This document shows positions 1 through 64,000 of a DNA stretch of 64,000 nucleotides, in pieces; position 1 is the stretch's first letter, and each line of letters starts with the position of its first letter. Origin of the DNA: Candidatus Omnitrophota bacterium (GTDB lineage Bacteria; Omnitrophota; Gorgyraeia; Gygaellales; Profunditerraquicolaceae); NCBI GenBank assembly GCA_017992455.1, contig JAGOOP010000006.1, positions 1,707 through 65,706 on the forward strand, written 5' to 3'. The notes beneath the pieces were generated by a model. It was not told where the DNA came from. It did no database searches and was given only the letters and a program-made list of their open reading frames with translations. Made by a program: the position numbers and the translations under genes.

Positions 1-394
1 TCTGCGGAGGCAGATACGCCCGGGAAGTGACATATCCTCTTCTGCGGTAGGCATCGGTTATCAGATCCGCGACCTTCTGCATGTCGGCAAGGGTCAATTC
101 CCTGTTCTCGAACGGCGCCGTGATCCTGGCGATCTGTTCGTAGTTCAGAAGCGTAACACGGCTGACATTGATGCCTCTGACGAACGCCTTCTGCTCCCGC
201 GAAGCAGGAAGAGGCTGTGCGGCCGCCGGTTCTTCTATCTGCGGCTGTTCCTGCTCCGCCTCGATGCGCTCACGCATAAGCTTCTCTTCTTCAACCTGGC
301 GCTCGCCGGTCTGGACTTTTTCTACCTGGGCAATGACGAATGAGGGAAATAGAACGGAAAGACAGACAACTGCGGCTAGAACGGGATTACGCAT
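1..394 (-). CDS. ShlB/FhaC/HecB-type (TpsB-like) outer-membrane transporter, N-terminal fragment; gene runs off the window at position 1
   Basis: Own minus-strand translation from ATG 394 gives MRNPVLAAVVCLSVLFPSFVIAQ (signal peptide) ...FVRGINVSRVTLLNYEQIARITAPFENRELTLADMQKVADLITDAYRRRGYVTSRAYLPPQ. This parallels the POTRA segment of the 6044-7783 paralog. SD aaggggg lies upstream. Absent from the ORF track because there is no stop in the window. Confidence 0.6.
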   Translation of the reverse strand, partial: MRNPVLAAVVCLSVLFPSFVIAQVEKVQTGERQVEEEKLMRERIEAEQEQPQIEEPAAAQPLPASREQKAFVRGINVSRVTLLNYEQIARITAPFENRELTLADMQKVADLITDAYRRRGYVTSRAYLPPQ

Positions 395-460
395 ACCTGC
401 CCCCTTGTTAGGCTTGATTTATTTAACCTTCATTGTAGCATAATCTTTCGCGCCTGCAAG

Positions 461-550
461 AAAAAAAGGGCTAAAAACGGGGTCAGAATTATTTATTTGC
501 CGGCGCTCACATAGCGAGCAAATAAATAATTCTGACCCCGTTTTTAGCCC
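461..550 (-). terminator. Intrinsic terminator: perfect 33-bp-stem hairpin followed by a U7 tract (minus-strand sense)
   Basis: 468-500 (gggctaaaaacggggtcagaattatttatttgc) is the exact reverse complement of 518-550, with a 17-nt loop. A7 at 461-467 gives U7 on the minus-strand RNA. The hairpin starts 6 nt after the nitroreductase stop at 557. Confidence 0.7.
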
Positions 551-556
551 TTATCT

Positions 557-1057
557 TTACCAGCGCTCATGGTGGATCCTCGCTGTGTTAAAGCGGTTCG
601 CCGGCGGCAGGTCCTGTTCGGGATGGCCGACCGGTATAATGGCAAACGGCACGATATGCTCGGGCAGAGAGAAATATTTCTTAAGGTTATCGACCCTGTC
701 CTGGCGCGGAAAAACCCCAAGCCATACAGCGCCGAGCCCCTGGGACGTCACCTCGATGAGCATATTCTCGACCGCAGCGGAGCAATCCTGCATCCAGTAA
801 CCCTGATGCTTTTCAAGCGACAGGTCCCCGCATACGACGATCGCCACCGGCGCGTCAGCCGCCGCCCGCGCATACGGGGAACATTCGCTGACCTTTTTGC
901 GCGCCCCGGCCTCTCTCACGACGATGAACTGCCACGGCTGCTGATTCCCCGCCGACGGCGCTGCCATCGCGGCAGAAAGTATCTTCTCAACCGCTTCTTC
1001 GCTCACATCCGCGTCCGTGAACCTTCGAACGCTCCTTCTCCTTAATATCGCATCCAT
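557..1057 (-). CDS. Nitroreductase family protein
   Basis: 166 aa. RRRSVRRF and PSAGNQQPW motifs are typical of the FMN nitroreductase fold. SD aggaagga lies upstream. Confidence 0.85.
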   Translation of the reverse strand: MDAILRRRSVRRFTDADVSEEAVEKILSAAMAAPSAGNQQPWQFIVVREAGARKKVSECSPYARAAADAPVAIVVCGDLSLEKHQGYWMQDCSAAVENMLIEVTSQGLGAVWLGVFPRQDRVDNLKKYFSLPEHIVPFAIIPVGHPEQDLPPANRFNTARIHHERW

Positions 1058-1079
1058 GGCATTCCTTCCTATAAATATC

Positions 1080-1107
1080 TTGAAATCGGTTTTTTTTACG
1101 CTACAAT
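1080..1107 (+). promoter_or_regulatory. Sigma70-type promoter, leaderless-type geometry
   Basis: TTGAAA (1080-1085), 16-nt spacer, TACAAT (1102-1107). The ATG at 1114 begins 6 nt after the -10 and has no clear SD. Confidence 0.4.
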
Positions 1108-1113
1108 AAGGGT

Positions 1114-1848
1114 ATGTTCCTGTTTATCCGCCTCCTCTTAGCGCATTTTATCGGCGACTTCCCCCTCCAGTTCGATTTTATATTCAAGCTGAAACTCAAA
1201 GGCCTGCGGGGAGTTATCCCCCACGCGCTGATCATATTCTTCTGCGGCATTGCGATGTCCTGGCCGTATCTTCATATGCCGCTCGTATGGGGATTCCTGG
1301 CCTTCATCGCCATAACGCACCTGATCCAGGACTCGCTAAAGATCAATTACGGAAAATCAAAACACGGCTTCTGGGCATATGTGATCGATCAGATAACGCA
1401 CGCCAGCCTCATCTCACTGATCTTCTTCACCGGACTGAAAGACCTGCCCGCGCCCGAGCCGTCGAACTGGTTCGTCAGGCTCTATTCCCACGACGGCCTT
1501 GTCATCTACCTTATCATCCTCATCGCCGCAACCTACAACGGCCACTTCCTCATCAGATGTTACAAAGACTCGTTCGTCAAGAACGCCAATCCCTGCGACG
1601 CGTATGAAAAATGGTTCGGGATGTTCGAGCGGCTCGCGATCGTATCGCTCTTCCTCACGCCTCTGCCGCTGTGGCTCGTTATCCTGCTGAGCCTTGCTTT
1701 GCGGCCGCTCACCTATGTGTCTCTCAAAGAACGACTGTCCCTGCACCGCTGCTTCGTCGCCGTCCCGGACATGGTCCTCAGCTGGATCATCGGCTTGAGC
1801 TGCGGCATCACGCTCTCTCTACTTCAATCCCGTTACCCGGTATATTGA
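1114..1848 (+). CDS. DUF3307-like multi-pass membrane protein
   Basis: 244 aa, hydrophobic throughout. The N-terminus LLLAHFIGDFPLQ resembles the DUF3307 signature as I remember it. The 3' end overlaps the convergent cyclase gene by 30 nt. Confidence 0.6.
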   Translation: MFLFIRLLLAHFIGDFPLQFDFIFKLKLKGLRGVIPHALIIFFCGIAMSWPYLHMPLVWGFLAFIAITHLIQDSLKINYGKSKHGFWAYVIDQITHASLISLIFFTGLKDLPAPEPSNWFVRLYSHDGLVIYLIILIAATYNGHFLIRCYKDSFVKNANPCDAYEKWFGMFERLAIVSLFLTPLPLWLVILLSLALRPLTYVSLKERLSLHRCFVAVPDMVLSWIIGLSCGITLSLLQSRYPVY

Positions 1849-4056
1849 AATCGGATTTGCCTTTCCCTTGACCATGATCGGCTCCAGTTTCTCCACAATG
1901 ACATGGTCCCGGGCCATCTCATAGGTCGATTCGCTGATGATGATCTCGCCCTTGCCCGCAGCGGCGCACAGCCGCGCGCCGAGATTCACGTTATCCCCGA
2001 TGACCGTGTAATCCATGCGCTCCGCAGACCCCATGTTCCCGACGACCATGTCGCCGGTATTGATGCCGATGCCGATCTGGATCGCAGACTTCGCGTCCTG
2101 GGCAAGTTTCTGGCGCAATTCATCCATTTTTTTCTGTATATCGATGGCGACGCGGATCGCCACAAGCGCGTGGTCCTTTTCATGCCTGTTGCTCGGCGCT
2201 CCGAAGAACGCCATGACCTCGTCACCGACGAACTTGTCGAGCGTGCCGTTGTAATGGAATATCACCTTGACCTGCAATGAAAGGACCTCATTGAGCATCG
2301 CGACGACCTCTTCGGGCTGGCGCGATTCGGAGAACGAGGTAAAACCCCGCACGTCGGAGAACATGACGGTCAGCCGCTTGCGCTCTCCGCCGAGCGTCAG
2401 CCGCGACGGATTATCCATCATCTCGGTGATGACCTCATGCGACAGGTAATGCGAGAACGCGCCCTTGATCCAGAGTTTCTCCCGCTCTTCGGTGAAAAAC
2501 CGGTAACTCGTGATCGCCGTCAGCCCGAACACGACGATCCCCATCGGGCCCACCATGTCGAACCACAATCCGCGGGTGACGAATAAATGCAAAGAAAGCC
2601 AGAAATATCCCCCCGCATACAGAACAGCCAGCAGCAGGCTTTTCCAGAGTTTCAAAAGCGAAACAAAGGTTATGACCAGCGCGGTCAACACGAGCATGAG
2701 CACCCGCAGGGCCATGCGCTGCCTGACGATGAACCGCTCGGTCAGTATGGTATTGATGATGTTCGAATGCGTGCCGACCATTGGATAATTCTCCTGCAAA
2801 GGGATCGGCCGCAGATCGTGCGTGCCGGTCGCGGTCAGCCCCACAATGCAGATCTTGCCGTTGACAAGCGCGGTCAGCCGGGCGATCAGGTCCGCCTCCA
2901 TCTTCTTAAGGGTCTCCTCAGCCCCGGACAGGCTCGCGCCCTGGCCGGACAACTGCATGCGCACGTCCTCAAGCTGCAGGACCAGATAATACGGGATATG
3001 CTTGAACGTCCTGTCCCAGGCGCCGTGCCAGTTCACCATCATGCAGCCTTCGTTGTCGACCGGGATGACAATATCCCTGCGTCCCGGATGGAACCGGGCG
3101 TTCTTAAGCGTGACGCTGTAGGGCGCCAGCTCCACCCGTTCGACCTCAAGCCGGTCGATGAGCGCGGCGATCGTCAGCTGAGGCAATATTTTATCCTCGT
3201 ACCTGACAAACAGGGGGATCTTGCGCGTCACGCCGTCTATATCAGGGTCAGCGTTGATAAAACCGCTGCCCATCATGCGCCGGGCATATTCCACGATCGG
3301 AACGCTCAAGGTCCCTGCTTCATTGGCGTACGGCCACGAGGCAGCGTCTATGGAAAACCGGTTCACGTAGAAATATACCGTCCGGTGATGCTCGAACCGC
3401 TCCCGGGCGTACGCTTCGTCCTCGGGGAACAGGAAGAACCCGTATTCTCTCTCCATGCGCTCCAGGCACGCGTCAAACGACATTTCAGGATCTTTGCGCA
3501 CGATGCCGCGGACCACTTCATCAAGCACCATGCGCCGGGCAATGGGAAGCTTCTCGCGCACAAGGTTCTCGTCAACATTGATCGATCGCGCCGCTTTGTC
3601 CGCAGGAACCGCAATATCATGCATGAGCACTTCTTTGAGTTTCGGAAAAGGAAACGGCTGGGGCTTGCTGAAATAGAACGGAAGGTATGTAATGCCGCTG
3701 CGGTGCATGGCGTCGGCGAACGCCTCGTCCTCGCGCGGATCCCTGTCCGCCTCGCTGAAGATGACATCCCAGAGGACCTGCCGGGCCCCGCATTCATTGA
3801 GGATCTTCGTCAGGCGCGCGTGATACGTCCGGGGCCAGGGCCACCTGCCCGCTTTCTCAAGGCTCCGGTCGTCGATATCGATATGGACGACCGGGCCGCG
3901 GGTCGGCTGCGTGCCCTGAAGGGTAAAACGCAGGTCGAGCGCCTTCAATTCCAGGATCTCATATGGCTTGGAACGGACGGAGAAAAAGATGGCCACCGCC
4001 AGCGAAAGCGTTATCGTAAGGCTGACGGTCAGTTTAAGGCGGGTCTTCTTGTTCAC
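1819..4056 (-). CDS. CHASE2 sensor domain-containing class III adenylate/guanylate cyclase
   Basis: 745 aa with a GTG start. It has an N-terminal TM, a ~400-aa periplasmic CHASE2-like region (DDRSLEKAGRWPWPR) and 3 TMs. The cyclase core carries MFSDVRGFTSFSE, KFVGDEVMAFFGAP and YTVIGDNVNLGARL. Confidence 0.9.
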   Translation of the reverse strand: MNKKTRLKLTVSLTITLSLAVAIFFSVRSKPYEILELKALDLRFTLQGTQPTRGPVVHIDIDDRSLEKAGRWPWPRTYHARLTKILNECGARQVLWDVIFSEADRDPREDEAFADAMHRSGITYLPFYFSKPQPFPFPKLKEVLMHDIAVPADKAARSINVDENLVREKLPIARRMVLDEVVRGIVRKDPEMSFDACLERMEREYGFFLFPEDEAYARERFEHHRTVYFYVNRFSIDAASWPYANEAGTLSVPIVEYARRMMGSGFINADPDIDGVTRKIPLFVRYEDKILPQLTIAALIDRLEVERVELAPYSVTLKNARFHPGRRDIVIPVDNEGCMMVNWHGAWDRTFKHIPYYLVLQLEDVRMQLSGQGASLSGAEETLKKMEADLIARLTALVNGKICIVGLTATGTHDLRPIPLQENYPMVGTHSNIINTILTERFIVRQRMALRVLMLVLTALVITFVSLLKLWKSLLLAVLYAGGYFWLSLHLFVTRGLWFDMVGPMGIVVFGLTAITSYRFFTEEREKLWIKGAFSHYLSHEVITEMMDNPSRLTLGGERKRLTVMFSDVRGFTSFSESRQPEEVVAMLNEVLSLQVKVIFHYNGTLDKFVGDEVMAFFGAPSNRHEKDHALVAIRVAIDIQKKMDELRQKLAQDAKSAIQIGIGINTGDMVVGNMGSAERMDYTVIGDNVNLGARLCAAAGKGEIIISESTYEMARDHVIVEKLEPIMVKGKANPISIYRVTGLK

Positions 4057-4089
4057 GTGGTGGCTCGCGAATGGCCGCGGCGGATGGCG

Positions 4090-5103
4090 CTAGAACCGGT
4101 AATACGCCGAAAGCGACATCAATGATCCGGAATACCGTTCGCCCGGCTCGTTCGATTTGTTCTGCCGGTACGAATAATTCAGGCCGAGCGAAAGCGCTTT
4201 GTTGACCGTATAGAACAACGCGGCCGTGTACAGGTATGTCTTGTCCTCCTGATTGGCGCCCGTGTCATTGATCAATGTCCTGGTGCGGTAATCCCTGATC
4301 TGCCGCGACGCGGACAGGTAGCCGAAAAGCTTGGTCGAGAACAGATGCGTCAGGGACGCGCCGAACCGGAACGAATCGTAATCATAATAGTTCAGGTATT
4401 TCTCGTCGGAATTATTATTGTAATACTCGAAATTGAGCTTGAACATGTCCTTTTCGAAGAATTTGCCGATCTCATACGTAAAGGTATTGCGCACGTCATC
4501 GCGTTTTTTCGTGCCGACGACGCCGTCATGGGAACGGTTATACCGCTTGGCGTAATTCCGGTAGGAACCGTCATACCTGAGGCTGTGGAACATCTTTTCA
4601 GGCAGTGTCTGCTTGAACTTCAGGTCGATGATCTGCTCGATGTAATCGTCGGTGCCCGTGTGATAGTATTCGATCACGTCGAACCCGTATCCGCCCGAAA
4701 GGGTGATGTTCTTGTTGAGCCGGTGGTCAAGCCCCGTGTGGATGCCGTTGCGTATCATATCGAGCTTGCGGTGGTCAGGATACACGAGGTTCATGAGCTC
4801 GTAGTCGAAGAAGAACTCCGTCTGGCGCCAGATCGGTCCGGCGAACGAAGAGCTGATGAATTCCTGCGTGTAGAGATCTCCGTCGCGGCGGCTGTCAAGA
4901 TACGCGTTATTGTCGTAGCCGACCGTGACAGCGGCGAGATTATTGAAATCGCCTTTTTCCCACAATGTCTGCTGCGCTTCGAGATATATCTTCTTGACCC
5001 TCGGCGTGACCTCCTCTTCCATGAGATCGGCTGCGCTGCAGAGCGCCGGGATGGAAAAGGCAACTGCCATCAACCAGACAATTTTTGCTCTCGACATGGA
5101 CAT
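4090..5103 (-). CDS. Outer-membrane beta-barrel protein, family uncertain
   Basis: 337 aa with signal peptide MSMSRAKIVWLMAVAFSIPALCSA. Alternating Y/N/D/R-rich strand pattern and an OMP-type C-terminus ...LSAYYRF. SD AGGAGG. Confidence 0.6.
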   Translation of the reverse strand: MSMSRAKIVWLMAVAFSIPALCSAADLMEEEVTPRVKKIYLEAQQTLWEKGDFNNLAAVTVGYDNNAYLDSRRDGDLYTQEFISSSFAGPIWRQTEFFFDYELMNLVYPDHRKLDMIRNGIHTGLDHRLNKNITLSGGYGFDVIEYYHTGTDDYIEQIIDLKFKQTLPEKMFHSLRYDGSYRNYAKRYNRSHDGVVGTKKRDDVRNTFTYEIGKFFEKDMFKLNFEYYNNNSDEKYLNYYDYDSFRFGASLTHLFSTKLFGYLSASRQIRDYRTRTLINDTGANQEDKTYLYTAALFYTVNKALSLGLNYSYRQNKSNEPGERYSGSLMSLSAYYRF

Positions 5104-5151
5104 CGTTCCTCCTTGGAAATGATTATACCCCGCCGGCCATACGGCGTCTTA

Positions 5152-6009
5152 TTACGGCTCATACGGTTCGTAAGGTTCCTCGTGCTCCTCTTCTTCCAGC
5201 CGGTCCTTTATATCCTCGATCGTATTGCGCTCGTCGGTAATATCCTTGGTGTCGATGATCTGGTCCAGGGCCGATTTCTTCTCTTCCGCCTGCTCGCTCA
5301 GGGTCTCGATGACGGATTTTTCCGGCTCGAACCTTCGTTCCCGTTCCTGGCGCCGCGGCTCTCTTCCTTCTGCGCGGCTCGTCAGGTCGCTGCGGATATT
5401 ATCGAATTTTTCGAATTCCCTCAGGCTCACCTGCAGGAGCGCGCTCGGCTCCTTGAACCGCTCGATAAAGGTCCTGAAGCCTTCGGGAAGCATCATATCC
5501 ATCAACTGCACATTATCGGCGTCAAAAGCCTTGATGAACACCGTATCCTTCAATGCCGCCACTTCGTCCTGGTCAGGCTCCACGTACACCATGTAGCTGG
5601 AACCCCTGACGCCGGCCACAGCCGACGGCGTGGTCACTTCAAAGCTCATTCCGGCCCTGAGGCCTTCGAGGTTCGAATATACCCTTCCGCGGGAAATGTC
5701 GAGCCGGTCGATGACCGTATCGCTCTCGGCCGCGTGCAGGACCGCAAGGGTCTTTTCGGCAAGTTGTATCGTGTTCTTCTTTTCGCTGTCAAGGGCGATA
5801 TCGACCTTTGAATGGCGCGCGGTCCTTACCGTGTCCCCGACGTTCAACTGCATGCCTTTTTCCGCTGTTCTCCACTCCTGGCTGTTGGAGGACTGCACCT
5901 GGACATTGCCCTGAACAAAAAGGACTTCTGCCGAATGCGCCGCCCCGAGAATGGAAATGACCGCAAGGGCAAGCATTATACTCAGTATCAACATCCGATA
6001 TCTTCTCAT
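5152..6009 (-). CDS. Secreted FecR domain-containing protein
   Basis: 285 aa with signal peptide ...ILGAAHSA. FecR-like core VLFVQGNVQVQSSNSQEWRTAEKGMQLNVGDTVRTARHSKVDIALD. Acidic disordered tail ...RLEEEEHEEPYEPYEP. Confidence 0.8.
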   Translation of the reverse strand: MRRYRMLILSIMLALAVISILGAAHSAEVLFVQGNVQVQSSNSQEWRTAEKGMQLNVGDTVRTARHSKVDIALDSEKKNTIQLAEKTLAVLHAAESDTVIDRLDISRGRVYSNLEGLRAGMSFEVTTPSAVAGVRGSSYMVYVEPDQDEVAALKDTVFIKAFDADNVQLMDMMLPEGFRTFIERFKEPSALLQVSLREFEKFDNIRSDLTSRAEGREPRRQERERRFEPEKSVIETLSEQAEEKKSALDQIIDTKDITDERNTIEDIKDRLEEEEHEEPYEPYEP

Positions 6010-6043
6010 ATTCGTCTCTCCCTCTGTATTGAATACGCTATGA

Positions 6044-7783
6044 TCAGAACCCCTTGGTTATGGCAAACCACGCGTGAGCGTGATCGCCGTCCTTGGTCGG
6101 TTGGTCGCTCAAAGGCCAGCCGATGTCGAGACGGAATGAAAACGCCCTGTCCGGGACCTTGAACTCGCAGCCGATGCCGCCGGACGTATATTCATAGTGC
6201 TTCGGATTTCCTTCCTGATGTGTCTTGAAGCTTGCCTTCGCGTAATCGAGGAACGTGAACAAACGCACGGCATCATACATCTTGGTCTTTGAATACGGCA
6301 CAGAGAGCCCCCGCGACAGGCCGAACGGAGGAAATGACAACCCGGTGGTAAAAGATATCCCTTCGTCTCCGGGCGCCTGGGCCCGCGGGAAGCCCCGCAT
6401 ATCGATGACACCCATGAAACCGCCGATACTGAAAACGTTGACCCCGGGCTGTGCCTGCGAGGATTTCTGCCAGTGCATTTTGCCGAGCCAGTCGATGTCT
6501 TTCATGAGCTTCTGCCTTCTGGCAACGATCAAATGGTTCTTCTTATACCCGCCGCCTGCGCCAGCGACGGAGCAGGATTCGTCTTCAGCCGTTGACGCGC
6601 CGAATATCCGGGGAATGCCGATCTCCAGGTCGTTGGCCACGATCCAGCGGCCGTACCGGTCAACGCGGTTCAGGTCGAGGCTCCAGAGCGCAGCGCCGAA
6701 CTTATCCGCCTTTTGCTTCCTGCCGTATTTCCACCAATGGATGTTCTTATGCACAAAACCGTAGCTCGACACGAACTCGCAGCCCGGCTCGTCGATCAGC
6801 GATTGATAAAAATAGAAATACCACTTGTACGCGTGTTTTTCAAAATCCGTATCGACATTGTCCCCGCAGCAGTAATCCTCGAGCTTATACGGCATGTAAT
6901 AGAACTCGAACTTCCAGTCGGGGTTCAAAGGAAGAAAATAATCGAAATCGAACAAACGGTGGGCGTCGGATTCGGTCGCCTGCGCCTTGAACTGCAGCGT
7001 GTCATCGTGGCCGGTAAAGTTATTGTGCGTGATATAGGTCTTATACCGCTTGTAGGTGATATATTCAGAGCCGTAATTGTCCATCTGCAGCGTTACATGC
7101 ACGGGTTTCTTATCTTTGACCGTCAGGATGACGTCGGTAAGCCCGGTCTGCACATCCGGGTCGCAGGTGATCGAAACCTTGCGGTCCGGATGCTTATTGA
7201 TGCGGTAGATGGAATTGTTAAGCTTCTTGAAATTGAAATAATCCCCTTCTTTCAAGGTAAGCTTCTTTTTGAACACGGCGTCGGAAAAATGCTCGTTGCC
7301 TTCGATGACGATCTTTCCGGTCCGGCCTTCCTTTACGACGATCTGAAGGATGCCTTCGCCAAGCCGCGAAGGATCGATATACCCGTACGAGGTGATGTAC
7401 CCTTCCCTGCTGTACGCGCGGGTCACGCGGTCCGCCACATATTGAAGCTCCCTGCCGGTCAGCTCGCGGTTCTCGTACACGGTCTTCAAACGGGCCCGCG
7501 CCTCAGGCGCCAGGATGGTCGCGCCGACGACACGGACTTCCTTGATAAGGGTCTTGCCCGCAGGCAGCGTGGGCTTGGGGATCTGCGATTCGACGGTCTG
7601 CTTCAGGATGATAGCCGGAGATTTCTGCCGCCCTGCTCCGATGTTCTGCTGGATCGCCTCGGATCTCGGGCTGTCATCATCGCCGCCATCGAGAGCGAAC
7701 GCCGCAGAGGGGCTGACAATGACCGCAGCGAGTAAGAAGACATATATCCATTGCTTTATGCCGCACCACGCTCTTTCTATCAT
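6044..7783 (-). CDS. ShlB/FhaC/HecB family (TpsB-like) outer-membrane transporter with POTRA domain
   Basis: 579 aa with a signal peptide. POTRA segment IKEVRVVGATIL...RELQYVADRVTRAYSREGYITSYGYIDP. Large barrel ending WFAITKGF. SD AGGAGG 8 nt upstream of the ATG. Confidence 0.85.
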   Translation of the reverse strand: MIERAWCGIKQWIYVFLLAAVIVSPSAAFALDGGDDDSPRSEAIQQNIGAGRQKSPAIILKQTVESQIPKPTLPAGKTLIKEVRVVGATILAPEARARLKTVYENRELTGRELQYVADRVTRAYSREGYITSYGYIDPSRLGEGILQIVVKEGRTGKIVIEGNEHFSDAVFKKKLTLKEGDYFNFKKLNNSIYRINKHPDRKVSITCDPDVQTGLTDVILTVKDKKPVHVTLQMDNYGSEYITYKRYKTYITHNNFTGHDDTLQFKAQATESDAHRLFDFDYFLPLNPDWKFEFYYMPYKLEDYCCGDNVDTDFEKHAYKWYFYFYQSLIDEPGCEFVSSYGFVHKNIHWWKYGRKQKADKFGAALWSLDLNRVDRYGRWIVANDLEIGIPRIFGASTAEDESCSVAGAGGGYKKNHLIVARRQKLMKDIDWLGKMHWQKSSQAQPGVNVFSIGGFMGVIDMRGFPRAQAPGDEGISFTTGLSFPPFGLSRGLSVPYSKTKMYDAVRLFTFLDYAKASFKTHQEGNPKHYEYTSGGIGCEFKVPDRAFSFRLDIGWPLSDQPTKDGDHAHAWFAITKGF

Positions 7784-7874
7784 GTATAGATCCTCCTTTT
7801 GCCGGAATAATCCGCAAAGTTAACTGATTATATGTTAATACTCGCCTTTCCTTTGTCAAGTAAATACTTGCCGT

Positions 7875-8555
7875 TCATCGCGTTTCGCTCCTCTTTTGAG
7901 AAAAATAATTTATAAAAACGACGATGAACGTGACACACACAAGCAATTGCGCTATGACGACCAGTTGTCCTGCGGTATTTTTCGGCCCGATATCGCCGAA
8001 CCCGACCGTTGTGGTCGCGACAACGCTGAAATAGAACGCAGAAACCGGGTCCATCGCCCTGTCCAGCAGGTCAAAGGCCATATAAACAACTGCAAAATCC
8101 GCCATTACCTCTATATAGTGCAGAAAAATAAGCAAAAGCGACCGATGGTAAGAAACAACAGCAGTATGCAGGTCATCAAGGAATACCAGATGGAGGATAT
8201 GGACGAATGTATCGCACAGAAAATATATGATAAGGAACACCGCAAAAGGGTTCGCATGCCATCCCTGCCACAGAACTGCCAGCGGGAACAGGAATTTGAA
8301 AAGCGTATATGCCTCGACTGCCAATTTGCGCCCGGGCGCCCCCCAGTACCCGAACACATCCCGTATCAAAAGGACCGGGAACAGGAACTGCACCAGGCAC
8401 AGAGAAAGGCGCGCGATCCGCTCAAGGCCATAGGTCTGTTCGCCCCAGACCTTTCGCACCTGCTCCATCTGCCGGGCATACGCCTCATGGATCTTATCGC
8501 GCCCGCCTGAACGCGGCACCGGATTTGCAAAGATCTTCAGGAATCCCTGTCTCAT
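7875..8555 (-). CDS. Ion-channel (K+ channel-like, two-TM pore) protein
   Basis: 226 aa. TM helices plus a pore loop with selectivity-filter-like TTTVGFGDIGP. Confidence 0.75.
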   Translation of the reverse strand: MRQGFLKIFANPVPRSGGRDKIHEAYARQMEQVRKVWGEQTYGLERIARLSLCLVQFLFPVLLIRDVFGYWGAPGRKLAVEAYTLFKFLFPLAVLWQGWHANPFAVFLIIYFLCDTFVHILHLVFLDDLHTAVVSYHRSLLLIFLHYIEVMADFAVVYMAFDLLDRAMDPVSAFYFSVVATTTVGFGDIGPKNTAGQLVVIAQLLVCVTFIVVFINYFSQKRSETR

Positions 8556-8558
8556 TGT

Positions 8559-9398
8559 TTAGTAATAAAACACCGTATAATACTGCATTGTATCGTCTTT
8601 GGTGAACCATTTCTTATCGGGCCCGGGGCCGATATACTTTTTTTCTTTGGTCTTGCGGCTGTCTGCGTTGTAAAAACATTCTTTTGTCGAAGTAACGGCG
8701 TCATCCGCGGTGAACCATACTCCGTCTTTGCCCCTGCCTCCTTCTGAACCGTGGAACTCCCTGACCTTGCCCATTTTGTGCTTGTTGTCATAGTCGAACA
8801 AATGGTATTTTACGATCTCATCGCCTTTATATTCCACATCCTTGACGATCAATCCGGCATGGCCGTGGAAGTAATTGATCGAGCCGATCTCATGGTTCTG
8901 CGGGTCATACCGGCTCACTTTCATTTTCTGCCCCGCATTGTCATACGCATAGACGCCGGTATACTGCAGTATTCCCGTACCGGTAAACAGGGACTCGCCG
9001 GATACCTGCCCGTCAGGCCTGAACTCATAGGTCATATAGTCATCGAGAATATCGTCATCGGTCATCAACAGGCCGTCAACGCCTTTCAGGTGCCCGGACC
9101 TGCGCACGAGCCTGCCCTTGTTGTCGTAATGCAGAAGATAATACTCGTGCACATCATCGTCTTTCGTGAACCAGGCCCCGTCAGCGCCCGCCGTATATTT
9201 TATCTCTTTGCTCACCCGTTCGGGGACGTTCGAGGCAAGCCCCTCGGGTTTTTCCTGATCGAAAAACGGATCGTTCCCCGCCATCCTGCTTTCCCGGTCG
9301 AATTCGATCATCTGCGCCGCGCCTCGGGTAAAAATGAGCGCAAGCATGACAACGCACATGACCGCTATGAAAATTCCGCAATAGATATCTCTTCTCAC
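8559..9398 (-). CDS. Exported repeat protein (G.DG.WFT.DD and YD-like repeats), function unknown
   Basis: 279 aa with a GTG start and an N-terminal TM/signal. Three copies of G(A/K/P)D(G/K).WFT(K/A)DD, plus YAYDNAGQ, FDYDNKHK and LHYDNKGR repeats. Confidence 0.6.
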   Translation of the reverse strand: MRRDIYCGIFIAVMCVVMLALIFTRGAAQMIEFDRESRMAGNDPFFDQEKPEGLASNVPERVSKEIKYTAGADGAWFTKDDDVHEYYLLHYDNKGRLVRRSGHLKGVDGLLMTDDDILDDYMTYEFRPDGQVSGESLFTGTGILQYTGVYAYDNAGQKMKVSRYDPQNHEIGSINYFHGHAGLIVKDVEYKGDEIVKYHLFDYDNKHKMGKVREFHGSEGGRGKDGVWFTADDAVTSTKECFYNADSRKTKEKKYIGPGPDKKWFTKDDTMQYYTVFYY

Positions 9399-9412
9399 CG
9401 TATATATCCCTC

Positions 9413-10531
9413 TTATTTCTCCGGCGCGCTGGCCGCAGGTTTTGTCTTAAGCGTTGCGACGGTCTTGACGACGCGGAATCCCACCACCTGCCGGCTCAAA
9501 TAATCGAAACTGCGGAACCGGTTGTTATAGACTTCGGGATGGATCACCGCATCCATGACGAACGGCATGCCCATGCCTTTGCGATAGCCCGGATCGAGGA
9601 GAAAACTGCCTCCCCTGATCACCCGCGCAGCCCGGAACGACTTGAACACCGGCAGATTGAAAAAAAGTGTCTGCCCCGCGCCCACCGGATCCGTCAGTTT
9701 GGTTCCGCCCGAATAGAAATCGTTATACCAGTCATTGCACCATTCTGCGACATTGCCGGCCATATCGCAAATGCCCAGCTTGCTGTCGCCTTTGGGCGAA
9801 TACGAGCCCGCGGCGGTCGTATCCACGTCAACGGGGTCCTTGACCGTATGCCCCATGTTCGCGAACGAATCATCACCGGGTTCATTGCCCCACGGGAACG
9901 CGCGTCCGTCGTCAAAGCACGCGGCATATTCCCATTCCGCTTCGGTCGGAAGCCGGTAGCCGGTCTTGCCGTACACCTGGCACGACCAGTCATCGAGGTT
10001 ATATAAGGTCGGGAACCCTTCCATTTCGCCGAGCATATTGCAGAAGAACGCGGCGCCGTACCAGGACACTTCGACCACGGGAAAATCCTCCTTGCCCGGA
10101 TGCGGCTTGAATTTTCCGTCAACGAACGCGATCTGCGAATGCTCGTCGAAAACATCCTGGTATTTCTGCGGCGAACGGGACACGCCGCGGGCTTCCCTCT
10201 TTTTCGCGTCCTCGGCCAATGCCGCCTTGTCGAGGTATCCTTTGGACAGGGCGAAATTCAGCACATCGGCGTACTGCTGATTGGAAACTTCGTATTTTCC
10301 GATGTAGAAATCATCGGTCAATGTTACCTCGTGCATTGGCTTGGCGTTGGCGAATTCATCAGAGCCCATCATGAACGTGCCGGCAGGGACCTTGACCATC
10401 TGGGATATCACGACCTGCGCAGGCGCCTCAGCCCCCTGCTGTCCCTGCTGCGAGAACGCCTGCCGCGATGCAGTCCACGTACCCGCGCCGATCGCCGCCG
10501 CCGCGCACACCCATATTCCCAATCGTCTCAT
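9413..10531 (-). CDS. Formylglycine-generating-enzyme (FGE-sulfatase/SUMF1) family protein, secreted
   Basis: 372 aa with a signal peptide. Motifs MVKVPAGTFMMGS, YRLPTEAEWEYAA, GNVAEWCNDWY and RVIRGGSF. Confidence 0.9.
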   Translation of the reverse strand: MRRLGIWVCAAAAIGAGTWTASRQAFSQQGQQGAEAPAQVVISQMVKVPAGTFMMGSDEFANAKPMHEVTLTDDFYIGKYEVSNQQYADVLNFALSKGYLDKAALAEDAKKREARGVSRSPQKYQDVFDEHSQIAFVDGKFKPHPGKEDFPVVEVSWYGAAFFCNMLGEMEGFPTLYNLDDWSCQVYGKTGYRLPTEAEWEYAACFDDGRAFPWGNEPGDDSFANMGHTVKDPVDVDTTAAGSYSPKGDSKLGICDMAGNVAEWCNDWYNDFYSGGTKLTDPVGAGQTLFFNLPVFKSFRAARVIRGGSFLLDPGYRKGMGMPFVMDAVIHPEVYNNRFRSFDYLSRQVVGFRVVKTVATLKTKPAASAPEK

Positions 10532-10588
10532 TTCCCCTCCTTAACTAAAACCATTACAAGTAGTAACGATTATGATCTATCAGAACAG

Positions 10589-10713
10589 GATGAAAGGTCT
10601 GGTGTAGTGTCAGATGCGAGTTCCCGCACAAGCGGGATACTGACGTAATACCTATTTAACGTCAGGTATGCAGTTCCTGTTTGAGCAGATGACACTACAC
10701 CAGGCCTTTCATC
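10589..10713. repeat. 125-bp structured intergenic element with 29-bp terminal inverted repeats
   Basis: 10589-10617 (gatgaaaggtctggtgtagtgtcagatgc) pairs with 10685-10713, with 3 non-identities of which one is a G-U pair. Inner hairpins are cccgc-acaa-gcggg and atactgacgt...acgtcaggtat. It lies between the two FGE paralogs, 6 nt after the stop at 10720. Confidence 0.6.
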
Positions 10714-10719
10714 ATATAC

Positions 10720-12342
10720 TCAAAATCCTAATCGGCACCCGCTGTTTTTGCCGTCTTCGCTCTTGGGGAAATTCGCCGCGAATCTGAGCGCGATCCGCAG
10801 ATATTTGGGTTCGGGGCTGGACCAGACGCCGCCGCGGTTGCCTGCGCCTGCGCCGTCCTTGCCGGGCCAGTTCGCCGCATTGCTGTAACCGTCCGCATCG
10901 AGCTCGCCGTCGCCGTGTCTGGCGTCGAACGCGCGGCCGAGCTCATGGCCGATGGTAACGCACCGCTCCCACACGTTACCCGATAAATTCCGGACGCCGT
11001 AATACGAAGCGCCGTCGTTGATCCGTTCGGGGACACCTTCCACGCGAAGGTTCTCGAAGACCTCGCCCGATACAGGCCCCTCGAAACCGGGATTATCCGG
11101 CTTCTCTTTCTTGCCCACGTCGAACGGAGCGATACCGCCACCGAAACACGCGTTCACAACGCCTTTCTGCGGGACCTTCTTTTCATATCCCGAACCGTCG
11201 GCGCCGTCGAACGTTTCGACACGGCCGATGTTCGCGGTATCGTCCATGGACACGCCCCAGGCAAGCTCGTTGAGAAGAGCCTCTCCGGGGCCGCGGCAGG
11301 CCTTTTCATATTCCAGTTCGGTGATCGGCCGCAATCCTGACCAATCGCCGATCGAGGCGATATTCGACCAGGACATGAAATTCACCGTGCGCGCCGGGGC
11401 ATACGTATAGAATCTCACCGGTTCGGCGGTCCTGTTGCCTTTTTTCGCCGCGACAATGGCGTTGCGCAGATGTTCTTCCTCGCTGTTGGTCTTGACATAA
11501 TAGTTTTTGATCTCATCGCCGGAGATATCGGCTTCCACCATGCTCTGCTGCTGTTTTCTCGTCAGCGTGTTGAGGAAATCGCAGAATTGCTGGGAAGTCA
11601 ACTCGTATTTCATGATCCAGAAGGGCCGGAACCCTTTGGGAAACGCCTTCGGGATCGTGAACGGAGTATCATCCCTGCTGCGGGGATTGTCCTGGTCGCA
11701 GAACAAAGCGCCGTCCTGCTTGTCGACCAGGATCGGCTCTTCGGAACCGATCAGGTATGCGCCGTTGTTCGGATATACATACAACGCATTATCCGGGCCG
11801 TCAGGTCCTTTGGGATCGCCCACATAATGCTTATCCTTAGGTATATAGACCATTTCATAGCCGAACACCCTGACCGGCGCCTTCATGACCTGCTCGGGCG
11901 TCAGGCCGTCCTTGACATAATCCCACACGAACCTGACGTTCTTTGCCGCAACACTGCCCGATCCTTTGAGCCTGAAAAGGAAAAAACCCTTTTTCCCGTC
12001 GGGAACCAGCATGCCGGCGTTCGGGTCGTCGCCGCGCGAAAAACGGTTCGGCGCGCAGTCCGCATAGGTGTACTGCGAGCCGCTTGCGGATTTGAGCGTC
12101 ACGTGGCGCCAGGTGCCTTCAGGCGACAGAAATTTCGCAAAGACCCATACGCCGTCCGAATTGACATCGTTCTTCCACGCGTTGTCCCACGACACGTCGC
12201 ACTGGATCACCGCCGCCTTGCGTTCAATATTGACCTCGGAGACAAGCGCTTTGTCGATCTTCAAATGGCTTGCGAAAACCGGACTGCCCGCAAACACCGC
12301 AGCAGCCATGGCGAACACACAATGCAGGACCCTCATCTTCAT
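10720..12342 (-). CDS. FGE-sulfatase domain protein with N-terminal extension, secreted
   Basis: 540 aa with a signal peptide. Motifs FWIMKYELTSQQF, ITELEYEKACRG, GNVWERC and NRGGVW. Has a ~230-aa N-terminal beta-rich domain. Confidence 0.85.
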   Translation of the reverse strand: MKMRVLHCVFAMAAAVFAGSPVFASHLKIDKALVSEVNIERKAAVIQCDVSWDNAWKNDVNSDGVWVFAKFLSPEGTWRHVTLKSASGSQYTYADCAPNRFSRGDDPNAGMLVPDGKKGFFLFRLKGSGSVAAKNVRFVWDYVKDGLTPEQVMKAPVRVFGYEMVYIPKDKHYVGDPKGPDGPDNALYVYPNNGAYLIGSEEPILVDKQDGALFCDQDNPRSRDDTPFTIPKAFPKGFRPFWIMKYELTSQQFCDFLNTLTRKQQQSMVEADISGDEIKNYYVKTNSEEEHLRNAIVAAKKGNRTAEPVRFYTYAPARTVNFMSWSNIASIGDWSGLRPITELEYEKACRGPGEALLNELAWGVSMDDTANIGRVETFDGADGSGYEKKVPQKGVVNACFGGGIAPFDVGKKEKPDNPGFEGPVSGEVFENLRVEGVPERINDGASYYGVRNLSGNVWERCVTIGHELGRAFDARHGDGELDADGYSNAANWPGKDGAGAGNRGGVWSSPEPKYLRIALRFAANFPKSEDGKNSGCRLGF

Positions 12343-12358
12343 AAAACCTCCCCGTATA

Positions 12359-13783
12359 TTAATGTCCCGGCACTTTTGCCGTCCGGTACTGCTCGAACCC
12401 GCCTGAGCGCGCGACCTGTAATGCGCTCACCAGCGCCCACATTGTCGCGCAGGACAATCCGACTGCAAGAAAATTGAACTGTGAACGGAACACATCCACG
12501 CCCGGAAATGCGGATGCCGCTTTTAAAATGACCGGCGATAAGAACTGGCCCAGGTATATGCCGCAGCTCACAATGGCCATGGATAATGCCCTGCCCTGCT
12601 CCGGAGTGATGCGCGCGACGCGAAGAAGCAGGATCGGCATGAGAATGCCTGAACTGAACCCGATGAACAACATTGCTATGAGCACGCCGGCAAGGGAATA
12701 TGTCCGGCCGAGCAGCGCATACCCCAGGGCCATGGACGCGATCCCCAGCGCCGTGCAATACGGACCGAATATATGCAGCAACGCGGCCAGAATTATCCCG
12801 GATACAACTCCCACCATGGTCATGGTCGAAAGGTAAAAGCCCGCGATGCCGGGCCGTCCGATACGCTCCGAAGATACGACGAGGCGGTCGGTTTCTCTGG
12901 TCACGACAAAACGCCGGGACCGGTCTTTAATGATCCATGCTTTTCCCGGCTCTTTAACGGAGAAAGAGGCTTTCGGCGACAGCGCGATGCCGTTATCCTT
13001 GAACGCTGCGCGCACTGAATCGGACAGGGTCCCGGTGCGCAAATGCGATTCCAGCTCCGCTTTGTCCTTGAAAAGCGGGGTCACGCTCGTGTACATCTGC
13101 TGCTGGTTCTCGATGAACATGGCAAGATTCGTGGGCGCGGCGTAAAAAGCGACCATCATGAGCGCTCCGATAACGGCGCACCAGTATATCTGCCACGGCA
13201 GGCTTACCTTGGCGCCGCCTGCCGCTTTTTTCACCGGCGGTTCAGGCAGCCAGAAAAAAACCGTCACCATGATCAGCGCTGAAAGGCCGTACACCCCGAA
13301 CGCATACCGCCACGACATGCACGCAAGCCAGCCGGACAACAAAAGGAATAAAACTCCTCCGAAATGAGAAACCGAACCGGACAGCCCCATCATTTTTGCC
13401 CGCTCCTGTTTCTCATAAAAATCGGCGATGAGACTGATGGAAAGCGGGATGATAAGCCCCACGCCGATCCCGAATATGCCCCGGATAACGAGCAATTGCG
13501 CGATCGTGCGCGCAAAGCCGCCTCCGACGCCGGCGAGGAAATAGATCACCAGGCCGATAAGCAGGATCGTCTTTTTGGGCATGCGCGACGCGAGCCATCC
13601 GCCGAGCAGGCTGAACGGAATGATCAATAAAGACGGCAAAGTCAGGACCAGCTTGATGAGCGTGATGTCCGTGCCGGGAAATGCCTGGCGGATCTTTGCC
13701 AGAGCCGGCGAGATCGCAGCCGACGCCATGACCGTAAGCAGGGAGATCGACAGGATGCTTATCCTGACCAATAACGTGTTCAT
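12359..13783 (-). CDS. MFS transporter with ~90-aa insertion in the central loop
   Basis: Start moved to ATG 13783 (MNTLLVRISILS...). Support is SD aaggggg and an ATGA overlap with the upstream stop. About 12 TM segments. The ORF-track start at 13906 adds an Arg-rich non-membrane extension. Confidence 0.85.
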   Translation of the reverse strand: MNTLLVRISILSISLLTVMASAAISPALAKIRQAFPGTDITLIKLVLTLPSLLIIPFSLLGGWLASRMPKKTILLIGLVIYFLAGVGGGFARTIAQLLVIRGIFGIGVGLIIPLSISLIADFYEKQERAKMMGLSGSVSHFGGVLFLLLSGWLACMSWRYAFGVYGLSALIMVTVFFWLPEPPVKKAAGGAKVSLPWQIYWCAVIGALMMVAFYAAPTNLAMFIENQQQMYTSVTPLFKDKAELESHLRTGTLSDSVRAAFKDNGIALSPKASFSVKEPGKAWIIKDRSRRFVVTRETDRLVVSSERIGRPGIAGFYLSTMTMVGVVSGIILAALLHIFGPYCTALGIASMALGYALLGRTYSLAGVLIAMLFIGFSSGILMPILLLRVARITPEQGRALSMAIVSCGIYLGQFLSPVILKAASAFPGVDVFRSQFNFLAVGLSCATMWALVSALQVARSGGFEQYRTAKVPGH

Positions 13784-14394
13784 GTATTGCCCCCTTTCAG
13801 AAGCGTCAGCAGAGCGCTGCCGAACTCCCCTGCGGCAGCGGGGCCGTTGGCGGTCACGATATTCCCGTATATCTCGACGGGGTTGGCCGTATAATGCACC
13901 CCGCACGCCTTAAAATTCTCTGCTTCGGAAGGATATACGGTCGCCCGCTTGTATTTCAGCACGCCTGCTCTGGCAAGGATCATCGGAGCCAGGCAGATCG
14001 CGCCGATCACCTTTTTGGCAACGAACGCATCATAAATAAGCTTATGGGCGACCGGATCGTCGATATACTGGACCGAACCGGAACCGCCGATGAATACGAC
14101 GGCATCGAAATCAGCCGCCCTGACATCTTTGAGCAGCATATGCGGCTTGACGATCAGGCCGTTCATGCCGGAGACCTGCTTGAGCGTGGTCGAGGCTACG
14201 GTGACCCCGACGCCGCTGTTCTTGAGCATGCGCAGCGGCTTGGCCAGTTCATCGTCCTGAAAATCCTTTGCGGCGATGACGAATACCGCTTTTGCTTCAG
14301 GGCCTGCGGCGAACGCGCGGCCAATACCGCCCGATATCACAGCAGACAACACTGCGGCTGCGGCAGCAATAAAGAATATTTTTTTCATTATCAC
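13780..14394 (-). CDS. DJ-1/PfpI family protein, exported
   Basis: 204 aa with signal peptide MIMKKIFFIAAAAAVLSAVISGG. Nucleophile elbow GAICLAP. Confidence 0.85.
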   Translation of the reverse strand: MIMKKIFFIAAAAAVLSAVISGGIGRAFAAGPEAKAVFVIAAKDFQDDELAKPLRMLKNSGVGVTVASTTLKQVSGMNGLIVKPHMLLKDVRAADFDAVVFIGGSGSVQYIDDPVAHKLIYDAFVAKKVIGAICLAPMILARAGVLKYKRATVYPSEAENFKACGVHYTANPVEIYGNIVTANGPAAAGEFGSALLTLLKGGNT

Positions 14395-14399
14395 GCTCC

Positions 14400-16382
14400 T
14401 TATACGATCGTGCGCACCGGCCTGAACGGATACCGGCCTTCTTTTTTGCCGGCATAATATCCGTCATATCCGAACTGGAAATTCACGCCCCAGCCGAACG
14501 TATCGCCGTATGTCGACGACGACCAGTAAAAGCCCAGCGGCGCGGTCTTTGTCCCGGGGAAGAATTGTTTATGGAACCAGCAGCCGTCCTTGAACGAAAG
14601 GTCCAGGAGCGAACCGATCTCGCGGATCGTCGGCACACGCCAGTCTGTATGGCCGCCCAGATCCATCTCTTGGCAGAACTTCATTGCCTCTTCCCAGTTC
14701 AATTCAGGGCCTTCGTCCTTCTTCCACATCAGATTTGAATTCAGGTCCGTCACCGTGCCGTCATTGTTATCCCTGAAGGCATACGCATTGATATCGCCGA
14801 ATCCCCTGCTGTAACCGCCGCGCACTGCGCGCACCGGATAATACGATGTCTTCAGGTAACAGATCGCGCAGCCGTATGCGAAATACACGCCCCAGCCGAA
14901 TATCGGATCTTTCACATTGGGATCCTTTGACCAGTAGAACGCAGGGAGGCAGTCGGAAAAGAACTTCGCGTCCGTCGCAGGGATCTGGCCGTTGTAATCC
15001 ACGATCATGCGCAGTTCTTCGCGCGACGGAAGCCGCCAGTCGCGAAAACCGCCGAAGCCTTTCCGGTTCAATTCTTTGACATAGACGAATGCGTCTTCCC
15101 ATGTGTAGCAGCTGCCCGCGAAATTTACGTCGATTGCATCCGGGGATTTCACTTCCCAGATCAGCCCCGTGTTGTTATCTTTGGTCATGCGCCAGCCTTT
15201 TTCCCACGAGGCCTTATCCGAAAGCGGCTGACCATCCATACCCAGCTTGCTGAACGAGAGCGGATGGATCGCATACGAACCATCCTGGCCGTAATACCGC
15301 TCTTGCTTTTTCGGGGCCTTGATGATATCGCCGTTTTCCGTATAATTCCTCTTCTGTCCCGAATCAGGGAACTTGAACGCCGGTTTTTCGACAGCAGCGG
15401 CCTTATTGACATTCCGCACTGCGCGGAACAAAAGCGCGGCGTTCTTCGACGCATAATAACCGTCATAACCGAAACAAAAGTTCGTCACCCATACGTAAAT
15501 ACCTTCATACGGCGTTGACGAAAAATAGTGCAGAAGCGGCGGCTTTAATCCGTCAGCCGGGAAGAAATCCTTGTAATACCACCAGCCGTTCGTGTGATCG
15601 AGATTCAATATTGTGTTCAATTCTTTCAGATTCGGCATGCGCCAGTCATCATGGCCGGCAAGGCGCATTTCCCTGCAGACTTTCATCGCAGAATACCAGT
15701 CCATACGCTCGTTCTCGCCCTTCTGCCACATCAGGCCGGTAATGGAATCGGTGATGGTGCCGTCGCCGTTATCTTTGAATCGAGTTGGATCGGCAACGCC
15801 GTATGTGCGATTCGCTCCTGCCCTGACCGCGCGCACGAACCGCTCGCTCGAAGGCGTATAGCAGATACCGCTGCCCAGGCCGAAGAACAGGCCCCAGATG
15901 AACGGCTTTTGCATATTATAAGGATTGGCTGTCCAGTAGAGGTCGCTCTGCGTATTGGGGAAATAATCCGGATCCACTGCGGGATTCGTGCGTCCGTAAT
16001 CGAGGATCGTGCGCAATTCGTCCTTATTGGGCATGCGCCAGTCTGAGAAACCGCCGTATTTCGCCTTGTTCAATTTCTTGATATAGCCATCGCAGGCCTT
16101 TTTCCAGGAATAATGGTCCCCGGTATAATTAACATCGCCTTTTTTCGGGGATTTGACCTCCCAGACAAGGCCGGTGTTGTTATCGAGCACCGCGCGGAAC
16201 CCGTCTTTCCACTGCGCCGCCGCATCCAGCTTCTTGCCGGTCTTGCCGAGCTTCGTGAACGACATGGGATTGACGACAAAACACCCGTTCTGCCCCCACA
16301 ATTCATCCCCGGGCTTCACATCTATTTCCAGCCCCTGCTTATCATAGCATTTGATATTGCCCGCATCCGGCATCCTGAACAT
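14400..16382 (-). CDS. DUF1566 (Lcl C-terminal domain) repeat protein, four domains
   Basis: 660 aa with no signal peptide. Four repeats carry DWRMP/DWRLP/DWRVP..EL..I(L/V) and end in RAVR/RPVR. They form two super-repeats, each starting near (W/Y)GQ(N/D)G. Confidence 0.85.
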   Translation of the reverse strand: MFRMPDAGNIKCYDKQGLEIDVKPGDELWGQNGCFVVNPMSFTKLGKTGKKLDAAAQWKDGFRAVLDNNTGLVWEVKSPKKGDVNYTGDHYSWKKACDGYIKKLNKAKYGGFSDWRMPNKDELRTILDYGRTNPAVDPDYFPNTQSDLYWTANPYNMQKPFIWGLFFGLGSGICYTPSSERFVRAVRAGANRTYGVADPTRFKDNGDGTITDSITGLMWQKGENERMDWYSAMKVCREMRLAGHDDWRMPNLKELNTILNLDHTNGWWYYKDFFPADGLKPPLLHYFSSTPYEGIYVWVTNFCFGYDGYYASKNAALLFRAVRNVNKAAAVEKPAFKFPDSGQKRNYTENGDIIKAPKKQERYYGQDGSYAIHPLSFSKLGMDGQPLSDKASWEKGWRMTKDNNTGLIWEVKSPDAIDVNFAGSCYTWEDAFVYVKELNRKGFGGFRDWRLPSREELRMIVDYNGQIPATDAKFFSDCLPAFYWSKDPNVKDPIFGWGVYFAYGCAICYLKTSYYPVRAVRGGYSRGFGDINAYAFRDNNDGTVTDLNSNLMWKKDEGPELNWEEAMKFCQEMDLGGHTDWRVPTIREIGSLLDLSFKDGCWFHKQFFPGTKTAPLGFYWSSSTYGDTFGWGVNFQFGYDGYYAGKKEGRYPFRPVRTIV

Positions 16383-16398
16383 ACACCCCTCCTGAAAT

Positions 16399-16434
16399 CT
16401 TAGGGACGGTTCTCAAAACTTAGGGACGGTTCTC
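16399..16434 (+). repeat. REP-A, two tandem direct copies (cttaGGGACGGTTCTC)
   Basis: cttagggacggttctc at 16399-16414 and again at 16419-16434, between the VOC stop and the DUF1566 start. Confidence 0.85.
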
Positions 16435-16435
16435 A

Positions 16436-16831
16436 TTATTTCCCCATTATCTCGATCAATATCCCGTCCGGATCCTTGATGAAAAAATAGCTTCTGCCGT
16501 CAACAAAACTGCGCAGATCGGCCGCGAATTTGACGCGCGCTTTCTTGAATTTATTATATGCGGCTGTAATATTGTTTGTCTCGAAAGAAAAATGTTTGAC
16601 GCCAAGGGTGCGAAGATCATTATCCAGAGTCTTTCTGTACTGCGGCAGCGGTCTGCGCTTCTTGAATTCGAACAGCTCTAATGTGATATTGCCGCGCTTG
16701 AGCAGCGCGATCGTCATGCCTTTATCTCTAAAGCTGTACCGCGCAGTCTGCCGCACGCCGAAGAACTTCCGGTAGAAAGCTATCGAACGCTGAAGGTTCC
16801 CGACGCTTATTGCGATATGCCCTAAAAACAT
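16436..16831 (-). CDS. VOC family protein (glyoxalase/bleomycin-resistance/dioxygenase fold)
   Basis: FLGHIAISVGNLQRSIAFYRKFFG ... YFFIKDPDGILIEI. Start set at ATG 16831. The ORF-track ATG at 16846 lies inside the REP hairpin arm, so the start is uncertain by 5 codons. Confidence 0.8.
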   Translation of the reverse strand: MFLGHIAISVGNLQRSIAFYRKFFGVRQTARYSFRDKGMTIALLKRGNITLELFEFKKRRPLPQYRKTLDNDLRTLGVKHFSFETNNITAAYNKFKKARVKFAADLRSFVDGRSYFFIKDPDGILIEIMGK

Positions 16832-16890
16832 GGGGACGGTTCTCATTTTTTCAGGGATCTGTTCTCAGAGAAAAAATGAGAACCGTCCCC
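16832..16890. repeat. REP-A inverted pair forming a 20-bp perfect hairpin (probable terminator)
   Basis: 16832-16851 (ggggacggttctcatttttt) is the reverse complement of 16871-16890. The 19-nt loop contains a degenerate third copy (gggatctgttctc). It sits between the TPP-enzyme stop (16897) and the VOC start. Confidence 0.85.
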
Positions 16891-16896
16891 AGTTTT

Positions 16897-18549
16897 TCAG
16901 ACTTTTCCTAATCCGAACGGCGGATACACTTCCGATTCGACCACAACGTCGATCAGCGCTGCCTTCCCGCAGGAAAGCGCATGCTTGAAAGCCGCGTCAA
17001 AATCCTCGAGTTTCTCAACATGCACGCCTGATGCCCTGCACGCCTCGGCATATTTGACGAAATCAGGGTTGGTGAATTGCATGAACGCCTGGTCGTTGAA
17101 CAGATTCAGCAGAAATTTCTTGATGACATTGAACTCGCCGTTATTGAAAATGACCCAGATGACCGGGATATTGTATTGTATCGCGGTCATCAGCTCGAAT
17201 CCCGCCATCTGATACGCGCCGTCCCCGCACCCGCAGATAACCGGCCGGCCCGGGTTCGCGCACTTTGCGCCGATCGCGCCGTTGACATGGCTTGCCATAG
17301 GGCCGAAACTTCCCGGGTTCTGATACACCTGATGTTTGGTCAGGTGCAGATAGCAGTTGAGCCAGAGCATATGCGAGCCGGCGTCGCCCATGACGATCGC
17401 GTTCTCGGGCATATTACGTGACATCGCCTTGACAAGGTCGGCCGGATGGATCTTGGTTCCGGGCGGCTGCACTGCCCGGTCATGCCACAGGTCCTTTTCG
17501 ACTTTCCTGACGGCGACCGAACTCACCCGCTTGGCCAGCGCCTGATGGAGCGCGATGATCGCAGGTTTTGCGTCGCTGTGCACCGGGCAATCGGCCTTGT
17601 ATACCTTGCCGATCTCATGCGGATCGATATTGATATGGATGAGGACCTTGTCCTTGAACAGGTCCGGCTTGAACCCGAAGCTCCAGTTCTGCGCGAATGA
17701 GTTGCCGATCGCGAGGATCACTTTGGAAGCGAGCAGATATTTATTCGCGCCGGGGTCGCCTGATGTGCCGAAGATGCCCGCGTACAACGGATGGTCTTCA
17801 GGGATCAGTCCTTTTGAATCCATCGTCGCGGTGAACGGTATCTGGAATTTTTCGGAGAACTCCTGCGCATCCTTTTCGCCGTGGCTTCTGATGACCCCGT
17901 ATCCGTACACCGCGCAGATCTGCTCGTTGTTCCGGATGGCCTGTGCCAGAGCATCCGCAGCGGCATCGATCTCGGACTGTTTCGGCAGGACCTTTTTGAT
18001 ATCGACCTTGATCTCGCGGAAATTCTTCACCGGCATGATCGTCACGTCTTTGGGCACGTGGACATGCACCGGCCCGGGCCGGCCTTCATAGGCGAGATTG
18101 ATCAATTCCTCAAGGATATCGCAGGTCGAATCAGGGTCTTCGATGATCCTGGATTTCTTTGTCGTCGCATTGAACATTGCGGGAGAATCAGGGGTGCGGG
18201 ATTTTCCGGTCGCCTCGTTCAGAGCGCCTTTGCCGCGGTCGCGCGCCGAGGTATACCCCGAGATCCCCAGAACAGGCAGGGAATCGGAATATGCGACCGC
18301 CAGGCCTGAGAACAAATTGAACTCGCCCGGGCCGCCGGTTGAAAAACACACGCCTAATTTATCGGAGAACATGGAATAACCGCATGCCATGAACGAAGCG
18401 GCCTGCTCATTGCGGATGATCACGGTTTTGACCTTCGTCGATTTTTTCAAAGCCAGCAGCATCGAGCCGTTGACCTGGCCTGATCCGCCGAACACATGGT
18501 CCACGCCCACGTGCTCGAGTGTTGCCACGATCGCCTCATTGACATCCAT
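16897..18549 (-). CDS. Thiamine-diphosphate-dependent enzyme, acetolactate-synthase-large-subunit-like
   Basis: 550 aa. N-terminal Pyr domain (GVDHVFGGSGQVNGSMLLAL). C-terminal TPP-binding motif GCGDGAYQMAGFELMTA...NNGEFN. SD AAGGAG. Confidence 0.9.
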   Translation of the reverse strand: MDVNEAIVATLEHVGVDHVFGGSGQVNGSMLLALKKSTKVKTVIIRNEQAASFMACGYSMFSDKLGVCFSTGGPGEFNLFSGLAVAYSDSLPVLGISGYTSARDRGKGALNEATGKSRTPDSPAMFNATTKKSRIIEDPDSTCDILEELINLAYEGRPGPVHVHVPKDVTIMPVKNFREIKVDIKKVLPKQSEIDAAADALAQAIRNNEQICAVYGYGVIRSHGEKDAQEFSEKFQIPFTATMDSKGLIPEDHPLYAGIFGTSGDPGANKYLLASKVILAIGNSFAQNWSFGFKPDLFKDKVLIHINIDPHEIGKVYKADCPVHSDAKPAIIALHQALAKRVSSVAVRKVEKDLWHDRAVQPPGTKIHPADLVKAMSRNMPENAIVMGDAGSHMLWLNCYLHLTKHQVYQNPGSFGPMASHVNGAIGAKCANPGRPVICGCGDGAYQMAGFELMTAIQYNIPVIWVIFNNGEFNVIKKFLLNLFNDQAFMQFTNPDFVKYAEACRASGVHVEKLEDFDAAFKHALSCGKAALIDVVVESEVYPPFGLGKV

Positions 18550-18563
18550 AGTCGACTCCTTTA

Positions 18564-18633
18564 AAAAAAGGGGGACGCTTCCCGTTTTCCCGGGACGCTT
18601 CCGCGTTGAAAACGGGAAGCGTCCCCCTTTTTT
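18564..18633 (-). terminator. REP-B inverted pair forming a 25-bp perfect hairpin terminator
   Basis: 18564-18588 (aaaaaagggggacgcttcccgtttt) is the reverse complement of 18609-18633. The loop holds a third partial copy (gggacgcttcc). T/A runs flank it, and it abuts the stop codon at 18632. Confidence 0.8.
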
Positions 18634-18850
18634 ATTTCTGGTTGAACTTGCCGACAGCCAGTTTCGGGGGATTTTCAGAGAACAGCACGCCGTTGGATGC
18701 CGCGTTATCGAGCGTGTAGCCGTTGAAAAAAAGATAAATGCGGTCCTTGGGCACTTTCGATATTTCTGAGAATATCGTTATATATTTATCGGCGAGGACC
18801 TTCTTCTGCTCGTCGGTAAGTTCCAGGGAATGGATGATGATCGCGGGCAT
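18632..18850 (-). CDS. 4-oxalocrotonate-tautomerase-family-like small protein
   Basis: 72 aa starting MPAIIIHSLELTDEQKKVLADKYITIFSEI (Pro-1 after Met, beta-alpha-beta pattern). SD GGAGG. Confidence 0.6.
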   Translation of the reverse strand: MPAIIIHSLELTDEQKKVLADKYITIFSEISKVPKDRIYLFFNGYTLDNAASNGVLFSENPPKLAVGKFNQK

Positions 18851-18936
18851 ATGCGCCTCCGGAGTATATGATGCCGGGTGGACATGAAAATGCGGGCGGA
18901 CGCGCGCCTGCCGCGCGCCCGCCGCATGAACGCAGT

Positions 18937-19707
18937 TTACAGTTTTTTGCTTGCGAGCACTTCTGCTACCTTTTTGCCGTACGCGATCGAAGATTCGACC
19001 GATGTGCCGGTAACGAACGGCCAGTCATAGGCAACCGACGGATTCTCGCGGTTTGCTTTTTCTATTGCAATGCACTTGCCGTTCGGGCCGACTGCGTCGC
19101 GGACCAGATGTTCCAGCGGCCACAGGAAACCGGGAGTATGGACGTCCGTGCCTTTGTTATCGGCAGATGCGCCGTACAGGTCATAGGTAAAATCCCAATC
19201 CGGGCCGTAGAAATCCCATGACGCCGGATGCGCGGTGATCTTTTTGCCGTAGATAACGCTGTTCTTGGTCTTGTCGTCGCGGCAGAACACGAGCGCCGTG
19301 ACGGAATAACACAATGCCCCGACGAGTTTTCCCTGCGCGAGCGCGTCTTTGATCAGTTTGTGCAGATTGTAATTATTGCACATGTCGATCATGGCGCCGA
19401 GGCCGCCGGTCAGGACAAGCGCGTCATAGTCCTTCATGTTCGCGTCCTTGAACTTGATCGGCTTTGCCCACTCATTGCCGTCGGTCAATTCCTTGATCCT
19501 TTTGCATACGTCAGGCGGATTCGTGTGCGCGTTGATGATCGGGTCCACGAAATCCGGGTTCACGCTCACTGCCAGCGGCAGCGGCTTTTTGCCGAACCAG
19601 GTCGTCAGCGTCAATTGGTGCCCCGCGGCCTTGAGAATATCCCACGGCGCCTGCAATTCTTCTCCCCATACGCCGTAATTTGTGGCGCATACCAGTACTT
19701 TTGCCAT
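18937..19707 (-). CDS. Type 1 glutamine amidotransferase-like (DJ-1/PfpI superfamily) protein
   Basis: 256 aa. MAKVLVCATNYGVWGEELQAPWDILKAAGHQLTL, ALVLTGGLG and GALCYS (nucleophile elbow). SD AAGGAGG. Confidence 0.8.
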   Translation of the reverse strand: MAKVLVCATNYGVWGEELQAPWDILKAAGHQLTLTTWFGKKPLPLAVSVNPDFVDPIINAHTNPPDVCKRIKELTDGNEWAKPIKFKDANMKDYDALVLTGGLGAMIDMCNNYNLHKLIKDALAQGKLVGALCYSVTALVFCRDDKTKNSVIYGKKITAHPASWDFYGPDWDFTYDLYGASADNKGTDVHTPGFLWPLEHLVRDAVGPNGKCIAIEKANRENPSVAYDWPFVTGTSVESSIAYGKKVAEVLASKKL

Positions 19708-19762
19708 TCCCGCCTCCTTGGTTTCGCCGCCGCGCCCCTGTGACGGGCCGGGCGGACCGGTG

Positions 19763-20131
19763 TTATTTTTTCGCTTTTATCCGCTTTCCAGCATTGCCGC
19801 CCTTGGCCTTCCACGGAAAGTCCTTCTTGACCGGGGTGAAAAGATCGATCGCCTCGGTCTGCCCCACAGCGACGAACTCATGCCACACGTTCGGCGGGAT
19901 GAAATACGCGTCCCCCGCTTTCAACAGGGTCTTTTTTCCGCCGATGTTCATCCTGAATCCGCCCTTGATCACATAGCCGAACTGCTCCTGCTTATGCCTG
20001 TGCCATTTCACCACGCTTTTATTCGCCATATCCCAATGCTGGGCGTTCAACTTCCTGCCCTCGCCCAGATACTGGCGGATAACGCCTCCTCCCATGTCGA
20101 ACTTATCGAGCTTTTTCCTGAATACGTACAT
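19763..20131 (-). CDS. Cupin domain protein
   Basis: 122 aa. HRHKQEQFGYVIKG ... GDAYFIPPNVWHEF matches the two cupin motifs. SD GGAGGG. Confidence 0.8.
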   Translation of the reverse strand: MYVFRKKLDKFDMGGGVIRQYLGEGRKLNAQHWDMANKSVVKWHRHKQEQFGYVIKGGFRMNIGGKKTLLKAGDAYFIPPNVWHEFVAVGQTEAIDLFTPVKKDFPWKAKGGNAGKRIKAKK

Positions 20132-20143
20132 CGGCCCTCCTTC

Positions 20144-20434
20144 CTATTCCATGCCTTCGACGCAGAACACATCCGCACATGCCGCATGCAAACGCAGTTT
20201 CTTCGCTTCCCCGTAATCCGATGAATCCCACCAGTCCCGCGCCGCCTGCATATCCTTGAACTCAAGCACAATGATACGCCGGGGATCCGGATCGCCTTCC
20301 CACACCTCCGTCTTCCCGCCGCGCACGAGCGGCTTTCCGCCATGCGCAAGGATCGTCGGAGCGCCCGCCTTCATATACTTGGCGTATTGCTCCTGATCCT
20401 TGACATCGACATTGATGATGACATACGCAGACAT
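20144..20434 (-). CDS. DUF1330 domain protein
   Basis: 96 aa. MSAYVIINVDVKDQEQYAKY...ILAHGGKPLVRGG...IIVLEFKDMQAARDWWDSSDY. Confidence 0.8.
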   Translation of the reverse strand: MSAYVIINVDVKDQEQYAKYMKAGAPTILAHGGKPLVRGGKTEVWEGDPDPRRIIVLEFKDMQAARDWWDSSDYGEAKKLRLHAACADVFCVEGME

Positions 20435-20441
20435 TTCGCGA

Positions 20442-21011
20442 TTATCCTTTTGCCGCGATCAATTCAATGATCTTCTTCGCGAACACGTTACAATGGCCGC
20501 CGCTGCGGCCGGTGACCAGATCCCCGTCCACGACCACGTCCTCGTTGACATAAACCGCGCCCATGTTCTTCGCGTCGCCGAGCAGATTATTGTGCACAAC
20601 GACCTTACGTCCCTTTACCAGCTCGGGAGCCGGCGCAATAAGCCACATGCCGTGGCAGATAATGCCTTTAATGATATTCTTCTGGGCAAAGGCCCGCTTC
20701 ATGAATTCCGTCGCCGGCGGCAGTTTACTGACGTCTTCGGTATAGCGCAGGCGGTCCGCCACCATGCCCGCAGGCACGATGATCGCAGCAAAGCTCTTCA
20801 ACTGCGCATCGTCCATATCCTCAAAGCTCTCATGACAATCCATAGGGATCTGATATTCATGGCCCTTGAACGTGAGCGACGTGCAGCCCCACAGCCTCGT
20901 CATAAAATGCACGTCGATGCCTTCTTCGGCAAAACGGAACTTATAATACCATATCTCCGGTTCATAATAATCCCCTTCGAGCAAGATCCCGATCTTTTTG
21001 CCTTTCAACAT
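20442..21011 (-). CDS. DJ-1/PfpI family protein
   Basis: 189 aa. KKIGILLEGDYYEPEIWYYKFRFAEEGIDV and GIICHGMWL (Cys elbow). Its start overlaps the upstream gene end by 7 nt. Confidence 0.8.
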   Translation of the reverse strand: MLKGKKIGILLEGDYYEPEIWYYKFRFAEEGIDVHFMTRLWGCTSLTFKGHEYQIPMDCHESFEDMDDAQLKSFAAIIVPAGMVADRLRYTEDVSKLPPATEFMKRAFAQKNIIKGIICHGMWLIAPAPELVKGRKVVVHNNLLGDAKNMGAVYVNEDVVVDGDLVTGRSGGHCNVFAKKIIELIAAKG

Positions 21012-22576
21012 GGTTTTGCCCCTTTCTGGGCGCCTGTATACCGCACCGCCAGCATCGTAATGTCATCGGACTGCTGCGCGCCGCGGGCGAATACCGTCAC
21101 TTCCCGGCGCATTGCCTGGATCATGTCCTTGATACCGTTATCCTTAAGCGAAATGAGCTTTTCGCGAAGCCGCTCTTCGCCGAATTGTTTTCTATCCGGG
21201 TCCATGGCCTCGGTCACGCCGTCGGTATAGAGGAAGATCGTATCCCCGGGCTTCAAGCGCAGGCGCTCATTCGTGCATTTCAGGTCAGCCATGATACCCA
21301 CCACGAACCCGCACGCCATCTTGATGAAATTGAAACAGCCGGTCGCGTCGCACACCAGCGGCGGATTGTGGCCGCCGTTGGAGAACTCGATCTCGCCGGT
21401 GGCGATATCGAGGATCGCGCAGAAGACCGTGACGAACAGGCACGTCTGGTTGTCCTGGCACAGGATGCTGTTGACCACGGACAGGACCTCGTCCGTCGCC
21501 AAGCCCTGCTTCGCCTCGGTCTTGATGAGCGTCTTGCAGATGGCCATGAACAGCGCCGCGGGCACGCCCTTGCCTGAAACGTCGCCGATGACAAAGCACA
21601 ACCGCGACTCGTCGATGAAGAAGAAATCGTAAAAATCCCCGCCCACTTCTTTCGCCGGGTCCATCATGGCGAACAGTTCGAACTCCGCGCGTTCCGGGAA
21701 CACGCTCGGCAGCATGCTCGCCTGGATCTCCTGGGCGATGCGCAGTTCGCTTTCGATGCGCTCGCGCGCCGCGGTCTCGGCCTTGAGGTTCTCGATGAAC
21801 CGCTTGATGGAAAGCTGTATGAGGTCGATCGCCATGGCAGGATCTTTGCCGAAAAATTCGATCACCTCGTCCTTGCCCATCGTATAAACGTCCGTGTCTT
21901 CCTCGCACACGGCTGAAGCGGTCCGTTCCTTGAACGGCGAAAAGATGCCCATTTCCCCGAGCACATCGCCCTGCTTGACGACCTTGTCGATCTCAGGCAG
22001 ACGGATCGAGCCTTTGGCGATATAGAACATGCGGTCTGCCTTATCCCCTGCCTTGAACAGGCAATCCCCTTTTTTGTACGTCTCAAGCTTCATGAACGAG
22101 ATCGGCCAGCGGCACGAGTTGCCCGCTTTCGCAGCGGAGGCCTGGACCGCCGAATGCAGGTCCTTGGGGCTGCACGTATTGTATTTGACAAGGGTCAGGA
22201 TATTGCGGTCATTGTCCCGTTTATACGAAACATCGTCCATGATCTTCTTCATCATGAATACGCCCAGGCCGCCGATCTGGCGTTCTTCGATGGGCTTGTG
22301 GATATCGGGTTCGGGAAGGGATAAAGGATCAAAGGGGACGCCGGAATCGATGACCGTTATTTCCAGATATGAATTGCTGTTGAGATAGGTGATCTCGAGG
22401 TCTCCCGTGCCGCCGGGATACGCGTAATTGATCACGTTGACAAGCGCCTCTTCGCAGGCAAGCTGTATCTTGTCGATGTGCTCCTTGACAAAACCCTGGC
22501 GGGCTGCGCCTTCTCTGATAAAGGCGAACATGGTTTCGAGATTTTCCAGTTTGGCGGGCAGGACAAGGCGTTCCAT
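21005..22576 (-). CDS. Tri-domain fusion: RsbW-like GHKL kinase + cyclic-nucleotide-binding domain + PP2C/SpoIIE phosphatase
   Basis: 523 aa. Residues 1-135: CEEALVNVINYAY...GGLGVFMMKKIMDDV (HATPase_c_2-like). Residues ~165-260: FKAGDKADRMFYIAKG...GDVLGEMGIF...RTASAV (cNMP phosphate-binding cassette). C-terminus: AKEVGGDFYDF, GDVSGKGVPAALFMA, DGVTEA and SDDITMLAV (SpoIIE). Confidence 0.85.
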   Translation of the reverse strand: MERLVLPAKLENLETMFAFIREGAARQGFVKEHIDKIQLACEEALVNVINYAYPGGTGDLEITYLNSNSYLEITVIDSGVPFDPLSLPEPDIHKPIEERQIGGLGVFMMKKIMDDVSYKRDNDRNILTLVKYNTCSPKDLHSAVQASAAKAGNSCRWPISFMKLETYKKGDCLFKAGDKADRMFYIAKGSIRLPEIDKVVKQGDVLGEMGIFSPFKERTASAVCEEDTDVYTMGKDEVIEFFGKDPAMAIDLIQLSIKRFIENLKAETAARERIESELRIAQEIQASMLPSVFPERAEFELFAMMDPAKEVGGDFYDFFFIDESRLCFVIGDVSGKGVPAALFMAICKTLIKTEAKQGLATDEVLSVVNSILCQDNQTCLFVTVFCAILDIATGEIEFSNGGHNPPLVCDATGCFNFIKMACGFVVGIMADLKCTNERLRLKPGDTIFLYTDGVTEAMDPDRKQFGEERLREKLISLKDNGIKDMIQAMRREVTVFARGAQQSDDITMLAVRYTGAQKGAKPC

Positions 22577-22597
22577 GCGTTCTGTGGTCCCTGAATG

Positions 22598-22918
22598 CTA
22601 TTTGGTATAGGTATCTGCGACGGTCAGGAAATTATCGAGGCCGGACATCTTGATGACGTTGAGGATCGCGTCAGGCGCGCCGATGAGCAATACCTGCGCA
22701 TCCACGCCGATCTTCTGCTTGGCGAAGATGATGACGCGCAAGCCTGCGCTTGATATATATTCCAGTTCCTTCGCCATGAATACAAGTTCGGCGATCTTTT
22801 GTCCGATGAACTTCTTCAATTCCGCCTGGAGGCCTTCCGCGTTGGTCGCGTCGAGGCGGCCGCACAGCTCGACCTTCAGGATCTCATTGGCGCATGAACA
22901 GGTGTATTTCGACTCCAT
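22598..22918 (-). CDS. STAS domain anti-sigma-factor-antagonist-like protein
   Basis: 106 aa. ELEYISSAGLRVIIF retains the phosphorylatable Ser motif. SD AAGGAG. Confidence 0.85.
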   Translation of the reverse strand: MESKYTCSCANEILKVELCGRLDATNAEGLQAELKKFIGQKIAELVFMAKELEYISSAGLRVIIFAKQKIGVDAQVLLIGAPDAILNVIKMSGLDNFLTVADTYTK

Positions 22919-22950
22919 GGATATTGTCTCCTTTGTTGTGGCGCTGCGAT

Positions 22951-25086
22951 TTATTTTATGTCTTTGCCGGTCAAGATCACGACCGACCGGGGGCCTACTA
23001 AAAATTCGTTCTGGTTCTCAAGCTTTACCTCTTTGCCGGGCTGCCAGATATCGAACGGCGGCTCGGCGTCGGTATTGGCGAACACATACCACTCCATATG
23101 ATGGTTGAGCTTCGGCAGTTCGAACCCGTGCATGTCCCAGTGCATGTTCATCGCGACATATATGGAGTTGTCGTCGACCGTGCCGCCTTTGGCATGCATG
23201 CCGCAGAGCAGAAACGCCAGCATCCTGCTGTCAGGCGACCAATCCACGTTCCATGCCTTCTGGCCGTGCCAGGTGATATCCGCAAAACCCGACCCCATGT
23301 AATCGCGGTTCTTGAAATGGCCGCTCGAGCGCAGGACCGGATGCGCCCGTCTGAACGCGATCATCTGTTTGAAGAAATTGAACAGCTCTTTATTCGTATT
23401 GAGCAGCGACCAGTCGATCCATGATATCTCGTTATCCTGGCAGTAGGCGTTGTTATTGCCCCACTGGGTATTTGCCATCTCGTCGCCGGCAAGGATCATA
23501 GGCGTTCCCTGGCTTACCAGAAGCATCGCCACGGCGTTCTTCATCTGCTTCATGCGCAGCTTGTTGACCGCAGGGTCGGTCGATTCGCCTTCCCAGCCGC
23601 AGTTCCAGCTGTAATTGTCGTTGCCGCCGTCGGAATTGTTCTCGCCGTTGGCCTCGTTGTGCTTGCCGTTATACGAAACCATGTCGTAGAGCGTGAAGCC
23701 GTCGTGCGCGGTGATAAAATTGATCGACGCGGTCGCGCCTCTTCCCTCCCATGAATACAGGTCAGGAGAACCCTGCAGGCGCTGAGCCATGCCGCCCAGG
23801 CTGCCGGGCTCGCCCTTTAAGAATTTGCGCAGGTCATCGCGGTATTTGCCGTTCCACTCTGCCCAGCGGCCCCATGCGGGAAAGCTTCCGACCTGATACA
23901 GGCCGCCTGCGTCCCATGCCTCTGCGATCAGCTTGCATTTTCCCAGGATCGGGTCGAACGCGAGCGTTTCCAGAAGCGGCGGCGAGTGCATGGGAGCGCC
24001 GTTCTGGTCGCGTCCGAGGATCGACGCGAGATCGAACCGGAATCCGTCCACGTGATAATCCGCCGCCCAGTACCGCAGGCAGTCGAGGATCATGTTGCGC
24101 ACAATGGGATTATTGCAGTTGAGGGTATTGCCGCAGCCTGAAAAATTGAAGTAATACCCGTCGGGTGTGAGCAAATAATAGGTCTTATTATCAATGCCTT
24201 TATAGGAAATATACGGCCCCTTTTCATTCCCTTCAGCGGTATGGTTGAAGACCACGTCGAGGATCACCTCGATGCCGTTCTTATGAAGCTCCTTGATCAG
24301 GGTCTTGCATTCGTCAACCTGCATGCCGAATTTTCCCGTTGCGGCAAAACCCGCCTTGGGCGCGAAGAATCCGACGTTCGAATATCCCCAGTAATTCATG
24401 AGCATCTTTCCCGTTGCGGGAGAGATACGGGAATTCTCGAACTCGTCGAATTCGTGTATGGGCATGAGCTCCACGCAGGTAACACCGAGCTCCTTGAGAT
24501 ACGGTATTTTTTCCTTGATGCCAGCGAACGTGCCCGGATGCTTGACGCCCGACGACGGATGCTTGGTGAACCCGCGCACGTGCATCTCGTAAATGATCAG
24601 ATCCTCGATCGGGGTCTCGAGCGGATGGTCGCTCTCCCAGTCGAAATCGTCGAAACAGATGCGGGCGCGGTGCTGGTATATGTCGTTCCAGTCAGGGTTC
24701 TTGCCCCACACGTCCCTGCCGCCGATGGCCTTGGCATACGGGTCCATGAGGACCTTTGTCCTGTCGAACCGGTGGCCCTGCCGCGCGTCGAACGGGCCGT
24801 CCATATAAAAACCGTATTCGAGATTCTCGTAATCGAGGTCGAACACGATCATGGTAAAAACATTGCCGATGCGGAATTCGTCCTTGAAGGGGATGACGCA
24901 GAACGGCTGAGGCTCATGCTTGTTGAAAAGCGCCAGCTTGCACGATGAGGCTGAGCGGGAATAGATCGAGAAGTTCACCCCGCCGGGCACGATGCTCGCT
25001 CCGAACGGCAGCGGCTTTCCGACGCGCAGATGGTATTTGCCGTCCTCGCTCACATGGGTCGGATGCAGGTCAACGCGCAGCATCAT
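22951..25086 (-). CDS. glgX: Glycogen debranching enzyme GlgX (GH13)
   Basis: Start moved to ATG 25086 (MMLRVDLHP...), which forms an ATGA overlap with the upstream STAS stop. Motifs IEVILDVVFNHT, VDGFRFDLASILG, IAEAWD and NFITAHDGFTL. Confidence 0.9.
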   Translation of the reverse strand: MMLRVDLHPTHVSEDGKYHLRVGKPLPFGASIVPGGVNFSIYSRSASSCKLALFNKHEPQPFCVIPFKDEFRIGNVFTMIVFDLDYENLEYGFYMDGPFDARQGHRFDRTKVLMDPYAKAIGGRDVWGKNPDWNDIYQHRARICFDDFDWESDHPLETPIEDLIIYEMHVRGFTKHPSSGVKHPGTFAGIKEKIPYLKELGVTCVELMPIHEFDEFENSRISPATGKMLMNYWGYSNVGFFAPKAGFAATGKFGMQVDECKTLIKELHKNGIEVILDVVFNHTAEGNEKGPYISYKGIDNKTYYLLTPDGYYFNFSGCGNTLNCNNPIVRNMILDCLRYWAADYHVDGFRFDLASILGRDQNGAPMHSPPLLETLAFDPILGKCKLIAEAWDAGGLYQVGSFPAWGRWAEWNGKYRDDLRKFLKGEPGSLGGMAQRLQGSPDLYSWEGRGATASINFITAHDGFTLYDMVSYNGKHNEANGENNSDGGNDNYSWNCGWEGESTDPAVNKLRMKQMKNAVAMLLVSQGTPMILAGDEMANTQWGNNNAYCQDNEISWIDWSLLNTNKELFNFFKQMIAFRRAHPVLRSSGHFKNRDYMGSGFADITWHGQKAWNVDWSPDSRMLAFLLCGMHAKGGTVDDNSIYVAMNMHWDMHGFELPKLNHHMEWYVFANTDAEPPFDIWQPGKEVKLENQNEFLVGPRSVVILTGKDIK

Positions 25087-25430
25087 GCGCCCCCTTTGCC
25101 GACCGCCGCGACAGCGGCGTTGATGTCCGGGAAGGATTTGAAGAAATTGGAGAACCCGGTCATTTCCATGACGTCCTTGATCTCGTCGCATACGCCGCTC
25201 AAAGCAAGCGTCCCGCCTCTGCCCGATACCTGCTTTGCGGCCATGAGCAGAAGCCGCAGGCCTGCGCTTGAAACATACCCGCAGCCCTTCAGGTCGAGCA
25301 CGAGCGACTTCGTATCCGGCGCTAAAAGCGGCATGATCTTTTCCTGCGCTTCATTGACCGTATTTCCGTCAAGGTTACCCGATAAGGTGACGATGGCCAC
25401 ACCTTCCTGTTTGCTCATCTGGATGTCCAT
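25083..25430 (-). CDS. STAS domain anti-sigma-factor-antagonist-like protein
   Basis: 115 aa. LDLKGCGYVSSAGLRLLLMAAK. The stop overlaps the glgX start. Confidence 0.85.
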   Translation of the reverse strand: MDIQMSKQEGVAIVTLSGNLDGNTVNEAQEKIMPLLAPDTKSLVLDLKGCGYVSSAGLRLLLMAAKQVSGRGGTLALSGVCDEIKDVMEMTGFSNFFKSFPDINAAVAAVGKGGA

Positions 25431-25440
25431 GCGATCTCCT

Positions 25441-27261
25441 TTACGCTGTCGGAACGATCCGTACCTTGATCTTCGGCCGGTAATTCACATTGGGGATGCT
25501 CACGGTCAGCTTCTGCGCATCGAAATTCTTCCACGGGTTGCCGTCCACCCACACGTCCGATATCCTGATGCTTCCCGGAGGCAGGATATCCGGCTCGACG
25601 CGCAGGACATCGCCGGGAAACCCCTGCGGCATGGGCTTGAAATAAAGGTCAAGCGGCTGTTTCGTATACAGAAGGTTCTGGTATATCTGGGCCAGATAAC
25701 ACAGCTCGATCGAGTGGTAACAGGCCATGGAATGGCTCCCCTTCAGCCGCTCGGTGCCCAGCAAAAACGGCAGGCCGTTGTTCAGCACGTTGAAATACAC
25801 GGCTCCGTCGTCGTGATCGAGATAGAACGCGTTATAGAACGCGGCCGACTCGCGGCCGAGCCGCAGGTATTCCGGATCTTTGAACACGCCGTGCATGATG
25901 TCATACGCGAGGATCCCCTGCTCCTGCTGCCACCACGCCTTGCGGTCATGCCACACATGGCGGTAACATTGTTCGCCCGGCGCAAGCTCCCGTTCCATAA
26001 CGTCATACCAGCCGCCGCGCTGAACGTCCATGCCCACGCCCGGCATCACCTTGGCGATCTTTTTGGAAAATTCCACGTATTTATCCTTGGGCACAAGGCT
26101 GTTGATGCGCGTCAGGTTCCATGCGATCTTGAGGTTATGGCCGATGACGCCGCGGTTCTGCTGCCATCCCCATGTCTTGTCATGGCTCCAGTCCTCATGG
26201 AATTTTTCCTGAACGAACGGGCTGTGTTCATAATCCTGGAAATGGTCCGTGATGCAGTCGGCGGTATATGCGAGGAAATCCTTATATTTGGGATCTCCGG
26301 TCGCCAGCCACAGGTTGATCAGATACGCGGGCGCGTGATCTCCGACCGAATTCCAGTTCTTGCGCGCGCGGTTGCGGCCGAGCGATTCAGCCCGGGGATC
26401 GAGTTTCAAGGGATCGATATGCGAGAAATACCCGCCCTTTTCCTTATCGAGGAAGAAACGGTCGAACAGGTCGATCGTCATCTTGATATCTTTCATGATC
26501 GCCGGGTCGCCGCTGATGCGATATGTCTGCGTCGGGCCTGCGAGCGCGTATATCTGCTCATATGCCGGGATCGCGTCATAATCGTCGCCGAATTCTGACG
26601 CGAACACTTTGTGTTCGCGGCCGTGCTTGACATCGATGCCGTGATACCAGTACACGACGTTCTCGTCCGTATCGTAGAACCGCATATGGTCGCGCAGATA
26701 CTGAACGCCTTTTTCAGCCGTATTGAGGAACCGGTCCTCGCCGGTCAGAAGGAACGCGGATGCCATTCCGTAGATCATGCGGGAGATCGTGTCCGTCTCC
26801 TGGCGGTGGTCTGTCTTGCGTTCGCCGGTCAGGGAGACATTCGTGCGGTAATTATTATAATCGATGGTGTCCGCAGAGCCGAATTCCGCCCTGATATAAA
26901 AATCAGCGATATTCGCTGCCTGCTTTACCCACCAGTCAGGCTCTTCAAAGCGGTATTTGCCCAGGCCTTCGCCCGGGAACACGAGCACTTTGGCGTCAAA
27001 ATCATACCGGTCTTTTTCAGGGTAGAAAATGCCCAGAACGAACAGATACTGGCCCGGGACCATGAGCGAATCGACCCTGCCCGTATAATCGCACCAGCCC
27101 TCACCCAGGTTGCGCGGCCCTTTTGCATACGCAGTGCCGGTCATGCGGCCTGAATATTCCCGGCCGTCTGACGTCTTCAATGAAAAAGTTTTTTTATCAC
27201 GGTCGTAACTCGTTACATAACCTGCAATTGTATCGGAGAACTCAAAACTTACCTTATTCAT
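25441..27261 (-). CDS. AGE (N-acylglucosamine 2-epimerase) superfamily epimerase/isomerase with ~130-aa N-terminal extra domain
   Basis: 606 aa. (alpha/alpha)6-barrel-type repeats: GGYFSHIDP, GDHAPAYLINLWLATGD, IGHNLKIAWNL, GGWYDVMERE, WWQQEQGILAY. Confidence 0.8.
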   Translation of the reverse strand: MNKVSFEFSDTIAGYVTSYDRDKKTFSLKTSDGREYSGRMTGTAYAKGPRNLGEGWCDYTGRVDSLMVPGQYLFVLGIFYPEKDRYDFDAKVLVFPGEGLGKYRFEEPDWWVKQAANIADFYIRAEFGSADTIDYNNYRTNVSLTGERKTDHRQETDTISRMIYGMASAFLLTGEDRFLNTAEKGVQYLRDHMRFYDTDENVVYWYHGIDVKHGREHKVFASEFGDDYDAIPAYEQIYALAGPTQTYRISGDPAIMKDIKMTIDLFDRFFLDKEKGGYFSHIDPLKLDPRAESLGRNRARKNWNSVGDHAPAYLINLWLATGDPKYKDFLAYTADCITDHFQDYEHSPFVQEKFHEDWSHDKTWGWQQNRGVIGHNLKIAWNLTRINSLVPKDKYVEFSKKIAKVMPGVGMDVQRGGWYDVMERELAPGEQCYRHVWHDRKAWWQQEQGILAYDIMHGVFKDPEYLRLGRESAAFYNAFYLDHDDGAVYFNVLNNGLPFLLGTERLKGSHSMACYHSIELCYLAQIYQNLLYTKQPLDLYFKPMPQGFPGDVLRVEPDILPPGSIRISDVWVDGNPWKNFDAQKLTVSIPNVNYRPKIKVRIVPTA

Positions 27262-27321
27262 TTTCGTCCCCTTGGGTTATACAACCGACGAGCGGATTGA
27301 ATATCGTCTATTGCAGCCAAT

Positions 27322-27349
27322 AAAAAAGCCAAGGCGCGAATGCCTTAGC
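27322..27349 (-). terminator. Intrinsic terminator (or attenuator) between the STAS gene and the AGE operon
   Basis: Minus-strand RNA gcuaaggc-auucgc-gccuuggc has an 8-bp stem with one G-U and is followed by UUUUUUAUU. It lies ~135 nt after the STAS stop (27487) and ~60 nt before the AGE ATG (27261). Confidence 0.55.
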
Positions 27350-27446
27350 GTGAGATCATCATTCTTCGGATATACGTTCTCTGAAAACGATTCATACGGC
27401 CTCATCCGGATAATGTGTTTTTCCCTAACCTTCAGACAACGAAGGT

Positions 27447-27455
27447 ATTATAACA
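27447..27455 (-). promoter_or_regulatory. Candidate extended -10 promoter (TGTTATAAT)
   Basis: The minus-strand sequence reads aaaTGtTATAATacc in an AT-rich tract. A possible -35 TTGTAT sits 16 nt upstream (27469-27474). Confidence 0.35.
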
Positions 27456-27486
27456 TTTCTTTGAAATAATACAAGCAAATATTGCT

Positions 27487-27867
27487 TCAGCCCGAGGTAT
27501 CTTTGGCGCGCTTCTGGATCTCCATAAAATAGCGGTCCGCCTCTTCCATGCTCTCGAAAACCTTTACATCAGGCAGCGCCTTAACGATCTCGAACACCTT
27601 GGCGATCTGGACAGGGATATTCGCCATCACAAAGCTCGCGCCTTTTTCTTCAAACATCTTTTTCGACATCAGTATGGCGCTGATACCCATTGAACTGACA
27701 TATTCCAGCTCCGCAAGGTCCAGGATCGCGCCGGTGACCGCTTTGGCGATCAACTGCCTGCTTTTATCGAGCAGCTGCGTATGGGTCTCGGTGTCAAGAT
27801 GTCCTTTCAACTTGATGATGACGGTGTTCTCATCCTCTTTTCTGAATACACTCAGCTCTAAAGCCAT
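27487..27867 (-). CDS. STAS domain anti-sigma-factor-antagonist-like protein
   Basis: Start moved to ATG 27867 (MALELSVFRKEDE...; SD AGGAGG). LAELEYVSSMGISAIL. Confidence 0.85.
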   Translation of the reverse strand: MALELSVFRKEDENTVIIKLKGHLDTETHTQLLDKSRQLIAKAVTGAILDLAELEYVSSMGISAILMSKKMFEEKGASFVMANIPVQIAKVFEIVKALPDVKVFESMEEADRYFMEIQKRAKDTSG

Positions 27868-27892
27868 GGACCCTCCTTGTATGATAGGGGAA

Positions 27893-29761
27893 CTATCCCG
27901 GATATTCGAACACGACCGCGGTAATGTCGTCGAACTGCCTGCCTTTACCCTCGAACGCAGCATGGCGCTGTTCAAGATGCGCAAGCGCTTCGTCGATGGG
28001 CATGGCACGCACGCCCGTTACGCTGTTTTTGAGGTTCTCGATCCCGAATTCCCTGCCCGTTGTTGACCGCGCCTCGGTCCATCCGTCCGTATACATGAAC
28101 ATCCTCATATCCCGCGTAAAAGACTGCCGGACTGTCGTAAATCTGATGTTCTCCATAAGGCCCAGAGGCGGGCCGGAGGCGGGCAGGACCTCGATAACTC
28201 CTTCGGCTGTTTTATTCGTTACCAGCGCCGCCGGATGTCCGGCGCAGGCGCCCTCCCAGTACCCGTCCTTATGATGCACGACGACATACTGCCCGGTAAC
28301 GAACCTGCCGTTCAAAAGGGGCTTGAGCTGATTGTTCAACACATACAATACCTCAGCCGGATCGCGCGACATGCGGCCGGCAACCCGCAAAAGCGATATC
28401 GTCTGCGCCATGATAAGGGAGGCGCTCACCCCTTTGCCCGATACATCGCCGATGAACACGCCGAACGCGGCCTCGTCGAGCGCGATGATATCGTACAGGT
28501 CCCCGCCCACGAACCGGGCCGCTTTCAGATACGCGCGGATGTCCACGGGACCGATCCGGCGCACGTCCGGCGGCAGGAAACTGCGCTGGATGCTCGCGGC
28601 GATCTCGAGCTCCTTTTCAAGAAGCCGCCTTTTCTGGACCTCTTCGAAAAATTTGGCAAGCAGCACGACCGCATACACGATCCCGATGCAGGCCAGGGGC
28701 AGAAAAACGTCGATGAATATGCCCTGATATGCAAAGAGCGTCCATGCGGCAAGAACATATACGCCCGCGACCGCAATGCATATTCCGAACGCCGCGACCG
28801 GAGCCGCCGCGGCGCAGACTGCGAACGCCGTTGCCGCAACCGCGATACCGATAAGCGCGCGGCCGACAGCGCCGGCGCGCTTGACAAACGCATTGCGCAG
28901 GATACTGTCGCAGACGCTTGCCTGCGTTCCGACCATCGGATAGACCGGATCGATCGGATTTGCCCGGAAATCCGAGGTTCCCGCAGCGGTCAATCCCACA
29001 AAGCATATGGCATCCTTTAATACGCTCAGATCGAGCCACGAAGACGCGCCTTTTTGCATCGCAGCCGCAGCCCGCAGCACGTCAAGATAGGAATAATGCG
29101 AAAATGTCCTGGTCCAGGGGCCCGGATAATTCACCCATATCGCGCCCGACGCTTCGGCGGCTTTGTTCAAAACATCTTCCACCGGCACGCCCAGATATTG
29201 CGAAGCGGCGAGCACGCCGAGCGACGGGAACAGCTCGCTGCCGTGCCGGATCATTGCCGGCACCCTGCGCACTTTCCCGTCGCGGTCGACGATGATATTG
29301 ATATGGCCGGCGCCTGCCGCATGTTCCCGCAATGCCGGCGCAACGCCCGCCAGCATCTCGCTTGAAACCGCAGGCGGTCGATACTGCATGCGCTCCAGCT
29401 GGAACGCCATGGGAAGAAAAACCCTGCCTGAACGCCGCAGGACTTCGGATAATACCGGGTCTGAGCCGGATGGCTCGGCAAGAAGGATATCGAAAACGAT
29501 CATGCGGCATCCTGCCTGCGTCAGCGCGTCGATCAATGCGGCATGGAAATCCCTGGACAAAGGCCATCGGCCAAGGGCCTTGATGGTGTCATCCGCTATC
29601 TCGATCACTGCGATGCCAGGATGCGTGGCCTGGACAGGCCGCGTCCTCATCAGCCAGTCATACGCGGCCATTTCCTGATGATCGAAAAAACCCGAGAACA
29701 CCGCCCCATTGATGCACAGGACCGGAACGAGGACCGCCCAATACCGGAATACCCGTTTCAT
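27893..29761 (-). CDS. CHASE2 sensor domain-containing PP2C/SpoIIE phosphatase
   Basis: 622 aa. N-terminal TM, then CHASE2-like region (IAVIEIADDTIKALGRWPLSRDFHA), then ~3 TMs. SpoIIE part: ARFVGGDLYDI, GDVSGKGVSASLIMA, TDGWTEA, FDDITAVV. ATGA overlap with the upstream RsbW gene. Confidence 0.85.
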   Translation of the reverse strand: MKRVFRYWAVLVPVLCINGAVFSGFFDHQEMAAYDWLMRTRPVQATHPGIAVIEIADDTIKALGRWPLSRDFHAALIDALTQAGCRMIVFDILLAEPSGSDPVLSEVLRRSGRVFLPMAFQLERMQYRPPAVSSEMLAGVAPALREHAAGAGHINIIVDRDGKVRRVPAMIRHGSELFPSLGVLAASQYLGVPVEDVLNKAAEASGAIWVNYPGPWTRTFSHYSYLDVLRAAAAMQKGASSWLDLSVLKDAICFVGLTAAGTSDFRANPIDPVYPMVGTQASVCDSILRNAFVKRAGAVGRALIGIAVAATAFAVCAAAAPVAAFGICIAVAGVYVLAAWTLFAYQGIFIDVFLPLACIGIVYAVVLLAKFFEEVQKRRLLEKELEIAASIQRSFLPPDVRRIGPVDIRAYLKAARFVGGDLYDIIALDEAAFGVFIGDVSGKGVSASLIMAQTISLLRVAGRMSRDPAEVLYVLNNQLKPLLNGRFVTGQYVVVHHKDGYWEGACAGHPAALVTNKTAEGVIEVLPASGPPLGLMENIRFTTVRQSFTRDMRMFMYTDGWTEARSTTGREFGIENLKNSVTGVRAMPIDEALAHLEQRHAAFEGKGRQFDDITAVVFEYPG

Positions 29762-30189
29762 GAAAGGCTCTGAATGGTTTTCGACATCCTGACGCCGCTG
29801 CCGTTGTCGTAGAACTCGACTTTATCCATAAGCTTGCGCATGAGATACACGCCGCGGCCCGAGGGCTGATGCGCCTTTTCTCCCCGTGTCGGGTCGGGAA
29901 GGACGCGGAAATCGAACCCGTCGCCTTCGTCATGGATGTCCATGGTGATCTGCCGGGGGCCCGCGTCGATATGCACGGTGACAAAACAACGCTCATCGAG
30001 CCGGTTTCCGTGGCGCATGGAATTGACCATCGCTTCCTCGAGCGCGAGCTTGATCTTGAATACATCGTCCTTGGAGCCGATCAACGGCAGAAGTTCCTGC
30101 GCGACGCGGTCAAGGAACGGGTTGACGGCCTTCAGGTCGGTCTTGAGCTTCTCGTGCACGCGGTATATGGATGCCATATGGTCCGTCAT
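29758..30189 (-). CDS. RsbW/SpoIIAB-type anti-sigma regulatory factor (Ser/Thr kinase, GHKL ATPase)
   Basis: 143 aa. LALEEAMVNSMRHGN, DEGDGFD and GRGVYLMRKLMDKVEF. ATGA overlaps at both ends. Confidence 0.85.
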   Translation of the reverse strand: MTDHMASIYRVHEKLKTDLKAVNPFLDRVAQELLPLIGSKDDVFKIKLALEEAMVNSMRHGNRLDERCFVTVHIDAGPRQITMDIHDEGDGFDFRVLPDPTRGEKAHQPSGRGVYLMRKLMDKVEFYDNGSGVRMSKTIQSLS

Positions 30190-30578
30190 GCGAAACGTTC
30201 CGGCGGTTTAATATTGCCCTTCTGGACCCCGTCGAGGAATTTGTCAAGGTATTCGTCCGCTTCGGTCAGGCTTGCGAACATCTGGGGGCTCAATATCTTC
30301 ATGGTATCGAATACCTGCTTGACCTGCGGCTGCATGTTCACCAGCGCGATCGTTCCCGCGCGCTCTTCGACCGCCAGCTTGACGCGGAAAAGCGCGCTCA
30401 GTCCCATTGAGCTGATATACGAAACCTGCCCCATCTCGAATACGACGGCCTTTGCTTTCGGCACGATATCTTTCAGCCGCTCTTCGAACAGCTGATACGT
30501 TTCCGTATTGATCTCGCCTTTGGGCGCTGCGACAAAAACCCCGGATTCCTTCTCAATGATCGAAACATCCAGAGCCAT
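30186..30578 (-). CDS. STAS domain anti-sigma-factor-antagonist-like protein
   Basis: Start moved to ATG 30578 (MALDVSIIEKE...; SD AAGGAGG). MGQVSYISSMGLSALF. Confidence 0.85.
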   Translation of the reverse strand: MALDVSIIEKESGVFVAAPKGEINTETYQLFEERLKDIVPKAKAVVFEMGQVSYISSMGLSALFRVKLAVEERAGTIALVNMQPQVKQVFDTMKILSPQMFASLTEADEYLDKFLDGVQKGNIKPPERFA

Positions 30579-30588
30579 TGCGGCCTCC

Positions 30589-31629
30589 TTATTTTTTGGG
30601 ATTTTTCTGCGGAACAGGTTTTTTATGCAAAGGCGCCTTTTTCTCAACAGCGCCGCCTGCGTTATGCAGGGCGCTGCGTTCCTGCGCCTGAAGCTCTTTG
30701 AGCTTCTGCGGTGCCTGCTGCTTGAACTGTTCCTGCACTTTCAATTCCTTGTCCTTCCGGGGCTCCTGCTCTTTGAACTGCTGTTTGAGCTGCTGTTCCC
30801 TGGCCTGCTGCTTGAGCTGCTGCCCATCAGCCTGCTCTGCCCGCTTCCGATCCCCGCTGACCAGCGGTTTGAATCCGTCTTCCGGACGGGCCTTTTTGCC
30901 CTTCATCTCCTGAATAAAATCCTTGCGGTTGAACTGCGGCCGCTCCTGCCGCTTGATGACCGCCTCGCCTGCGCGACGGCGCACCTGCTGCTTCATGTCC
31001 TGCCATTTCTGCTGCCTGCCTGCAGCCATGGGACGGGGCTGCATGGGCGGCTGGAACCGTTTCACCGTGGTCATCTGGCCGGGCTGTATCATGGTCATCT
31101 GCGCTGATTTCACGCCGGCGGATTCAAAATGCCTGACATACGGGATGCTGTCGATTGCCTCGACGTCAGTCCCTTCGCCGCTGACCTTCGTGACCCAATC
31201 GGTCCCCCGTGCGCCGGATACCGCCGTCGGCGTGCGGATCTCGAACGAACTGCCGCCTGCCAGTTCGCTGACAGAAGCGAACACCTCGCCCGTCGTCATG
31301 GAAAGCTTTTCGTCGCCGGACAATACCACCTCGGCATCCGTATTCTCGTTCAACCGCACCACATTGGTATTCGCCTCGTTGAACGAAAGTTCGGCTGACC
31401 CCCCGTCGGATGTCTTTATCGTATCGCCTGCCTCAAGCGCCATGCCTTCCTGCGCCGCAGCGTATTCGTCAGCGCCTTCAAGCAGAACTTCGACCGTGCC
31501 GTTCACCGATATGATCTCGGCCTGGTCAGCGGCTGCGAAGGAACAGGCGCATAAAAGAAAAAAACCGCACAAAACAAAAGAAACCATGCTCCTCTTGTGC
31601 GTGCGATTTTCCATACGCATTGTTTTCAT
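30589..31629 (-). CDS. Secreted FecR domain-containing protein with K/Q-rich tail
   Basis: Signal peptide MVSFVLCGFFLLCACSFAAA. FecR-like core IISVNGTVEVLLEGADEYAAAQEGMALEAGDTIKTSDGGSAELSF. Tail QQLKQQAREQQLKQQFKEQE... The start could be M1 (31629, leaderless-type) or M15 (31587). Confidence 0.8.
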   Translation of the reverse strand: MKTMRMENRTHKRSMVSFVLCGFFLLCACSFAAADQAEIISVNGTVEVLLEGADEYAAAQEGMALEAGDTIKTSDGGSAELSFNEANTNVVRLNENTDAEVVLSGDEKLSMTTGEVFASVSELAGGSSFEIRTPTAVSGARGTDWVTKVSGEGTDVEAIDSIPYVRHFESAGVKSAQMTMIQPGQMTTVKRFQPPMQPRPMAAGRQQKWQDMKQQVRRRAGEAVIKRQERPQFNRKDFIQEMKGKKARPEDGFKPLVSGDRKRAEQADGQQLKQQAREQQLKQQFKEQEPRKDKELKVQEQFKQQAPQKLKELQAQERSALHNAGGAVEKKAPLHKKPVPQKNPKK

Positions 31630-31637
31630 ACGCTGAT

Positions 31638-31666
31638 ATTATATCGGAAATTTACAGTAAAATCAA
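31638..31666 (-). promoter_or_regulatory. Sigma70-type promoter, leaderless-type geometry
   Basis: Minus strand: TTGATT (31661-31666), 17 nt, TATAAT (31638-31643). ATG 31629 begins 8 nt after the -10. Confidence 0.5.
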
Positions 31667-31697
31667 TCATTCACTGCCCGGCCTGCTCACTCACTGA

Positions 31698-32333
31698 TCA
31701 ATCATCGATGTAATAATTGCCCCTGCCTGAAGCGCCTGTGCGGCCGCGGCCCATTCCGCCTGACTGGCCCATGCCCGGCTGAGCGCCGTGCCTGCGCAAA
31801 AGCGCGATCATTTCGGTATTCTGCCTGAACATCGCCATTGAAAGCGGCGTTGTGCCGGTATCTATTTTTGCGTTCACGTCTGCGCCGTTATCGATGAGGA
31901 CCTGCGCGGCCTCGATATGGCCTTTTTTCTGGCCTTTGAACGCGGCGAAATGCAAAGGCGTCGAGTCATTGCGCGTGCGCGCGTTGACGTCCGCGCCGTA
32001 TTTGATGAGCAGGCGCGCCGCCTCGGGCTGGGCCTGGGACGCGGCGACATGAAGCGGCGTTCCTTCGTTCTTATTGCGGATGTTCGGGTCTGCCTTGTAA
32101 GTCTCGAGCAAAAGCTTGACCGCTGCGGTCTGTCCTTTGCCCACTGCCCAGTGAAGCGGGGTCTTTCCGACATCGTCCTGCACGAGCAGAAGTTTCGGGT
32201 TCCTGTCCAGCAGGGCTTTTAATTTCGCCAGGTCGCCGCTCTGGGCAGCGTCATGGATCTCGCCCGCGTGAGCCGCATTGGCCAGACCGCACAACGCCAG
32301 CCATCCGCACAATACGAGTATGATCTTTTTCAT
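31698..32333 (-). CDS. Exported ankyrin-repeat protein
   Basis: Start moved to ATG 32333 (MKKIILVLCGWLALCGLANAAHA; SD AAGGAGG). About 5 ANK repeats (G.TPLH.A...G....V..LL..GA(D)(V/P)N). Confidence 0.85.
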   Translation of the reverse strand: MKKIILVLCGWLALCGLANAAHAGEIHDAAQSGDLAKLKALLDRNPKLLLVQDDVGKTPLHWAVGKGQTAAVKLLLETYKADPNIRNKNEGTPLHVAASQAQPEAARLLIKYGADVNARTRNDSTPLHFAAFKGQKKGHIEAAQVLIDNGADVNAKIDTGTTPLSMAMFRQNTEMIALLRRHGAQPGMGQSGGMGRGRTGASGRGNYYIDD

Positions 32334-32349
32334 CACCGGCCTCCTTTGA

Positions 32350-34260
32350 TCATGAAAAACGCACCGCGAGCATGGTAATATCGTCCGACTGCGGCTCATC
32401 CTTGGCGAAATCGCGCAGGGCCCGGCGCAGCGACAGGACCATCTCTTTAATATCCTGCCCTTCCATTGCCTGCAGGGCAGAACGCAGGCCCTGTTCGGTA
32501 AAGAATTTTTTCTCCGGGTCAATGGCCTCGGTCACCCCGTCGGTATACAGGAACAGGGTATCCCCGCTGCCGAGCGTTATCGATGACTGTTTGTACGCAA
32601 ACCCCGCCATCGGGCCGAGGACAAAACCCTTGTCAACAGCAAGGTATTCAAAACGGCCCCCTGCCGGGCACACGAGCGGCGGATTGTGGCCTGCGTTGGC
32701 GAACTCGACCGCGCCGGTCCGCGTGTCAAGCACCCCGCACAGGACCGTGGCGAACATGCTCGTGTTATTATCGAGCGCGAGGATATTGTTCACCCGCGCC
32801 AGTATCTGCGCAGGAGACGATCCCTGCAGCGCTTCGTTCTTGAGCAATGTTTTGGTGATCATCATGAACAATGCCGCAGGCACGCCTTTGCCCGAAACAT
32901 CGCCCATGGCAAAATACAGCTTCGTTTCGTTGACAAGGGCAAAATCATAGAAATCCCCGCCGACCTCTTTTGCCGGCTCCATCATGGCGAAGATATCGAA
33001 TTCCTTCCGGTCAGGGAACGCCGGGAATATCCGCGGCAGTATCCCGGTCTGTATCTCGCGCGCGATCTTTAATTCGCTCTCGATGCGCTCCCTGGCAGCA
33101 GTGGCCTCGGTCAGCCTTCTGATATAGTCTTTGAGCGCATCCTTCATTGCGGCAAAAGCCTGGGTCAATCTGCCCACCTCGTCGCCTGATGCGTATCCGG
33201 GCAGAACCGCGTCGAGATCCCCCTTGCCGATCGCCTGCGCAGCATGGGCCATGCGCCGCAGGGGCTTGGTGATCGAATGCGATATGGCCGCGATCACCGC
33301 CACGAGCAGCAGTATGCCGAAAATGCCGACCCCTGCGGACACCAGGGTGTTCGTGCGGATGTCGGCGAACAGTTCGTCCTCGGGGAACACGACCGCAAGC
33401 GACCAGCCGCTGGCAGGCACGGGCGTGTAATACATCCAGCTTTTTTTATTGCGCACAATGGACATATACGGCACGAAACCCGTCTTGCCGGCAATCATCT
33501 CCCTGCCGATCCGCCGCAGCGCCGGGTCATTGCGGCGGGCCGCGACCGTGAATATCGTCTCGTTCATGATCAGGTCTTTATCCGCATGCGTGATGATCGT
33601 GCCGTTGCGCGACACCAGGTACGCGTCGCCGGTCTTGAGGATCCTGACCGAATTGACGATCGCGGTCAGATGTTCAAGCGATACGTCCGCGCAGATGATC
33701 CCGTGCAATTTCGGGCCGTACGGCGTCGTGTAGTAAAAAGGCACCGAATAGGTGCCCATCATGATATCGTCGAAATACGGTTCGCTCCAGACAGCGGCGT
33801 TGAGCTCGCGGGGTATCTGATACCAGTCCTCGTAGAAATACCGGTATGCGTCATCACCCATATAGGTGAGGACCAGCCCCTTCTTTTCCTTCGCATAGTA
33901 CGGGGCGAAATAAAGCAGGCCCGGGTCGAATGCGTACGGCTCGAACGCGATGCCCATGCCGTAGATCTCGTCGTTATTGGCCACCGCCAGCCGCAGAAGA
34001 TCGTCGATTTCCTGTTTGTTCAGGCTGCCGGATTCGATGGCAAGGGCGAGGTTCTGGGGGATCTCTTCGATCTCCGACAGCGCGCCGTTGATCTTGTTGA
34101 CCGCGCGCAACGCGATGTTCTCTGCAGTCTGCCGGATATCGGAAAGGATGATCCGGCGCGAAAGATGGAAATTCAACCCGATGATCGACAGAAAAATGAT
34201 CGAGCAGCTGCCGGAGAAAAACAGGATGAATTTGAACGCGAGGCTTCTATTCCTGAACAT
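32350..34260 (-). CDS. Cache-like sensor + HAMP + PP2C/SpoIIE phosphatase
   Basis: 636 aa. TM, then ~270-aa periplasmic dCache-like region (WYQIPRE...WSEPYFDD...ICADVSLEHL), TM, HAMP (ITKPLRRMAHAAQAIGKGDLD). The SpoIIE domain is clearly paralogous by eye to that of 21005-22576. Confidence 0.85.
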   Translation of the reverse strand: MFRNRSLAFKFILFFSGSCSIIFLSIIGLNFHLSRRIILSDIRQTAENIALRAVNKINGALSEIEEIPQNLALAIESGSLNKQEIDDLLRLAVANNDEIYGMGIAFEPYAFDPGLLYFAPYYAKEKKGLVLTYMGDDAYRYFYEDWYQIPRELNAAVWSEPYFDDIMMGTYSVPFYYTTPYGPKLHGIICADVSLEHLTAIVNSVRILKTGDAYLVSRNGTIITHADKDLIMNETIFTVAARRNDPALRRIGREMIAGKTGFVPYMSIVRNKKSWMYYTPVPASGWSLAVVFPEDELFADIRTNTLVSAGVGIFGILLLVAVIAAISHSITKPLRRMAHAAQAIGKGDLDAVLPGYASGDEVGRLTQAFAAMKDALKDYIRRLTEATAARERIESELKIAREIQTGILPRIFPAFPDRKEFDIFAMMEPAKEVGGDFYDFALVNETKLYFAMGDVSGKGVPAALFMMITKTLLKNEALQGSSPAQILARVNNILALDNNTSMFATVLCGVLDTRTGAVEFANAGHNPPLVCPAGGRFEYLAVDKGFVLGPMAGFAYKQSSITLGSGDTLFLYTDGVTEAIDPEKKFFTEQGLRSALQAMEGQDIKEMVLSLRRALRDFAKDEPQSDDITMLAVRFS

Positions 34261-35251
34261 GGCCCTCCGGGGGACGGTAAAAATCGCGATAAAGCGGTAT
34301 TGCCTCGATCAGGCCGCCGCGCAGCAATTCTTCGGCAACACGGTCGAAGTCATTCTGAACAAGCGTGCCCGCAGGAGCGGGATCATCCGGCATGATCAGA
34401 TCTTTCATCTTCGACAGCATCCAGCGCTGATGCACGCGATTGGCGGGAAGATGCGCTTCGCGCATGCGCGCGAGCACGATATCGACCGCCTCATCGGGAT
34501 GATCGAATGCATATTGCCAGCCGTCGAACGACGCGGCAACGAACGCGGCTGCGCCGGCAGGATCCTTATCGAGCGTTTCCTCAAGGCAATAGATGCCGTC
34601 CTCGGGAAAGTTCATGCCCAGATCGCTGAAAAAGAAGGTAACGAGCTCTTCGGGATCCAGGCCGGAATTGATGATCGTATCGTATTCGTTATACCACATG
34701 GCAGATACCGCGTCGACCCCTCCCCTGAGGAACAGATTGACCGTATACGACTGCGGCACGATCTCGGCAGTAACACCGGTCCGGCGGAAATACGCCTCGG
34801 GCTGGATACGCAGATCGCCTTCCCACAGGCTCACCTTCCTGCCCTGCATGTCCTGCGGCTTGAGTATCCCGCTTGACCTGCGGCTGATCAGCATGAGCGC
34901 CGAGCGCTGCACGACCTGGCCGACATTGACGAGTGCGACATCTGCGGCGCGGCGCTGCACCGCGGACACAAGCCACGCGATGCAAAAATCGGTTTTTTTA
35001 TTCTTGAGCGCTTCGAGGGACGGATCATTGGCTCCGCCGGGAACCAGGGTAACGTCAAGGCCCCTCTGCCGGTAAAACCCTTTTTCAACGGCAACGATAT
35101 ATCCGGCGAACTGGGCCTGCGGCTTCCAGAGCAAAGCGCACGATACCTTTTTTAAGGGGACATCAGCGGCCCGGCCACAGGCGGGAAATATAACAACCGC
35201 TGCCGCAACAACAAGAATGATCCTGAGGGATATGTGAACCGGAGCTTTCAT
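34247..35251 (-). CDS. NMT1/THI5-like (NitT/TauT-type) periplasmic substrate-binding lipoprotein
   Basis: Start moved to ATG 35251 (MKAPVHISLRIILVVAAAVVIFPAC, lipobox-like). LLWKPQAQFAGYIVAVEKGFYRQRGLDVTLVPGG. The ORF-track N-terminus (GEPSP repeats) is translated REP sequence. Confidence 0.75.
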   Translation of the reverse strand: MKAPVHISLRIILVVAAAVVIFPACGRAADVPLKKVSCALLWKPQAQFAGYIVAVEKGFYRQRGLDVTLVPGGANDPSLEALKNKKTDFCIAWLVSAVQRRAADVALVNVGQVVQRSALMLISRRSSGILKPQDMQGRKVSLWEGDLRIQPEAYFRRTGVTAEIVPQSYTVNLFLRGGVDAVSAMWYNEYDTIINSGLDPEELVTFFFSDLGMNFPEDGIYCLEETLDKDPAGAAAFVAASFDGWQYAFDHPDEAVDIVLARMREAHLPANRVHQRWMLSKMKDLIMPDDPAPAGTLVQNDFDRVAEELLRGGLIEAIPLYRDFYRPPEGHVQE

Positions 35252-35258
35252 CCCGCCC

Positions 35259-35286
35259 ATTATACCAAAAATGGGGTCAGACACAA
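35259..35286 (-). promoter_or_regulatory. Sigma70-type promoter, leaderless-type geometry
   Basis: Minus strand: TTGTGT (35281-35286), 16 nt, TATAAT (35259-35264). ATG 35251 begins 7 nt after the -10 with no SD. Confidence 0.45.
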
Positions 35287-35294
35287 TAAATAAT

Positions 35295-35380
35295 GGGGAC
35301 GGTTCTCCAAAAACATAGGGACGGTTCTCCTTCGGAAAACATGGGGACGGTTCTCCGAACGAGAACCGTCCCCATGTTTT
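35295..35380. repeat. REP-A cluster: three direct copies plus one inverted copy
   Basis: ggggacggttctcc at 35295, 35318 (ggg) and 35343, with an inverted gagaaccgtcccc at 35361-35373. 35336-35355 and 35361-35380 form a perfect 20-bp hairpin with loop cgaac. The cluster lies between divergent promoters. Confidence 0.85.
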
Positions 35381-35383
35381 CAA

Positions 35384-35412
35384 TTGTCACATGCCCCATT
35401 TTTTGATACAAT
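35384..35412 (+). promoter_or_regulatory. Sigma70-type promoter, leaderless-type geometry
   Basis: TTGTCA (35384-35389), 17 nt, TACAAT (35407-35412). ATG 35420 begins 7 nt after the -10. The ATG at 35411 lies inside the -10 hexamer. Confidence 0.5.
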
Positions 35413-35419
35413 GCGAGCC

Positions 35420-36166
35420 ATGGACAAGACGCATACACATATCAAAAAAGTCGGGATCACCGGATCAGCGGGCAACATCGGTTCCACCCTGCAAAAGGGG
35501 CTGTGCGAAAAATACGACCTGTGCCTGTATGATGTCCGCGATGCCAGGCCGATATGCCCGGCATTTTTCAAAAAGATCGATTTTGCCCAGCGCAGCCAGC
35601 TCGACGGTGTTTTCAACGGGCTCGACGCCCTTATTCACCTGGCCGGAAACCCCCACCCTGACGCTCCCCGCGCGCAGACATACCGCAACAACTTCGAAGC
35701 GACCAGTTATGTTTTTGAGGAAGCGCGCAAGGCAGGCGTCAAAAAGATCGTTTACGCAAGCTCCAATTTTTACCACGAGGCAGCGATCGGCCGGATTCTC
35801 GACGGATCCATGCGCGGCCGCATCACCCTCGACATGGCGCCGAGCCCCATATCGCTCTACGGCGAATCAAAGGTGTACGGCGAATCGCTCGGCAGGCATC
35901 TGGCATATCTGGGAATGCAGTTCGCGGCGCTGCGCATCGGCTGGACCGTGCCGCAGGATAACCCGAAGATGTACTGGGGGGATTACATGCGCGCCGTCTT
36001 CTGCTCGAAACGCGACCTTGTCCAGGCATTTGACAAAGCCCTGCAGGCGCAGGCCGCGTTCCTTCCCGCATTTGTCACGAGCAACAACACGCACAATGTC
36101 TTCGACCTTGCCGAGACGAGAAAAACGCTCGGTTTCGATCCGCAGGACAACGCCGAAGATTATTAG
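35420..36166 (+). CDS. NAD(P)-dependent epimerase/dehydratase (SDR) family protein
   Basis: MDKTHTHIKKVGITGSAGNIGSTL (Rossmann GxxGxxG) and YGESK (catalytic YxxxK). Start chosen from promoter geometry; the ORF track starts at TTG 35384. The 3' end overlaps the convergent receiver gene by 4 nt. Confidence 0.8.
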   Translation: MDKTHTHIKKVGITGSAGNIGSTLQKGLCEKYDLCLYDVRDARPICPAFFKKIDFAQRSQLDGVFNGLDALIHLAGNPHPDAPRAQTYRNNFEATSYVFEEARKAGVKKIVYASSNFYHEAAIGRILDGSMRGRITLDMAPSPISLYGESKVYGESLGRHLAYLGMQFAALRIGWTVPQDNPKMYWGDYMRAVFCSKRDLVQAFDKALQAQAAFLPAFVTSNNTHNVFDLAETRKTLGFDPQDNAEDY

Positions 36167-36570
36167 CCGAATATCTCGTCGATACGCTGGACCAGTTCTT
36201 TCGGCGAGATCGGCTTCTGGATGAAATAGTGCCCGCCGAGGCGCCCCGCCTTCTGTTTCAACTCATCGTTGGACACCAGCGACTGCAAGAACGCCATGGG
36301 GATCGCTATGGCAGTGACGAACACGATCGTGATCCCTTTGGTCTCATCGTCCTCGCACAGGATCTGCGCGGCTTCCGTGCCTTCCATATCAGGCATCATG
36401 ACATCGAGCAGGATCATGTCCGGCTTGTTCGCCTTGGCCAGATCGATGCCCTTGGTCGCCCGCGTGGCTGTCAGGACCTCGAAACGGCCGGTGCGCTCGA
36501 GTATGGATTTGATCAGATCGCATATCTCCTGTTCATCGTCGACAACGAGTATCTTCTTTTTATCGCTCAT
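36163..36570 (-). CDS. Stand-alone response-regulator receiver (CheY-like) protein
   Basis: 135 aa. KKILVVDDEQEI, PDMILLDVMMPDMEG and ..KP. SD AAGGAGGG. Confidence 0.9.
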   Translation of the reverse strand: MSDKKKILVVDDEQEICDLIKSILERTGRFEVLTATRATKGIDLAKANKPDMILLDVMMPDMEGTEAAQILCEDDETKGITIVFVTAIAIPMAFLQSLVSNDELKQKAGRLGGHYFIQKPISPKELVQRIDEIFG

Positions 36571-36606
36571 GTTCCCTCCTTAAACCCCCCGGGATATCCC
36601 CGGGTT

Positions 36607-38451
36607 TCAGCCGCCGATAATAACATGCGGAGCGTCATCGACCCATGTGCCGCTCGCCTGTGCGTTGAAATGGTTATTGGCATAATCTCCGCTAAAACTG
36701 CCGAGGGTCAGCGTTTTATCCGGTTCTGTGCCGACAATAGTTCCCGAGAAATTCACGTTCGGATCAAAAGATGCCGGAATCGACGTGTTCAGGAGCAACG
36801 GAGTCTGGATATCGCTCAAAGCTATTTTGTCGGTCGCCGGGTTGGTAAAATATAAACCCCATCCGGGCGCCAGGATAGAAGCGTTAAAATCCCCTCGCAT
36901 GCTCGCGGTCCAGGTACCGTCTTTTTTAAGGGTCAGATCAAGATTTGCCGCATATATTTGATCAGGCATATGGGGCACAGACACGCCGTCCCTGACAAAC
37001 GGTATCTGCGCAAGGACATCCTCGGGGAACGGCTTAAAAACCTGCTCGAACGGCGGCAAAGGCGGCAGGAGCATCTTGGCAGGATCCATAAGCGGCGGCA
37101 GCGGCCCCTTGGGCCCTTCGCCGTGGAACGGCGCGTGCGGCGGCAGAGGCGGTTTCTCAATGTTTCCTGACTGGCCGGCGAACGCCTTGCCCGGCCGATA
37201 CCCGTCCACGGGCTTATCCATAGGCATGGGGATCCCCGGGCCGACGCGCTGGTTCATGGGTGTCATTGCCGGAGCGGATATGGCGCCTGCGGGATTCACA
37301 ACGGTGTTCTGGCCCGCGAACAACTGCCGGGTCTGTCCGGTCATGACGCTCGTGACGATACCGCTTCCTCCTTCGAAGAATACGCGTGTTTCAGGGACCG
37401 GCATATCGACGGTCGGCGGAGGAACGACGATCCGCAATACCGTGCCTCTGACGCCTGACACCGCAGTCGGCGTGCGCAGCTGGAACGTCGACTTGGAATC
37501 GATCTTTTCGATCACGCCGATGACCTCCCCCACGCTCATATCAAACGTATTCTCGTAACTTCCGGTTTCCGGATCGTAGCGCAGTTTCGAGAACCCGAGC
37601 TCTGTGTCCGCCTGCAGATACAGCACATTGCCGTTGGCCATCCGGATCTCCGCTTTACCGTCTGCGCCGGTCTGGACCTTTTCGCTTTCCGAAACAACGT
37701 CCTGCGCACAAGCGGGGCGCCAGTCATCCGCATCCTTTTTATAGATCCGCACCGTGCCCGAAAGCTCAGTGATGACCGCGTTCATCTCTGCCGCGTCCTT
37801 ACCCGGGATCCATTTGCGGATCAACGCGCGCTCCACGTCCTTCCTGTGCTGCTTCATTTCGATATCCAGCATTGGACGGACATCCGAAGGCGGGTTGTCG
37901 AACGCGACAAAAACGCAATCCCCTTTGACAAGGTTGATCTCGCTTCCGGTCAAAGCGGCGGAGCCGACGGCCATGGCGCCTTCCTGCACGAACACCCCTG
38001 TCCTGCCTGCCAGATACGAAACAAAAATGTCAGAACCTTTGACGGAGCCGTGCGCATTCGGGGTGTCCACCCGGAACGTCCCGGGCCTGCCGGTCTTTGA
38101 CACAACCGCCTCGATCTTGCCTCTGGTGAGATCGACCCGGCAGAACTCGCGTTTTCCGTCAGGGCCGATCGCGAATTCCTCCAGCATCAGACAGCTTGCC
38201 GGCGCGATCCTGATGACGCTCTTGTCCAACAGTTTTATCTCTGCCTTTGAATAGTTCTTGGTCCTGATACGGTCGCCCTGATACACCGGCTGGGACTCAA
38301 CCGCGATAACGGTCTCTCCGCCGGCAGGGGGGGTCACGTCGCACACGCCTTCGATGAACGTGATCGTCCCGACCTGCGGCTGCTGGGCAACAGCGATCCC
38401 TGAACACAGTAAACAACAGAATAACAGCATAATGATCGATATCATGCGCAT
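36607..38451 (-). CDS. Secreted protein with two FecR-like domains, Pro-rich linker and C-terminal beta-rich domain
   Basis: Start moved to ATG 38451 (MRMISIIMLLFCCLLCSGIAVAQ; SD AGGAGG 8 nt upstream). FecR-like segments are GTITFIEGVCDV...YQGDRIRTKNYSKAEIKLLD and LSGTVRIYKKDADDWRP...VQTGADGKAEIRMANG. Confidence 0.8.
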   Translation of the reverse strand: MRMISIIMLLFCCLLCSGIAVAQQPQVGTITFIEGVCDVTPPAGGETVIAVESQPVYQGDRIRTKNYSKAEIKLLDKSVIRIAPASCLMLEEFAIGPDGKREFCRVDLTRGKIEAVVSKTGRPGTFRVDTPNAHGSVKGSDIFVSYLAGRTGVFVQEGAMAVGSAALTGSEINLVKGDCVFVAFDNPPSDVRPMLDIEMKQHRKDVERALIRKWIPGKDAAEMNAVITELSGTVRIYKKDADDWRPACAQDVVSESEKVQTGADGKAEIRMANGNVLYLQADTELGFSKLRYDPETGSYENTFDMSVGEVIGVIEKIDSKSTFQLRTPTAVSGVRGTVLRIVVPPPTVDMPVPETRVFFEGGSGIVTSVMTGQTRQLFAGQNTVVNPAGAISAPAMTPMNQRVGPGIPMPMDKPVDGYRPGKAFAGQSGNIEKPPLPPHAPFHGEGPKGPLPPLMDPAKMLLPPLPPFEQVFKPFPEDVLAQIPFVRDGVSVPHMPDQIYAANLDLTLKKDGTWTASMRGDFNASILAPGWGLYFTNPATDKIALSDIQTPLLLNTSIPASFDPNVNFSGTIVGTEPDKTLTLGSFSGDYANNHFNAQASGTWVDDAPHVIIGG

Positions 38452-38476
38452 ATCAAACGCCTCCTGAGGACGCATT

Positions 38477-40009
38477 TTAAAAACGCCACTGCGTCCCGAT
38501 GCTGTACAGGTTCTTCTTATATTTGTACACGCCGATGCTGGCGCCGTCGTATATAAACGTATGCTGCAGCTGCAGCTCGAAGTCCCGGAATATCTCCCAG
38601 GAGAACAGGTTTGCAAGCGTCACCACATTGTCATGCCGGGCTTTGCTGTAGGTCGTATTATCGTGTTCGAAATCCTGCCGGTAATAATCGGCGACAAAAT
38701 TCCATTTATAATCCTGCGCAAAAGGCACCGCGGCCATACACGTCAGCCGGTGGCCCGCATAGGTCCAGTTGCGGCCGTCCGCTTCCTCATAATTAGCAGC
38801 ATAGCGCACATTCACGAACCCTTCGTTATTACTGCCGAAGAACCGGTACCAGCCGGCCGAAACAAGGTGGTCATGGCTGTCCCTGCGCTCGTCCTCGCTC
38901 GACGCGGACCAGAAATAATTCTTCGCGTTATACTGCAGCTGCACCTGGGCCATGGTCCTTTTGCCGAGCATGAAATTGCTTATGACCCCGGCGCCGGATG
39001 TTTCCGAATACCGTTCTTCGTTCACCGAAACGTAATTAAAATGCATCGGCAGGGCGATCGACGCTTTTTCGAAATACAGAACCGGCTGCACGGGAAAATC
39101 GTAACTGCGCACGTCATAGTAGCCGATATCGTCGTGCTTGGAACCGTAGCCCGAAAAACCGAATTTCAGCGCGGCTTTGTCCGTCGGCTTCACGGTGTAT
39201 TCCGCCTGCGCGGTGGCCACATGCACGAGATCGTGCTCCTTCGATACCGAAGTGCTCAACGCCTCGTCGTTCGGTTTGCAGACGACATTGTCATCGTACT
39301 GGAACGCGTAGCCGACGCTGCCGCGGAAATTCTTCTGCGCGTCCTGCGCGCGCTCGATCGCCTTCATATATTCGTTCGCATACCCGGCGAGATCGGTCGC
39401 CGGGTCCTTGACGATGATCTCCGTGAAGATGCCGCGGGCTTTGCGGTAATCCTTCATCTGCGTGTAAATAAGCCCTTGCTGATAGGCCACGGCCTGCGCA
39501 AGAGACGCATCGAGGCTCCGGGCGTCGGCGAACGCCTTCAAAGCCGCTTCGAGATCGATCCCCTCTTTTGCAAGCACCAGGCCCTTGAAGAACGCCACCT
39601 GCGCAGGGGACACGAAATCCTGCTCGGCGCGGCCGATCCATTTCTTCGCCTCGTCGAGCTCGTCGCACTGATATAACAGATCGATGAGCTCGGGCAGGGC
39701 CTGCTCTATGACCGGCTCGAGCGTGACGGCTTCGACGAGATACGGCCTGGCCGACGGGTAATCCTGGAGCCGCTTGTATGTCATGCCCAGATAATACGCG
39801 GCCTCGCTCGAACGCGGCTTTTCCGCCTTCAGTTGTTTGAACCGGTCAAGCGCCTCTTCGAAATTTTCATGCTGGAAAAGCCAGCGCGCCTGTTCGAAAG
39901 ATGAAACGGAAGGTGTTTCGGCGAGCGCGCGGGAAGGATCGGCGAAGCAGGCAATGACTGCAGTGAACGATATGAACAGCAAAAATAACGCGGTCTTTTT
40001 CGCTCCCAT
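38477..40009 (-). CDS. TPR-repeat N-domain + outer-membrane beta-barrel protein (architecture reminiscent of DUF560/Slam-type proteins)
   Basis: 510 aa with a signal peptide. TPR-like repeats (AYYLGMTYKRLQDYPSARPYLVEAV...). The C-terminal ~300 aa has a strand pattern ending ...YSIGTQWRF. The family assignment is tentative. Confidence 0.7.
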   Translation of the reverse strand: MGAKKTALFLLFISFTAVIACFADPSRALAETPSVSSFEQARWLFQHENFEEALDRFKQLKAEKPRSSEAAYYLGMTYKRLQDYPSARPYLVEAVTLEPVIEQALPELIDLLYQCDELDEAKKWIGRAEQDFVSPAQVAFFKGLVLAKEGIDLEAALKAFADARSLDASLAQAVAYQQGLIYTQMKDYRKARGIFTEIIVKDPATDLAGYANEYMKAIERAQDAQKNFRGSVGYAFQYDDNVVCKPNDEALSTSVSKEHDLVHVATAQAEYTVKPTDKAALKFGFSGYGSKHDDIGYYDVRSYDFPVQPVLYFEKASIALPMHFNYVSVNEERYSETSGAGVISNFMLGKRTMAQVQLQYNAKNYFWSASSEDERRDSHDHLVSAGWYRFFGSNNEGFVNVRYAANYEEADGRNWTYAGHRLTCMAAVPFAQDYKWNFVADYYRQDFEHDNTTYSKARHDNVVTLANLFSWEIFRDFELQLQHTFIYDGASIGVYKYKKNLYSIGTQWRF

Positions 40010-40030
40010 GAAAAAAAAGCGCTTCCCCTT

Positions 40031-41815
40031 TTATGTGCCCTGCGGCGCAGGTTCGGGCTGCGGCGCGGCTTCGGGCGCGGTCCCGGCCTGCGATGCGGCT
40101 TCAGGCGCGGTTCCGGATGCCTCCTCGGCCTGAGCCTGTTTTTCGAACACCGTCAGCGTGAATTCAATGGGCACGAATCCCATGCTGCCCTGCGTCTCTT
40201 TGTTCCTGCCTATGCTCAATCGGGAGCTGTCCGTGAAGCCGCACGCGACGATGAAATCATACACGGTCTTTGCGCGCGCGTCGGCAAGCTTCGAGAACAC
40301 GGTCCTGTCGTTCGGCGGCGTTTCGATGATCCTTTTCTTAAGCTCAGCGTTCAACGTCGCGGCATCGAGATCCGAATACTTGCCCCGCAGTTCCTTGGTC
40401 AGGTTCCAGAATGACATGATGCCGAACCGCTTCTGATAGAGTTCCTGATACACCATATCCTCGGTGCGCTTGGGAAGTTTCATCAGCGCCTCGAAATCCC
40501 GGTTGAAGACCTCGGTTGTCATGGTCTGCCAGTCCAGGACAGGGTCATACGTGCCGTTGACCTCGATGCGCAGTTTCGGCCGCTCAAGCAAACCATTGAC
40601 GAGGATCTTGAGCTTCTCCTGTTCTTCCTCGGAAAGGCCGGATGTGCCCGGAACAAAACGCGTCATGCCCGGCTCTTCGGTGCCTGAGTCCGCGCCGAGC
40701 ATTTGCGCCATGAACATGAACGGCGATGTGACGAGCTTCATGAAAAAGTTCCTGACCACCCCGAATACGAGATGGCTGTATTTGAACTGCGGGTCAGACA
40801 TGTCCCCCGAAACGGGAAGCGATATCTTGATGCGGCCCTGCGGGTCTTCAAGAAGCGCGATCGCAAGGTTGAACGGCAGGTTCAATGCGTCCTTGCTCTC
40901 GATTTTCTCGCCGAAGCCGAAACGCTGGATCATCAATTTATGGCTCGCCTTGATCTTGTTGTCCTCGATCTTGTAGGTCATCTTCACGTCGAGCTTGCCG
41001 TCCCCGACCGCGCGGCCGGTATACTTGCCCGCATAGGGGGTCACGACCTGCAATGCGTAATTATTGAGGGAGAACGTGGTCTCCAGGCGCAGAGGCTGGA
41101 CGAACGGTTCGACGAGCGCTTCGGTCGCGATCTCGCCCTTTTCGTCAAGTCTGGCCTGAAAATCCACCCGCACCTGAGCATCCGGCTTGGTGGTGACGCC
41201 GGTGACGCGGATGTCAATATTGTTGATGGAGGTTGAGAAATTCGGGCTGACCGATTGATCGGTAAAGCTCACCGTGCCCTTCTGGACAGTGATGATATCG
41301 ACGATCACCAGCGGCAGCGGTTTGGATCCGGCAGACGCAGCCTGCGGGCCTGCGGCACCTGTATCCGGGGCCTGCGGCTCCTTCTGCTCCGGCGTGCCGC
41401 TCTGCGCGGCAGCAGGCTCAGCTGCCTGCGGCACGAGGCTCATCAAATTGATCGTTCCGTCTGCCTGCAGGATGGCGTTCACGGCCAGGCCGTCGAGATT
41501 GATTGACTCGACCCTGATCTCTTTCCTGAAAAGCTTGAGAAAGCTGACATCGACGGAGAACCTGTTAAACCCTGCCATCACCCGCTTATCCGCATCAGTG
41601 ATCTGAAAGCCGTTGACGCTCAGGCGCCACAGGAACGGATTGAACAATATCGCGCGCACGGACACGGGAGTCTTGAGGATCTTTGTTGCCTGGCTCTTGA
41701 CCGCCCATGTCCCCCCGACCGGGATAATGACAAGGCACAGAAACAGATAAAAGATAAAAACGCCGATGATGATCTTTGCCGTAATACCGAGGATCGTGCG
41801 TAAGAGAGACGGCAT
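40031..41815 (-). CDS. DUF748/AsmA-like envelope protein
   Basis: 594 aa. N-terminal TM anchor, then repeated beta-rich segments typical of DUF748 as I remember the family (FNRFSVDVSFLKLFRKEIRVESINLDGLAVN). Ala/Pro-rich tail. SD aaggggg. Confidence 0.6.
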   Translation of the reverse strand: MPSLLRTILGITAKIIIGVFIFYLFLCLVIIPVGGTWAVKSQATKILKTPVSVRAILFNPFLWRLSVNGFQITDADKRVMAGFNRFSVDVSFLKLFRKEIRVESINLDGLAVNAILQADGTINLMSLVPQAAEPAAAQSGTPEQKEPQAPDTGAAGPQAASAGSKPLPLVIVDIITVQKGTVSFTDQSVSPNFSTSINNIDIRVTGVTTKPDAQVRVDFQARLDEKGEIATEALVEPFVQPLRLETTFSLNNYALQVVTPYAGKYTGRAVGDGKLDVKMTYKIEDNKIKASHKLMIQRFGFGEKIESKDALNLPFNLAIALLEDPQGRIKISLPVSGDMSDPQFKYSHLVFGVVRNFFMKLVTSPFMFMAQMLGADSGTEEPGMTRFVPGTSGLSEEEQEKLKILVNGLLERPKLRIEVNGTYDPVLDWQTMTTEVFNRDFEALMKLPKRTEDMVYQELYQKRFGIMSFWNLTKELRGKYSDLDAATLNAELKKRIIETPPNDRTVFSKLADARAKTVYDFIVACGFTDSSRLSIGRNKETQGSMGFVPIEFTLTVFEKQAQAEEASGTAPEAASQAGTAPEAAPQPEPAPQGT

Positions 41816-41830
41816 AAGCGCCCCCTTTCT

Positions 41831-42589
41831 TTAAATAAAAACAATGCTGACAGCCATCACCGCCATGCCGAAGATAACGCCCAGGATGGAAATATGGTAC
41901 CCTTCGTCCTGGCAGGACAAGGGCAAAAGCTCGTCGAAACTGATAAAGACCATGACGCCTGCGACCAGGGCAAGGGAAAAAGACAGGACAAAGGCGTTCA
42001 AGAACGGCATCAGGATAAGTATCGCGATGACCGCGCCCGCGGGTTCGGCGAACCCCGAAAGGAACGAATAGAAGAACGCCTTGCGCTTGCTCTTCGTCGC
42101 ATAAAATATGGGCATGGCGACCGCGACACCTTCGGGAATATTGTGCAATGCGATAGCGATCGCAAGGACGACGCCGAGCTTTACATCCGCGAGCGCGGAC
42201 ATGAATACCGCAATGCCCTCGGGGAAATTATGGATCGCGATCCCGATGGCCGTGAATACGCCCGCGGACATGAGCTTCTTGTCATGGACATCTTTATGGA
42301 TATGCTCTGCGATATATTCGTGCGGGATGAAAAAATCGATCAGCATGACAAAGACGATGCCGCCGAAGAAAGCGATGTTCGCCTGCACGGGACCGATATG
42401 CCGTATCGCCTCAGGCAGAAGCTCGACCAATGAGACATACAGCATGACCCCGCCCGACATGCCGAGGAAGAACTGAAGGTGTGACCGTTTAAAATCCCTG
42501 ATAAAGAAGGTGATGCAGCTGCCGATCACCGTGAACAACCCGGCAAGCAGGCTCAAAAGCAGCGGGAACCATATCTGAGTGGTGACCAT
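41831..42589 (-). CDS. zupT: ZIP-family zinc transporter ZupT
   Basis: About 8 TMs. HNFPEGIAV and HNIPEGVAVAMP motifs. ATG 42589 preferred over the TTG at 42592 in the ORF track. Confidence 0.85.
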   Translation of the reverse strand: MVTTQIWFPLLLSLLAGLFTVIGSCITFFIRDFKRSHLQFFLGMSGGVMLYVSLVELLPEAIRHIGPVQANIAFFGGIVFVMLIDFFIPHEYIAEHIHKDVHDKKLMSAGVFTAIGIAIHNFPEGIAVFMSALADVKLGVVLAIAIALHNIPEGVAVAMPIFYATKSKRKAFFYSFLSGFAEPAGAVIAILILMPFLNAFVLSFSLALVAGVMVFISFDELLPLSCQDEGYHISILGVIFGMAVMAVSIVFI

Positions 42590-42636
42590 CAAACTCCTTG
42601 ATGAAAATGACCGCGCGCGATGTTTTCTCAGATACG

Positions 42637-42665
42637 ATTCTACCCCAAAGACAAGCGACCCGCAA
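42637..42665 (-). promoter_or_regulatory. Candidate sigma70-type promoter of zupT
   Basis: Minus strand: TTGCGG (42660-42665), 17 nt, TAGAAT (42637-42642). It lies directly downstream of the single REP-B copy. Confidence 0.4.
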
Positions 42666-42673
42666 GAAAAAAC

Positions 42674-43372
42674 TCACCCCTCAAAAAAGGGGGACGCTTC
42701 CCTTTTTTTCCGCGGGCGCCCTATCAGAGGAATTCCCATTTTTATGCCATTCTGCCGACATAATGCTTCAATATAGCGATCGCTGCCGATGATCGCCGCT
42801 CTGGCCAGCTTAGCTGAGTTGACAAGTATATCGTTTACCACGAATTTGATATACCTTTCCCGCCTTGCGAGCGGATGTTCCGCCAGCTCGATATACTCAG
42901 GGCTGTCGCTGACAACATCATCGGGAATACCAAACGCATAATGGCGATAACTGCTAAAACGATAATCCTCCGGCATACGCACCATACCAGCCCGGACAGG
43001 ATTAAGTTCGATATATTTGCCGCACTGCAATAAGTACACGTTGGTTTCAATAACATTACTTTTATATCTTCCCTGCCAAACATGTCCGTAATACCCGTAT
43101 TTCCTTCTGTAAAAATTATAATACGATAGGTTCAACTGCTTCATAAACTTTGCGAACCGACTCATCTGGATAATCCATGCAATAAAATGAATGTGAGTCG
43201 CCATGATGCAGTAATGGAATATATCGATCTTATTCTCGGTTTTCAACTCTTTCAACAATTTCCAGTAAAAAAGCTTGTCGCTGTCGTCATGGAAAACGAC
43301 TTGTTTGTTATTGCCCCTGCACATAACATGCAGAGCTGAATCTTGCGGGACTATCCTGCTATGTCTCGGCAT
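42674..43372 (-). CDS. REP-associated tyrosine transposase (RAYT; IS200/IS605 Y1 transposase superfamily)
   Basis: Start moved to ATG 43372 (MPRHSRIV...; SD GGAGG). HUH motif in CIMATHIHFIAW and catalytic-Tyr helix GKYIELNPVRAGMV. The last codons (REASPFFEG) are encoded by a REP-B copy. Confidence 0.85.
   Translation of the reverse strand: MPRHSRIVPQDSALHVMCRGNNKQVVFHDDSDKLFYWKLLKELKTENKIDIFHYCIMATHIHFIAWIIQMSRFAKFMKQLNLSYYNFYRRKYGYYGHVWQGRYKSNVIETNVYLLQCGKYIELNPVRAGMVRMPEDYRFSSYRHYAFGIPDDVVSDSPEYIELAEHPLARRERYIKFVVNDILVNSAKLARAAIIGSDRYIEALCRQNGIKMGIPLIGRPRKKREASPFFEG
42683..42709 (+). repeat. REP-B single copy (aaaaaaGGGGGACGCTTCCCttttttt)
   Basis: Core 42689-42702. It lies within the 3' end of the RAYT CDS. 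Confidence 0.8.
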
Positions 43373-43427
43373 GGTGGATCCTCCTTCCTTTAAAAGAATA
43401 GACGCGCCAGAAAGGAAAATCTCACTT

Positions 43428-43501
43428 AAAAAAAAGGGGGACGCTTCCCTTTTCCTCGCAAGCTGGCTTGCCGGGGAAAAGGGAAGCGTCCCCCTTTTTT
43501 T
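43428..43501 (-). terminator. REP-B inverted pair forming a 27-28-bp hairpin terminator
   Basis: 43428-43455 (aaaaaaaagggggacgcttcccttttcc) pairs with 43475-43501. The loop has a mini-hairpin gcaagc/gcttgc. It begins at the YeeE-like stop codon (43500) and is followed by a U-run on the minus strand. Confidence 0.8.
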
Positions 43502-44021
43502 ATTTAGTCTCGAACAGCGCAAAAAGCGCGATCACGCCAATGATCACCAGCGGTATGACAACCCAGTGATTGACATGCAGGATCTGCGGTATGGTGATCT
43601 TGCCAAGATCAGCCCAGGTCAGAACGGTTTTTTTGAGGAACGGGTACATATGCGAGAATATCCCCGCGCCCGTTACCATGCCCAGGACAGCCCAGAACGC
43701 ATCCACGCGGCCCTCGCCCAGCGCAGCCAGGGACGTCGCAGGGCAATACCCGACAAGCGCCCAGCCGGCGCCGAACAAGAGCCCGCCGAATATCACCGCG
43801 CCCAGTATCGCCGGCTTGACCGCAAGTTTGACGATCCCGGCATCCTTGAGAATATAGATACCCACCATCCCGAAGATGATCGCAGAGAACATGAATTTGA
43901 TCACGGTCATATCCTTGAACAAGAGCACATTGATCTGCCTGTCGAACCGGATCACCTGCGCGCGCTGAAGAAGAATACCGAAAACGATCCCCGTGATCAA
44001 TCCGATAAGGTTCGTATTCAT
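43500..44021 (-). CDS. YeeE/YedE family (sulfur-compound transport) membrane protein, second half-gene
   Basis: 173 aa from ATG 44021 (MNTNLIGLITGIVFGILLQR...; SD AAGGAGG; ATGA overlap with the upstream stop). GYCPATS motif. The 352-aa ORF-track call is an artefactual upstream extension. Confidence 0.8.
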   Translation of the reverse strand: MNTNLIGLITGIVFGILLQRAQVIRFDRQINVLLFKDMTVIKFMFSAIIFGMVGIYILKDAGIVKLAVKPAILGAVIFGGLLFGAGWALVGYCPATSLAALGEGRVDAFWAVLGMVTGAGIFSHMYPFLKKTVLTWADLGKITIPQILHVNHWVVIPLVIIGVIALFALFETK

Positions 44022-44539
44022 CTGGGCCTCCTTTGCGCATACAGCAGGCGCGCGACCACAATGCCGCCGGCAAAGAAACATACCATGGCGATAAGGCTTC
44101 CTGCCGAGAGCTGCATCATTCCGCTCAATCCGTGGCCGCTCGGGCAGCCGTCCGCGAGCCGCGCGCCGATCATCGCGATGATGCCGCCGAAGAAAGCGAC
44201 GATCGCCCGTTTGACCGCGCTGTTGCCGAACCTTTGACGCCAGACCTCGGGCACCGCTTTGATTGCAAAGCTCTTTGTCGCAAGAGAAATAAGGAACGAG
44301 CCGACGAGCACTCCGGTGACGAACATCCACTGCCATTCGATCTTCGGCTCCTCCTTGATGTAATAATCCATGCGCGCGACCATCGAAGGGTTGAAGAATC
44401 TCTCCACAAACCCGGCCGCCCGCACAAAGGTGGTGGACGCGCCGAAGAACTTTCCCGTGATCCAGACCGACGCGACCGCAAGCAGGCCGGTGAGCGCGCC
44501 TCCGATATACGGGTTCAGGGCTTTTGTATCTCTTGCCAT
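44018..44539 (-). CDS. YeeE/YedE family membrane protein, first half-gene
   Basis: 173 aa. ...GARLADGCPSGHGLSG... motif and 4 TMs. SD AAGGAGG. Confidence 0.8.
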   Translation of the reverse strand: MARDTKALNPYIGGALTGLLAVASVWITGKFFGASTTFVRAAGFVERFFNPSMVARMDYYIKEEPKIEWQWMFVTGVLVGSFLISLATKSFAIKAVPEVWRQRFGNSAVKRAIVAFFGGIIAMIGARLADGCPSGHGLSGMMQLSAGSLIAMVCFFAGGIVVARLLYAQRRPR

Positions 44540-44584
44540 AGCATCCTCCTTCTTGCACGGATCTCTGACAGATGCAGGCGCGTA

Positions 44585-44983
44585 TTATTTATACACAACG
44601 CCCCTGTTATCTTTCAGTGCGCCGTCCTGGTCTATGGTAAAAAAACGGGCGGGATTGTTCTTGCTCGCCGCCTTGACGATGAATTCATAGCGGGTAGGGA
44701 CCTCAAGCGTATATGTAAAATACCGGTCTTTCGTGTTCAGATCACCGCACAGCAGCTTTGACCATGAAGACGCGTAGCGTTCGTCGGGCGCAGAATATGC
44801 GAACGCGTCTTTTTCAGCCTGGAACGCGAGCTTCAGATTGATGCGGGCATTGCGTTCTTTTTCAAGCGCGCCGTTATACACCATCGTGCCCGCCAGGAGG
44901 ACCAGAATGATGACAACGACAAGCAGTTCGATCAGGGAAAAACCCCTGTGCGGGCCCGGTTTAATTATTCGGGAAATGGACAT
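44585..44983 (-). CDS. Prepilin-type N-terminal cleavage/methylation domain protein (pilin/pseudopilin)
   Basis: 132 aa from ATG 44983. MSISRIIKPGPHRG|FSLIELLVVVIILVLLAG has the G-F cleavage site and Glu+5. Confidence 0.8.
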   Translation of the reverse strand: MSISRIIKPGPHRGFSLIELLVVVIILVLLAGTMVYNGALEKERNARINLKLAFQAEKDAFAYSAPDERYASSWSKLLCGDLNTKDRYFTYTLEVPTRYEFIVKAASKNNPARFFTIDQDGALKDNRGVVYK

Positions 44984-45302
44984 GACCGGTGACTTTCCAT
45001 TTTGTGACCGCGGTACGGGAGGGCAAACTGACCTTGACCGTACCGGTATCGTATATAAGCGTCGGATTCCCCGCGGGCAAAGCAGCGATGTCTTTCTGCG
45101 CGAATACGACCTGGGTATCGGTCTCCCGGGCTGTCTGATAACATGCCGCGGCTTCCCACAACTCGTCATACCAGGCGCCGATATTGCCGGCATCGCTCGA
45201 AGAATACGGGGACGGGGCATTGGTCGCTCCCAGATACGCAATACACCCCAGGACTGCGCCGGCGACTGCCATACTCATGATCACTGCTCGCTTAACCGTC
45301 AT
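44961..45302 (-). CDS. Small membrane-anchored protein, paralog of 45540-45869 (C-terminal TKW..GH.H motif)
   Basis: 113 aa from ATG 45302 (SD AAGGAGG). One TM, then WYDELWEAAACY ... VTKWKVTGHVHF. Confidence 0.6.
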   Translation of the reverse strand: MTVKRAVIMSMAVAGAVLGCIAYLGATNAPSPYSSSDAGNIGAWYDELWEAAACYQTARETDTQVVFAQKDIAALPAGNPTLIYDTGTVKVSLPSRTAVTKWKVTGHVHFPNN

Positions 45303-45330
45303 GCGTTCCTCCTTAAGATCGTGCCGCCGG

Positions 45331-45573
45331 CTACCGCAAATGGGCCGGCGCAGCGATAACAAATCCGTACTCTGTCTGATTATGTACCATCGCCTGCCGG
45401 ATAGCCTCCAGCCGCCTGTTTACGATCAATCGTTCATGCGCATCCATGTGCGCATGCGGACGCCGCCCGATCGCTCCTGCGCGCGCCGCAAGCGCGCCTG
45501 CCGCGAAGCCTGCGCATAAACACAAGAACAACAATGCGATTATTCGTAATGAAGATGCCCGTGTATGCGCCAT
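45331..45573 (-). CDS. Hypothetical small TM protein
   Basis: 80-aa ORF with one hydrophobic segment (IIALLFLCLCAGFAAGALAA). No SD, and a 34-nt overlap with the upstream gene. It fills an otherwise empty 238-nt gap. Confidence 0.35.
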   Translation of the reverse strand: MAHTRASSLRIIALLFLCLCAGFAAGALAARAGAIGRRPHAHMDAHERLIVNRRLEAIRQAMVHNQTEYGFVIAAPAHLR

Positions 45574-45869
45574 TTCGTGACAAATATTTCAGGATATGTC
45601 TCGACATATCCCCCGGCGGCGTTGATACTGCCGGAAACCGCCGTTTTCGTTCCCTGCGACGGATCGAAGGCCCGATACCCTGTCTGGGAACTGTGATATG
45701 CCTCTATCGCCTGCCACTCTTCATCCCATGCGATCAGATAATCCGTTATGCCGACTATTTCTCCCTCCGGGGATGAAGCGCGCGACTGCCGGCTGCTCCA
45801 CAGGCCGATACCCGCGCCCAATATAAAAAGACTGATGCCGGCGAAGATCCATTTCCTGTTCTTCATCAT
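45540..45869 (-). CDS. Small membrane-anchored protein, paralog of 44961-45302
   Basis: 109 aa. One TM, then WDEEWQAIEAY ... VTKWRIHGHLHY. SD GGAGGAGG and an ATGA overlap with the upstream stop. Confidence 0.6.
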   Translation of the reverse strand: MMKNRKWIFAGISLFILGAGIGLWSSRQSRASSPEGEIVGITDYLIAWDEEWQAIEAYHSSQTGYRAFDPSQGTKTAVSGSINAAGGYVETYPEIFVTKWRIHGHLHYE

Positions 45870-46297
45870 CCTCCTCCTGCTTTACCCCTGATAAAATACG
45901 GAAATCCGCGTTTTGCTCCCATGCGCAATTTGTACGTGCAGCCCAGGCCCAGCGGGGACGGTACCGAGGACACGATCTCATAGGCGCCGCCCTGCTTCTT
46001 CTCGACCGTATACGACACCGTGTACGCCGTATTCCGGGCGTTCACCGTATACGACCGCGTGACGGGAAACGTCTTGAACCGCCCCGGTATGATAAAATCG
46101 CATTGCGCGAACGTCTGCGCCGTCTCGCATAAATAATACGCGATGATCCTGTCCATTCCCTTCTCGTGCTGTTTCACCCGGTAGTTCAGCACGATGATCA
46201 TGGCGATCACGGTCAACGACAGCAAGAAAAGAGTCCCCAGAGACAGCATGAACGCAAATCCGCGCCGGGCCCCGGCATGACGCATATACACTCTCAT
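45866..46297 (-). CDS. Minor-pseudopilin-like protein (no Glu+5)
   Basis: 143 aa. ARRG|FAFMLSLGTLFLLSLTVIAMII. ATGA overlaps at both ends. Confidence 0.55.
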   Translation of the reverse strand: MRVYMRHAGARRGFAFMLSLGTLFLLSLTVIAMIIVLNYRVKQHEKGMDRIIAYYLCETAQTFAQCDFIIPGRFKTFPVTRSYTVNARNTAYTVSYTVEKKQGGAYEIVSSVPSPLGLGCTYKLRMGAKRGFPYFIRGKAGGG

Positions 46298-46881
46298 TCC
46301 TCCCAGAAATCCTGAAGATCAAGCGATAAGCCCTGTGTCATGGCAAACCCGACCGGCGCTACCAGAAGCTCTTCGTGCATCGGCCGGCCCGCTTCCGTCC
46401 AGAATATGGTCACACGGATCGAATAATATTTTTTACAGGCGGTCTTCGTTTCGTCGCACGGCAATGCGGTGCCGTCGGGCAGTGTTTCGCTCGTCAATCC
46501 TTCATAGACCATCCTGACCGAAAGAGGATCGGATTCCGGCACGTACTTCTTTTCCAGGATATCCCCGAGCTTCTCGAACGGATCCACACAGCAGGTGCCG
46601 TCGATCGTACTGCCGCATAACGGAGCGCTGCCCGTATAGACGCTTTCGTATTTCTGTACCGCCGGCTGATATGCGTATTCGAATTTGCAGTGGGAGAGGA
46701 CAAAATCAGACTCCCCGAACTCGACGACATCGCGCAGGAGGCTGAGGGCGATATTCCGGTAATGGAGGCTGTGCACGAGGCGGGTGAAATTCTGCGATGC
46801 GAGGGCGATAAATCCGGCTCCCAGGAGGAGCAGAATGGCGGCAACCAGCACTTCCAGAAGGAGGACACCTTTATTCTTCAC
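46294..46881 (-). CDS. Prepilin-type N-terminal domain protein (pseudopilin-like)
   Basis: 195 aa with a GTG start. MKNKG|VLLLEVLVAAILLLLGAG has Glu+5. Confidence 0.7.
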   Translation of the reverse strand: MKNKGVLLLEVLVAAILLLLGAGFIALASQNFTRLVHSLHYRNIALSLLRDVVEFGESDFVLSHCKFEYAYQPAVQKYESVYTGSAPLCGSTIDGTCCVDPFEKLGDILEKKYVPESDPLSVRMVYEGLTSETLPDGTALPCDETKTACKKYYSIRVTIFWTEAGRPMHEELLVAPVGFAMTQGLSLDLQDFWEE

Positions 46882-46889
46882 AATTTATT

Positions 46890-46917
46890 ATTGTATATGA
46901 TTCTCCCCGGTTGTCAA
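46890..46917 (-). promoter_or_regulatory. Sigma70-type promoter, leaderless-type geometry
   Basis: Minus strand: TTGACA (46912-46917), 16 nt, TACAAT (46890-46895). GTG 46881 begins 8 nt after the -10. Confidence 0.5.
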
Positions 46918-46942
46918 TACCAACTATTCCCCGGAACCGGGA

Positions 46943-47980
46943 TCATGTCCCCAGGCGGCCGCGCGCGGTAACCCGGAGAAGCTCCCAGACCGCTTTCCAA
47001 TCAGAAAGGTCCACGCCGCGTTTCCTGGCGTCATCGAAAACAGGGGCAAGACGCTTAACTTCTGCCTCATACCACGCTTCACTGCCGGCATTGATCCTCT
47101 GTTTCGCCTCCTCTATCTGATCCTCGGCGAATATGACCCCGCCCCCGTACGCCTTGTTCATCTGCATGGCATACGATCCGTTGATCGTGCCGGGCAGGAC
47201 ATCTCCCATGAACATGATCTCTTTGCCCATCTGCTGCTGCAGCTTGACCCGCAGGTTCAGCGGAACCGCGACCATGATCGTCGCAGGATCTATAGCCTGG
47301 ACGCCGGCAGGCGTATGCATTGCGACATACCGCGCTTGAACGGCTGCATACAGCGTATTCGCGATCTCCTGAACCTCCATCAGCCGCCCCTGCAGCGCGG
47401 GAGACAGCCAGGCAACCCGCTCCTGGGTCGCCGACGCCAGACGCGGAACAACGGCGGTGCGCATATGCACCGTTTTGCCGGCATCGAACGGATTTACAAA
47501 TTCCACATCGACGGCGACACGCTCCGGGCCTTTGGAATTGTAGTAATACACGGGGGCCCATACGCCGTCGGGCACCGGATTGCCGACGGTCCAGTCTCTT
47601 TCCATCTGGAAATCATGAGTGAACTCGACCCCTTTGACGCCCGACGCGAGGACCTGTTTCTCGGCATTGCCTTCCCGCGGATAATAGACGATCGTGTCCC
47701 CCTCGAGCGTGATCAGCGCATTGATCTCCTGCTTGTCTTGTTTATACGTAATGACGAGTGTTTTATTATCGTCGCGGATCTGCGTCTTTTTAGCGCGCAT
47801 GACGCGCTGCATGACCGTATCGAAAAAACGCATTCCCTGGCTTGATCCTTCTCCGAGCTCCTTCTGAACCCCCATATACGTCGCTGCGGAATAATGCACC
47901 AGTGCGCCGACAACGGTTATGACAACGCCGAACAGGACCAATGCGATAAGGATCTCAACCAACGTCAGACCGCGCCTCAT
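46943..47980 (-). CDS. Large prepilin-type N-terminal domain protein (pseudopilin-like, 345 aa)
   Basis: Start moved to ATG 47980 (MRRG|LTLVEILIALVLFGVV, Glu+5; SD GAGGAGGGG). Confidence 0.75.
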   Translation of the reverse strand: MRRGLTLVEILIALVLFGVVITVVGALVHYSAATYMGVQKELGEGSSQGMRFFDTVMQRVMRAKKTQIRDDNKTLVITYKQDKQEINALITLEGDTIVYYPREGNAEKQVLASGVKGVEFTHDFQMERDWTVGNPVPDGVWAPVYYYNSKGPERVAVDVEFVNPFDAGKTVHMRTAVVPRLASATQERVAWLSPALQGRLMEVQEIANTLYAAVQARYVAMHTPAGVQAIDPATIMVAVPLNLRVKLQQQMGKEIMFMGDVLPGTINGSYAMQMNKAYGGGVIFAEDQIEEAKQRINAGSEAWYEAEVKRLAPVFDDARKRGVDLSDWKAVWELLRVTARGRLGT

Positions 47981-48007
47981 AGCCCCTCCTCTGTAATATA
48001 TATAACA

Positions 48008-48036
48008 AGTATACCATGCTCGCCGGTATATATCAA
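48008..48036 (-). promoter_or_regulatory. Sigma70-type promoter of the pseudopilin cluster
   Basis: Minus strand: TTGATA (48031-48036), 17 nt, TATACT (48008-48013). A 27-nt leader carries the SD. Confidence 0.5.
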
Positions 48037-48057
48037 TTCTCCGGCAGGCGCATCCCG

Positions 48058-48453
48058 CTATTGACGCGCCCCTCTTAATTCCCACGAATCCAGCTTCTGC
48101 TCTTCATCGAACGTAAGATAGACCTTATCTGACGAGAAATACTGCGTGGGGTGGCGGTACAGGCACCGGAGCCTGCCTGCGCCGCCGTTGCCTTCGGGCT
48201 TGCACAACAACGGCTCTCCGTACATCGCGACGATCCTCTGTCGAGCCGTTCCGCGGGTCAAACGATCGTTTAATATATCGTCTTTCAGCTTGCGGAACGA
48301 CTTTTCCCTGTCGTCCAGATACCCCTGGATCCCGTGCTGATTTTTCGCAAACCTCTTGAGCAATGAAATGTTTTGATAATGGCTTGAAAAACATCCTTCC
48401 AGCCACATCGCGATACACAGAACAGAGATCAGACCAGGAACGGTTCTTTTCAT
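48058..48453 (-). CDS. Hypothetical lipoprotein
   Basis: 131 aa. MKRTVPGLISVLCIAMWLEGC has a lipobox-like sequence. No recognisable domain. Confidence 0.6.
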   Translation of the reverse strand: MKRTVPGLISVLCIAMWLEGCFSSHYQNISLLKRFAKNQHGIQGYLDDREKSFRKLKDDILNDRLTRGTARQRIVAMYGEPLLCKPEGNGGAGRLRCLYRHPTQYFSSDKVYLTFDEEQKLDSWELRGARQ

Positions 48454-48462
48454 GGGGCGCTA

Positions 48463-49743
48463 TCAAAAAGTTTTCTTGAACTTTATCATGACCGTATCAT
48501 TGGCAACTTTATCCGCGGGCGCTCCGGACGCGGGAGCCGGTTTCAATTCCTTTTGCACTCCCAGCGAGATCGTATCGCTCACTTTCAGTTCGCCGCTGAC
48601 GGTCGTTGTGATCTCGGGTTCTTTCTCCGGGCTCTGCGTCTGAACGACCCCGTACCCGACCTCGACCTTTTCAGACACCGCGCCCGTGACGCCGACGCCT
48701 TTTTTCGTTTCGTCGAACGTCACGGAAACACCGGTGATGCCGAATTTGCGCGCGATCGTGCTCCCTGACCCGCCCAGCACGAAATAATCGAAAAGGTCCA
48801 TTGCCAGGTCAGGAGCGAGCCCGCCCTGGCTGAACGACGTGCCCACCCCTGCCCATTGCCTGCCCGTTGCCAGCATCACGAGCAATTGTTCCTGCGGCAG
48901 GAGCGGATCCGAAAAAAGCTGGATATCCGGCTCGTCGACCGTGCCTTTGACCGCAACCCTGATCTTGACCTGTTCGACCGTCGATCGTCCCCGCACGTCA
49001 AGCCGCGGTTTCGCGATGTCTGCCGTAAATACGAGCCTGCTTTCATCAAGCACGACGACCGCGGTCCTGCGGCCTGATACCGTTCCGGTCTTGATGACAA
49101 GCGCGCCTTTCACACTGCCCGCATCCGGCTCGTCCGTGAACGCCAGGTCGCAGACAAGCGGCGCATCGGTCATGGAAAATCCTTCATACGTAAGGCGCTG
49201 GGCGACCGCGGTACCCGTCAATGCCAGGTCGTTCAGCGTTCCCTCGAGCGCCAGATCGATCTGCGAAAGAGTCCCTGCCAGAAGGACCGCGGACCGTTTC
49301 AACCCGAAGAAGGTTATCAGGCTGTCGAGAGCGACTTTCTGGGAATATATCTTGAGGTCGAGAATACCCCCGGAATATGCCCCGTAGAAACGGATGGCCT
49401 CTCCCGTCGGCAGGAACAGAGAACCGCCCGAGATCGTGACATGGATGCCGTCGATGCCGGGGCGGGTGACCCGGATATCGATCTGCCGGATAGCGATCGA
49501 ACTTCCCGCGGGCAGCTCCTTCAATCCGGCGGCGCTGACATTGCGCAGCGTGAACCCGGACGCGATACTTCCCTCGGCGTCCTCAAATGTGATATTCTCG
49601 GCATTGCTGTACCGCGCGATCGCTTTCTCCGCCGCGAACTCGCCTCCGGCCGTGGTGAACAGAAAAAAATACGCCGCGCCGGCCCCTGCGGCCAGCAGGA
49701 AGGCGGCGAAAATCATTATCTTGAAATAAGCCTTCACTGCCAT
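48463..49743 (-). CDS. TamB-like (DUF490-type C-terminus) translocation/assembly module protein, short form
   Basis: Start moved to ATG 49743 (MAVKAYFKIMIFAAFLLAAGAG, TM anchor). C-terminal LFSDPLLPQEQLLVMLATGRQW...FGITGVSVTFD resembles the TamB DUF490 region. Confidence 0.65.
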   Translation of the reverse strand: MAVKAYFKIMIFAAFLLAAGAGAAYFFLFTTAGGEFAAEKAIARYSNAENITFEDAEGSIASGFTLRNVSAAGLKELPAGSSIAIRQIDIRVTRPGIDGIHVTISGGSLFLPTGEAIRFYGAYSGGILDLKIYSQKVALDSLITFFGLKRSAVLLAGTLSQIDLALEGTLNDLALTGTAVAQRLTYEGFSMTDAPLVCDLAFTDEPDAGSVKGALVIKTGTVSGRRTAVVVLDESRLVFTADIAKPRLDVRGRSTVEQVKIRVAVKGTVDEPDIQLFSDPLLPQEQLLVMLATGRQWAGVGTSFSQGGLAPDLAMDLFDYFVLGGSGSTIARKFGITGVSVTFDETKKGVGVTGAVSEKVEVGYGVVQTQSPEKEPEITTTVSGELKVSDTISLGVQKELKPAPASGAPADKVANDTVMIKFKKTF

Positions 49744-49744
49744 G

Positions 49745-50941
49745 CTATCTGCTTTCGGTTGACTCCCCGACCCCGGGCGGGGCCTTCTTCCACTCATACC
49801 CCTTCAATGCCTGCTCGAACCCAAGGTCGAAGAGCGCCTGCATTTCGGCGCGGTCGAACGGTTCTCGTGCTTTTGATACGTGGGTCGAAGGGATATACGC
49901 CAGGTTGAAATCCCCCCTGCCTTCGCGCGTGAACATATACAGCCGGTAAATATCCCCGATGCTCTGGGACGTGGTCAGGGTATCGACGGCGCGCTCGGCG
50001 ATCGCCAGGATCCTGTCAGGCACCTCTTTGTACAGGGAATCGACATATCCGTTGCGGATGACATAGACGACGTACTTGTTCCGGCCCGGATCGATGCGCT
50101 TTTCCTTCAATGCCTTTTCCATGCCCTGAACGACATCATACAGGAAGAACACCTGCTTGGAAATGCCGCCGTCCACGTGCATCTCATCATAGACCTCGCT
50201 GTCCGCTTCGGCCTCGATATACACAGGCGGGAACGCGATGGGGATGGATGCGGACGCAAGGATGATCTTGCGGAATAATTTAAGCGCATTCTCGTCGCCG
50301 ATGGACGCGATCCTGCCCATATCCCAGATGGTAAGGCGCTGGGCATCGAGGTTGGTCGTGCCGATATACAGCCTGCGGCCTTTACGATACTCCGCCGCAA
50401 TATCCTTCAGAAGCCCTTCGTTAAAATACTGGTCGATAAGGCGCGCGAGCGGCTTGGTGCTCGCGAACGAATTGCTGAACGGAATACGCAGGCGGATCAG
50501 GTCCCGCGTGGAATACCTCGTGTAAAACTCCTTCATGACCGCGTCGCGGCTGCTGCCGAGGAACGCATACGGCGCGATGACCGCGCCGGTGCTGATGCCG
50601 GTCACGACCCTGAACTCGGGCCGCGTTCCTGCCTGCGACCAGCCGTTCAGGATACCGGCCCCGTACGCGCCGTTGGCGCCCCCTCCTGAAATAGCCAGCA
50701 GATGGAACGTCTGCGGCTCGCTGTCGACCGGAAGCGCGCCCCTGTTCTTCTCCTCCTGTTCAAGCAAAGTGACAAAGTCATGTTTGAACGCATCGCTCGG
50801 GCCTCCGCCAAAGGTCCTGATATCCTTCATGCCGAATATGCTGACGTCGTAAATAAGATCCGGAGGGACCGCGTGCCGCACCGTGGCACAGCCGGAGGCA
50901 AGGAGCGCAAGGACAAAAATGATGCACAACCGTTTTACCAT
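49745..50941 (-). CDS. Patatin-like phospholipase lipoprotein
   Basis: Start moved to ATG 50941 (MVKRLCIIFVLALLASGC, lipobox). ISGGGANGAYGAG (oxyanion hole), GISTGA (GxSxG) and VDGGI (catalytic Asp). Confidence 0.85.
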   Translation of the reverse strand: MVKRLCIIFVLALLASGCATVRHAVPPDLIYDVSIFGMKDIRTFGGGPSDAFKHDFVTLLEQEEKNRGALPVDSEPQTFHLLAISGGGANGAYGAGILNGWSQAGTRPEFRVVTGISTGAVIAPYAFLGSSRDAVMKEFYTRYSTRDLIRLRIPFSNSFASTKPLARLIDQYFNEGLLKDIAAEYRKGRRLYIGTTNLDAQRLTIWDMGRIASIGDENALKLFRKIILASASIPIAFPPVYIEAEADSEVYDEMHVDGGISKQVFFLYDVVQGMEKALKEKRIDPGRNKYVVYVIRNGYVDSLYKEVPDRILAIAERAVDTLTTSQSIGDIYRLYMFTREGRGDFNLAYIPSTHVSKAREPFDRAEMQALFDLGFEQALKGYEWKKAPPGVGESTESR

Positions 50942-50958
50942 AAAAACACCTTTGTTGC

Positions 50959-51939
50959 CTACCATCGCCAGCTGACAGGCGTTTTCGCGCATACAAGGCA
51001 TATTGGAGACTTGATCTCGTGGATGCGGCGGATCGGCTGATCGAAGATCGAACCGAGAAGATTCGATTCTGCATACACGGCGCAACAGCGATACAGCCGT
51101 CCGTCGGTATCGATAGCGACCTGATCGTTGAGCATGGGGCAGATGCGGTGATCGGGCAGCGTCGTCATACAGCGCTCCTCCTGCTCAAGGTCGATGAAAC
51201 GGCTGTAATACGCGCCCCAGCGCTGCTTGTCCTTATGGTATGCGGCAGACGCCTCCACCCCGGGGATAAAACAGCGCACCCGCTCGAACTCCAGCCCGTT
51301 CTCCGCGCAGAACGCGCGTGCCGCCTGCTCTTCATGCGCGTTATAAAGATAGCTGTGATAACGGAGCCGGATGCGCATGGTGCGCTTCTGCTGACTGCGC
51401 GCGCGGATCAGAGAACGCACATTCTCCAGGACAACGGCGATATTGCCGTTACAATGGTTCCGGGCATATACTTCCTGCGTCATGCCCGAGATAGAAACCG
51501 CGATATGGTCAAGGCCTGACCCGACGAGCCCGCCGGGATCCTTGAGGACGTTGAGATTCGTAAAAACCACCGTTTCGGTGCCGGGCATGCGCTCTTTTGC
51601 GTAGCGGATCATATCGGCAAGGGCGGGGTTCAACAACGATTCTCCCCAATTGCCGAACCAGATACTGCGAAACCGCACCCTTTCAGCGCAGATCTTGTCC
51701 ACGATCCTTGCAAACAGCCCGTAATCCATCAGGGGTTTTTTCTTCCGCCGTAAGGCAAGCGCCTCGTTGTTCGGGCACATCGAGCACCAGAGGTTGCAGT
51801 CGGCGACATCGATATTAAGGACTGTGCGTCGGGAAGAAAATCGCTTGAGGTAGTGGCGGCAGATTTTGGCCGCAGTAAGCCAGGACTCAGGGATCGTCCG
51901 CTTGGCAGCTGCGCGCATGGCTTCGCTTGAACGGGACAT
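50959..51939 (-). CDS. Radical SAM protein with Cys-rich C-terminal (SPASM/twitch-like) region
   Basis: 326 aa. CNLWCSMC (CX3CX2C). C-terminal cysteines: CPMLND...RCCAVY...CLVCAKT. Confidence 0.85.
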   Translation of the reverse strand: MSRSSEAMRAAAKRTIPESWLTAAKICRHYLKRFSSRRTVLNIDVADCNLWCSMCPNNEALALRRKKKPLMDYGLFARIVDKICAERVRFRSIWFGNWGESLLNPALADMIRYAKERMPGTETVVFTNLNVLKDPGGLVGSGLDHIAVSISGMTQEVYARNHCNGNIAVVLENVRSLIRARSQQKRTMRIRLRYHSYLYNAHEEQAARAFCAENGLEFERVRCFIPGVEASAAYHKDKQRWGAYYSRFIDLEQEERCMTTLPDHRICPMLNDQVAIDTDGRLYRCCAVYAESNLLGSIFDQPIRRIHEIKSPICLVCAKTPVSWRW

Positions 51940-51946
51940 ACGGCGC

Positions 51947-52648
51947 CTACTTTGTTACCGGTGCAGGCTGTTGTGTCACGTCAGTGGACGGAATGGTCTT
52001 GGTGATGATCTCTCCGTTATGATCGAGCTTTACATGATACGGCGTTATATTGATGACCCGCGCCTTATTGACCACCGAGCCGATGCCGACAACCTCATCG
52101 TTGATGATCGCCAGATACCCGCCTTTTTCGTCGGCGAGAATGCCGGTCAGCACAAAGTCCTGTGCGGCGAAAATACGCCCCGCCTGCATGGCCTTCTTCT
52201 TGAACTCGGACACGTTCATGCCGAGTTTCCCGGCTTTGTCCGCGTCGGCAAGGGCTTTCTCGAAATCGTTGATGGAAAAGTATGCGCTCGCGCGGCTGTA
52301 AAAGTACTGCGCCGACCGGGGATCGAGATCGATGGCCTTGCTGAAATCGACGATAGCGAACGGGATGTTGCCCATCTTCAGATACGTGTTGCCCCGCGCA
52401 GCGTAGAACTTTGCGTTCCCCGGCTCGACCTTGAGCGCCTGATCGTACGCCGCGATGGAATCAGCCCAGAGCCCTTTATTATAGAATCCGAACCCGCGGT
52501 CGAAATGTTCCCCTGCCGCGGCTACAGCCGCCTGTTTCGTTGTGCCGGTTTTCGGCGGACTCTGCATTTGACAGCCGGCAAAGACCAGGTTCAGCGAAAG
52601 GGCTAATCCAGCAGCGGGAAACATCCACGATCTCGCATCCGTCTTCAT
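51947..52648 (-). CDS. TPR-repeat lipoprotein
   Basis: Start moved to ATG 52648 (MKTDARSWMFPAAGLALSLNLVFAGC; SD AAGGAG). TPR units (AIAAYDQALKVEPGNAKFYAARGNTYLKMGN...). Confidence 0.75.
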   Translation of the reverse strand: MKTDARSWMFPAAGLALSLNLVFAGCQMQSPPKTGTTKQAAVAAAGEHFDRGFGFYNKGLWADSIAAYDQALKVEPGNAKFYAARGNTYLKMGNIPFAIVDFSKAIDLDPRSAQYFYSRASAYFSINDFEKALADADKAGKLGMNVSEFKKKAMQAGRIFAAQDFVLTGILADEKGGYLAIINDEVVGIGSVVNKARVINITPYHVKLDHNGEIITKTIPSTDVTQQPAPVTK

Positions 52649-52683
52649 CGCTTCTCCTTTTTTCTGAAAATCCCGGCACGGCA

Positions 52684-53016
52684 CTATCGTTTTTTCAACC
52701 TTTCCAGATTCGATCTGGCTTCAGGCGCATGCTCGAGCACAAACCCGACTTCCTTGCAGGGAAATGCGCCGCATTCGATACACGTCCCGTAATTCCTGCC
52801 TATACAGCAAGCGCGGATCTTGCATAGATTGCCGCAATAAAAGGACTTTCGCCCCTGTGCCTTACAGCCGTCGCACAGAACGTGTTCCGGCTTTATGTCG
52901 GAATGGAACTGCGCGGACCATGTGCGCGCGACCTTTGCGAGCTGTTCCTCATCGCCGGCCTGCGTCGCACAATACCCCTCGCATTTGGAACAATCCAAGC
53001 CGCAATACGCGATCAT
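52684..53016 (-). CDS. DUF3795-like Cys-rich protein
   Basis: Start at ATG 53016 (MIAYCGLDCSKCEGY...; SD aaggggg). About 17 Cys in CxxC-type arrangements. Confidence 0.7.
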   Translation of the reverse strand: MIAYCGLDCSKCEGYCATQAGDEEQLAKVARTWSAQFHSDIKPEHVLCDGCKAQGRKSFYCGNLCKIRACCIGRNYGTCIECGAFPCKEVGFVLEHAPEARSNLERLKKR

Positions 53017-53041
53017 TCCGCCCCCTTTTATCCTGTTCATT

Positions 53042-53069
53042 ATTATAAACCCTTCATGCCCGTTAGCAA
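53042..53069 (-). promoter_or_regulatory. Sigma70-type promoter
   Basis: Minus strand: TTGCTA (53064-53069), 16 nt, TATAAT (53042-53047). It lies immediately downstream of the REP-A terminator hairpin. Confidence 0.5.
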
Positions 53070-53072
53070 GAC

Positions 53073-53130
53073 AAAAAACTTAGGGACGGTTCTCTCCCCT
53101 TCGGGGGAGAGAACCGTCCCTAAGTTTTTT
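53073..53130 (-). terminator. REP-A inverted pair forming a 27-bp perfect hairpin terminator with TTCG loop
   Basis: 53073-53099 (aaaaaacttagggacggttctctcccc) is the reverse complement of 53104-53130, with a TTCG loop. A/T runs sit on both sides, and it lies 9 nt after the stop at 53140. Confidence 0.85.
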
Positions 53131-53139
53131 GTCCCGAAC

Positions 53140-53436
53140 CTATTTCTCTATCTCTTCCTCTACTTCCTCGGCGCCTTCCTTGTAGAACTTTTCTTCGTCA
53201 GGAGCGAGCTCTTTTAAAAGCCGCAGGAACTCTCCCGCGTGCACCCGCTCTTCGTCGGCGATATCCTTGAGGACTTCCTGCGCCAGCTTGTTGTCGGTCG
53301 ACTCGGCCAGCTGCATATACATCTGGATCGCTTCATACTCGGCCGCGACCATAAAGCGGATGGCGCGGATGAGCTCTTCAGCCGTGACCTTGCGGTCCTT
53401 TTTCATCCCGGAAAACGGGCTTCCGAATTCAGGCAT
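53140..53436 (-). CDS. Small ferritin-like/rubrerythrin-family protein (EncFtn/Flp-like fold)
   Basis: 98 aa. ...LIRAIRFMVAAEYEAIQMYMQLAE...IADEERVHAGEFLRLL (E..E and E..H iron-site motifs). Acidic C-terminus with no obvious targeting peptide. Confidence 0.75.
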   Translation of the reverse strand: MPEFGSPFSGMKKDRKVTAEELIRAIRFMVAAEYEAIQMYMQLAESTDNKLAQEVLKDIADEERVHAGEFLRLLKELAPDEEKFYKEGAEEVEEEIEK

Positions 53437-53451
53437 TGCGCACCTCCTTTC

Positions 53452-54507
53452 CTATGCTGCTTTGTTCACAAAAAGCGTCTGCGTCGGATACGCAAACTCG
53501 ATCTTTCGCTTTTCAAATTCTTCCTTGATGGCGAAATTGATCTCCTGCTGTATGTCCATATATTTGTTGTAATCCGGGCTCAGCACAAAATACACCACCT
53601 CGAATATCAGGCTGAAATCCCCGTAGCTGAAAAAATGCGCCCGGTCAAACGCCGCGCCCTTCGTATTCTTGACGGCCTGCTCGATAATACGCGGGATCTC
53701 TTTGAGCTGGGCCAGCGTTGTCTGATAGGTCACTCCGAGACGGAACACAACGCGCCGTTGTTCCATGACCTTGTAATTGCGCACGCGCGAATCGGTGAGG
53801 TCCGTATTGGAAAATATCAACTGCTCGCCGCTCAAACTGCGGATACGCGTGGTCTTGACCCCGATCTGCTCGACCGTGCCCATATATTCGCCCACGATGA
53901 TGAAATCCCCGAGTTTGAACGGCCGGTCGAATACAATGCAGAAATAACTGAAGAAGTCCTTCAAAAGCGCCTGCGCGGCTATCGCGACCGCAATGCCGCC
54001 GATGCCCAGGCCTGCCAGGAGCGTCGAGACCTTGAACCCGATATTGTCAAGGAAGATGACGACCGCCACGCCCCAGACGAGGAATTTGACGACCTTGAGC
54101 ATGCCTTCGAGGCTGCGCACGAGGGTTATATCTTCCTGCTTCTTCGACAAATACACCTGCAGGCTGTATCTGATGAACATCATGACGATGCGCGCGGCAA
54201 AGAACGTGACCACTGCCATCTGGACGATATTCAGCGCCTTGTCCACTTCCTGCGGCACGGTCAGGATCTTCAGGCTCACGTAAAGACAGCTCACATATAA
54301 CGCCGGCAGGACGATCTTCTCGAGGACCCGGACCAGCAGGTCGTCGAACGTGGTCGTCGTCTTCGCGGCCAGTCTTTTCAGATGCGCGACCACGGCCACG
54401 ATCACCAGCTTGACGAACAGGCCGCTTACCAGCAGCGCGCACAGCGCGACGATATAGTCAAGGACGCGATTGTGCCAGAAAATACGCTCCAGAATGGTCA
54501 GATCCAT
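53452..54507 (-). CDS. Mechanosensitive ion channel (MscS family)
   Basis: Start moved to ATG 54507 (MDLTILERIF...; SD GAGGAGG). PFKLGDFIIVGEYMGTVEQIGVKTTRIRSLSGEQLIFSN. Confidence 0.85.
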   Translation of the reverse strand: MDLTILERIFWHNRVLDYIVALCALLVSGLFVKLVIVAVVAHLKRLAAKTTTTFDDLLVRVLEKIVLPALYVSCLYVSLKILTVPQEVDKALNIVQMAVVTFFAARIVMMFIRYSLQVYLSKKQEDITLVRSLEGMLKVVKFLVWGVAVVIFLDNIGFKVSTLLAGLGIGGIAVAIAAQALLKDFFSYFCIVFDRPFKLGDFIIVGEYMGTVEQIGVKTTRIRSLSGEQLIFSNTDLTDSRVRNYKVMEQRRVVFRLGVTYQTTLAQLKEIPRIIEQAVKNTKGAAFDRAHFFSYGDFSLIFEVVYFVLSPDYNKYMDIQQEINFAIKEEFEKRKIEFAYPTQTLFVNKAA

Positions 54508-54523
54508 GATTGCCTCCTCGATC

Positions 54524-55156
54524 TCAATGGCCGCAGCAGCACGAATGCTTATGCTCGCCCGGCACGAACAACAGCGGGAACACGATATCACTGAAACAGC
54601 ACGGTATCCATACCGCGATGAACAGGAACACGAAAATGCCGATATACGGGATCGCAGAACCGTGATCATGCGCCATGAGCATGTGGAACAGCGACGCCCA
54701 GGTGCTTATCAGGACATGCAACGCGTGCGGGGATTTGGTCGCCGGCTTATAATACCCGATGACGATAACCGCGATCACAAGCGGGTTGATGAGCCACCAT
54801 TTTTCCACAAATCCGATATGCGCGTGGCGGTGCGGCATCTTGAGCAGCGCCTCTCCCCAGAACGGGATCAGGGAATCGCTCAATGTCCCGACTGCCACAG
54901 ACCCCACATACCCGATCGCCAGGACCTTCAGGAAAAGTTTTATGCCCTGCGGCTCTTTGGTCAGATACTTGCGGAACATCGCCGTTGTCACTACCGCGCT
55001 CAAACAGATATGGAGCGGATGGAAAACGTAAAAAAGGTTTTCGGCAGTGTCATGAGGCAGATTGCGGAATATGATCATCAGGACGATCCCCGTCAACGCA
55101 CCGAACAACGTGAACGGAGCATGCGCCCGTAATTCATGGACTATTTTTGTGAACAT
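54524..55156 (-). CDS. His/Cys-rich polytopic membrane protein, putative metal transporter or sequestration protein
   Basis: Start moved to ATG 55156 (MFTKIVHELRAHAPFTLFGAL...). About 6 TMs. HPLH, PHRHAH and HMLMAHDH clusters, with C-terminus EHKHSCCCGH. No family recognised. Confidence 0.6.
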   Translation of the reverse strand: MFTKIVHELRAHAPFTLFGALTGIVLMIIFRNLPHDTAENLFYVFHPLHICLSAVVTTAMFRKYLTKEPQGIKLFLKVLAIGYVGSVAVGTLSDSLIPFWGEALLKMPHRHAHIGFVEKWWLINPLVIAVIVIGYYKPATKSPHALHVLISTWASLFHMLMAHDHGSAIPYIGIFVFLFIAVWIPCCFSDIVFPLLFVPGEHKHSCCCGH

Positions 55157-55602
55157 ATGAACGCCCCTCTCCCCGGGCCCCGCGCGGAACGCGCTGAGGA
55201 CTTCGCGCAGCTGCCGCACAGACCGTTGACCTGCATGAAATGGCTCACGACCGTATAACCCTTGATCTTCCGAACGCTGTCTATGACGCACGCTTCTATA
55301 TTATCGACCCTTCCGCACCTGATGCAGGTAATATGATGGTGATGATGTTCCTCGGAACACAGGCCGTAATGCTTTTTGCGGTCGAACTGCTCGATCCGCG
55401 CGAGGATGCCGCACTCGGCCAGGCTCTCGAGATTACGGTATACGCCTGGCAGGCCGCAGCGCGCGAACCGTTTCTGCAGCTTGTTCCAGATCTCCTCTGC
55501 GGTAAAATGCGTATTGCGGTCCAGGAAGAACCCGATGATCGCCTGCCTGCGCGGGGTCAGTTTGAACCCGCCTTTTTTCAATCTGGCCAGATACCGCTCC
55601 AC
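55141..55602 (-). CDS. Fur family transcriptional regulator (Fur/Zur/PerR-like)
   Basis: 153 aa with a GTG start. FKLTPRRQAIIGFFL...HFTAEEIW (wHTH), EEHHHHHITCIRCG...GLCGSC (structural Zn site). Confidence 0.85.
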   Translation of the reverse strand: MERYLARLKKGGFKLTPRRQAIIGFFLDRNTHFTAEEIWNKLQKRFARCGLPGVYRNLESLAECGILARIEQFDRKKHYGLCSEEHHHHHITCIRCGRVDNIEACVIDSVRKIKGYTVVSHFMQVNGLCGSCAKSSARSARGPGRGAFICSQK

Positions 55603-55618
55603 CGCCCCTCCTGTAAAC

Positions 55619-55663
55619 AGAAATAGCTTCTATTTATATTATCCGAACTTTCTACTTTGTCAA
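55619..55663 (-). promoter_or_regulatory. Sigma70-type promoter plus AT-rich palindrome (candidate Fur-family operator)
   Basis: Minus strand: TTGACA (55658-55663), 16 nt, TAATAT (55636-55641). This is immediately followed by aaatag-aag-ctattt (55619-55635), which has 6-bp perfect arms, or 8 bp with one mismatch. Confidence 0.45.
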
Positions 55664-55665
55664 CA

Positions 55666-55715
55666 AAAACATAGGGACGGTTCTCCCTCAAAAGGGAGAA
55701 CCGTCCCTATGTTTT
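55666..55715 (-). terminator. REP-A inverted pair forming a 22-bp perfect hairpin terminator
   Basis: 55666-55687 (aaaacatagggacggttctccc) is the reverse complement of 55694-55715. It lies 2 nt after the stop at 55718. Confidence 0.85.
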
Positions 55716-55717
55716 CC

Positions 55718-56428
55718 CTATGATTTCTCCATAGCTTGTGCTTTCAATGCGGCGGGCAGCTTTTCGATGGCGCAGCGCAGTGCGGTCCGGGGCATGCGGG
55801 CTTTGCGTTGGCATACGTATTCAAAGACCTCTTGGGGATGCGCTTCGCCGGCTGCCTTAAGCATCCAGCCATAGCCCTTTTGCACGAGATCTTCCTGGTC
55901 CAGAAGCAGGATATCGGCTATCTCAAAGATGTCTTTCAGGAATTTTCCGCGGCGGGCGGGAATGATAAGCGACACTGCGGCAGCCCTGCGCATCCAGCGG
56001 TTTTTCGACCGCGCCCATTTCTTAAGCGCTGCGACAGAGGCAGGATACATCTCAATAAAAGCGCCGACGGTGTGATTGCAAAGCGTATCGCAGCTTGCCC
56101 AGTTGCTCACATAGGCATTAACCCACTTCCGGAACACCGTAATATCAGCCGGCTCAAAATCTTTTCGCAGGTTATACGCCCACGCGCAGGCAATATACCC
56201 TTCTTCCATATACCCGGATTGCCACAGTTCTTCGCACAGGCCGAATATCTGCGCTTTGCTCCGGGCCCTGATCGCCGTGAACTTCCCTTTTGCGATCGCG
56301 GCCACCGCGGCAGTCATCATGCCATAGCATTTGATCGGCTCTTTAAAATACCGCCGGGCGCCCTCGCGGATCTTCGCATCGGCTTTTTTCTTCAATTCAG
56401 CGCGGATGTCGAGAATAATTTGATCCAT
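55718..56428 (-). CDS. DNA alkylation repair enzyme (AlkD-like HEAT-repeat protein)
   Basis: 236 aa. ...REGARRYFKEPIKCYG..., NRWMRRAAAVSLI, VQKGYGWMLK. Confidence 0.8.
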   Translation of the reverse strand: MDQIILDIRAELKKKADAKIREGARRYFKEPIKCYGMMTAAVAAIAKGKFTAIRARSKAQIFGLCEELWQSGYMEEGYIACAWAYNLRKDFEPADITVFRKWVNAYVSNWASCDTLCNHTVGAFIEMYPASVAALKKWARSKNRWMRRAAAVSLIIPARRGKFLKDIFEIADILLLDQEDLVQKGYGWMLKAAGEAHPQEVFEYVCQRKARMPRTALRCAIEKLPAALKAQAMEKS

Positions 56429-56431
56429 GCA

Positions 56432-56851
56432 TCATTCTCCGATGAACTGGAGAATAACCTTCCTCTGCCGCGGACGGTGGTCGAATTCCGCCAGCACCAC
56501 CTGCTGCCAGGTGCCTAAAAGAAGCTTTCCGTCCGCAAACGGCACGACGAGCGACGGCCCCTGGAGCCCTGCGCGCACATGGCTGAACCCGTTGGCATCG
56601 CCCCAGGTCCGGTCATGCGCGTATGGTTTTCCTTCAGGCGCAAGCTTCTCATACAAAGCAGTCATATCCTTGATGAGCCCCGGCTCGTATTCAAAAGACG
56701 TGATCGCCGCGGTCGAGCCCACGACAAAAACAGTGACATTTCCTTCCCGCAGGCCGGAATCGTCCAGCTTTTCCTTGAGTGAAGCAGTAATGTCGATAAG
56801 ATCCCCTGCGCCTTCGGTCTTGAGATTTATTTCTTCAGTGATGACGCGCAT
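56432..56851 (-). CDS. YjbQ/UPF0047 family (secondary thiamine-phosphate synthase) protein
   Basis: 139 aa. GNVTVFVVGSTAAIT..EYEPG, HVRAGLQGPSLVVPF..GKLLLGTWQQV. Confidence 0.85.
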   Translation of the reverse strand: MRVITEEINLKTEGAGDLIDITASLKEKLDDSGLREGNVTVFVVGSTAAITSFEYEPGLIKDMTALYEKLAPEGKPYAHDRTWGDANGFSHVRAGLQGPSLVVPFADGKLLLGTWQQVVLAEFDHRPRQRKVILQFIGE

Positions 56852-56861
56852 AGCGGATATG

Positions 56862-57506
56862 TTATTGCGGATAGCCCACGGACTGCGTCAGCATCACCTT
56901 CTGGTCAGCCCTGAGCTTCATCTTCTTCGAAAGCAATTCTGCGTCAAACAGCCCTCGCGCCACGGTCGACAGCCCTTCAGACGCGCAGAACAAATACACA
57001 TTCTCTGCGATAAACCCCGTATCCATTGCCGCCCAGGAATCCTTCTGCGCGCCGAACCTGCCCTTTTTGGAGAAATCCGCGACATAGATCAGGTTCACCG
57101 GCGCGTTCTTGACAAATCCCTGCACGCCGGTCGCTTCGCGGATATCCTCGGCAGAGATCAATTCCAATATGTTCGCCTGCGCATTGTACCGGAACAGGCC
57201 GTCGGCTTTTGCAACATACATATCGATCTCCTGCACGTTCGCCGCAGACGGCGCAGTGCGGCGGCCGTCAGGCCGGGTGATCCCGAACCCTGCCCAGAGC
57301 ATATCGGAAAGCGTCTGCAGGGAAATTTCCTTACCGCTGTAATCGCGCCCGCTTTTTCGCTCCTTCAGCGCCTGCATGAGCGGCATGCCGCCGGAAGTCC
57401 TGGGCGCAGGCAGCACGACCGTCTTTGCCTGCTCCGCGGCAAAAGCAACGGTAACACACGCGATCAAACACCACCAGACACACGCGCAGATCCTTGATCT
57501 TTTCAT
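56862..57506 (-). CDS. SagB-type/nitroreductase family protein, exported or membrane-anchored
   Basis: 214 aa. N-terminal hydrophobic segment, then LMQALKERKSGRDYSGKEISLQTLSDMLWAGFGITRPDGRRTAPSA. Confidence 0.8.
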   Translation of the reverse strand: MKRSRICACVWWCLIACVTVAFAAEQAKTVVLPAPRTSGGMPLMQALKERKSGRDYSGKEISLQTLSDMLWAGFGITRPDGRRTAPSAANVQEIDMYVAKADGLFRYNAQANILELISAEDIREATGVQGFVKNAPVNLIYVADFSKKGRFGAQKDSWAAMDTGFIAENVYLFCASEGLSTVARGLFDAELLSKKMKLRADQKVMLTQSVGYPQ

Positions 57507-57532
57507 ATCCGCCCTCCTCGCGTTATATCCGG

Positions 57533-57562
57533 ATTATACATCTGCCTGCACGGCGCGGTCAA
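57533..57562 (-). promoter_or_regulatory. Candidate sigma70-type promoter
   Basis: Minus strand: TTGACC (57557-57562), 18 nt, TATAAT (57533-57538). The leader carries SD GAGGAGGG before ATG 57506. Confidence 0.4.
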
Positions 57563-57735
57563 CCGATTCTTCTGCTCGCTGTCGCGCGCGCGGGAACCTG
57601 ATTGCTGCCCGCGCCGACAAGCCCCTCGCCGCTGTGAACATGGCACAATGCTTCGTGATTATAGATGCTCAGGATATGCTGACAGCCCGGGTGCTTGCAT
57701 TTCCTGCCCTTGATCGACGTCCGTATCTTTTTCAT
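57559..57735 (-). CDS. 58-aa Cys/His-rich small protein (zinc-ribbon-like), not in the ORF track
   Basis: Own translation: MKKIRTSIKGRKCKHPGCQHILSIYNHEALCHVHSGEGLVGAGSNQVPARATASRRIG. The ATG forms an ATGA overlap with the stop of 57732-58829, and aaaggtga lies 5 nt upstream. Confidence 0.45.
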   Translation of the reverse strand: MKKIRTSIKGRKCKHPGCQHILSIYNHEALCHVHSGEGLVGAGSNQVPARATASRRIG

Positions 57736-58829
57736 TGTTCACCTTTCTCTTCATTCTGCAAAGCATGGGAGGTATCCGCCGTCAACTCGGACATAAGCTC
57801 TTTGACCGATACGATCTTCTTGATCCGGTAGGCATTGCTCCCGCACATGGCAAACCCCTTATCGAGCGCGCCGCGGTATGCATTGATCAGGGCTTTGGCA
57901 ATGCAGTAGTTGGCTTTTTTCGCGTCACAGGTCGACAGGCACTGGTATTCGCAGTCAAAATCGATGCGTTCCCCGGTGCATATCCTTTTGACAAAATCGT
58001 TGTTGAGGACCCGGCCCGGCATCCCTACCGGGCTGTTGATGATGACAATGTCCTTTTCTTCCGCAGCCAGATACGCATTCTTGTATTCGATCGACGCGTC
58101 GCATTCCGTGGTGCAGACGAACCTCGTTGCCATCTGGACCCCGGCCGCGCCCGAGCGCACTGCGCATGCGATATCCTCCCCGTCAAAAACCCCTCCCGCA
58201 GCAATGACCGGTATGCGCCTGCCTTCTTTCTCAAAATCTTTCATGACCGAGATCACGTCCTGCAGTATACCCGCAAGCGAAAAATTCTTCGAATCTTTCA
58301 ATTCCTCCCTGCTGTATCCCAGATGGCCTCCTGCAAGCGGGCCTTCGACGATCACTGCATCGGGAAGCCGGCCGTACCGCCGCTGCCAGGTGCCGCAAAT
58401 GATCTTCGCGGCCCTGCCGGAAGACACGATCGGCACAAGCTTGGTAACGGCGTTCTTGATAAGCGAGGGCAGTTTCAGGGGCAGGCCCGCGCCCGAAATG
58501 ATCACATCGACCGCTTCCTGCACGGCAACACTCACCAGATCGGCATAATCCGTCAGGGCGCACATGATATTGACGCCGAACGGGTTCTTCGTCCGCGCGC
58601 GCGTCTCCCTGATAATATCCCTGAGCGCATTGCACGAGCGGGTCTTGAAATCTTCCCCTTCGGTCCCTTCCTCGCCGAGCCCGACCGCGGCCACGACCCC
58701 CAAACCGCCTTCGTTGGACACCGCGGACGCAAGCGACGACGCCGATATCCGCACGCCCATGCCGCCCTGTATGATCGGGACACGGATCACCAGCCCGCCG
58801 ATATTCAGATCCTTGAATTCAATAGCCAT
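57732..58829 (-). CDS. Nitronate monooxygenase / FabK-like FMN oxidoreductase (NPD family)
   Basis: ATG 58829 preferred (MAIEFKDL...; SD GAGGAG) over the TTG at 58832. PIIQGGMG, GLGVVAA, GPLAGGH, AAGGVFDG. Confidence 0.85.
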   Translation of the reverse strand: MAIEFKDLNIGGLVIRVPIIQGGMGVRISASSLASAVSNEGGLGVVAAVGLGEEGTEGEDFKTRSCNALRDIIRETRARTKNPFGVNIMCALTDYADLVSVAVQEAVDVIISGAGLPLKLPSLIKNAVTKLVPIVSSGRAAKIICGTWQRRYGRLPDAVIVEGPLAGGHLGYSREELKDSKNFSLAGILQDVISVMKDFEKEGRRIPVIAAGGVFDGEDIACAVRSGAAGVQMATRFVCTTECDASIEYKNAYLAAEEKDIVIINSPVGMPGRVLNNDFVKRICTGERIDFDCEYQCLSTCDAKKANYCIAKALINAYRGALDKGFAMCGSNAYRIKKIVSVKELMSELTADTSHALQNEEKGEQ

Positions 58830-58850
58830 CAACTCTCCTCAAAAAACAAA

Positions 58851-58910
58851 GGGACGTTTCTATGATCTGGGGGGCTCTTTTAAAGAGACCAAAAACCACA
58901 GAAACGTCCC
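58851..58910 (-). terminator. REP-like nested hairpin (GGGACGTTTCT / AGAAACGTCCC), probable terminator
   Basis: 58851-58861 is the reverse complement of 58900-58910. There is an inner hairpin ggctcttt/aaagagacc. On the minus strand it is followed by tttgtttttt. It lies downstream of the small CxxC gene. Confidence 0.55.
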
Positions 58911-58939
58911 CTGGTTTTTAATTTTTTTAAAAGGGGGGA

Positions 58940-59110
58940 TTAGCGCCCTTCGTTCTTACGCTTTGAAAAACAATCCTTGCAATAGATCGGACGGTCTTCT
59001 CTCGGCTTGAAAGGCACTTCGCATTCTTTTTTGCAATCCGAACACACCGCTTTGTGCATTTCCCGCGGCGCACCGCCGTACCCGCCGCCACCGCCCTGGT
59101 TGTAACCCAT
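58940..59110 (-). CDS. 56-aa CxxC-x17-CxxC zinc-ribbon protein with Gly-rich N-terminus, not in the ORF track
   Basis: Own translation: MGYNQGGGGGYGGAPREMHKAVCSDCKKECEVPFKPREDRPIYCKDCFSKRKNEGR. SD AAGGAG 7 nt upstream. Cys23/26 and Cys44/47 are separated by exactly 17 residues. Confidence 0.65.
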   Translation of the reverse strand: MGYNQGGGGGYGGAPREMHKAVCSDCKKECEVPFKPREDRPIYCKDCFSKRKNEGR

Positions 59111-59129
59111 ACATTCTCCTTTTCTGATG

Positions 59130-59297
59130 TTACTCGACTACCGCAGGAGCGTCACTCGCCGCCTGCGCTGCATCGCCTTGAGCTTCTTGAGCCTGCAGAT
59201 TTTTTCGAGCCAGCTTATTCTGCATCTTTTCTTCCCGCTTCTTCTTCTTTGCCAGCTCTTTCTGACGCTTTACAAATGAATAATTATCTCTGCCCAA
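59130..59297 (-). CDS. 55-aa Lys-rich small protein (TTG start), not in the ORF track
   Basis: Own translation: (M)GRDNYSFVKRQKELAKKKKREEKMQNKLARKNLQAQEAQGDAAQAASDAPAVVE. SD AGGGAGG 6 nt upstream of TTG 59297, with its own promoter upstream. Confidence 0.4.
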   Translation of the reverse strand: MGRDNYSFVKRQKELAKKKKREEKMQNKLARKNLQAQEAQGDAAQAASDAPAVVE

Positions 59298-59336
59298 TAC
59301 TTGCCTCCCTTGATCACATCCATAACCTTCATCTCT

Positions 59337-59365
59337 ATTCTAGCGGCTTTCGGGCCGTCCGTCAA
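59337..59365 (-). promoter_or_regulatory. Sigma70-type promoter of the small-protein bicistron
   Basis: Minus strand: TTGACG (59360-59365), 17 nt, TAGAAT (59337-59342). Confidence 0.55.
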
Positions 59366-59389
59366 GGGTTATTACGCTTTCCTCCTGCC

Positions 59390-59887
59390 TTATTCGATCA
59401 ACACGATCCCGTAGTAATTCCCCTTACAATCCGTATCTTTGAGCACTTTGATGGGATAACCGTTGGCGCGGACCGTTGCGTACACATCGATGCCGCATGC
59501 CTCCATCGCAGGCCTGGTCTTGTCAGTGTGCCTGCAGGACTTTCCGCACGAGCTGCACAACTGGCACGGCCCTGCTCCCATGCCGAAGGCCTTATAATAC
59601 CCGTCCAGGAATATCTCCCGCTCCAGTTCAGGGATCAGCGCGTGGATATCCGTATACGCATCCCCGTGCACGAGGATCGCTTTTTTGTAGAAACTCAGGA
59701 CGCGGCGGGTCTCTTCGGGTTTCGGCGAATGCGGCGGGCACGTCAAGCTTTGGCCATACCCGTCACAGCCGAACTGGCATCTTAAGCGCACCCATTCAGC
59801 AACCACAACGGATCCGGCAGAGATGATCTTCGCCTCTTTTGCACCGAGCTTCTTTGCGGATCGTATATACTTCGTATAGGCAGGCAT
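59390..59887 (-). CDS. DUF2284-like predicted metal-binding protein
   Basis: 165 aa. RLRCQFGCDGYGQSLTCPPHSP ... CQLCSSCGKSC. Confidence 0.75.
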   Translation of the reverse strand: MPAYTKYIRSAKKLGAKEAKIISAGSVVVAEWVRLRCQFGCDGYGQSLTCPPHSPKPEETRRVLSFYKKAILVHGDAYTDIHALIPELEREIFLDGYYKAFGMGAGPCQLCSSCGKSCRHTDKTRPAMEACGIDVYATVRANGYPIKVLKDTDCKGNYYGIVLIE

Positions 59888-59913
59888 AGTATCCTGACAT
59901 TCGATATGCCATT

Positions 59914-59942
59914 ATTATAGCATTGGAGAAGGCTTAAGACAA
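59914..59942 (-). promoter_or_regulatory. Candidate sigma70-type promoter
   Basis: Minus strand: TTGTCT (59937-59942), 17 nt, TATAAT (59914-59919). It overlaps the stop codon of the B12-radical SAM gene. Confidence 0.45.
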
Positions 59943-61205
59943 CCGTCGCTCTGCCTTCTTATACTGCCTGGCAACGAAGGCGATATCCTTTGTCGTCATC
60001 CGGTCGGTCTCAAAATCAGCTCCGGTCGACAAATACAGCGGCTTGCGGGTCTCGAACACGCGAATGCCGTATTTGCGCGGATTGTTAAAAACATCCGTGC
60101 CATAAAAAAGGAACAACTGCTGGCCTGCTGAATTGCGCGAGATCTTAATGCCCAGGCCCTGTAAGAAGCGCAAGGTCTGTAACGCAGACTCCCGCGTTTG
60201 CCCGGGCAGGCCGTACAGGGTGAAAACCTCAGGCTCGATACCCACTGCCTGCGTCATCCTGATCGTTTTCGCAAACTGCGCCAGATCGACGCGTTTATGA
60301 AGCGCCCTGTTCACCTCAGCATCGATCGACTCAAGGCCGTAGGCGATAAACCTGACCCCTGCCTTTGCCATCAGCCGCAGAAGCGGCGCATCCACCAGAT
60401 CCGATCTTGTCTCGCACCAGATCTCGATCTTCCAGCGCTTTCTGATAATGCCGCGCATGATCGCTCTCACCCGCTTCTTATCAAAAGTAAACGACGGGTC
60501 AGCGAAGAAAAACCTGCGTATCCCGTGGCTGACGCACGCGTTCATATCATCGAGCACCCTGCGGATCGAATGGACCCGGATCTTCCGGCCAAAAGCGCTT
60601 GGCGTATAACAAAATCCGCACGCGAACGTGCATCCGCGCGACGTCAGCATTGCCGCGCCTGTGTGATCTCTCCACCGGAACACGCCTGTCTGATACGGAG
60701 AAGGGAATTCGTCCAGATCACGCACAAACGGCCGGGGCTCTGTTTCATACACGCCGTCCTCTGCCCTGAATGCAATGCCTTTCACCTCGGTGATATCCCC
60801 CTGCTGGTGCAGGCAGTTCACCAGGTCAGGCAGAACCGTCTCCCCTTCGCCTCGAATGATCACATCAACCGCCGACATCTGGAACAATGCCTCGATAGGC
60901 ATAAACGTCGCCTGCGGCCCGCCGAGCACAACAACAATGGACGGATCGCACTTCTTGACAAGCTTGGCCAGTTGGACCGCCAGCCTGATATTCACCTGAT
61001 ACACTGCCAGCCCGACCACAGCCGGCTTGAATTTAAGGATGAACGCGGCGATCTGGCGGTCAGTCACCGACGTCACCGTATCTATCTCGCAGATGACCGA
61101 ATCGATATTACGGCCGGCAAGGCTCGCGGCGATATACCCGAGGGATATGGGGAACAGATCCCCTCCCAGCGGAGGCAGATTGAACAGCAACACCTTAGGT
61201 TTCAT
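59934..61205 (-). CDS. B12-binding domain-containing radical SAM protein
   Basis: 423 aa. N-terminal cobalamin-binding-like Rossmann region (KVLLFNLPP...VVGLAVY). TSRGCTFACGFC (CX3CX2C). Confidence 0.9.
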   Translation of the reverse strand: MKPKVLLFNLPPLGGDLFPISLGYIAASLAGRNIDSVICEIDTVTSVTDRQIAAFILKFKPAVVGLAVYQVNIRLAVQLAKLVKKCDPSIVVVLGGPQATFMPIEALFQMSAVDVIIRGEGETVLPDLVNCLHQQGDITEVKGIAFRAEDGVYETEPRPFVRDLDEFPSPYQTGVFRWRDHTGAAMLTSRGCTFACGFCYTPSAFGRKIRVHSIRRVLDDMNACVSHGIRRFFFADPSFTFDKKRVRAIMRGIIRKRWKIEIWCETRSDLVDAPLLRLMAKAGVRFIAYGLESIDAEVNRALHKRVDLAQFAKTIRMTQAVGIEPEVFTLYGLPGQTRESALQTLRFLQGLGIKISRNSAGQQLFLFYGTDVFNNPRKYGIRVFETRKPLYLSTGADFETDRMTTKDIAFVARQYKKAERRLS

Positions 61206-61279
61206 ATATAGGGACAGGTCCGCCGTTTTAGTCTCGTCGACAAAAAGGGGCAGAACTGTCCCCAGACCAATTTGAACAT
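61202..61279 (-). CDS. Candidate 25-codon upstream ORF overlapping the radical SAM start (speculative)
   Basis: Own translation: MFKLVWGQFCPFLSTRLKRRTCPYI. SD GAAAGGAG 7 nt upstream, and its TGA overlaps the radical SAM ATG (ATGA). Most of the coding sequence is repeat copy A, so it may be fortuitous. Confidence 0.25.
   Translation of the reverse strand: MFKLVWGQFCPFLSTRLKRRTCPYI
61211..61263 (+). repeat. 53-55-bp repeat family, copy A (GGGACAGGTCCGCC...CTCGTCGACAAAAA...CTGTCCCC)
   Basis: gggacaggtccgccgttttagtctcgtcgacaaaaaggggcagaactgtcccc. The ends ggacag/ctgtcc are self-complementary. Confidence 0.8.
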
Positions 61280-61298
61280 GCGCTTGCTCCTTTCGACG

Positions 61299-61307
61299 AT
61301 TATATCA
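61299..61307 (-). promoter_or_regulatory. Extended -10 promoter (TGATATAAT)
   Basis: The minus strand reads ctgTGaTATAATcg, between repeat copies B and A and upstream of the SD/uORF/radical SAM gene. Confidence 0.45.
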
Positions 61308-61314
61308 CAGCACA

Positions 61315-61369
61315 GGGGAACAGGTCCACCGTTTTAGTCTCGTCGAAAAAAAGTGGCAGAACTGGCCCC
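61315..61369 (+). repeat. 53-55-bp repeat family, copy B
   Basis: ggggaacaggtccaccgttttagtctcgtcgaaaaaaagtggcagaactggcccc. It differs from copy A at only a few positions and lies 5 nt after the ORF6N stop. Confidence 0.8.
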
Positions 61370-61374
61370 TTTCA

Positions 61375-61896
61375 CTAATCCCGATTGAACCCGATCGGCG
61401 GCTTCTTCGGTTCCGGCGGCTCCGGCTGCGGCGGCACCGGCTCCAGCAGCTTCTTGATCGCCTCAAAAACGACGAAGAATTTCCTATCATACTTACGCTC
61501 CATCTCATCTATCTTTCGTTTTAACCCCACATAAGTTAAACCTACTCTGCGCATCATTACAAAAGCGCGCATGATTTGAATGTTGACCTTAACAGCTCGT
61601 TCGCTATGCAGCACACTCGAAAGCATCGCTCCCCCTTCCTGGGTAAACGCAAAGACATTCGGGGCATGTTTTATCCGTGAACTTATCACAATTTGTGATA
61701 AGTTCATTATCTCCTGACGGCTTAAAGAAAACAGAAAATCTTCAGGGAAACGATCAATATTGCGTCTAACCGCCTGATTTAACGCACGAGTTTGAACGCC
61801 GTATAGCTTTGCGAGGTCCATATCCAACATTACTCGCTTTCCTCGCAATTCATAAATCTTACTAGCTAGAAGATCCGGTGAAATGATATTGTTCAT
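61375..61896 (-). CDS. ORF6N domain-containing protein (KilA-N-related DNA-binding, phage/mobile-element associated)
   Basis: Start moved to ATG 61896 (MNNIISPDLLASKIYELRGKRVMLDMDLAKLYGVQTRALNQAVRRNIDRFPEDFLF...; SD AAAGGAGAG). Pro/Glu-rich C-terminus. Confidence 0.85.
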   Translation of the reverse strand: MNNIISPDLLASKIYELRGKRVMLDMDLAKLYGVQTRALNQAVRRNIDRFPEDFLFSLSRQEIMNLSQIVISSRIKHAPNVFAFTQEGGAMLSSVLHSERAVKVNIQIMRAFVMMRRVGLTYVGLKRKIDEMERKYDRKFFVVFEAIKKLLEPVPPQPEPPEPKKPPIGFNRD

Positions 61897-61920
61897 ATTC
61901 TCTCCTTTCTTGTTTATCTT

Positions 61921-62024
61921 GATATCACAATTTGTGATATCAAGTCTGCAACTTATTGCAATATAGAATGTTGTGAATTTGAAGTGACAATTTGGCACTT
62001 CAAGATATCACAGTTTGTGATATC
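61921..62024. promoter_or_regulatory. Array of three 21-bp palindromic operators upstream of ORF6N
   Basis: gatatcaca-att-tgtgatatc (61921-61941), gaagtgaca-att-tggcacttc (61981-62001, one mismatch) and gatatcaca-gtt-tgtgatatc (62004-62024). A fourth, ttatcaca-att-tgtgataa, lies inside the CDS at 61683-61701. Confidence 0.7.
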
Positions 62025-62077
62025 CTCTAGTCTAATAGACGCGCGAAAGAAGAATCTCTCACACAAATATTACAAAC

Positions 62078-62103
62078 AAAAAAGCGCCGATTCTATTCGG
62101 CGC
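62078..62103 (-). terminator. Intrinsic terminator
   Basis: The minus-strand RNA GCGCCGA-auagaa-UCGGCGC has a 7-bp perfect stem and is followed by UUUUUU. It lies downstream of the PHP-kinase gene. Confidence 0.7.
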
Positions 62104-62118
62104 CTCAATCCCCCCCAA

Positions 62119-62173
62119 GGGGACACTTTTGCCCGTTTTTGTCGACGAGCCCGATTCAGCGGACCTGTCCCCC
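62119..62173 (-). repeat. 53-55-bp repeat family, copy C (inverted relative to A and B)
   Basis: The reverse complement reads gggggacaggtccgctgaatcgggctcgtcgacaaaaacgggcaaaagtgtcccc. It overlaps the last codons (GGQVR-stop) of 62156-63682. Confidence 0.75.
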
Positions 62174-63682
62174 TCGCTCTATGGCGCTGTAAAGCTTTTG
62201 AGATTCTTCCACTAAAAAATCCATATCCGGGCTTTCACCCTTGCCCACTTTTATGAGGAACGACGCTATGCTCAGGTTGGCGCGCAGCCTGAACAGGTCT
62301 ATGAGTTGGCTCGAGACTTCACCCTTGTGCCCGGCAAAATCCCGGTACGCCTTGACAAAATCTTTAACGGGATAATTTTTTGCTATGTTGGGAACCTCGC
62401 TGTACTGATACAGGAACTGAGAAATAAAATATCCGACGTCGAATTCCGGCGGCATAGAAAGGGCGCTGTCGAAATCTATGACGGACACGTAGAGGGTCTT
62501 GATATCGCGCGCCCGGTCCTGGCCGATTATTATGTTCCTGGGATGGTAGTCTCCGTGGCAGAGCACGAACCCGTGCGTATCCTCATCGAATATTTTTCTC
62601 TCTTCGGCTTTGACCCGGTCGATGAATTGCTCCGCTTGTGCGCGATACGGGTTAGCCGTGGACGTGAATGAGCTCAAATACGAATCGAACCTGCGTTCTT
62701 CGCGTTTCATCGTGCGGCCCTGTCCCCCGTCGCTCAATTTAAGGCCGTGAAGTTTAGCCAGCCATTCCGCGGACAGCTTAAAATACTCGGAGCCTATCGC
62801 CGGATCCACATACGCGAGAGTATCAAAGAGAATGTTCCCCCTTTGCCCTTCCTCGATGATCAGCCGGTCATTTTCGTTGATGTCCAGAGTTTTGGGCACG
62901 CGGTACTTGCCCGCATTGAAGCCGCAGGCATAAAGCGTTTCTCTTATTTTCAAGGAATCTCTGGCCTCCTGCCATTTTTTCTTGTCAGAGAACTGTTTCG
63001 TTATGAGCCTGTTCCGGACTTCGTCCTGGCCTTTGGTCCCCATCGTGATCTCGGTAACGACCAGGTTGCTGCCTGACCGGGGGATCTCCTTTACAAATGG
63101 GATGCATCTGCCTTTTTTGAGCTCTTCGATGAACTCTTCGATGCCGGTTATCGGGTGTAAAACCTGCGTTGAAAAAAGCCCCACATCTTTATCGTCGTGC
63201 GCATCGGTTCCGGCAACAGCGTTGAATTTATATTGATGCCAGAGCTGAAGAGCCAGGTAATTCTCCTGCGGCGTATGATTTATGTTGAATATTTCAACAG
63301 CGTCAAGCATCGGATTCAATAATTCGTCTTTCGAAGGGACTTTCCCGCCCCTGAACGGATGCGCCCAGACCAGGGCCGCGTTGGGGAACATTTTCCTGAG
63401 CTTTGCGAGATCGACCGGATCAGCCATGCTTTTGTCCGCGCCGTACACCAGGACATGGCCGATATCAGTTTTAACTTCCTGACCTGAAAGTATGACAAAT
63501 GAATTTTCGACTTCGCTTTCCCTCTTAAGATCGGCGAGTTCTTCAGGCGTCCATTGATAATGGTGCTCCGTTATGATAACTCCCTGCACTCCTTTTTTGC
63601 GGGCTCTTCGAACGATATCAACAGGATCGGCTTTGCTGCAGGAAGAGTGTTTTTTGGAATGCGCATGTATCTCTAATAACAT
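62156..63682 (-). CDS. Fusion protein: N-terminal PHP-domain phosphoesterase + C-terminal aminoglycoside-phosphotransferase/choline-kinase-like kinase
   Basis: 508 aa. MLLEIHAHSKKHSSCS...VIITEHH...WAHPF...AGTDAHD (PHP metal ligands). LCHGDYHPRNIII...VIDFDSA (APH/ePK-like catalytic loop). Confidence 0.8.
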   Translation of the reverse strand: MLLEIHAHSKKHSSCSKADPVDIVRRARKKGVQGVIITEHHYQWTPEELADLKRESEVENSFVILSGQEVKTDIGHVLVYGADKSMADPVDLAKLRKMFPNAALVWAHPFRGGKVPSKDELLNPMLDAVEIFNINHTPQENYLALQLWHQYKFNAVAGTDAHDDKDVGLFSTQVLHPITGIEEFIEELKKGRCIPFVKEIPRSGSNLVVTEITMGTKGQDEVRNRLITKQFSDKKKWQEARDSLKIRETLYACGFNAGKYRVPKTLDINENDRLIIEEGQRGNILFDTLAYVDPAIGSEYFKLSAEWLAKLHGLKLSDGGQGRTMKREERRFDSYLSSFTSTANPYRAQAEQFIDRVKAEERKIFDEDTHGFVLCHGDYHPRNIIIGQDRARDIKTLYVSVIDFDSALSMPPEFDVGYFISQFLYQYSEVPNIAKNYPVKDFVKAYRDFAGHKGEVSSQLIDLFRLRANLSIASFLIKVGKGESPDMDFLVEESQKLYSAIERGGQVR

Positions 63683-63740
63683 TGCCTTTGCCTCCGTCTA
63701 TGCATAATTCGATCGCCCGGCTGAGCGGGCCTTATCATAG

Positions 63741-64000
63741 TTAAAACCTTCTTGCAACCCCAACCAGGCCGGTCACTAAAACATCTTGTCCGACGATCGG
63801 ACTTTTTCTGATCCCGGAATCCGGGAATTCCACGCCCACCCTGGTCATCACGATCCAGTTTTTGTTGATGCCGAAGTTGAACATCACATCTGCGAAATAA
63901 TTGACCGCATGTCCCGGATCATACGCGGGACGATCGGTTGCGGCTTCGGCAGAGGTAACGCCGTAATAATAATCAACCATCTGGCTCGACTGCAACCGCG
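63741..64000 (-). CDS. MipA/OmpV family outer-membrane protein, C-terminal fragment; gene continues beyond 64000
   Basis: ...YYYGVTSAEAATDRPAYDPG...FPDSGIRKSPIVGQDVLVTGLVGVARRF. OMP-type C-terminal Phe. No start in the window. Confidence 0.7.
   Translation of the reverse strand, partial: RLQSSQMVDYYYGVTSAEAATDRPAYDPGHAVNYFADVMFNFGINKNWIVMTRVGVEFPDSGIRKSPIVGQDVLVTGLVGVARRF

Follow-up and report, generated by a model that had tools for sequence, protein, structure and literature searches.

What is a TpsB-like transporter gene doing at the head of a cluster that otherwise resembles an envelope-spanning signaling module? The cluster lies in the 64,000-nt stretch of DNA that was analyzed here (hereafter "the window"; positions 1,707-65,706 of contig JAGOOP010000006.1 from a Candidatus Omnitrophota bacterium), and comprises four minus-strand genes. 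Gene 1 (6044..7783) encodes a TpsB-fold Omp85-family outer-membrane protein of 579 aa, gene 2 (5152..6009) a secreted FecR-domain protein of 285 aa, gene 3 (4090..5103) a protein of 337 aa modeled as a 14-stranded porin-like outer-membrane beta-barrel, and gene 4 (1819..4056, with a GTG start) a 745-aa inner-membrane receptor and predicted adenylate cyclase. An earlier note on this DNA had described the four as co-directional and tightly spaced: the ORF coordinates are exact, we measured the gaps at 34, 48 and 33 nt, and Pfam searches agree with the domain identities that it had assigned to all four products. The products of genes 1-3 each carry one N-terminal hydrophobic signal segment.

The four genes close a longer series of co-directional minus-strand genes, which begins with an MFS gene at 13906 and ends at 1819. 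Upstream of gene 1 lies a gap of 91 nt that contains a promoter-like site (7832..7859, minus strand; TTGACA-16 nt-TAACAT, a match to the consensus only) followed by a strong Shine-Dalgarno sequence, AAAGGAGGA, and our minus-strand scan found no terminator-like site in the gaps within the cluster; in the region scanned, neither promoter-like nor terminator-like sites were more numerous than expected from shuffled sequence. An Rfam search of window positions 1-14000 gave no match. At its downstream end the cluster meets a convergent DUF3307 membrane-protein gene (1114..1848, plus strand; Pfam 1.3e-14), which shares 30 nt with the 3′ end of gene 4 and is a neighbor of the cyclase in most of the related loci. 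At the other end lies a gene for a small, K+-channel-like Ion_trans_2 membrane protein (7875..8555, minus strand; Pfam 1e-12). This is a conserved neighbor, the position of which varies (L008, L032, L033, L034, L037, L040 and L062): elsewhere it is found between genes 1 and 2 or, in loci that lack gene 1, just ahead of gene 2.

The TpsB-like protein and its FecR neighbor

Pfam searches of the gene 1 product matched POTRA_2 (2.7e-14, residues 80-153), POTRA (3.9e-11, residues 156-197) and ShlB (4.4e-12), giving a layout of signal peptide, two ShlB-type POTRA domains and a roughly 16-stranded barrel with the L6 motif DMRGFPR, in which R463, G464 and P466 are invariant across 29 orthologs. The AF2 model (pLDDT 80.8) has two alpha/beta modules ahead of the barrel, and it also includes helices at residues 39-49 and 57-67, candidates for the plug helix H1 found inside TpsB barrels, where the pLDDT is only about 55-62. 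When this model was compared to the PDB with Foldseek, the best match was CdiB (6wim, E 1.5e-28, TM 0.69/0.74), and a second CdiB structure (6wil) and FhaC (4ql0/4qky) also ranked above BamA and TamA. Gene 1 encodes a genuine TpsB-fold Omp85 protein. We rejected the possibility that it is the housekeeping BamA: it scores 52 bits against TIGR03303, for which the cut-off is 297, and it has two POTRA domains in 579 aa, whereas BamA has five.

A cognate TpsA is not found beside gene 1, as no TPS domain was detected in gene 2, gene 3 or the upstream genes. The earlier note's observation that there is no TpsA-like gene thus stands for the cluster and the window, but not beyond the window. A second, canonical TpsB, of which only the 5′ end is included (394..1, minus strand; POTRA_2 4e-16), runs off the window edge, and in the source contigs a TPS-domain TpsA of ~1950 aa comes next. 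Gene 1 is only about 31% identical to this paralog from the same genome, and homolog searches place it in a separate orthologous group that is mostly confined to Omnitrophota (the searches for genes 1-3 brought up members of the orthologous group alone, mainly from Omnitrophota, and more distant contexts were drawn from a plasmid collection). Cyanobacterial plasmid relatives of gene 1 turned out to be ordinary TpsA-TpsB pairs.

The adjacent gene 2 product matches Pfam FecR at 4.7e-9; the domain is conserved and spans about residues 30-190, with a signal peptide alone ahead of it. In alignments, TPSAVAGVRGS and LPEGFKTFIERF are conserved, and the tail (residues 201-285), which is acidic and of low complexity (pI 4.5, with 28 D/E in 85 residues), is variable and poorly conserved. 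Its best NCBIfam matches, all of them below the cut-offs, are the Leptospira FecR-domain proteins LipL45, Lsa33 and Lsa19, whose models carry the names lipoprotein or surface adhesin. An anti-sigma factor of the FecIRA type was considered and rejected: gene 2 has no anti-sigma domain, and its neighborhood contains no gene for either an ECF sigma factor or a TonB-dependent transducer but rather the Ion_trans_2, TpsB-like, barrel and cyclase genes.

In 18 of 23 informative GTDB Omnitrophota loci, at 33-88% identity, gene 1 is followed by a FecR gene at a distance of no more than two genes, although these loci all come from one phylum, and common descent, not function, may explain part of the pattern. 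FecR genes are also found inside canonical TPS loci, in the order TpsA-FecR-TpsB in a Gammaproteobacteria MAG (L054) and TpsB-TpsA-FecR on a Variovorax plasmid, and in two loci where the gene 1 ortholog is not next to a FecR gene (L029 and L031) it precedes a gene for another secreted, highly charged, disordered protein. Together with the full TpsB fold, its conserved L6 RGF motif and the missing TPS-domain neighbor, this distribution would fit a TpsA-independent type Vb transporter with the FecR protein as its cargo: either the entire protein, or just the acidic tail once threaded through the pore, would be exposed on the cell surface, where it would sense a cue and signal to CHASE2. The surface-adhesin and lipoprotein names among the NCBIfam matches agree with such a role, as does the acidity of the tail, since the ligand site of NsrA has been proposed to lie in acidic surface loops (PMC7529298).

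Several observations nonetheless speak against the FecR protein being TpsB cargo, as the earlier note had suggested. Gene 2 has no TPS domain by Pfam, and the tail that might be displayed is poorly conserved. FecR-CHASE2 modules occur without a TpsB elsewhere in the window and in five other replicons (see below). Intact FecR-barrel-CHASE2-cyclase triads are found without gene 1 (L062 and L063), and in one MAG, STC_70, the gene 1 ortholog sits at a separate locus (L029). Finally, the FecR domain of the S. meliloti NsrA-like protein (see below) is expected to be periplasmic because it is N-terminal to the barrel, which argues against a need for export. We therefore consider it quite unlikely that gene 1 exports or threads the FecR protein. 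The broader proposal that gene 1 defines a TpsA-independent type Vb branch, handling secreted FecR or other highly charged disordered proteins, seems doubtful to us as well. If it were true, that branch would thread or export all of FecR or just its acidic tail, and FecR exposed at the surface would signal straight to CHASE2 in the periplasm; TpsB transporters would then have a second class of client in the FecR-domain proteins, and the long-sought input of CHASE2 receptors would have been found.

Gene 1 could instead be a functionally unrelated neighbor, with the four-gene "operon" reflecting tight packing only. It would then be an Omp85/TpsB paralog with no partner or with a different one, or part of the upstream MFS / FGE-sulfatase / Ion_trans_2 block. 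Its place within the long co-directional run suits this explanation, as do the Ion_trans_2 gene that switches sides of gene 1 between loci, the GAF and SpoIIE genes that separate gene 1 from FecR in L009, the orthologs that adjoin unrelated genes (L025, L027, L029, L031 and L035), and the triads that remain intact without gene 1. However, it does not readily account for the 34-nt spacing and common orientation at the window locus, for an adjacency to FecR that is kept down to 33% identity despite rearrangements (L037 and L040), or for the independent appearance of FecR-TpsB adjacency in Proteobacteria. On balance we regard mere proximity, in either of its variants, as rather unlikely.

By their conservation, genes 2-4 are the core, and gene 1 lies outside it. 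The earlier note had proposed TpsB, FecR, barrel and cyclase as one unit; this description fits genes 2-4 and does not extend to gene 1, given the triads that lack it. An additional locus, L060, has a FecR and barrel pair without gene 1, on a contig that ends ahead of any cyclase. The TpsB-FecR neighborhood, seen in Omnitrophota and in the two proteobacterial TPS loci, was not found described in the literature that we searched: we found CHASE2 or FecR linked to TpsB/TPS only incidentally, in one Caulobacter table, and an Omp85/TpsB survey paper mentioned neither FecR nor orphan TpsBs. If the link is functional, it would imply broader roles for two-partner secretion transporters.

The barrel and the cyclase

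The gene 3 product has a signal peptide, a C-terminal YYRF and a Pfam match to BBP2_2 (3.2e-7). Its AF2 model (pLDDT 83.9) shows 14 long strands, and in the PDB its fold comes closest to CymA and OmpG, which are monomeric channels with 14 strands (TM about 0.5). Weak Pfam matches among the orthologs are to BBP2_2 (18/22), DUF2490 (14/22) and SlipAM (PF04575; 4/22, best 1.9e-6). The last of these, the strand count and the fact that the barrel gene, where there is one, always follows the FecR gene raise the question of whether gene 3 is itself the translocator, a Slam/type XI-like barrel of 14 strands by which the FecR protein would reach the cell surface. Slam proteins have an N-terminal TPR domain, and the window protein has neither that domain nor a SlipAM match. 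Its closest structural matches are generic channels, and locus L040 has FecR and cyclase genes with the barrel absent, all of which makes a Slam-like role very improbable.

Gene 4 matches CHASE2 (1.4e-48) and Guanylate_cyc (7.7e-26) in Pfam. Its hydrophobicity profile predicts one transmembrane segment (residues 6-29), a periplasmic CHASE2 domain (about 30-445) and three further transmembrane segments (446-515), after which comes a cytoplasmic class III cyclase domain of the IIIb type. The nearest solved structure is that of P. aeruginosa CyaB (3r5g, 5.4e-45). Alignment to CyaB and to the guanylate cyclase Cya2 (2w01) locates the metal-binding Asp residues in FSD and GDE, the specificity residues Lys (LDKFVGD) and Thr (MDYTVIGD), and the transition-state Asn and Arg in NVNLGAR; Cya2 has Glu where gene 4 has the specificity Lys. 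Because the Lys and Thr are as in CyaB, we predict that gene 4 is an adenylate cyclase with cAMP as its output. This narrows the earlier suggestion that the locus ties an envelope event to cAMP or cGMP, a suggestion for which NsrA/CyaK provides a studied relative.

PADLOC PycC models also match the cyclase domain of gene 4 (best 2e-32), as would be expected if it were a Pycsar-type anti-phage cyclase. That match reflects the shared class III fold, however, and cytidylate cyclase scores only 6.6e-5 among solved structures, far behind CyaB. In addition, gene 4 is a CHASE2 membrane receptor and no gene for a cNMP-binding effector is adjacent to it, so that we consider an anti-phage function extremely improbable. 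A cNMP-binding protein is found farther away in the window: as the earlier note had recognized, the gene at 21005..22576 (minus strand) encodes a partner-switch protein, in which Pfam identifies an RsbW-like kinase (HATPase_c_2, 2.3e-28), a cNMP-binding domain (1.6e-14) and a SpoIIE/PP2C domain (2e-50). This fusion is a candidate cAMP reader, and we infer that it may be linked to gene 4.

FecR genes ahead of CHASE2 genes

The pairing of FecR with CHASE2 is not confined to this cluster. The same window contains a second module, FecR-STAS-RsbW-CHASE2/SpoIIE (31629<-27893, minus strand), that has no TpsB, and in five of five annotated replicons sampled the CHASE2 gene comes directly after a FecR gene, with no TpsB in any of these pairs. 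In Methyloprofundus a FecR-CHASE2 cyclase pair lies beside a CRP gene, in Variovorax the order is RR-FecR-CHASE2, in Methylocystis a FecR gene is directly ahead of the CHASE2 gene, and in R. leguminosarum the pair is FecR-CHASE2/EAL. The order FecR-before-CHASE2 thus recurs irrespective of the output domain. Published clusters include a LysM/FecR plus CHASE2 histidine kinase operon in Burkholderia/Pseudomonas (PMC5192318), a Campylobacterota cluster in which a FecR outer-membrane protein accompanies a CHASE2 adenylate cyclase (PMC9239204), and the Clr-CyaD1-SMc02177(FecR) cluster of S. meliloti (PMC5498481). In the last of these, the free FecR protein SMc02177 is dispensable for perception of the shoot signal (PMC5498481), so a free FecR protein beside a CHASE2 cyclase is not always upstream of the cyclase.

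Our literature search found no report of FecR-CHASE2 binding. The sensor domain CHASE2 is widespread in bacteria and, to our knowledge, still listed without a known input. The recurrence of FecR-before-CHASE2, in two modules in one window, five sampled replicons and three published clusters, suggests a testable hypothesis: that the input of CHASE2 is a barrel-coupled FecR protein and not a small ligand.

With these comparisons in hand, we think it probable that the locus is an envelope-spanning signaling module of the NsrA/CyaK type in which the outer part has been split into separate genes and gene 1 is accessory. The gene 3 barrel would receive or admit a cue that we presume to be external. 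Gene 2 would be a periplasmic FecR adaptor that passes on the state of its outer-membrane partner through a putative contact with CHASE2, the periplasmic domain of gene 4; the presumed direction of signal flow is inward. The cytoplasmic class IIIb domain of gene 4 would then produce cAMP, to be read by cNMP-binding proteins, possibly including the RsbW-cNMP-SpoIIE fusion. Gene 1 would be neither the core of the system nor a classical TpsA exporter but an accessory outer-membrane component, whose POTRA domains, most plausibly, dock or handle the FecR protein.

Comparison with NsrA-CyaK and other systems

The NsrA paper is reportedly that of Garnerone et al. 2018. On S. meliloti pSymB, a 1224-aa ORF with a FecR domain (4.7e-16), TPR repeats and a C-terminal barrel abuts a CHASE2 cyclase gene, and the pSymB record annotates a "FecR domain-containing protein" directly before cyaK. 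We take the 1224-aa protein to be NsrA, as nsrA lies directly upstream of cyaK, with which the annotation agrees. The identification rests on this position, plus the size and the barrel description given in PMC7529298. NsrA is an outer-membrane protein required to activate the CHASE2 cyclase CyaK (PMC7529298, PMC13001267).

The FecR domain of gene 2 and the N-terminus of the NsrA-like protein are homologous (BLASTP 4e-6; hhalign 1.3e-5 over 100 columns). Gene 3 showed no similarity to that protein by BLASTP or by hhalign of the gene 3 profile, and for genes 1 and 3 these methods found none outside the FecR domain. Since gene 3 has no detectable sequence similarity to the NsrA-like barrel and the TPR region is absent, "split NsrA" is best read as an architectural analogy apart from the FecR domain. 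The FecR-barrel-CHASE2 cluster is a variant of the known NsrA/CyaK arrangement, here in an uncultured Omnitrophota bacterium, and with its parts encoded as small separate genes, reconstitution should be easier than with the 1224-aa NsrA-like fusion.

Gene 1 resembles the TpsB transporters FhaC, CdiB and ShlB in its two POTRA domains, Omp85 barrel and L6 RG(F/Y) motif, and differs from them in having no adjoining TPS-domain partner. Gene 2 is like the FecR of FecIRA systems in that the PF04773 FecR domain lies outside the cytoplasm in both, but it has a cleavable signal peptide rather than an N-terminal anti-sigma domain plus membrane anchor. The extracytoplasmic region of E. coli FecR contacts an outer-membrane barrel protein (PMC5498481), which is also established knowledge. 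The Campylobacterota and Burkholderia/Pseudomonas clusters (PMC9239204, PMC5192318) likewise encode a secreted FecR protein beside a CHASE2 receptor, and a common pathway was inferred there. They differ from our locus in carrying a phosphodiesterase plus a TPR protein, or a response regulator plus DUF4136; a TpsB-like gene was not reported for them, and the output in Burkholderia is a kinase.

Several features set the locus apart from NsrA-CyaK. In S. meliloti the FecR and cyclase genes are directly adjacent, whereas at the Omnitrophota locus the barrel gene separates them; the FecR domain and the barrel are encoded by separate genes without TPR repeats; the barrel of gene 3 (337 aa, 14 strands) is smaller than the NsrA-like barrel region of roughly 600 aa; an extra TpsB-like gene lies ahead of the cluster; and the host is not a rhizobium. 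What the two systems share is a FecR-domain gene upstream of a gene for a CHASE2 plus class III cyclase protein, with homologous FecR domains, an outer component that includes an outer-membrane barrel, and a cyclase that joins a periplasmic CHASE2 domain to a cytoplasmic class III domain, with cAMP as the output of CyaK and the predicted output of gene 4.

The four-gene cluster and its products

Re-calling the minus-strand ORFs reproduced exactly the four positions claimed in the earlier note, and Pfam backs its domain calls for all four: a TpsB-like protein (gene 1, 7783 to 6044), a FecR protein (gene 2, 6009 to 5152), an outer-membrane barrel (gene 3, 5103 to 4090) and a CHASE2 cyclase (gene 4, 4056 to 1819). 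The genes are separated by 34, 48 and 33 nt and are the last of a longer co-directional run of genes. In the 91-nt gap upstream of gene 1 lie a promoter-like site (from a scan not above chance) and a strong ribosome-binding site, and a terminator scan, likewise not above chance, found no terminator-like sites on the coding strand of the internal gaps. Between genes 2 and 3, the 48-nt gap contains a short hairpin rich in GC (CGCCG...CGGCG; 5122-5146, minus strand) followed by a perfect TATAAT (5127 to 5122), ~20 nt 5′ of the gene 3 start codon, a possible internal promoter or processing site. An Rfam search of 1-14000 returned no matches.

Gene 4, in which Pfam finds CHASE2 and a class III cyclase domain, encodes one N-terminal transmembrane segment, a ~415-residue periplasmic CHASE2 domain, three more transmembrane segments and a cytoplasmic cyclase. 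Its closest solved relative is the Pseudomonas aeruginosa adenylate cyclase CyaB, and both metal-binding Asp residues, the Lys and Thr specificity residues, the Asn and the Arg are all present in the alignment. Because these residues, including the Lys/Thr pair, are CyaB-like, whereas the guanylate cyclase Cya2 has Glu in place of the Lys, the product is predicted to be cAMP. PADLOC also matched gene 4 to PycC, but we dismissed a Pycsar-type cyclase: the match reflects only the shared cyclase fold. For gene 3, Pfam gives a weak beta-barrel porin match (BBP2_2), and the AF2 model is a confident (pLDDT 83.9) 14-stranded barrel ending in YYRF; its resemblance to the monomeric 14-stranded channels CymA and OmpG is only generic. 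The gene 2 product starts with a cleavable signal peptide, followed by a FecR domain (Pfam; approximately residues 30-190) that is highly conserved and by a charged, net acidic tail (pI 4.5) that is poorly conserved.

The gene 1 product (Pfam POTRA_2, POTRA and ShlB) has a signal peptide and two POTRA domains, and the solved TpsB transporters CdiB and FhaC fit its AF2 model (pLDDT 80.8) better than BamA and TamA do. Its Omp85 L6 motif reads DMRGFPR, in which R463, G464 and P466 do not vary across 29 orthologues, and it scores far under the BamA equivalog cut-off. These features make it a true TpsB-fold protein and not a housekeeping BamA.

Association of the TpsB-like gene with the FecR module

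Identical copies of the gene 1 protein occur on 16 metagenomic contigs. Gene 1 relatives were compared across 43 GTDB loci. Of the 23 informative ones, 18 have a FecR gene no more than two genes downstream of the gene 1 orthologue (33-88% identity), sometimes with an Ion_trans_2 gene in between. Non-FecR genes follow the orthologue at five loci (L025, L027, L029, L031 and L035): housekeeping genes at L025 and L027, a gene for a small lipoprotein-like protein at L035, and, in two Omnitrophota MAGs (L031, 1835-3621, and L029, 5239-6968; 44% identity), a gene for a secreted repeat protein of ~430 aa, rich in Pro and Lys and Spy/CpxP-like (DUF2680) at its C-terminus, then one for a small membrane protein sharing that C-terminal domain. 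The Pro/Lys-rich protein could be an alternative partner of this TpsB branch. At 25-34% identity the relatives are ordinary TpsBs, and TPS-type proteins are visible downstream of some. Cyanobacterial relatives of gene 1 turned out to belong to ordinary TPS pairs.

We favor gene 1 as an accessory partner of the module over the other two readings. That it is an unrelated neighbor seems unlikely: its spacing is tight, its adjacency persists through deep divergence and local rearrangement, and FecR genes are found independently inside canonical TPS loci, namely in a gammaproteobacterial MAG (L054, 2043-11359; order TpsA-FecR-TpsB, with a 527-aa FecR protein containing two FecR domains) and on Variovorax sp. 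SRS16 plasmid 4 (L058, 4564-9381; order TpsB-TpsA-FecR, with a 156-aa FecR protein). The earlier note had gone further, naming the FecR protein as the only secreted soluble candidate for export by gene 1. We could not sustain this idea as stated, and consider a dedicated FecR exporter slightly less likely still: gene 2 has no TPS domain, its FecR domain is expected to be periplasmic, and no TpsB accompanies some FecR-barrel-cyclase triads or many of the FecR-CHASE2 pairs, which also argues against a core role for gene 1. The full triad lacks gene 1 at L062 and L063, and L060 has FecR and barrel genes without gene 1 on a contig that stops before any cyclase. L062 and L029 belong to one MAG, in which the triad (L062) and the gene 1 orthologue (L029) are thus found apart.

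The same note's statement that there is no TpsA is correct for the cluster itself; in the wider genome neighborhood it fails, because the source contigs show a canonical TpsB-TpsA pair starting at 394. Only the 5′ end of this second TpsB (394 to 1, minus strand; POTRA_2 4e-16) falls within the window; on the source contigs (L002, 15390-17740) the protein has 567 aa, is ~31% identical to gene 1, and is followed by its own ~1950-aa TpsA with TPS and Laminin_G_3 domains.

A literature search for CHASE2 or FecR linked with TpsB found no such paper, apart from a table on Caulobacter, in which CCNA_00635-00639 have consecutive locus tags and are co-repressed by one sRNA; besides a hypothetical and a TPR protein, they include a "CHASE2 membrane receptor" and two HxuA-like exoprotein genes labeled "heme:hemopexin-binding" (PMC11724286, Table 1). 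This entry hints at a CHASE2-TPS link in Alphaproteobacteria, a candidate by annotation.

Surrounding genes

A DUF3307 multi-pass membrane-protein gene (1114-1848, plus strand) converges on the cyclase gene, with a 30-nt overlap at the 3′ end of the latter. Most related loci retain this pairing, including L061 and L062, both without the TpsB-like gene; L063 has CNNM-type genes instead. The block upstream of gene 1 (7875-13906, minus strand) is conserved in Omnitrophota. It encodes an MFS transporter, two proteins with FGE-sulfatase domains, a secreted protein of 279 aa that lacks a Pfam match but repeats the motif G-x-DG-x-WFT-x-DD, and an Ion_trans_2 protein of 226 aa, whose gene precedes or follows the TpsB-like gene depending on the genome. 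Partner-switch and cNMP-reader genes recur around related clusters: at L009 (9870-11112) the TpsB-like and FecR genes are separated by GAF and SpoIIE genes, and at L008 (16940-17740) the cyclase gene is followed after ~2 kb by one for a cNMP_binding-Zip protein.

The window also contains a second FecR-CHASE2 module (27893-31629, minus strand), of partner-switch type and without TpsB or barrel. It encodes a FecR protein with a basic Q/K-rich tail (31629 to 30589; pI 10.4), a STAS protein (30647 to 30186), an RsbW-like kinase (30189 to 29758) and a CHASE2-SpoIIE phosphatase (29761 to 27893); just upstream, on the same strand, are genes for an ankyrin-repeat protein (32522 to 31698) and a dCache-HAMP-SpoIIE protein (34260 to 32350). 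Within 36607-41815 (minus strand), a third FecR protein, secreted, 669 aa long and with two FecR domains, is encoded beside a TPR protein (40009 to 38477) and an AsmA/DUF748 protein (41815 to 40031).

Proposed signaling route and known systems

Outer-membrane barrels have both termini on the periplasmic side, and Escherichia coli FecR reads an outer-membrane protein via its FecR region. For the module, whose architecture, topology, residues and neighborhoods are shown by the analysis, the most economical and most likely model is that the gene 2 FecR would act as a periplasmic adaptor between the gene 3 barrel and the gene 4 CHASE2 domain. The output would be cAMP from gene 4, which may be read by cNMP-binding proteins such as the RsbW-cNMP-SpoIIE fusion at 21005-22576; here the cAMP readers, the kind of cue and a contact between FecR and CHASE2 are inferred.

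FecR before CHASE2 is a general pattern. It holds for the second module of this window and for all four annotated CHASE2 genes sampled in a plasmid collection, whose outputs are of cyclase, kinase and EAL type, and on a Methyloprofundus plasmid a CRP gene adjoins the pair. The arrangement is described in Burkholderia and Pseudomonas (PMC5192318) and in Campylobacterota (PMC9239204), and Clr-CyaD1-SMc02177 on the Sinorhizobium meliloti chromosome is counted among such cases (PMC5498481). On S. meliloti pSymB, the NsrA-like protein, a 1224-aa ORF abutting the CHASE2 cyclase gene cyaK and annotated immediately before it as "FecR domain-containing protein", has a FecR domain at its N-terminus, TPR repeats and a barrel at its C-terminus. 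Its N-terminus is homologous to the gene 2 FecR domain, whereas a search for sequence similarity between its barrel and that of gene 3 found none; FecR and barrel are separate genes in Omnitrophota but a single ORF in S. meliloti. The third FecR protein of the window and its TPR neighbor are reminiscent of the N-terminal part of the NsrA-like protein.

The locus offers a compact test bed for what CHASE2 domains sense, and it points to a FecR-TpsB neighborhood not described in the literature searched. Systems in which an outer-membrane component linked to FecR feeds a CHASE2 adenylate cyclase are already known; what is new is the division into three separate genes, the occurrence of this form in Omnitrophota and the TpsB-like gene that recurs beside it.

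What the first reader, a model, noticed from the sequence alone, without database searches (positions are those of the whole stretch)
21005..22918. Kinase - cNMP-binding - phosphatase fused in one polypeptide next to its STAS substrate
21005-22576 encodes three domains in one protein. An RsbW-type GHKL kinase domain is at the N-terminus. A canonical cyclic-nucleotide-binding cassette (GEMG...RTASA) is in the middle. A SpoIIE/PP2C phosphatase is at the C-terminus.

The two antagonistic activities of a partner switch therefore sit in one protein with a cNMP sensor between them, directly downstream of a STAS gene (22598-22918). Fusions of PP2C with RsbW-like kinases are known (HsbR-type, with a receiver input). 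A cNMP-gated version in this domain order is not something I recognise.

It offers a direct link to the CHASE2 cyclase at 1819-4056.
Basis: partly seen in the sequence, partly recalled or inferred. Interest (0 to 1): 0.7.

Follow-up and report, generated by a model that had tools for sequence, protein, structure and literature searches.

The report
cNMP-sensing kinase–phosphatase fusion in icfG-type cluster
The three-domain protein is real and looks catalytically complete, but it is a lineage-specific gene fusion inside a widely conserved glycogen-linked "partner-switch" operon already known from cyanobacteria, so it is a new and uncharacterised variant of a known kind, not a new system.

Summary
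**Observation: confirmed.** Window 21005-22576 (minus strand) encodes a 523-aa protein. It has an RsbW-type Ser kinase domain (1-131), a 24-aa unconserved tether, a cyclic-nucleotide-binding (CNB) domain, a 49-residue conserved helix, and a SpoIIE/RsbU-type PP2C. All ATP-, cNMP- and metal-binding residues are invariant in 71 relatives. A STAS gene with the phosphorylatable Ser lies 21 nt upstream.

**Interpretation: partly supported.**
- The kinase–sensor–PP2C order is already known from SypE, which has a REC sensor.
- The exact protein is deposited as NCBI MBP6919927.1 (Candidatus Omnitrophota). Dozens of MAG proteins share the architecture.
- Sister genomes carry the kinase and CNB-PP2C as two adjacent genes. 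Other proteins place the same kinase C-terminally.
- CNB-PP2C is therefore the functional unit, and the kinase position looks incidental.

The gene sits in an operon: AGE-like enzyme, STAS, GlgX, STAS, kinase/phosphatase. This block is conserved in Cyanobacteriota, Bacteroidota and Gemmatimonadota and matches the Synechocystis icfG cluster. Only the phosphatase's sensor varies.

**Cyclase link.** The CHASE2 cyclase is a predicted adenylate cyclase, but it is 17 kb away and not syntenic.

**Likely mechanism.** cAMP gates the phosphatase through the helix against a constitutive kinase, setting STAS phosphorylation to control carbon/glycogen metabolism.

**Verdict:** new variant of a known kind; no experimental study found.

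The parts
21005..22576 (-). Fusion gene (523 aa): RsbW-type kinase, tether, CNB, helix, SpoIIE-type PP2C. Identical to NCBI MBP6919927.1.
   Evidence: ORF; Pfam; exact database match.
22181..22576 (-). Kinase domain (about residues 1-132): GHKL Ser kinase of the RsbW/SpoIIAB type.
   Evidence: HATPase_c_2 E=2.3e-28. N-box E43/N47, G1 D77xG79 and G2 G102-G103-x-G105 align to RsbW 6m36 and SpoIIAB 1til and are invariant in 71/71 relatives.
22112..22180 (-). Unconserved tether (residues 133-155), equivalent to the intergenic spacer of split relatives.
   Evidence: AF2 pLDDT below 50 for residues 135-154. Over residues 132-155: 0/24 invariant columns; length 14-44 aa across relatives. Corresponds to the 62-nt spacer in L008.
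21842..22111 (-). Cyclic-nucleotide-binding domain (residues 156-245) with phosphate-binding cassette G207-E208-M-G210 ... R218-T219-A220-S221-A222.
   Evidence: PF00027 E=1.6e-14. Aligns to CRP/PKG cassettes. G207, E208, G210 and R218 are invariant; T219 is kept in 66/71. Beta-barrel in the AF2 model.
21695..21841 (-). Long helix (residues 246-294) running from the CNB C-helix into the PP2C alpha-0. Proposed signal-transmitting linker.
   Evidence: AF2 shows a single helix at 246-288. This is the most conserved segment: 16/49 invariant, majority fraction 0.82.
21008..21694 (-). SpoIIE/RsbU-type PP2C phosphatase domain (residues 295-523).
   Evidence: PF07228 E=2e-50. D314, D332, G335, D452, G453, D504 and D505 are invariant. 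Structural neighbours are RssB, Rv1364c, SiaA and SpoIIE.
22598..22918 (-). STAS1 (106 aa), the probable direct substrate. Phosphorylatable Ser57 lies in 'YISSAGL'.
   Evidence: Pfam/NCBIfam. Aligns to SpoIIAA 'FMDSSGL'. Y54, S56, S57 and G59 are invariant in 11 STAS proteins. Orthologous to the second STAS of the cluster in other phyla, 37-69% identity.
22951..25086 (-). GlgX/isoamylase-type glycogen debranching enzyme (about 711 aa). Its start overlaps the STAS2 stop (ATGA).
   Evidence: CBM_48 + Alpha-amylase + ISOA1-3_C. Junction sequence. 70-83% identical to the cluster GlgX in other phyla.
25083..25430 (-). STAS2 (115 aa), the second candidate substrate, with 'YVSSAGL'.
   Evidence: STAS E=2.9e-20, TIGR00377 90.7 bits. 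Orthologous to the first STAS of the cluster in other phyla, 40-56% identity.
25441..27261 (-). AGE-family (GlcNAc 2-epimerase-like) enzyme, 606 aa; first gene of the operon.
   Evidence: PF07221. 67-87% identical across many phyla. Counterpart of Slr1855 (PMC8670252).
27262..27486 (-). Operon leader: extended -10-like element 'AATGtTATAAT', then a hairpin plus T-run (27349-27328), then a Shine-Dalgarno sequence and the AGE start.
   Evidence: No Rfam match.
18937..21011 (-). Operon tail: DJ-1/PfpI (20442-21011, start overlaps the fusion gene's stop), DUF1330 (20144-20434), cupin (19763-20131), ThiJ-like (18937-19707).
   Evidence: Pfam. Junction. Same genes downstream in L001, L007 and L008.
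27487..30578 (-). Second, separate partner-switch module: STAS4 (30186-30578), free RsbW-like kinase (29758-30189), CHASE2-SpoIIE (27893-29761), STAS3 (27487-27867).
   Evidence: Absent from the syntenic locus L001.
32350..34260 (-). dCache-HAMP-SpoIIE phosphatase: a third sensor phosphatase near the cluster.
1819..4056 (-). CHASE2 class III cyclase, predicted adenylate cyclase. A possible but unlinked source of ligand.
   Evidence: Pfam. Lys ('DKFVGD') and Thr ('DYTVIGD') at the substrate-specifying positions, as in the adenylate cyclase CyaB 3r5g; Glu/Gly in the guanylate cyclase Cya2 2w01.

Best explanation
The protein is the combined kinase and phosphatase of an icfG-type partner-switching operon: AGE-like enzyme, STAS2, GlgX, STAS1, kinase/phosphatase. 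It arose when a small RsbW-type Ser kinase gene fused to the adjacent gene for a cNMP-sensing SpoIIE/RsbU-type phosphatase.

**Proposed mechanism**
1. The N-terminal kinase phosphorylates the conserved Ser of STAS1 (Ser57), and possibly of STAS2, more or less constitutively.
2. The CNB domain binds a cyclic nucleotide, most likely cAMP.
3. Through its C-helix, which continues as one long conserved helix into the PP2C alpha-0/switch region, it changes phosphatase activity. [quoted passage not shown]
4. The ligand therefore sets the phospho-state of the STAS proteins.
5. The STAS proteins pass the signal to carbon/glycogen metabolism, through a sigma/anti-sigma partner or by binding enzymes directly.

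**Shown here:** domain content, catalytic and ligand-binding residues, gene fusion, and synteny.

**Inferred:** substrate, ligand identity, which activity is gated, the direction of gating, and the output.
For: **Domains and residues**
- Domains above Pfam thresholds.
- Kinase N/G1/G2 boxes, phosphate-binding cassette and PP2C metal Asp residues align to solved homologues. They are invariant in 71 relatives down to about 47% identity.
- STAS1 carries the SpoIIAA-Ser58-equivalent Ser, invariant in 11 STAS proteins.

**Operon packing**
- 21-nt gap from STAS1 to the fusion gene; fusion stop overlaps the DJ-1 start; STAS2 stop overlaps the GlgX start.

**Fusion of adjacent genes**
- L008 and L007 have the same operon with a separate 133-139-aa kinase and a CNB-SpoIIE gene.
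- Residues 1-131 and 156-515 match those two proteins; the tether matches the spacer.

**CNB-PP2C is the conserved unit and the kinase position is free**
- CNB-PP2C-KIN, REC-CNB-PP2C, HAMP-CNB-PP2C and dCache-HAMP-CNB-PP2C all exist with the cassette intact.
- The C-terminal kinases of P0121/P0122 are 38-44% identical to this N-terminal one.
- Tether: 0/24 invariant, low pLDDT. Helix 246-294: 33% invariant.

**Linker mechanism precedent**
- Coiled-coil linker control of RsbU-type PPMs (PMC12143880).
- RssB (REC-linker-PP2C) is the top structural neighbour.

**icfG-type cluster**
- The same gene order occurs in Cyanobacteriota (L089) and Bacteroidota (L090). In Gemmatimonadota (L091) it is partial: no first STAS is called and the phosphatase is on the opposite strand.
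- Position-specific STAS orthology, and 57% PP2C identity despite a different sensor.
- Literature layout of slr1855-slr1861 (PMC8670252; PMC12329169).

**Ligand**
- A predicted adenylate cyclase is encoded in the window.
Against: - There is no biochemical evidence of any kind.
- Ligand identity is not determined by sequence. The R-T-A cassette is compatible with cAMP or cGMP.
- The only cyclase seen is 17 kb away and not syntenic.
- The direction of regulation is unknown.
- In SypE, the closest characterised analogue, the central sensor toggles both activities, so the kinase here might also be regulated.
- The AF2 inter-domain arrangement is unreliable (pTM 0.53). Dimerisation was not modelled, and the heptad signal in the linker is modest (10 of 16 a/d positions hydrophobic).
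- Fused and split forms are interspersed in the tree. Some 'split' calls could be frameshift errors in MAGs.
- The Acidobacteriota-type fused clade sits in a different context (PrsW and an ECF sigma factor, no GlgX). The glycogen link is therefore not a property of the fusion itself.
- Direct comparison with the Synechocystis proteins was not possible. A Cyanobacteriota MAG and the literature were used instead.
Confidence: 0.6

Rival explanations
1. SypE-like reciprocal toggle. The central CNB domain controls both flanking activities, so that cNMP binding switches the protein from net kinase to net phosphatase or the reverse. This is essentially the first reader's view.
For: SypE has the same order (kinase, REC, PP2C), and REC phosphorylation is thought to switch it between kinase and phosphatase modes (PMC3610818). 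The fusion is maintained in 71 clusters and in one deep, entirely fused clade, which suggests the covalent link has some value.
Against: - The kinase is a separate polypeptide in syntenic sister operons. In L007 another gene even lies in between.
- The kinase is C-terminal in P0121/P0122.
- The kinase-CNB tether is unconserved, variable in length (14-44 aa) and low-confidence.
Confidence: 0.2
2. Anti-sigma factor reading. The main role of the kinase domain is to sequester a sigma factor, as RsbW, Slr1861 and the kinase domains of HsbR/CrsR do. STAS1 would act as the antagonist, and the output would be transcriptional.
For: Slr1861 of the icfG operon is an anti-SigC factor as well as a STAS kinase (PMC12329169). 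The fused kinase domains of HsbR and CrsR bind RpoS (PMC6482189). In the Acidobacteriota-type loci an ECF sigma factor gene is conserved two genes downstream of the fusion gene.
Against: No sigma factor gene was found among the scanned ORFs of the 64-kb window or in the Omnitrophota syntenic loci. Sigma binding cannot be assessed from sequence. SypE/SypA acts downstream of transcription.
Confidence: 0.25
3. The CNB domain is a structural or dimerisation module, or it binds a non-cNMP ligand as some CRP/FNR-family domains do. The protein would then not be cyclic-nucleotide regulated.
For: CNB sits between HAMP and PP2C in some relatives, a position where it could merely relay signals. The residue after R-T varies among architectures. 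No cyclase is genomically linked.
Against: The G-E-x-G ... R-T signature is essentially invariant across 71 family members and nearly all 19 other CNB-PP2C proteins examined. Non-cNMP CRP/FNR-type domains usually lack these cassette residues; this last point rests on my own knowledge.
Confidence: 0.12
4. The fusion is an assembly or frameshift artefact that joins two genes.
For: A single indel near the kinase stop codon could convert split to fused, because the spacer is open in the downstream frame.
Against: 71 distinct 90%-identity clusters of at least 495 aa come from independent assemblies and sources. One relative was read on 19 contigs. The identical protein is deposited independently. 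There is an entirely fused deep clade.
Confidence: 0.02

Closest known systems
SypE / SypA of Vibrio fischeri (PMC3610818)
   Same: One polypeptide with an N-terminal RsbW-like Ser kinase, a central regulatory domain and a C-terminal PP2C phosphatase. It acts on a single-domain STAS protein at a conserved Ser. The output concerns polysaccharide and is post-transcriptional.
   Different: The central domain is a receiver (REC) fed by a phosphorelay, not a CNB domain. The locus is the syp biofilm locus, not a glycogen/AGE operon. Sequence orthology was not tested here. In the window protein the kinase tether looks passive.
icfG gene cluster of Synechocystis PCC 6803: Slr1855 AGE, Slr1856 STAS, Slr1857 GlgX1, Slr1859 STAS, Slr1860 IcfG PP2C, Slr1861 kinase/anti-SigC (PMC8670252, PMC12329169; Shi et al. 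1999, cited therein)
   Same: Same gene content and order: AGE-like enzyme, STAS, isoamylase, STAS, then a PP2C phosphatase and an RsbW-like kinase. A Cyanobacteriota MAG (L089) shows the same block, with 68-70% identical enzymes and position-specific STAS orthologues.
   Different: In cyanobacteria the kinase and phosphatase are separate proteins. By locus-tag numbering, phosphatase precedes kinase in Synechocystis. The phosphatase sensor differs (FHA-PAS in L089). No CNB domain has been reported there. The window protein fuses the two and uses a CNB sensor.
HsbR/CrsR (REC-PP2C-kinase; PMC6482189) and Rv1364c (PAS-PP2C-kinase-STAS; PDB 3ke6)
   Same: Phosphatase and RsbW-like kinase in one chain acting on a STAS partner. 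The PP2C fold is among the top structural matches.
   Different: The domain order is sensor-PP2C-kinase. That order is also the common one in genomes: 12 of 80 scanned loci against 1 with the window's order. The sensors are REC or PAS.
RsbU/RsbP/RssB-type PPM phosphatases with N-terminal sensors and coiled-coil linkers (PMC12143880)
   Same: A sensor domain joined to the PPM domain by a long helix that packs on the alpha-0/alpha-1/alpha-2 switch. RssB is the best structural neighbour.
   Different: The published sensors are the RsbU N-domain, PAS, REC, GAF and HAMP. CNB is not discussed, and those proteins carry no fused kinase.

Membership tests
RsbW/SpoIIAB-type GHKL Ser kinase (HATPase_c_2) | Profile match above the curated threshold | tested here: met
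   PF13581 at 99.2 bits against a 27.4 cut-off, residues 6-131.
RsbW/SpoIIAB-type GHKL Ser kinase (HATPase_c_2) | ATP/Mg-binding N-box (E...N), G1 (DxG) and G2 (GxxG) motifs | tested here: met
   E43/N47, D77-S-G79 and G102-G103-L-G105 align to RsbW 6m36 and SpoIIAB 1til. Invariant in 71/71.
RsbW/SpoIIAB-type GHKL Ser kinase (HATPase_c_2) | Phosphorylates a STAS Ser; binds a sigma factor | not testable with these tools
   Needs biochemistry. The adjacent STAS has the acceptor Ser.
Cyclic-nucleotide-binding domain (PF00027) | Profile match above threshold and a beta-barrel fold | tested here: met
   54.1 bits against a 27.5 cut-off. The AF2 barrel spans 163-234 with block pLDDT mostly 73-92.
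Cyclic-nucleotide-binding domain (PF00027) | Phosphate-binding cassette G-E-x-G ... R-[ST]-A | tested here: met
   G207, E208, G210, R218, T219, A220. Aligned to CRP/PKG cassettes. Conserved.
Cyclic-nucleotide-binding domain (PF00027) | Binds cAMP or cGMP; specificity | not testable with these tools
   Only indirect evidence: the cyclase in the window is a predicted adenylate cyclase.
SpoIIE/RsbU-type PPM (PP2C) phosphatase | Profile match and conserved metal-binding Asp/Gly motifs | tested here: met
   171.8 bits against a 25 cut-off. D314, D332, G335, D452, G453, D504 and D505 are invariant. Folds like RssB, SiaA and SpoIIE.
SpoIIE/RsbU-type PPM (PP2C) phosphatase | Helical linker from the sensor into the alpha-0/switch region | tested here: met
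   Single helix at 246-288. It is the most conserved segment. Dimeric coiled-coil formation was not modelled.
SypE-type bifunctional regulator | N-terminal kinase, central regulatory domain, C-terminal PP2C, STAS substrate encoded nearby | tested here: met
SypE-type bifunctional regulator | The central domain is a receiver (REC) | tested here: not met
   The central domain is CNB, with no Response_reg hit. The protein works like SypE but is not a member.
HsbR/CrsR/Rv1364c-type fusions | Order sensor, PP2C, kinase | tested here: not met
   The order here is kinase, CNB, PP2C. The permuted CNB-PP2C-KIN form exists in other proteins, P0121 and P0122.
icfG-type gene cluster | Gene content and order: AGE-like, STAS, isoamylase/GlgX, STAS, PP2C plus RsbW-like kinase | tested here: met
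   Window; L001, L007, L008; Cyanobacteriota L089 and Bacteroidota L090; partial in Gemmatimonadota L091. Literature layout.
icfG-type gene cluster | Two distinct, position-specific STAS orthologue groups | tested here: met
   STAS2 against the first STAS is 40-56% identical; STAS1 against the second STAS is 37-69%; cross pairs are 28-37%.
icfG-type gene cluster | Kinase and phosphatase as separate proteins | tested here: not met
   Fused in the window and in L001. Separate in L007, L008, L089 and L090.
icfG-type gene cluster | Direct sequence orthology to Synechocystis Slr1855-Slr1861; the kinase phosphorylates both STAS proteins and the phosphatase acts on one | not tested
The biochemistry is known only from the literature.

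The most novel reading that the evidence does not exclude
A bacterial counterpart of the classic cAMP-to-glycogenolysis cascade. cAMP sets the Ser-phosphorylation state of two small STAS proteins. Those proteins bind and regulate the enzymes they are interleaved with and translationally coupled to (the GlgX debranching enzyme and the AGE-family enzyme), with no sigma factor involved. The cross-phylum conserved AGE-STAS-GlgX-STAS-kinase-phosphatase cassette would then be a portable post-translational controller of glycogen catabolism. Its sensor input would be swapped between lineages: CNB, dCache-HAMP, FHA-PAS.
Probability: 0.15. Interest if true: 0.75.

Novelty: new variant of a known kind. 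Interest (0 to 1): 0.45.

Why it matters
- Partner switches are usually described as sigma-factor controls whose sensor phosphatases carry PAS, REC, GAF or HAMP inputs. A cyclic-nucleotide input to an RsbU-type phosphatase has, as far as I could find, not been studied. It would link second-messenger signalling to Ser-phosphorylation switches in bacteria.
- The icfG cluster has been known since the 1990s, but how it connects to carbon metabolism is unresolved. Here the whole block appears nearly intact in Omnitrophota and Bacteroidota as well as Cyanobacteriota, and partly in Gemmatimonadota. Only the sensor is exchanged, and each STAS gene is packed against an enzyme gene.
- That points to a concrete experiment: test phospho-dependent binding of STAS to GlgX and the AGE enzyme, including in the tractable organism Synechocystis.
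- The fused, soluble, single-ligand version in this window would be a convenient in vitro model.

Tried and rejected
1. **Assembly artefact.** Rejected: many independent clusters and contigs.
2. **Direct genomic link to the CHASE2 cyclase.** Rejected: it is 17 kb away with unrelated genes between, and no cyclase lies in the flanks of L001-L008. Only a pathway-level link (predicted adenylate cyclase) remains.
3. **Genome-wide census from the genome-contig scan.** The 80 loci are mostly generic SpoIIE proteins, so the 1/80 figure for KIN-CNB-PP2C is not a frequency estimate.
4. **Reading Shi et al. 1999 (PMC93959).** Not held. The cluster layout was taken from two later papers instead.
5. **A strict regular expression for the phosphate-binding cassette in other architectures.** It gave false negatives and was replaced by an HMM alignment.
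6. **Heptad scan of the linker.** Only a modest coiled-coil signal, 10/16 hydrophobic a/d positions. Not used as evidence.
7. **Rfam search of the operon leader.** No match. Single-sequence folds show the terminator hairpin but no shared aptamer.
8. **AF2 inter-domain geometry.** Not interpreted, because pTM is 0.53.
9. **T219 as a cGMP marker.** Considered and not adopted. From my own knowledge, cAMP-binding GlxR and Mycobacterium CRP also carry R-T. The cAMP-bound GlxR structure 4cyd is among the closest solved CNB hits.

Full report

Yes. The window has a 523-aa ORF at 21005..22576 on the minus strand. Pfam finds three domains, all well above their gathering scores:

| Domain | Residues | E-value |
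|---|---|---|
| HATPase_c_2 | 6-131 | 2.3e-28 |
| cNMP_binding | 165-243 | 1.6e-14 |
| SpoIIE | 323-513 | 2e-50 |

NCBIfam gives partial matches to RsbW, CRP and RssB/SiaA/SpoIIE in the same order. A 106-aa STAS gene (22598..22918, minus strand) ends 21 nt before the ATG. The ORF at 1819-4056 is a CHASE2 class III cyclase.

**2. Are the domains competent?**

- *Kinase.* E43/N47 (N-box), D77-x-G79 (G1) and G102-G103-x-G105 (G2) align with RsbW (6m36) and SpoIIAB (1til, 1l0o, 1th8).
- *CNB.* G207-E208-M-G210 ... R218-T219-A220 aligns with the phosphate-binding cassettes of CRP-family and PKG structures.
- *PP2C.* The GGDFYD, GDVSGKG, TDG and DDIT motifs are present.
- *Conservation.* In 71 three-domain relatives down to about 47% identity, every one of these residues is invariant. 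The exception is T219, kept in 66/71.
- *STAS.* STAS1's 'YISSAGL' aligns to SpoIIAA 'FMDSSGL'. This puts Ser57 at the position of the phosphorylated Ser58; I counted that numbering from the B. subtilis sequence recalled from memory. Y54, S56, S57 and G59 are invariant in 11 STAS proteins from this window and related loci.

**3. What the protein is: a fusion of two neighbouring genes**

The exact sequence is NCBI MBP6919927.1, 'SpoIIE family protein phosphatase [Candidatus Omnitrophica bacterium]'. Of the 120 best 90%-identity clusters, 71 are at least 495 aa; all rows of that length in the listing carry the three Pfam domains. Another 45 are 340-400 aa, almost all CNB-SpoIIE proteins. JGI already names the long form 'serine phosphatase RsbU / anti-sigma regulatory factor'.

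In two syntenic Omnitrophota loci the kinase is a separate gene:
- L008: 133 aa, with a 62-nt gap before the CNB-SpoIIE gene.
- L007: 139 aa, with an additional 5TMR_LYT-SpoIIE gene in between.

How the window protein maps onto L008:
- Residues 1-131 match the L008 kinase (56% identity).
- Residues 156-515 match the L008 CNB-SpoIIE (69% identity).
- Residues 132-155 correspond to the spacer. That spacer is open in the downstream frame, so one indel can interconvert the two forms.

A neighbour-joining tree of the shared region has a deep, entirely fused clade. It also has an Omnitrophota clade where fused and split forms are interspersed.

**4. Which part senses for which**

A search of 1.84 billion 50%-identity representatives found 15,261 proteins at E ≤ 1e-30, mostly through the SpoIIE domain. 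Among the best 150, only two matched end to end as kinase-CNB-PP2C: P0022 and P0065.

The other top hits carry the same CNB-PP2C unit in different frames:
- CNB-PP2C-kinase (P0121, P0122)
- REC-CNB-PP2C
- HAMP-CNB-PP2C
- CHASE5-HAMP-CNB-PP2C
- dCache-HAMP-CNB-PP2C
- CNB-CNB-PP2C

The G-E-x-G ... R-T signature is kept in almost all of them. The C-terminal kinases of P0121 and P0122 are 38-44% identical to this N-terminal kinase. For comparison, the N-terminal kinase of the Acidobacteriota-type fused form is 43% identical.

Segment conservation within the family points the same way:

| Segment | Invariant columns | Other |
|---|---|---|
| Tether 132-155 | 0/24 | length 14-44 aa |
| Helix 246-294 | 16/49 | most conserved segment |

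AlphaFold2 (61-sequence alignment, mean pLDDT 84) gives pLDDT below 50 for residues 135-154. It also gives one continuous helix at 246-288 from the CNB C-helix into the PP2C. pTM is only 0.53, so I do not interpret the domain packing.

The best structural neighbours are RssB (REC-linker-PP2C), Rv1364c, SiaA and SpoIIE for the C-terminal half. RsbW matches the N-terminal domain, and CRP and GlxR match the middle. Published work shows that RsbU-type phosphatases are switched by dimeric coiled-coil linkers coming from PAS, REC, GAF or HAMP sensors (PMC12143880).

My reading is that CNB gates the phosphatase and the kinase is a passenger, joined by a passive tether. The SypE-like toggle remains a rival.

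**5. The surroundings: an icfG-type operon**

On the minus strand the genes run as follows.

| Gene | Coordinates |
|---|---|
| AGE-family enzyme | 25441-27261 |
| STAS2 | 25083-25430 |
| GlgX/isoamylase | 22951-25086 |
| STAS1 | 22598-22918 |
| Fusion gene | 21005-22576 |
| DJ-1/PfpI | 20442-21011 |
| DUF1330 | 20144-20434 |
| Cupin | 19763-20131 |
| ThiJ-like | 18937-19707 |

- *Packing.* From the ORF coordinates, the gaps between successive genes are 10, -4, 32, 21, -7, 7, 12 and 55 nt. The junctions were checked by sequence (for the domains).
- *Omnitrophota.* The block is conserved in L001, L007 and L008.
- *AGE enzyme.* It is 67-87% identical across many phyla.
- *Other phyla.* Neighbourhoods of its homologues show the same order in a Cyanobacteriota MAG (L089, phosphatase sensor FHA-PAS) and Bacteroidota (L090, dCache-HAMP). 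Gemmatimonadota (L091, HAMP) is partial: no first STAS is called and the phosphatase is on the opposite strand.
- *STAS orthology.* It is position-specific.
- *PP2C domain.* The PP2C domain is 57% identical to that of the Bacteroidota dCache-HAMP-SpoIIE.

The published Synechocystis operon slr1852-1862 has the same content:
- Slr1855, N-acetylglucosamine 2-epimerase family
- Slr1856, STAS
- GlgX1 (slr1857)
- Slr1859, STAS
- IcfG, PP2C (slr1860)
- Slr1861, kinase

In that system Slr1861 phosphorylates both STAS proteins and is also an anti-SigC factor. IcfG dephosphorylates Slr1856 only. Mutants have carbon and glucose phenotypes (PMC8670252; PMC12329169).

The window protein is therefore the IcfG-plus-Slr1861 equivalent of an Omnitrophota icfG-type operon, with a CNB sensor.

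The more distant fused clade has a different setting. In that clade (P0119 is named Candidatus Aminicenantes and the related P0104 Acidobacteriota; L003, L005, L006) the order is STAS, fusion gene, a divergently oriented PrsW-type protease, then an ECF sigma factor. The STAS pairing therefore belongs to the fusion. The glycogen link belongs to the operon.

**6. Other signalling genes nearby**

Immediately upstream, and separated by a terminator-like hairpin, lies a second module: STAS4, a free RsbW-like kinase, CHASE2-SpoIIE and STAS3 (27487-30578). A dCache-HAMP-SpoIIE lies at 32350-34260. The second module is absent from L001. No sigma factor gene was found among the ORFs I scanned.

**7. 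The cyclase link**

The CHASE2 cyclase has Lys ('DKFVGD') and Thr ('DYTVIGD') at the substrate-specifying positions, as in the adenylate cyclase CyaB (3r5g). The guanylate cyclase Cya2 (2w01) has Glu and Gly there. That these positions specify substrate is established knowledge of class III cyclases.

cAMP is therefore the more likely ligand. But the cyclase is 17 kb away and is not conserved next to the operon, so the link is not 'direct'.

**8. Comparison with known systems, and novelty**

- It works like SypE (kinase, REC, PP2C, with STAS substrate SypA), but the defining REC is replaced. It is not a member.
- It is not HsbR/CrsR/Rv1364c-type, where the order is sensor-PP2C-kinase. That order was the common fusion in the genome scan: 12 loci against 1. 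The scan was not a census.
- It is a member of the icfG-type cluster by gene content and order, but with kinase and phosphatase fused.
- Literature searches found cNMP_binding listed only in PP2C domain surveys. No paper combined a cyclic-nucleotide-binding domain, RsbU and cAMP. The searchable library is incomplete.

Verdict: new variant of a known kind, visible in databases but uncharacterised.

**9. Most likely mechanism**

The shown and inferred steps are listed under Best explanation. The main open points are:
- ligand identity and the direction of gating;
- whether the kinase is also regulated;
- whether the output is a sigma/anti-sigma partner, as with Slr1861, or direct enzyme regulation.

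There is precedent for the second kind of output. SypA acts downstream of transcription. The Anabaena HenR/All4160 switch directly regulates an exopolysaccharide enzyme (bioRxiv 10.64898/2026.04.08.717354).

**10. Scores**

Interest is 0.45. The finding is correct and tidy, and the cross-phylum icfG-type cassette with swappable sensors is a useful insight. However, sensor swapping on RsbU-type phosphatases and kinase-phosphatase fusions are both established themes.

Noticed in passing
window 27262-27486 (minus strand); L001 5050-5340; L008 2427-2752; L007 1016-1390: There is a conserved leader upstream of the AGE-like gene. It has an invariant extended -10-like 'AATGnTATAAT', about 150 nt later a hairpin plus T-run (window 27349-27328), and then about 60 nt to the start codon. 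The hairpin sequences differ between loci, but all keep a stem followed by a T-run. In L001 and L008 the upstream gene is divergent (Rrf2), so the hairpin is not that gene's terminator. This is a candidate transcription attenuator or riboswitch-like leader of the icfG-type operon. There is no Rfam match at E ≤ 1.
   Followed up: partly
window 27487-30578 (minus strand): There is a complete second partner-switch module with 4-nt overlapping gene junctions: STAS4, a free 143-aa RsbW-like kinase, CHASE2-SpoIIE (622 aa) and STAS3. No sigma factor gene accompanies it. It is absent from the otherwise syntenic locus L001. Its STAS proteins are only 16-21% identical to STAS1.
   Followed up: partly
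window 25441-27261 and 22951-25086; L089, L090, L091: The AGE-family enzyme and GlgX of this operon are unusually conserved across phyla (68-77% and 70-83% identity to Cyanobacteriota and Bacteroidota copies). The regulatory genes between them are much less conserved. This suggests strong constraint on the block, or its horizontal spread. The substrate of the AGE-like enzyme is unknown.
   Followed up: partly
window 18937-21011; L001 11565-13579 and 15623-16021; L089 7565-8815; L090 17334-18563: DJ-1/PfpI, ThiJ-like, cupin and DUF1330 genes travel with the icfG-type block in several phyla. Glyoxalase genes do so in relatives. This hints at a link between glycogen or sugar catabolism and detoxification of reactive carbonyls such as methylglyoxal.
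   Followed up: no
L003 11584-14171; L005 9571-12195; L006 9617-11376: In the Acidobacteriota/Aminicenantes-type clade, the STAS and fusion-gene pair is always followed by a divergently oriented PrsW-type protease and an ECF sigma factor gene, then large proteins with no Pfam hits. This may be a different output for the same fused regulator.
   Followed up: no
window 1819-7783, 27893-31629 and 36607-38616: FecR-domain genes accompany the CHASE2 sensors. The CHASE2 cyclase (1819-4056) has a beta-barrel porin-like gene, a FecR gene and a POTRA/ShlB gene nearby. The CHASE2-SpoIIE has a FecR gene at 30589-31629. A further FecR protein is at 36607-38616. Ankyrin-repeat genes also recur near the cluster (window 31698-32522; L001, L089, L090).
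   Followed up: no
window 42674-43522 (minus strand): IS200-like Y1 transposase (PF01797), the only mobile-element gene seen in the window.
   Followed up: no
whole window: Nearly all genes are on the minus strand. GC skew is negative in every 2-kb bin, and the cumulative skew falls steadily to -2.3. This fits a single replication arm with co-oriented genes.
   Followed up: no
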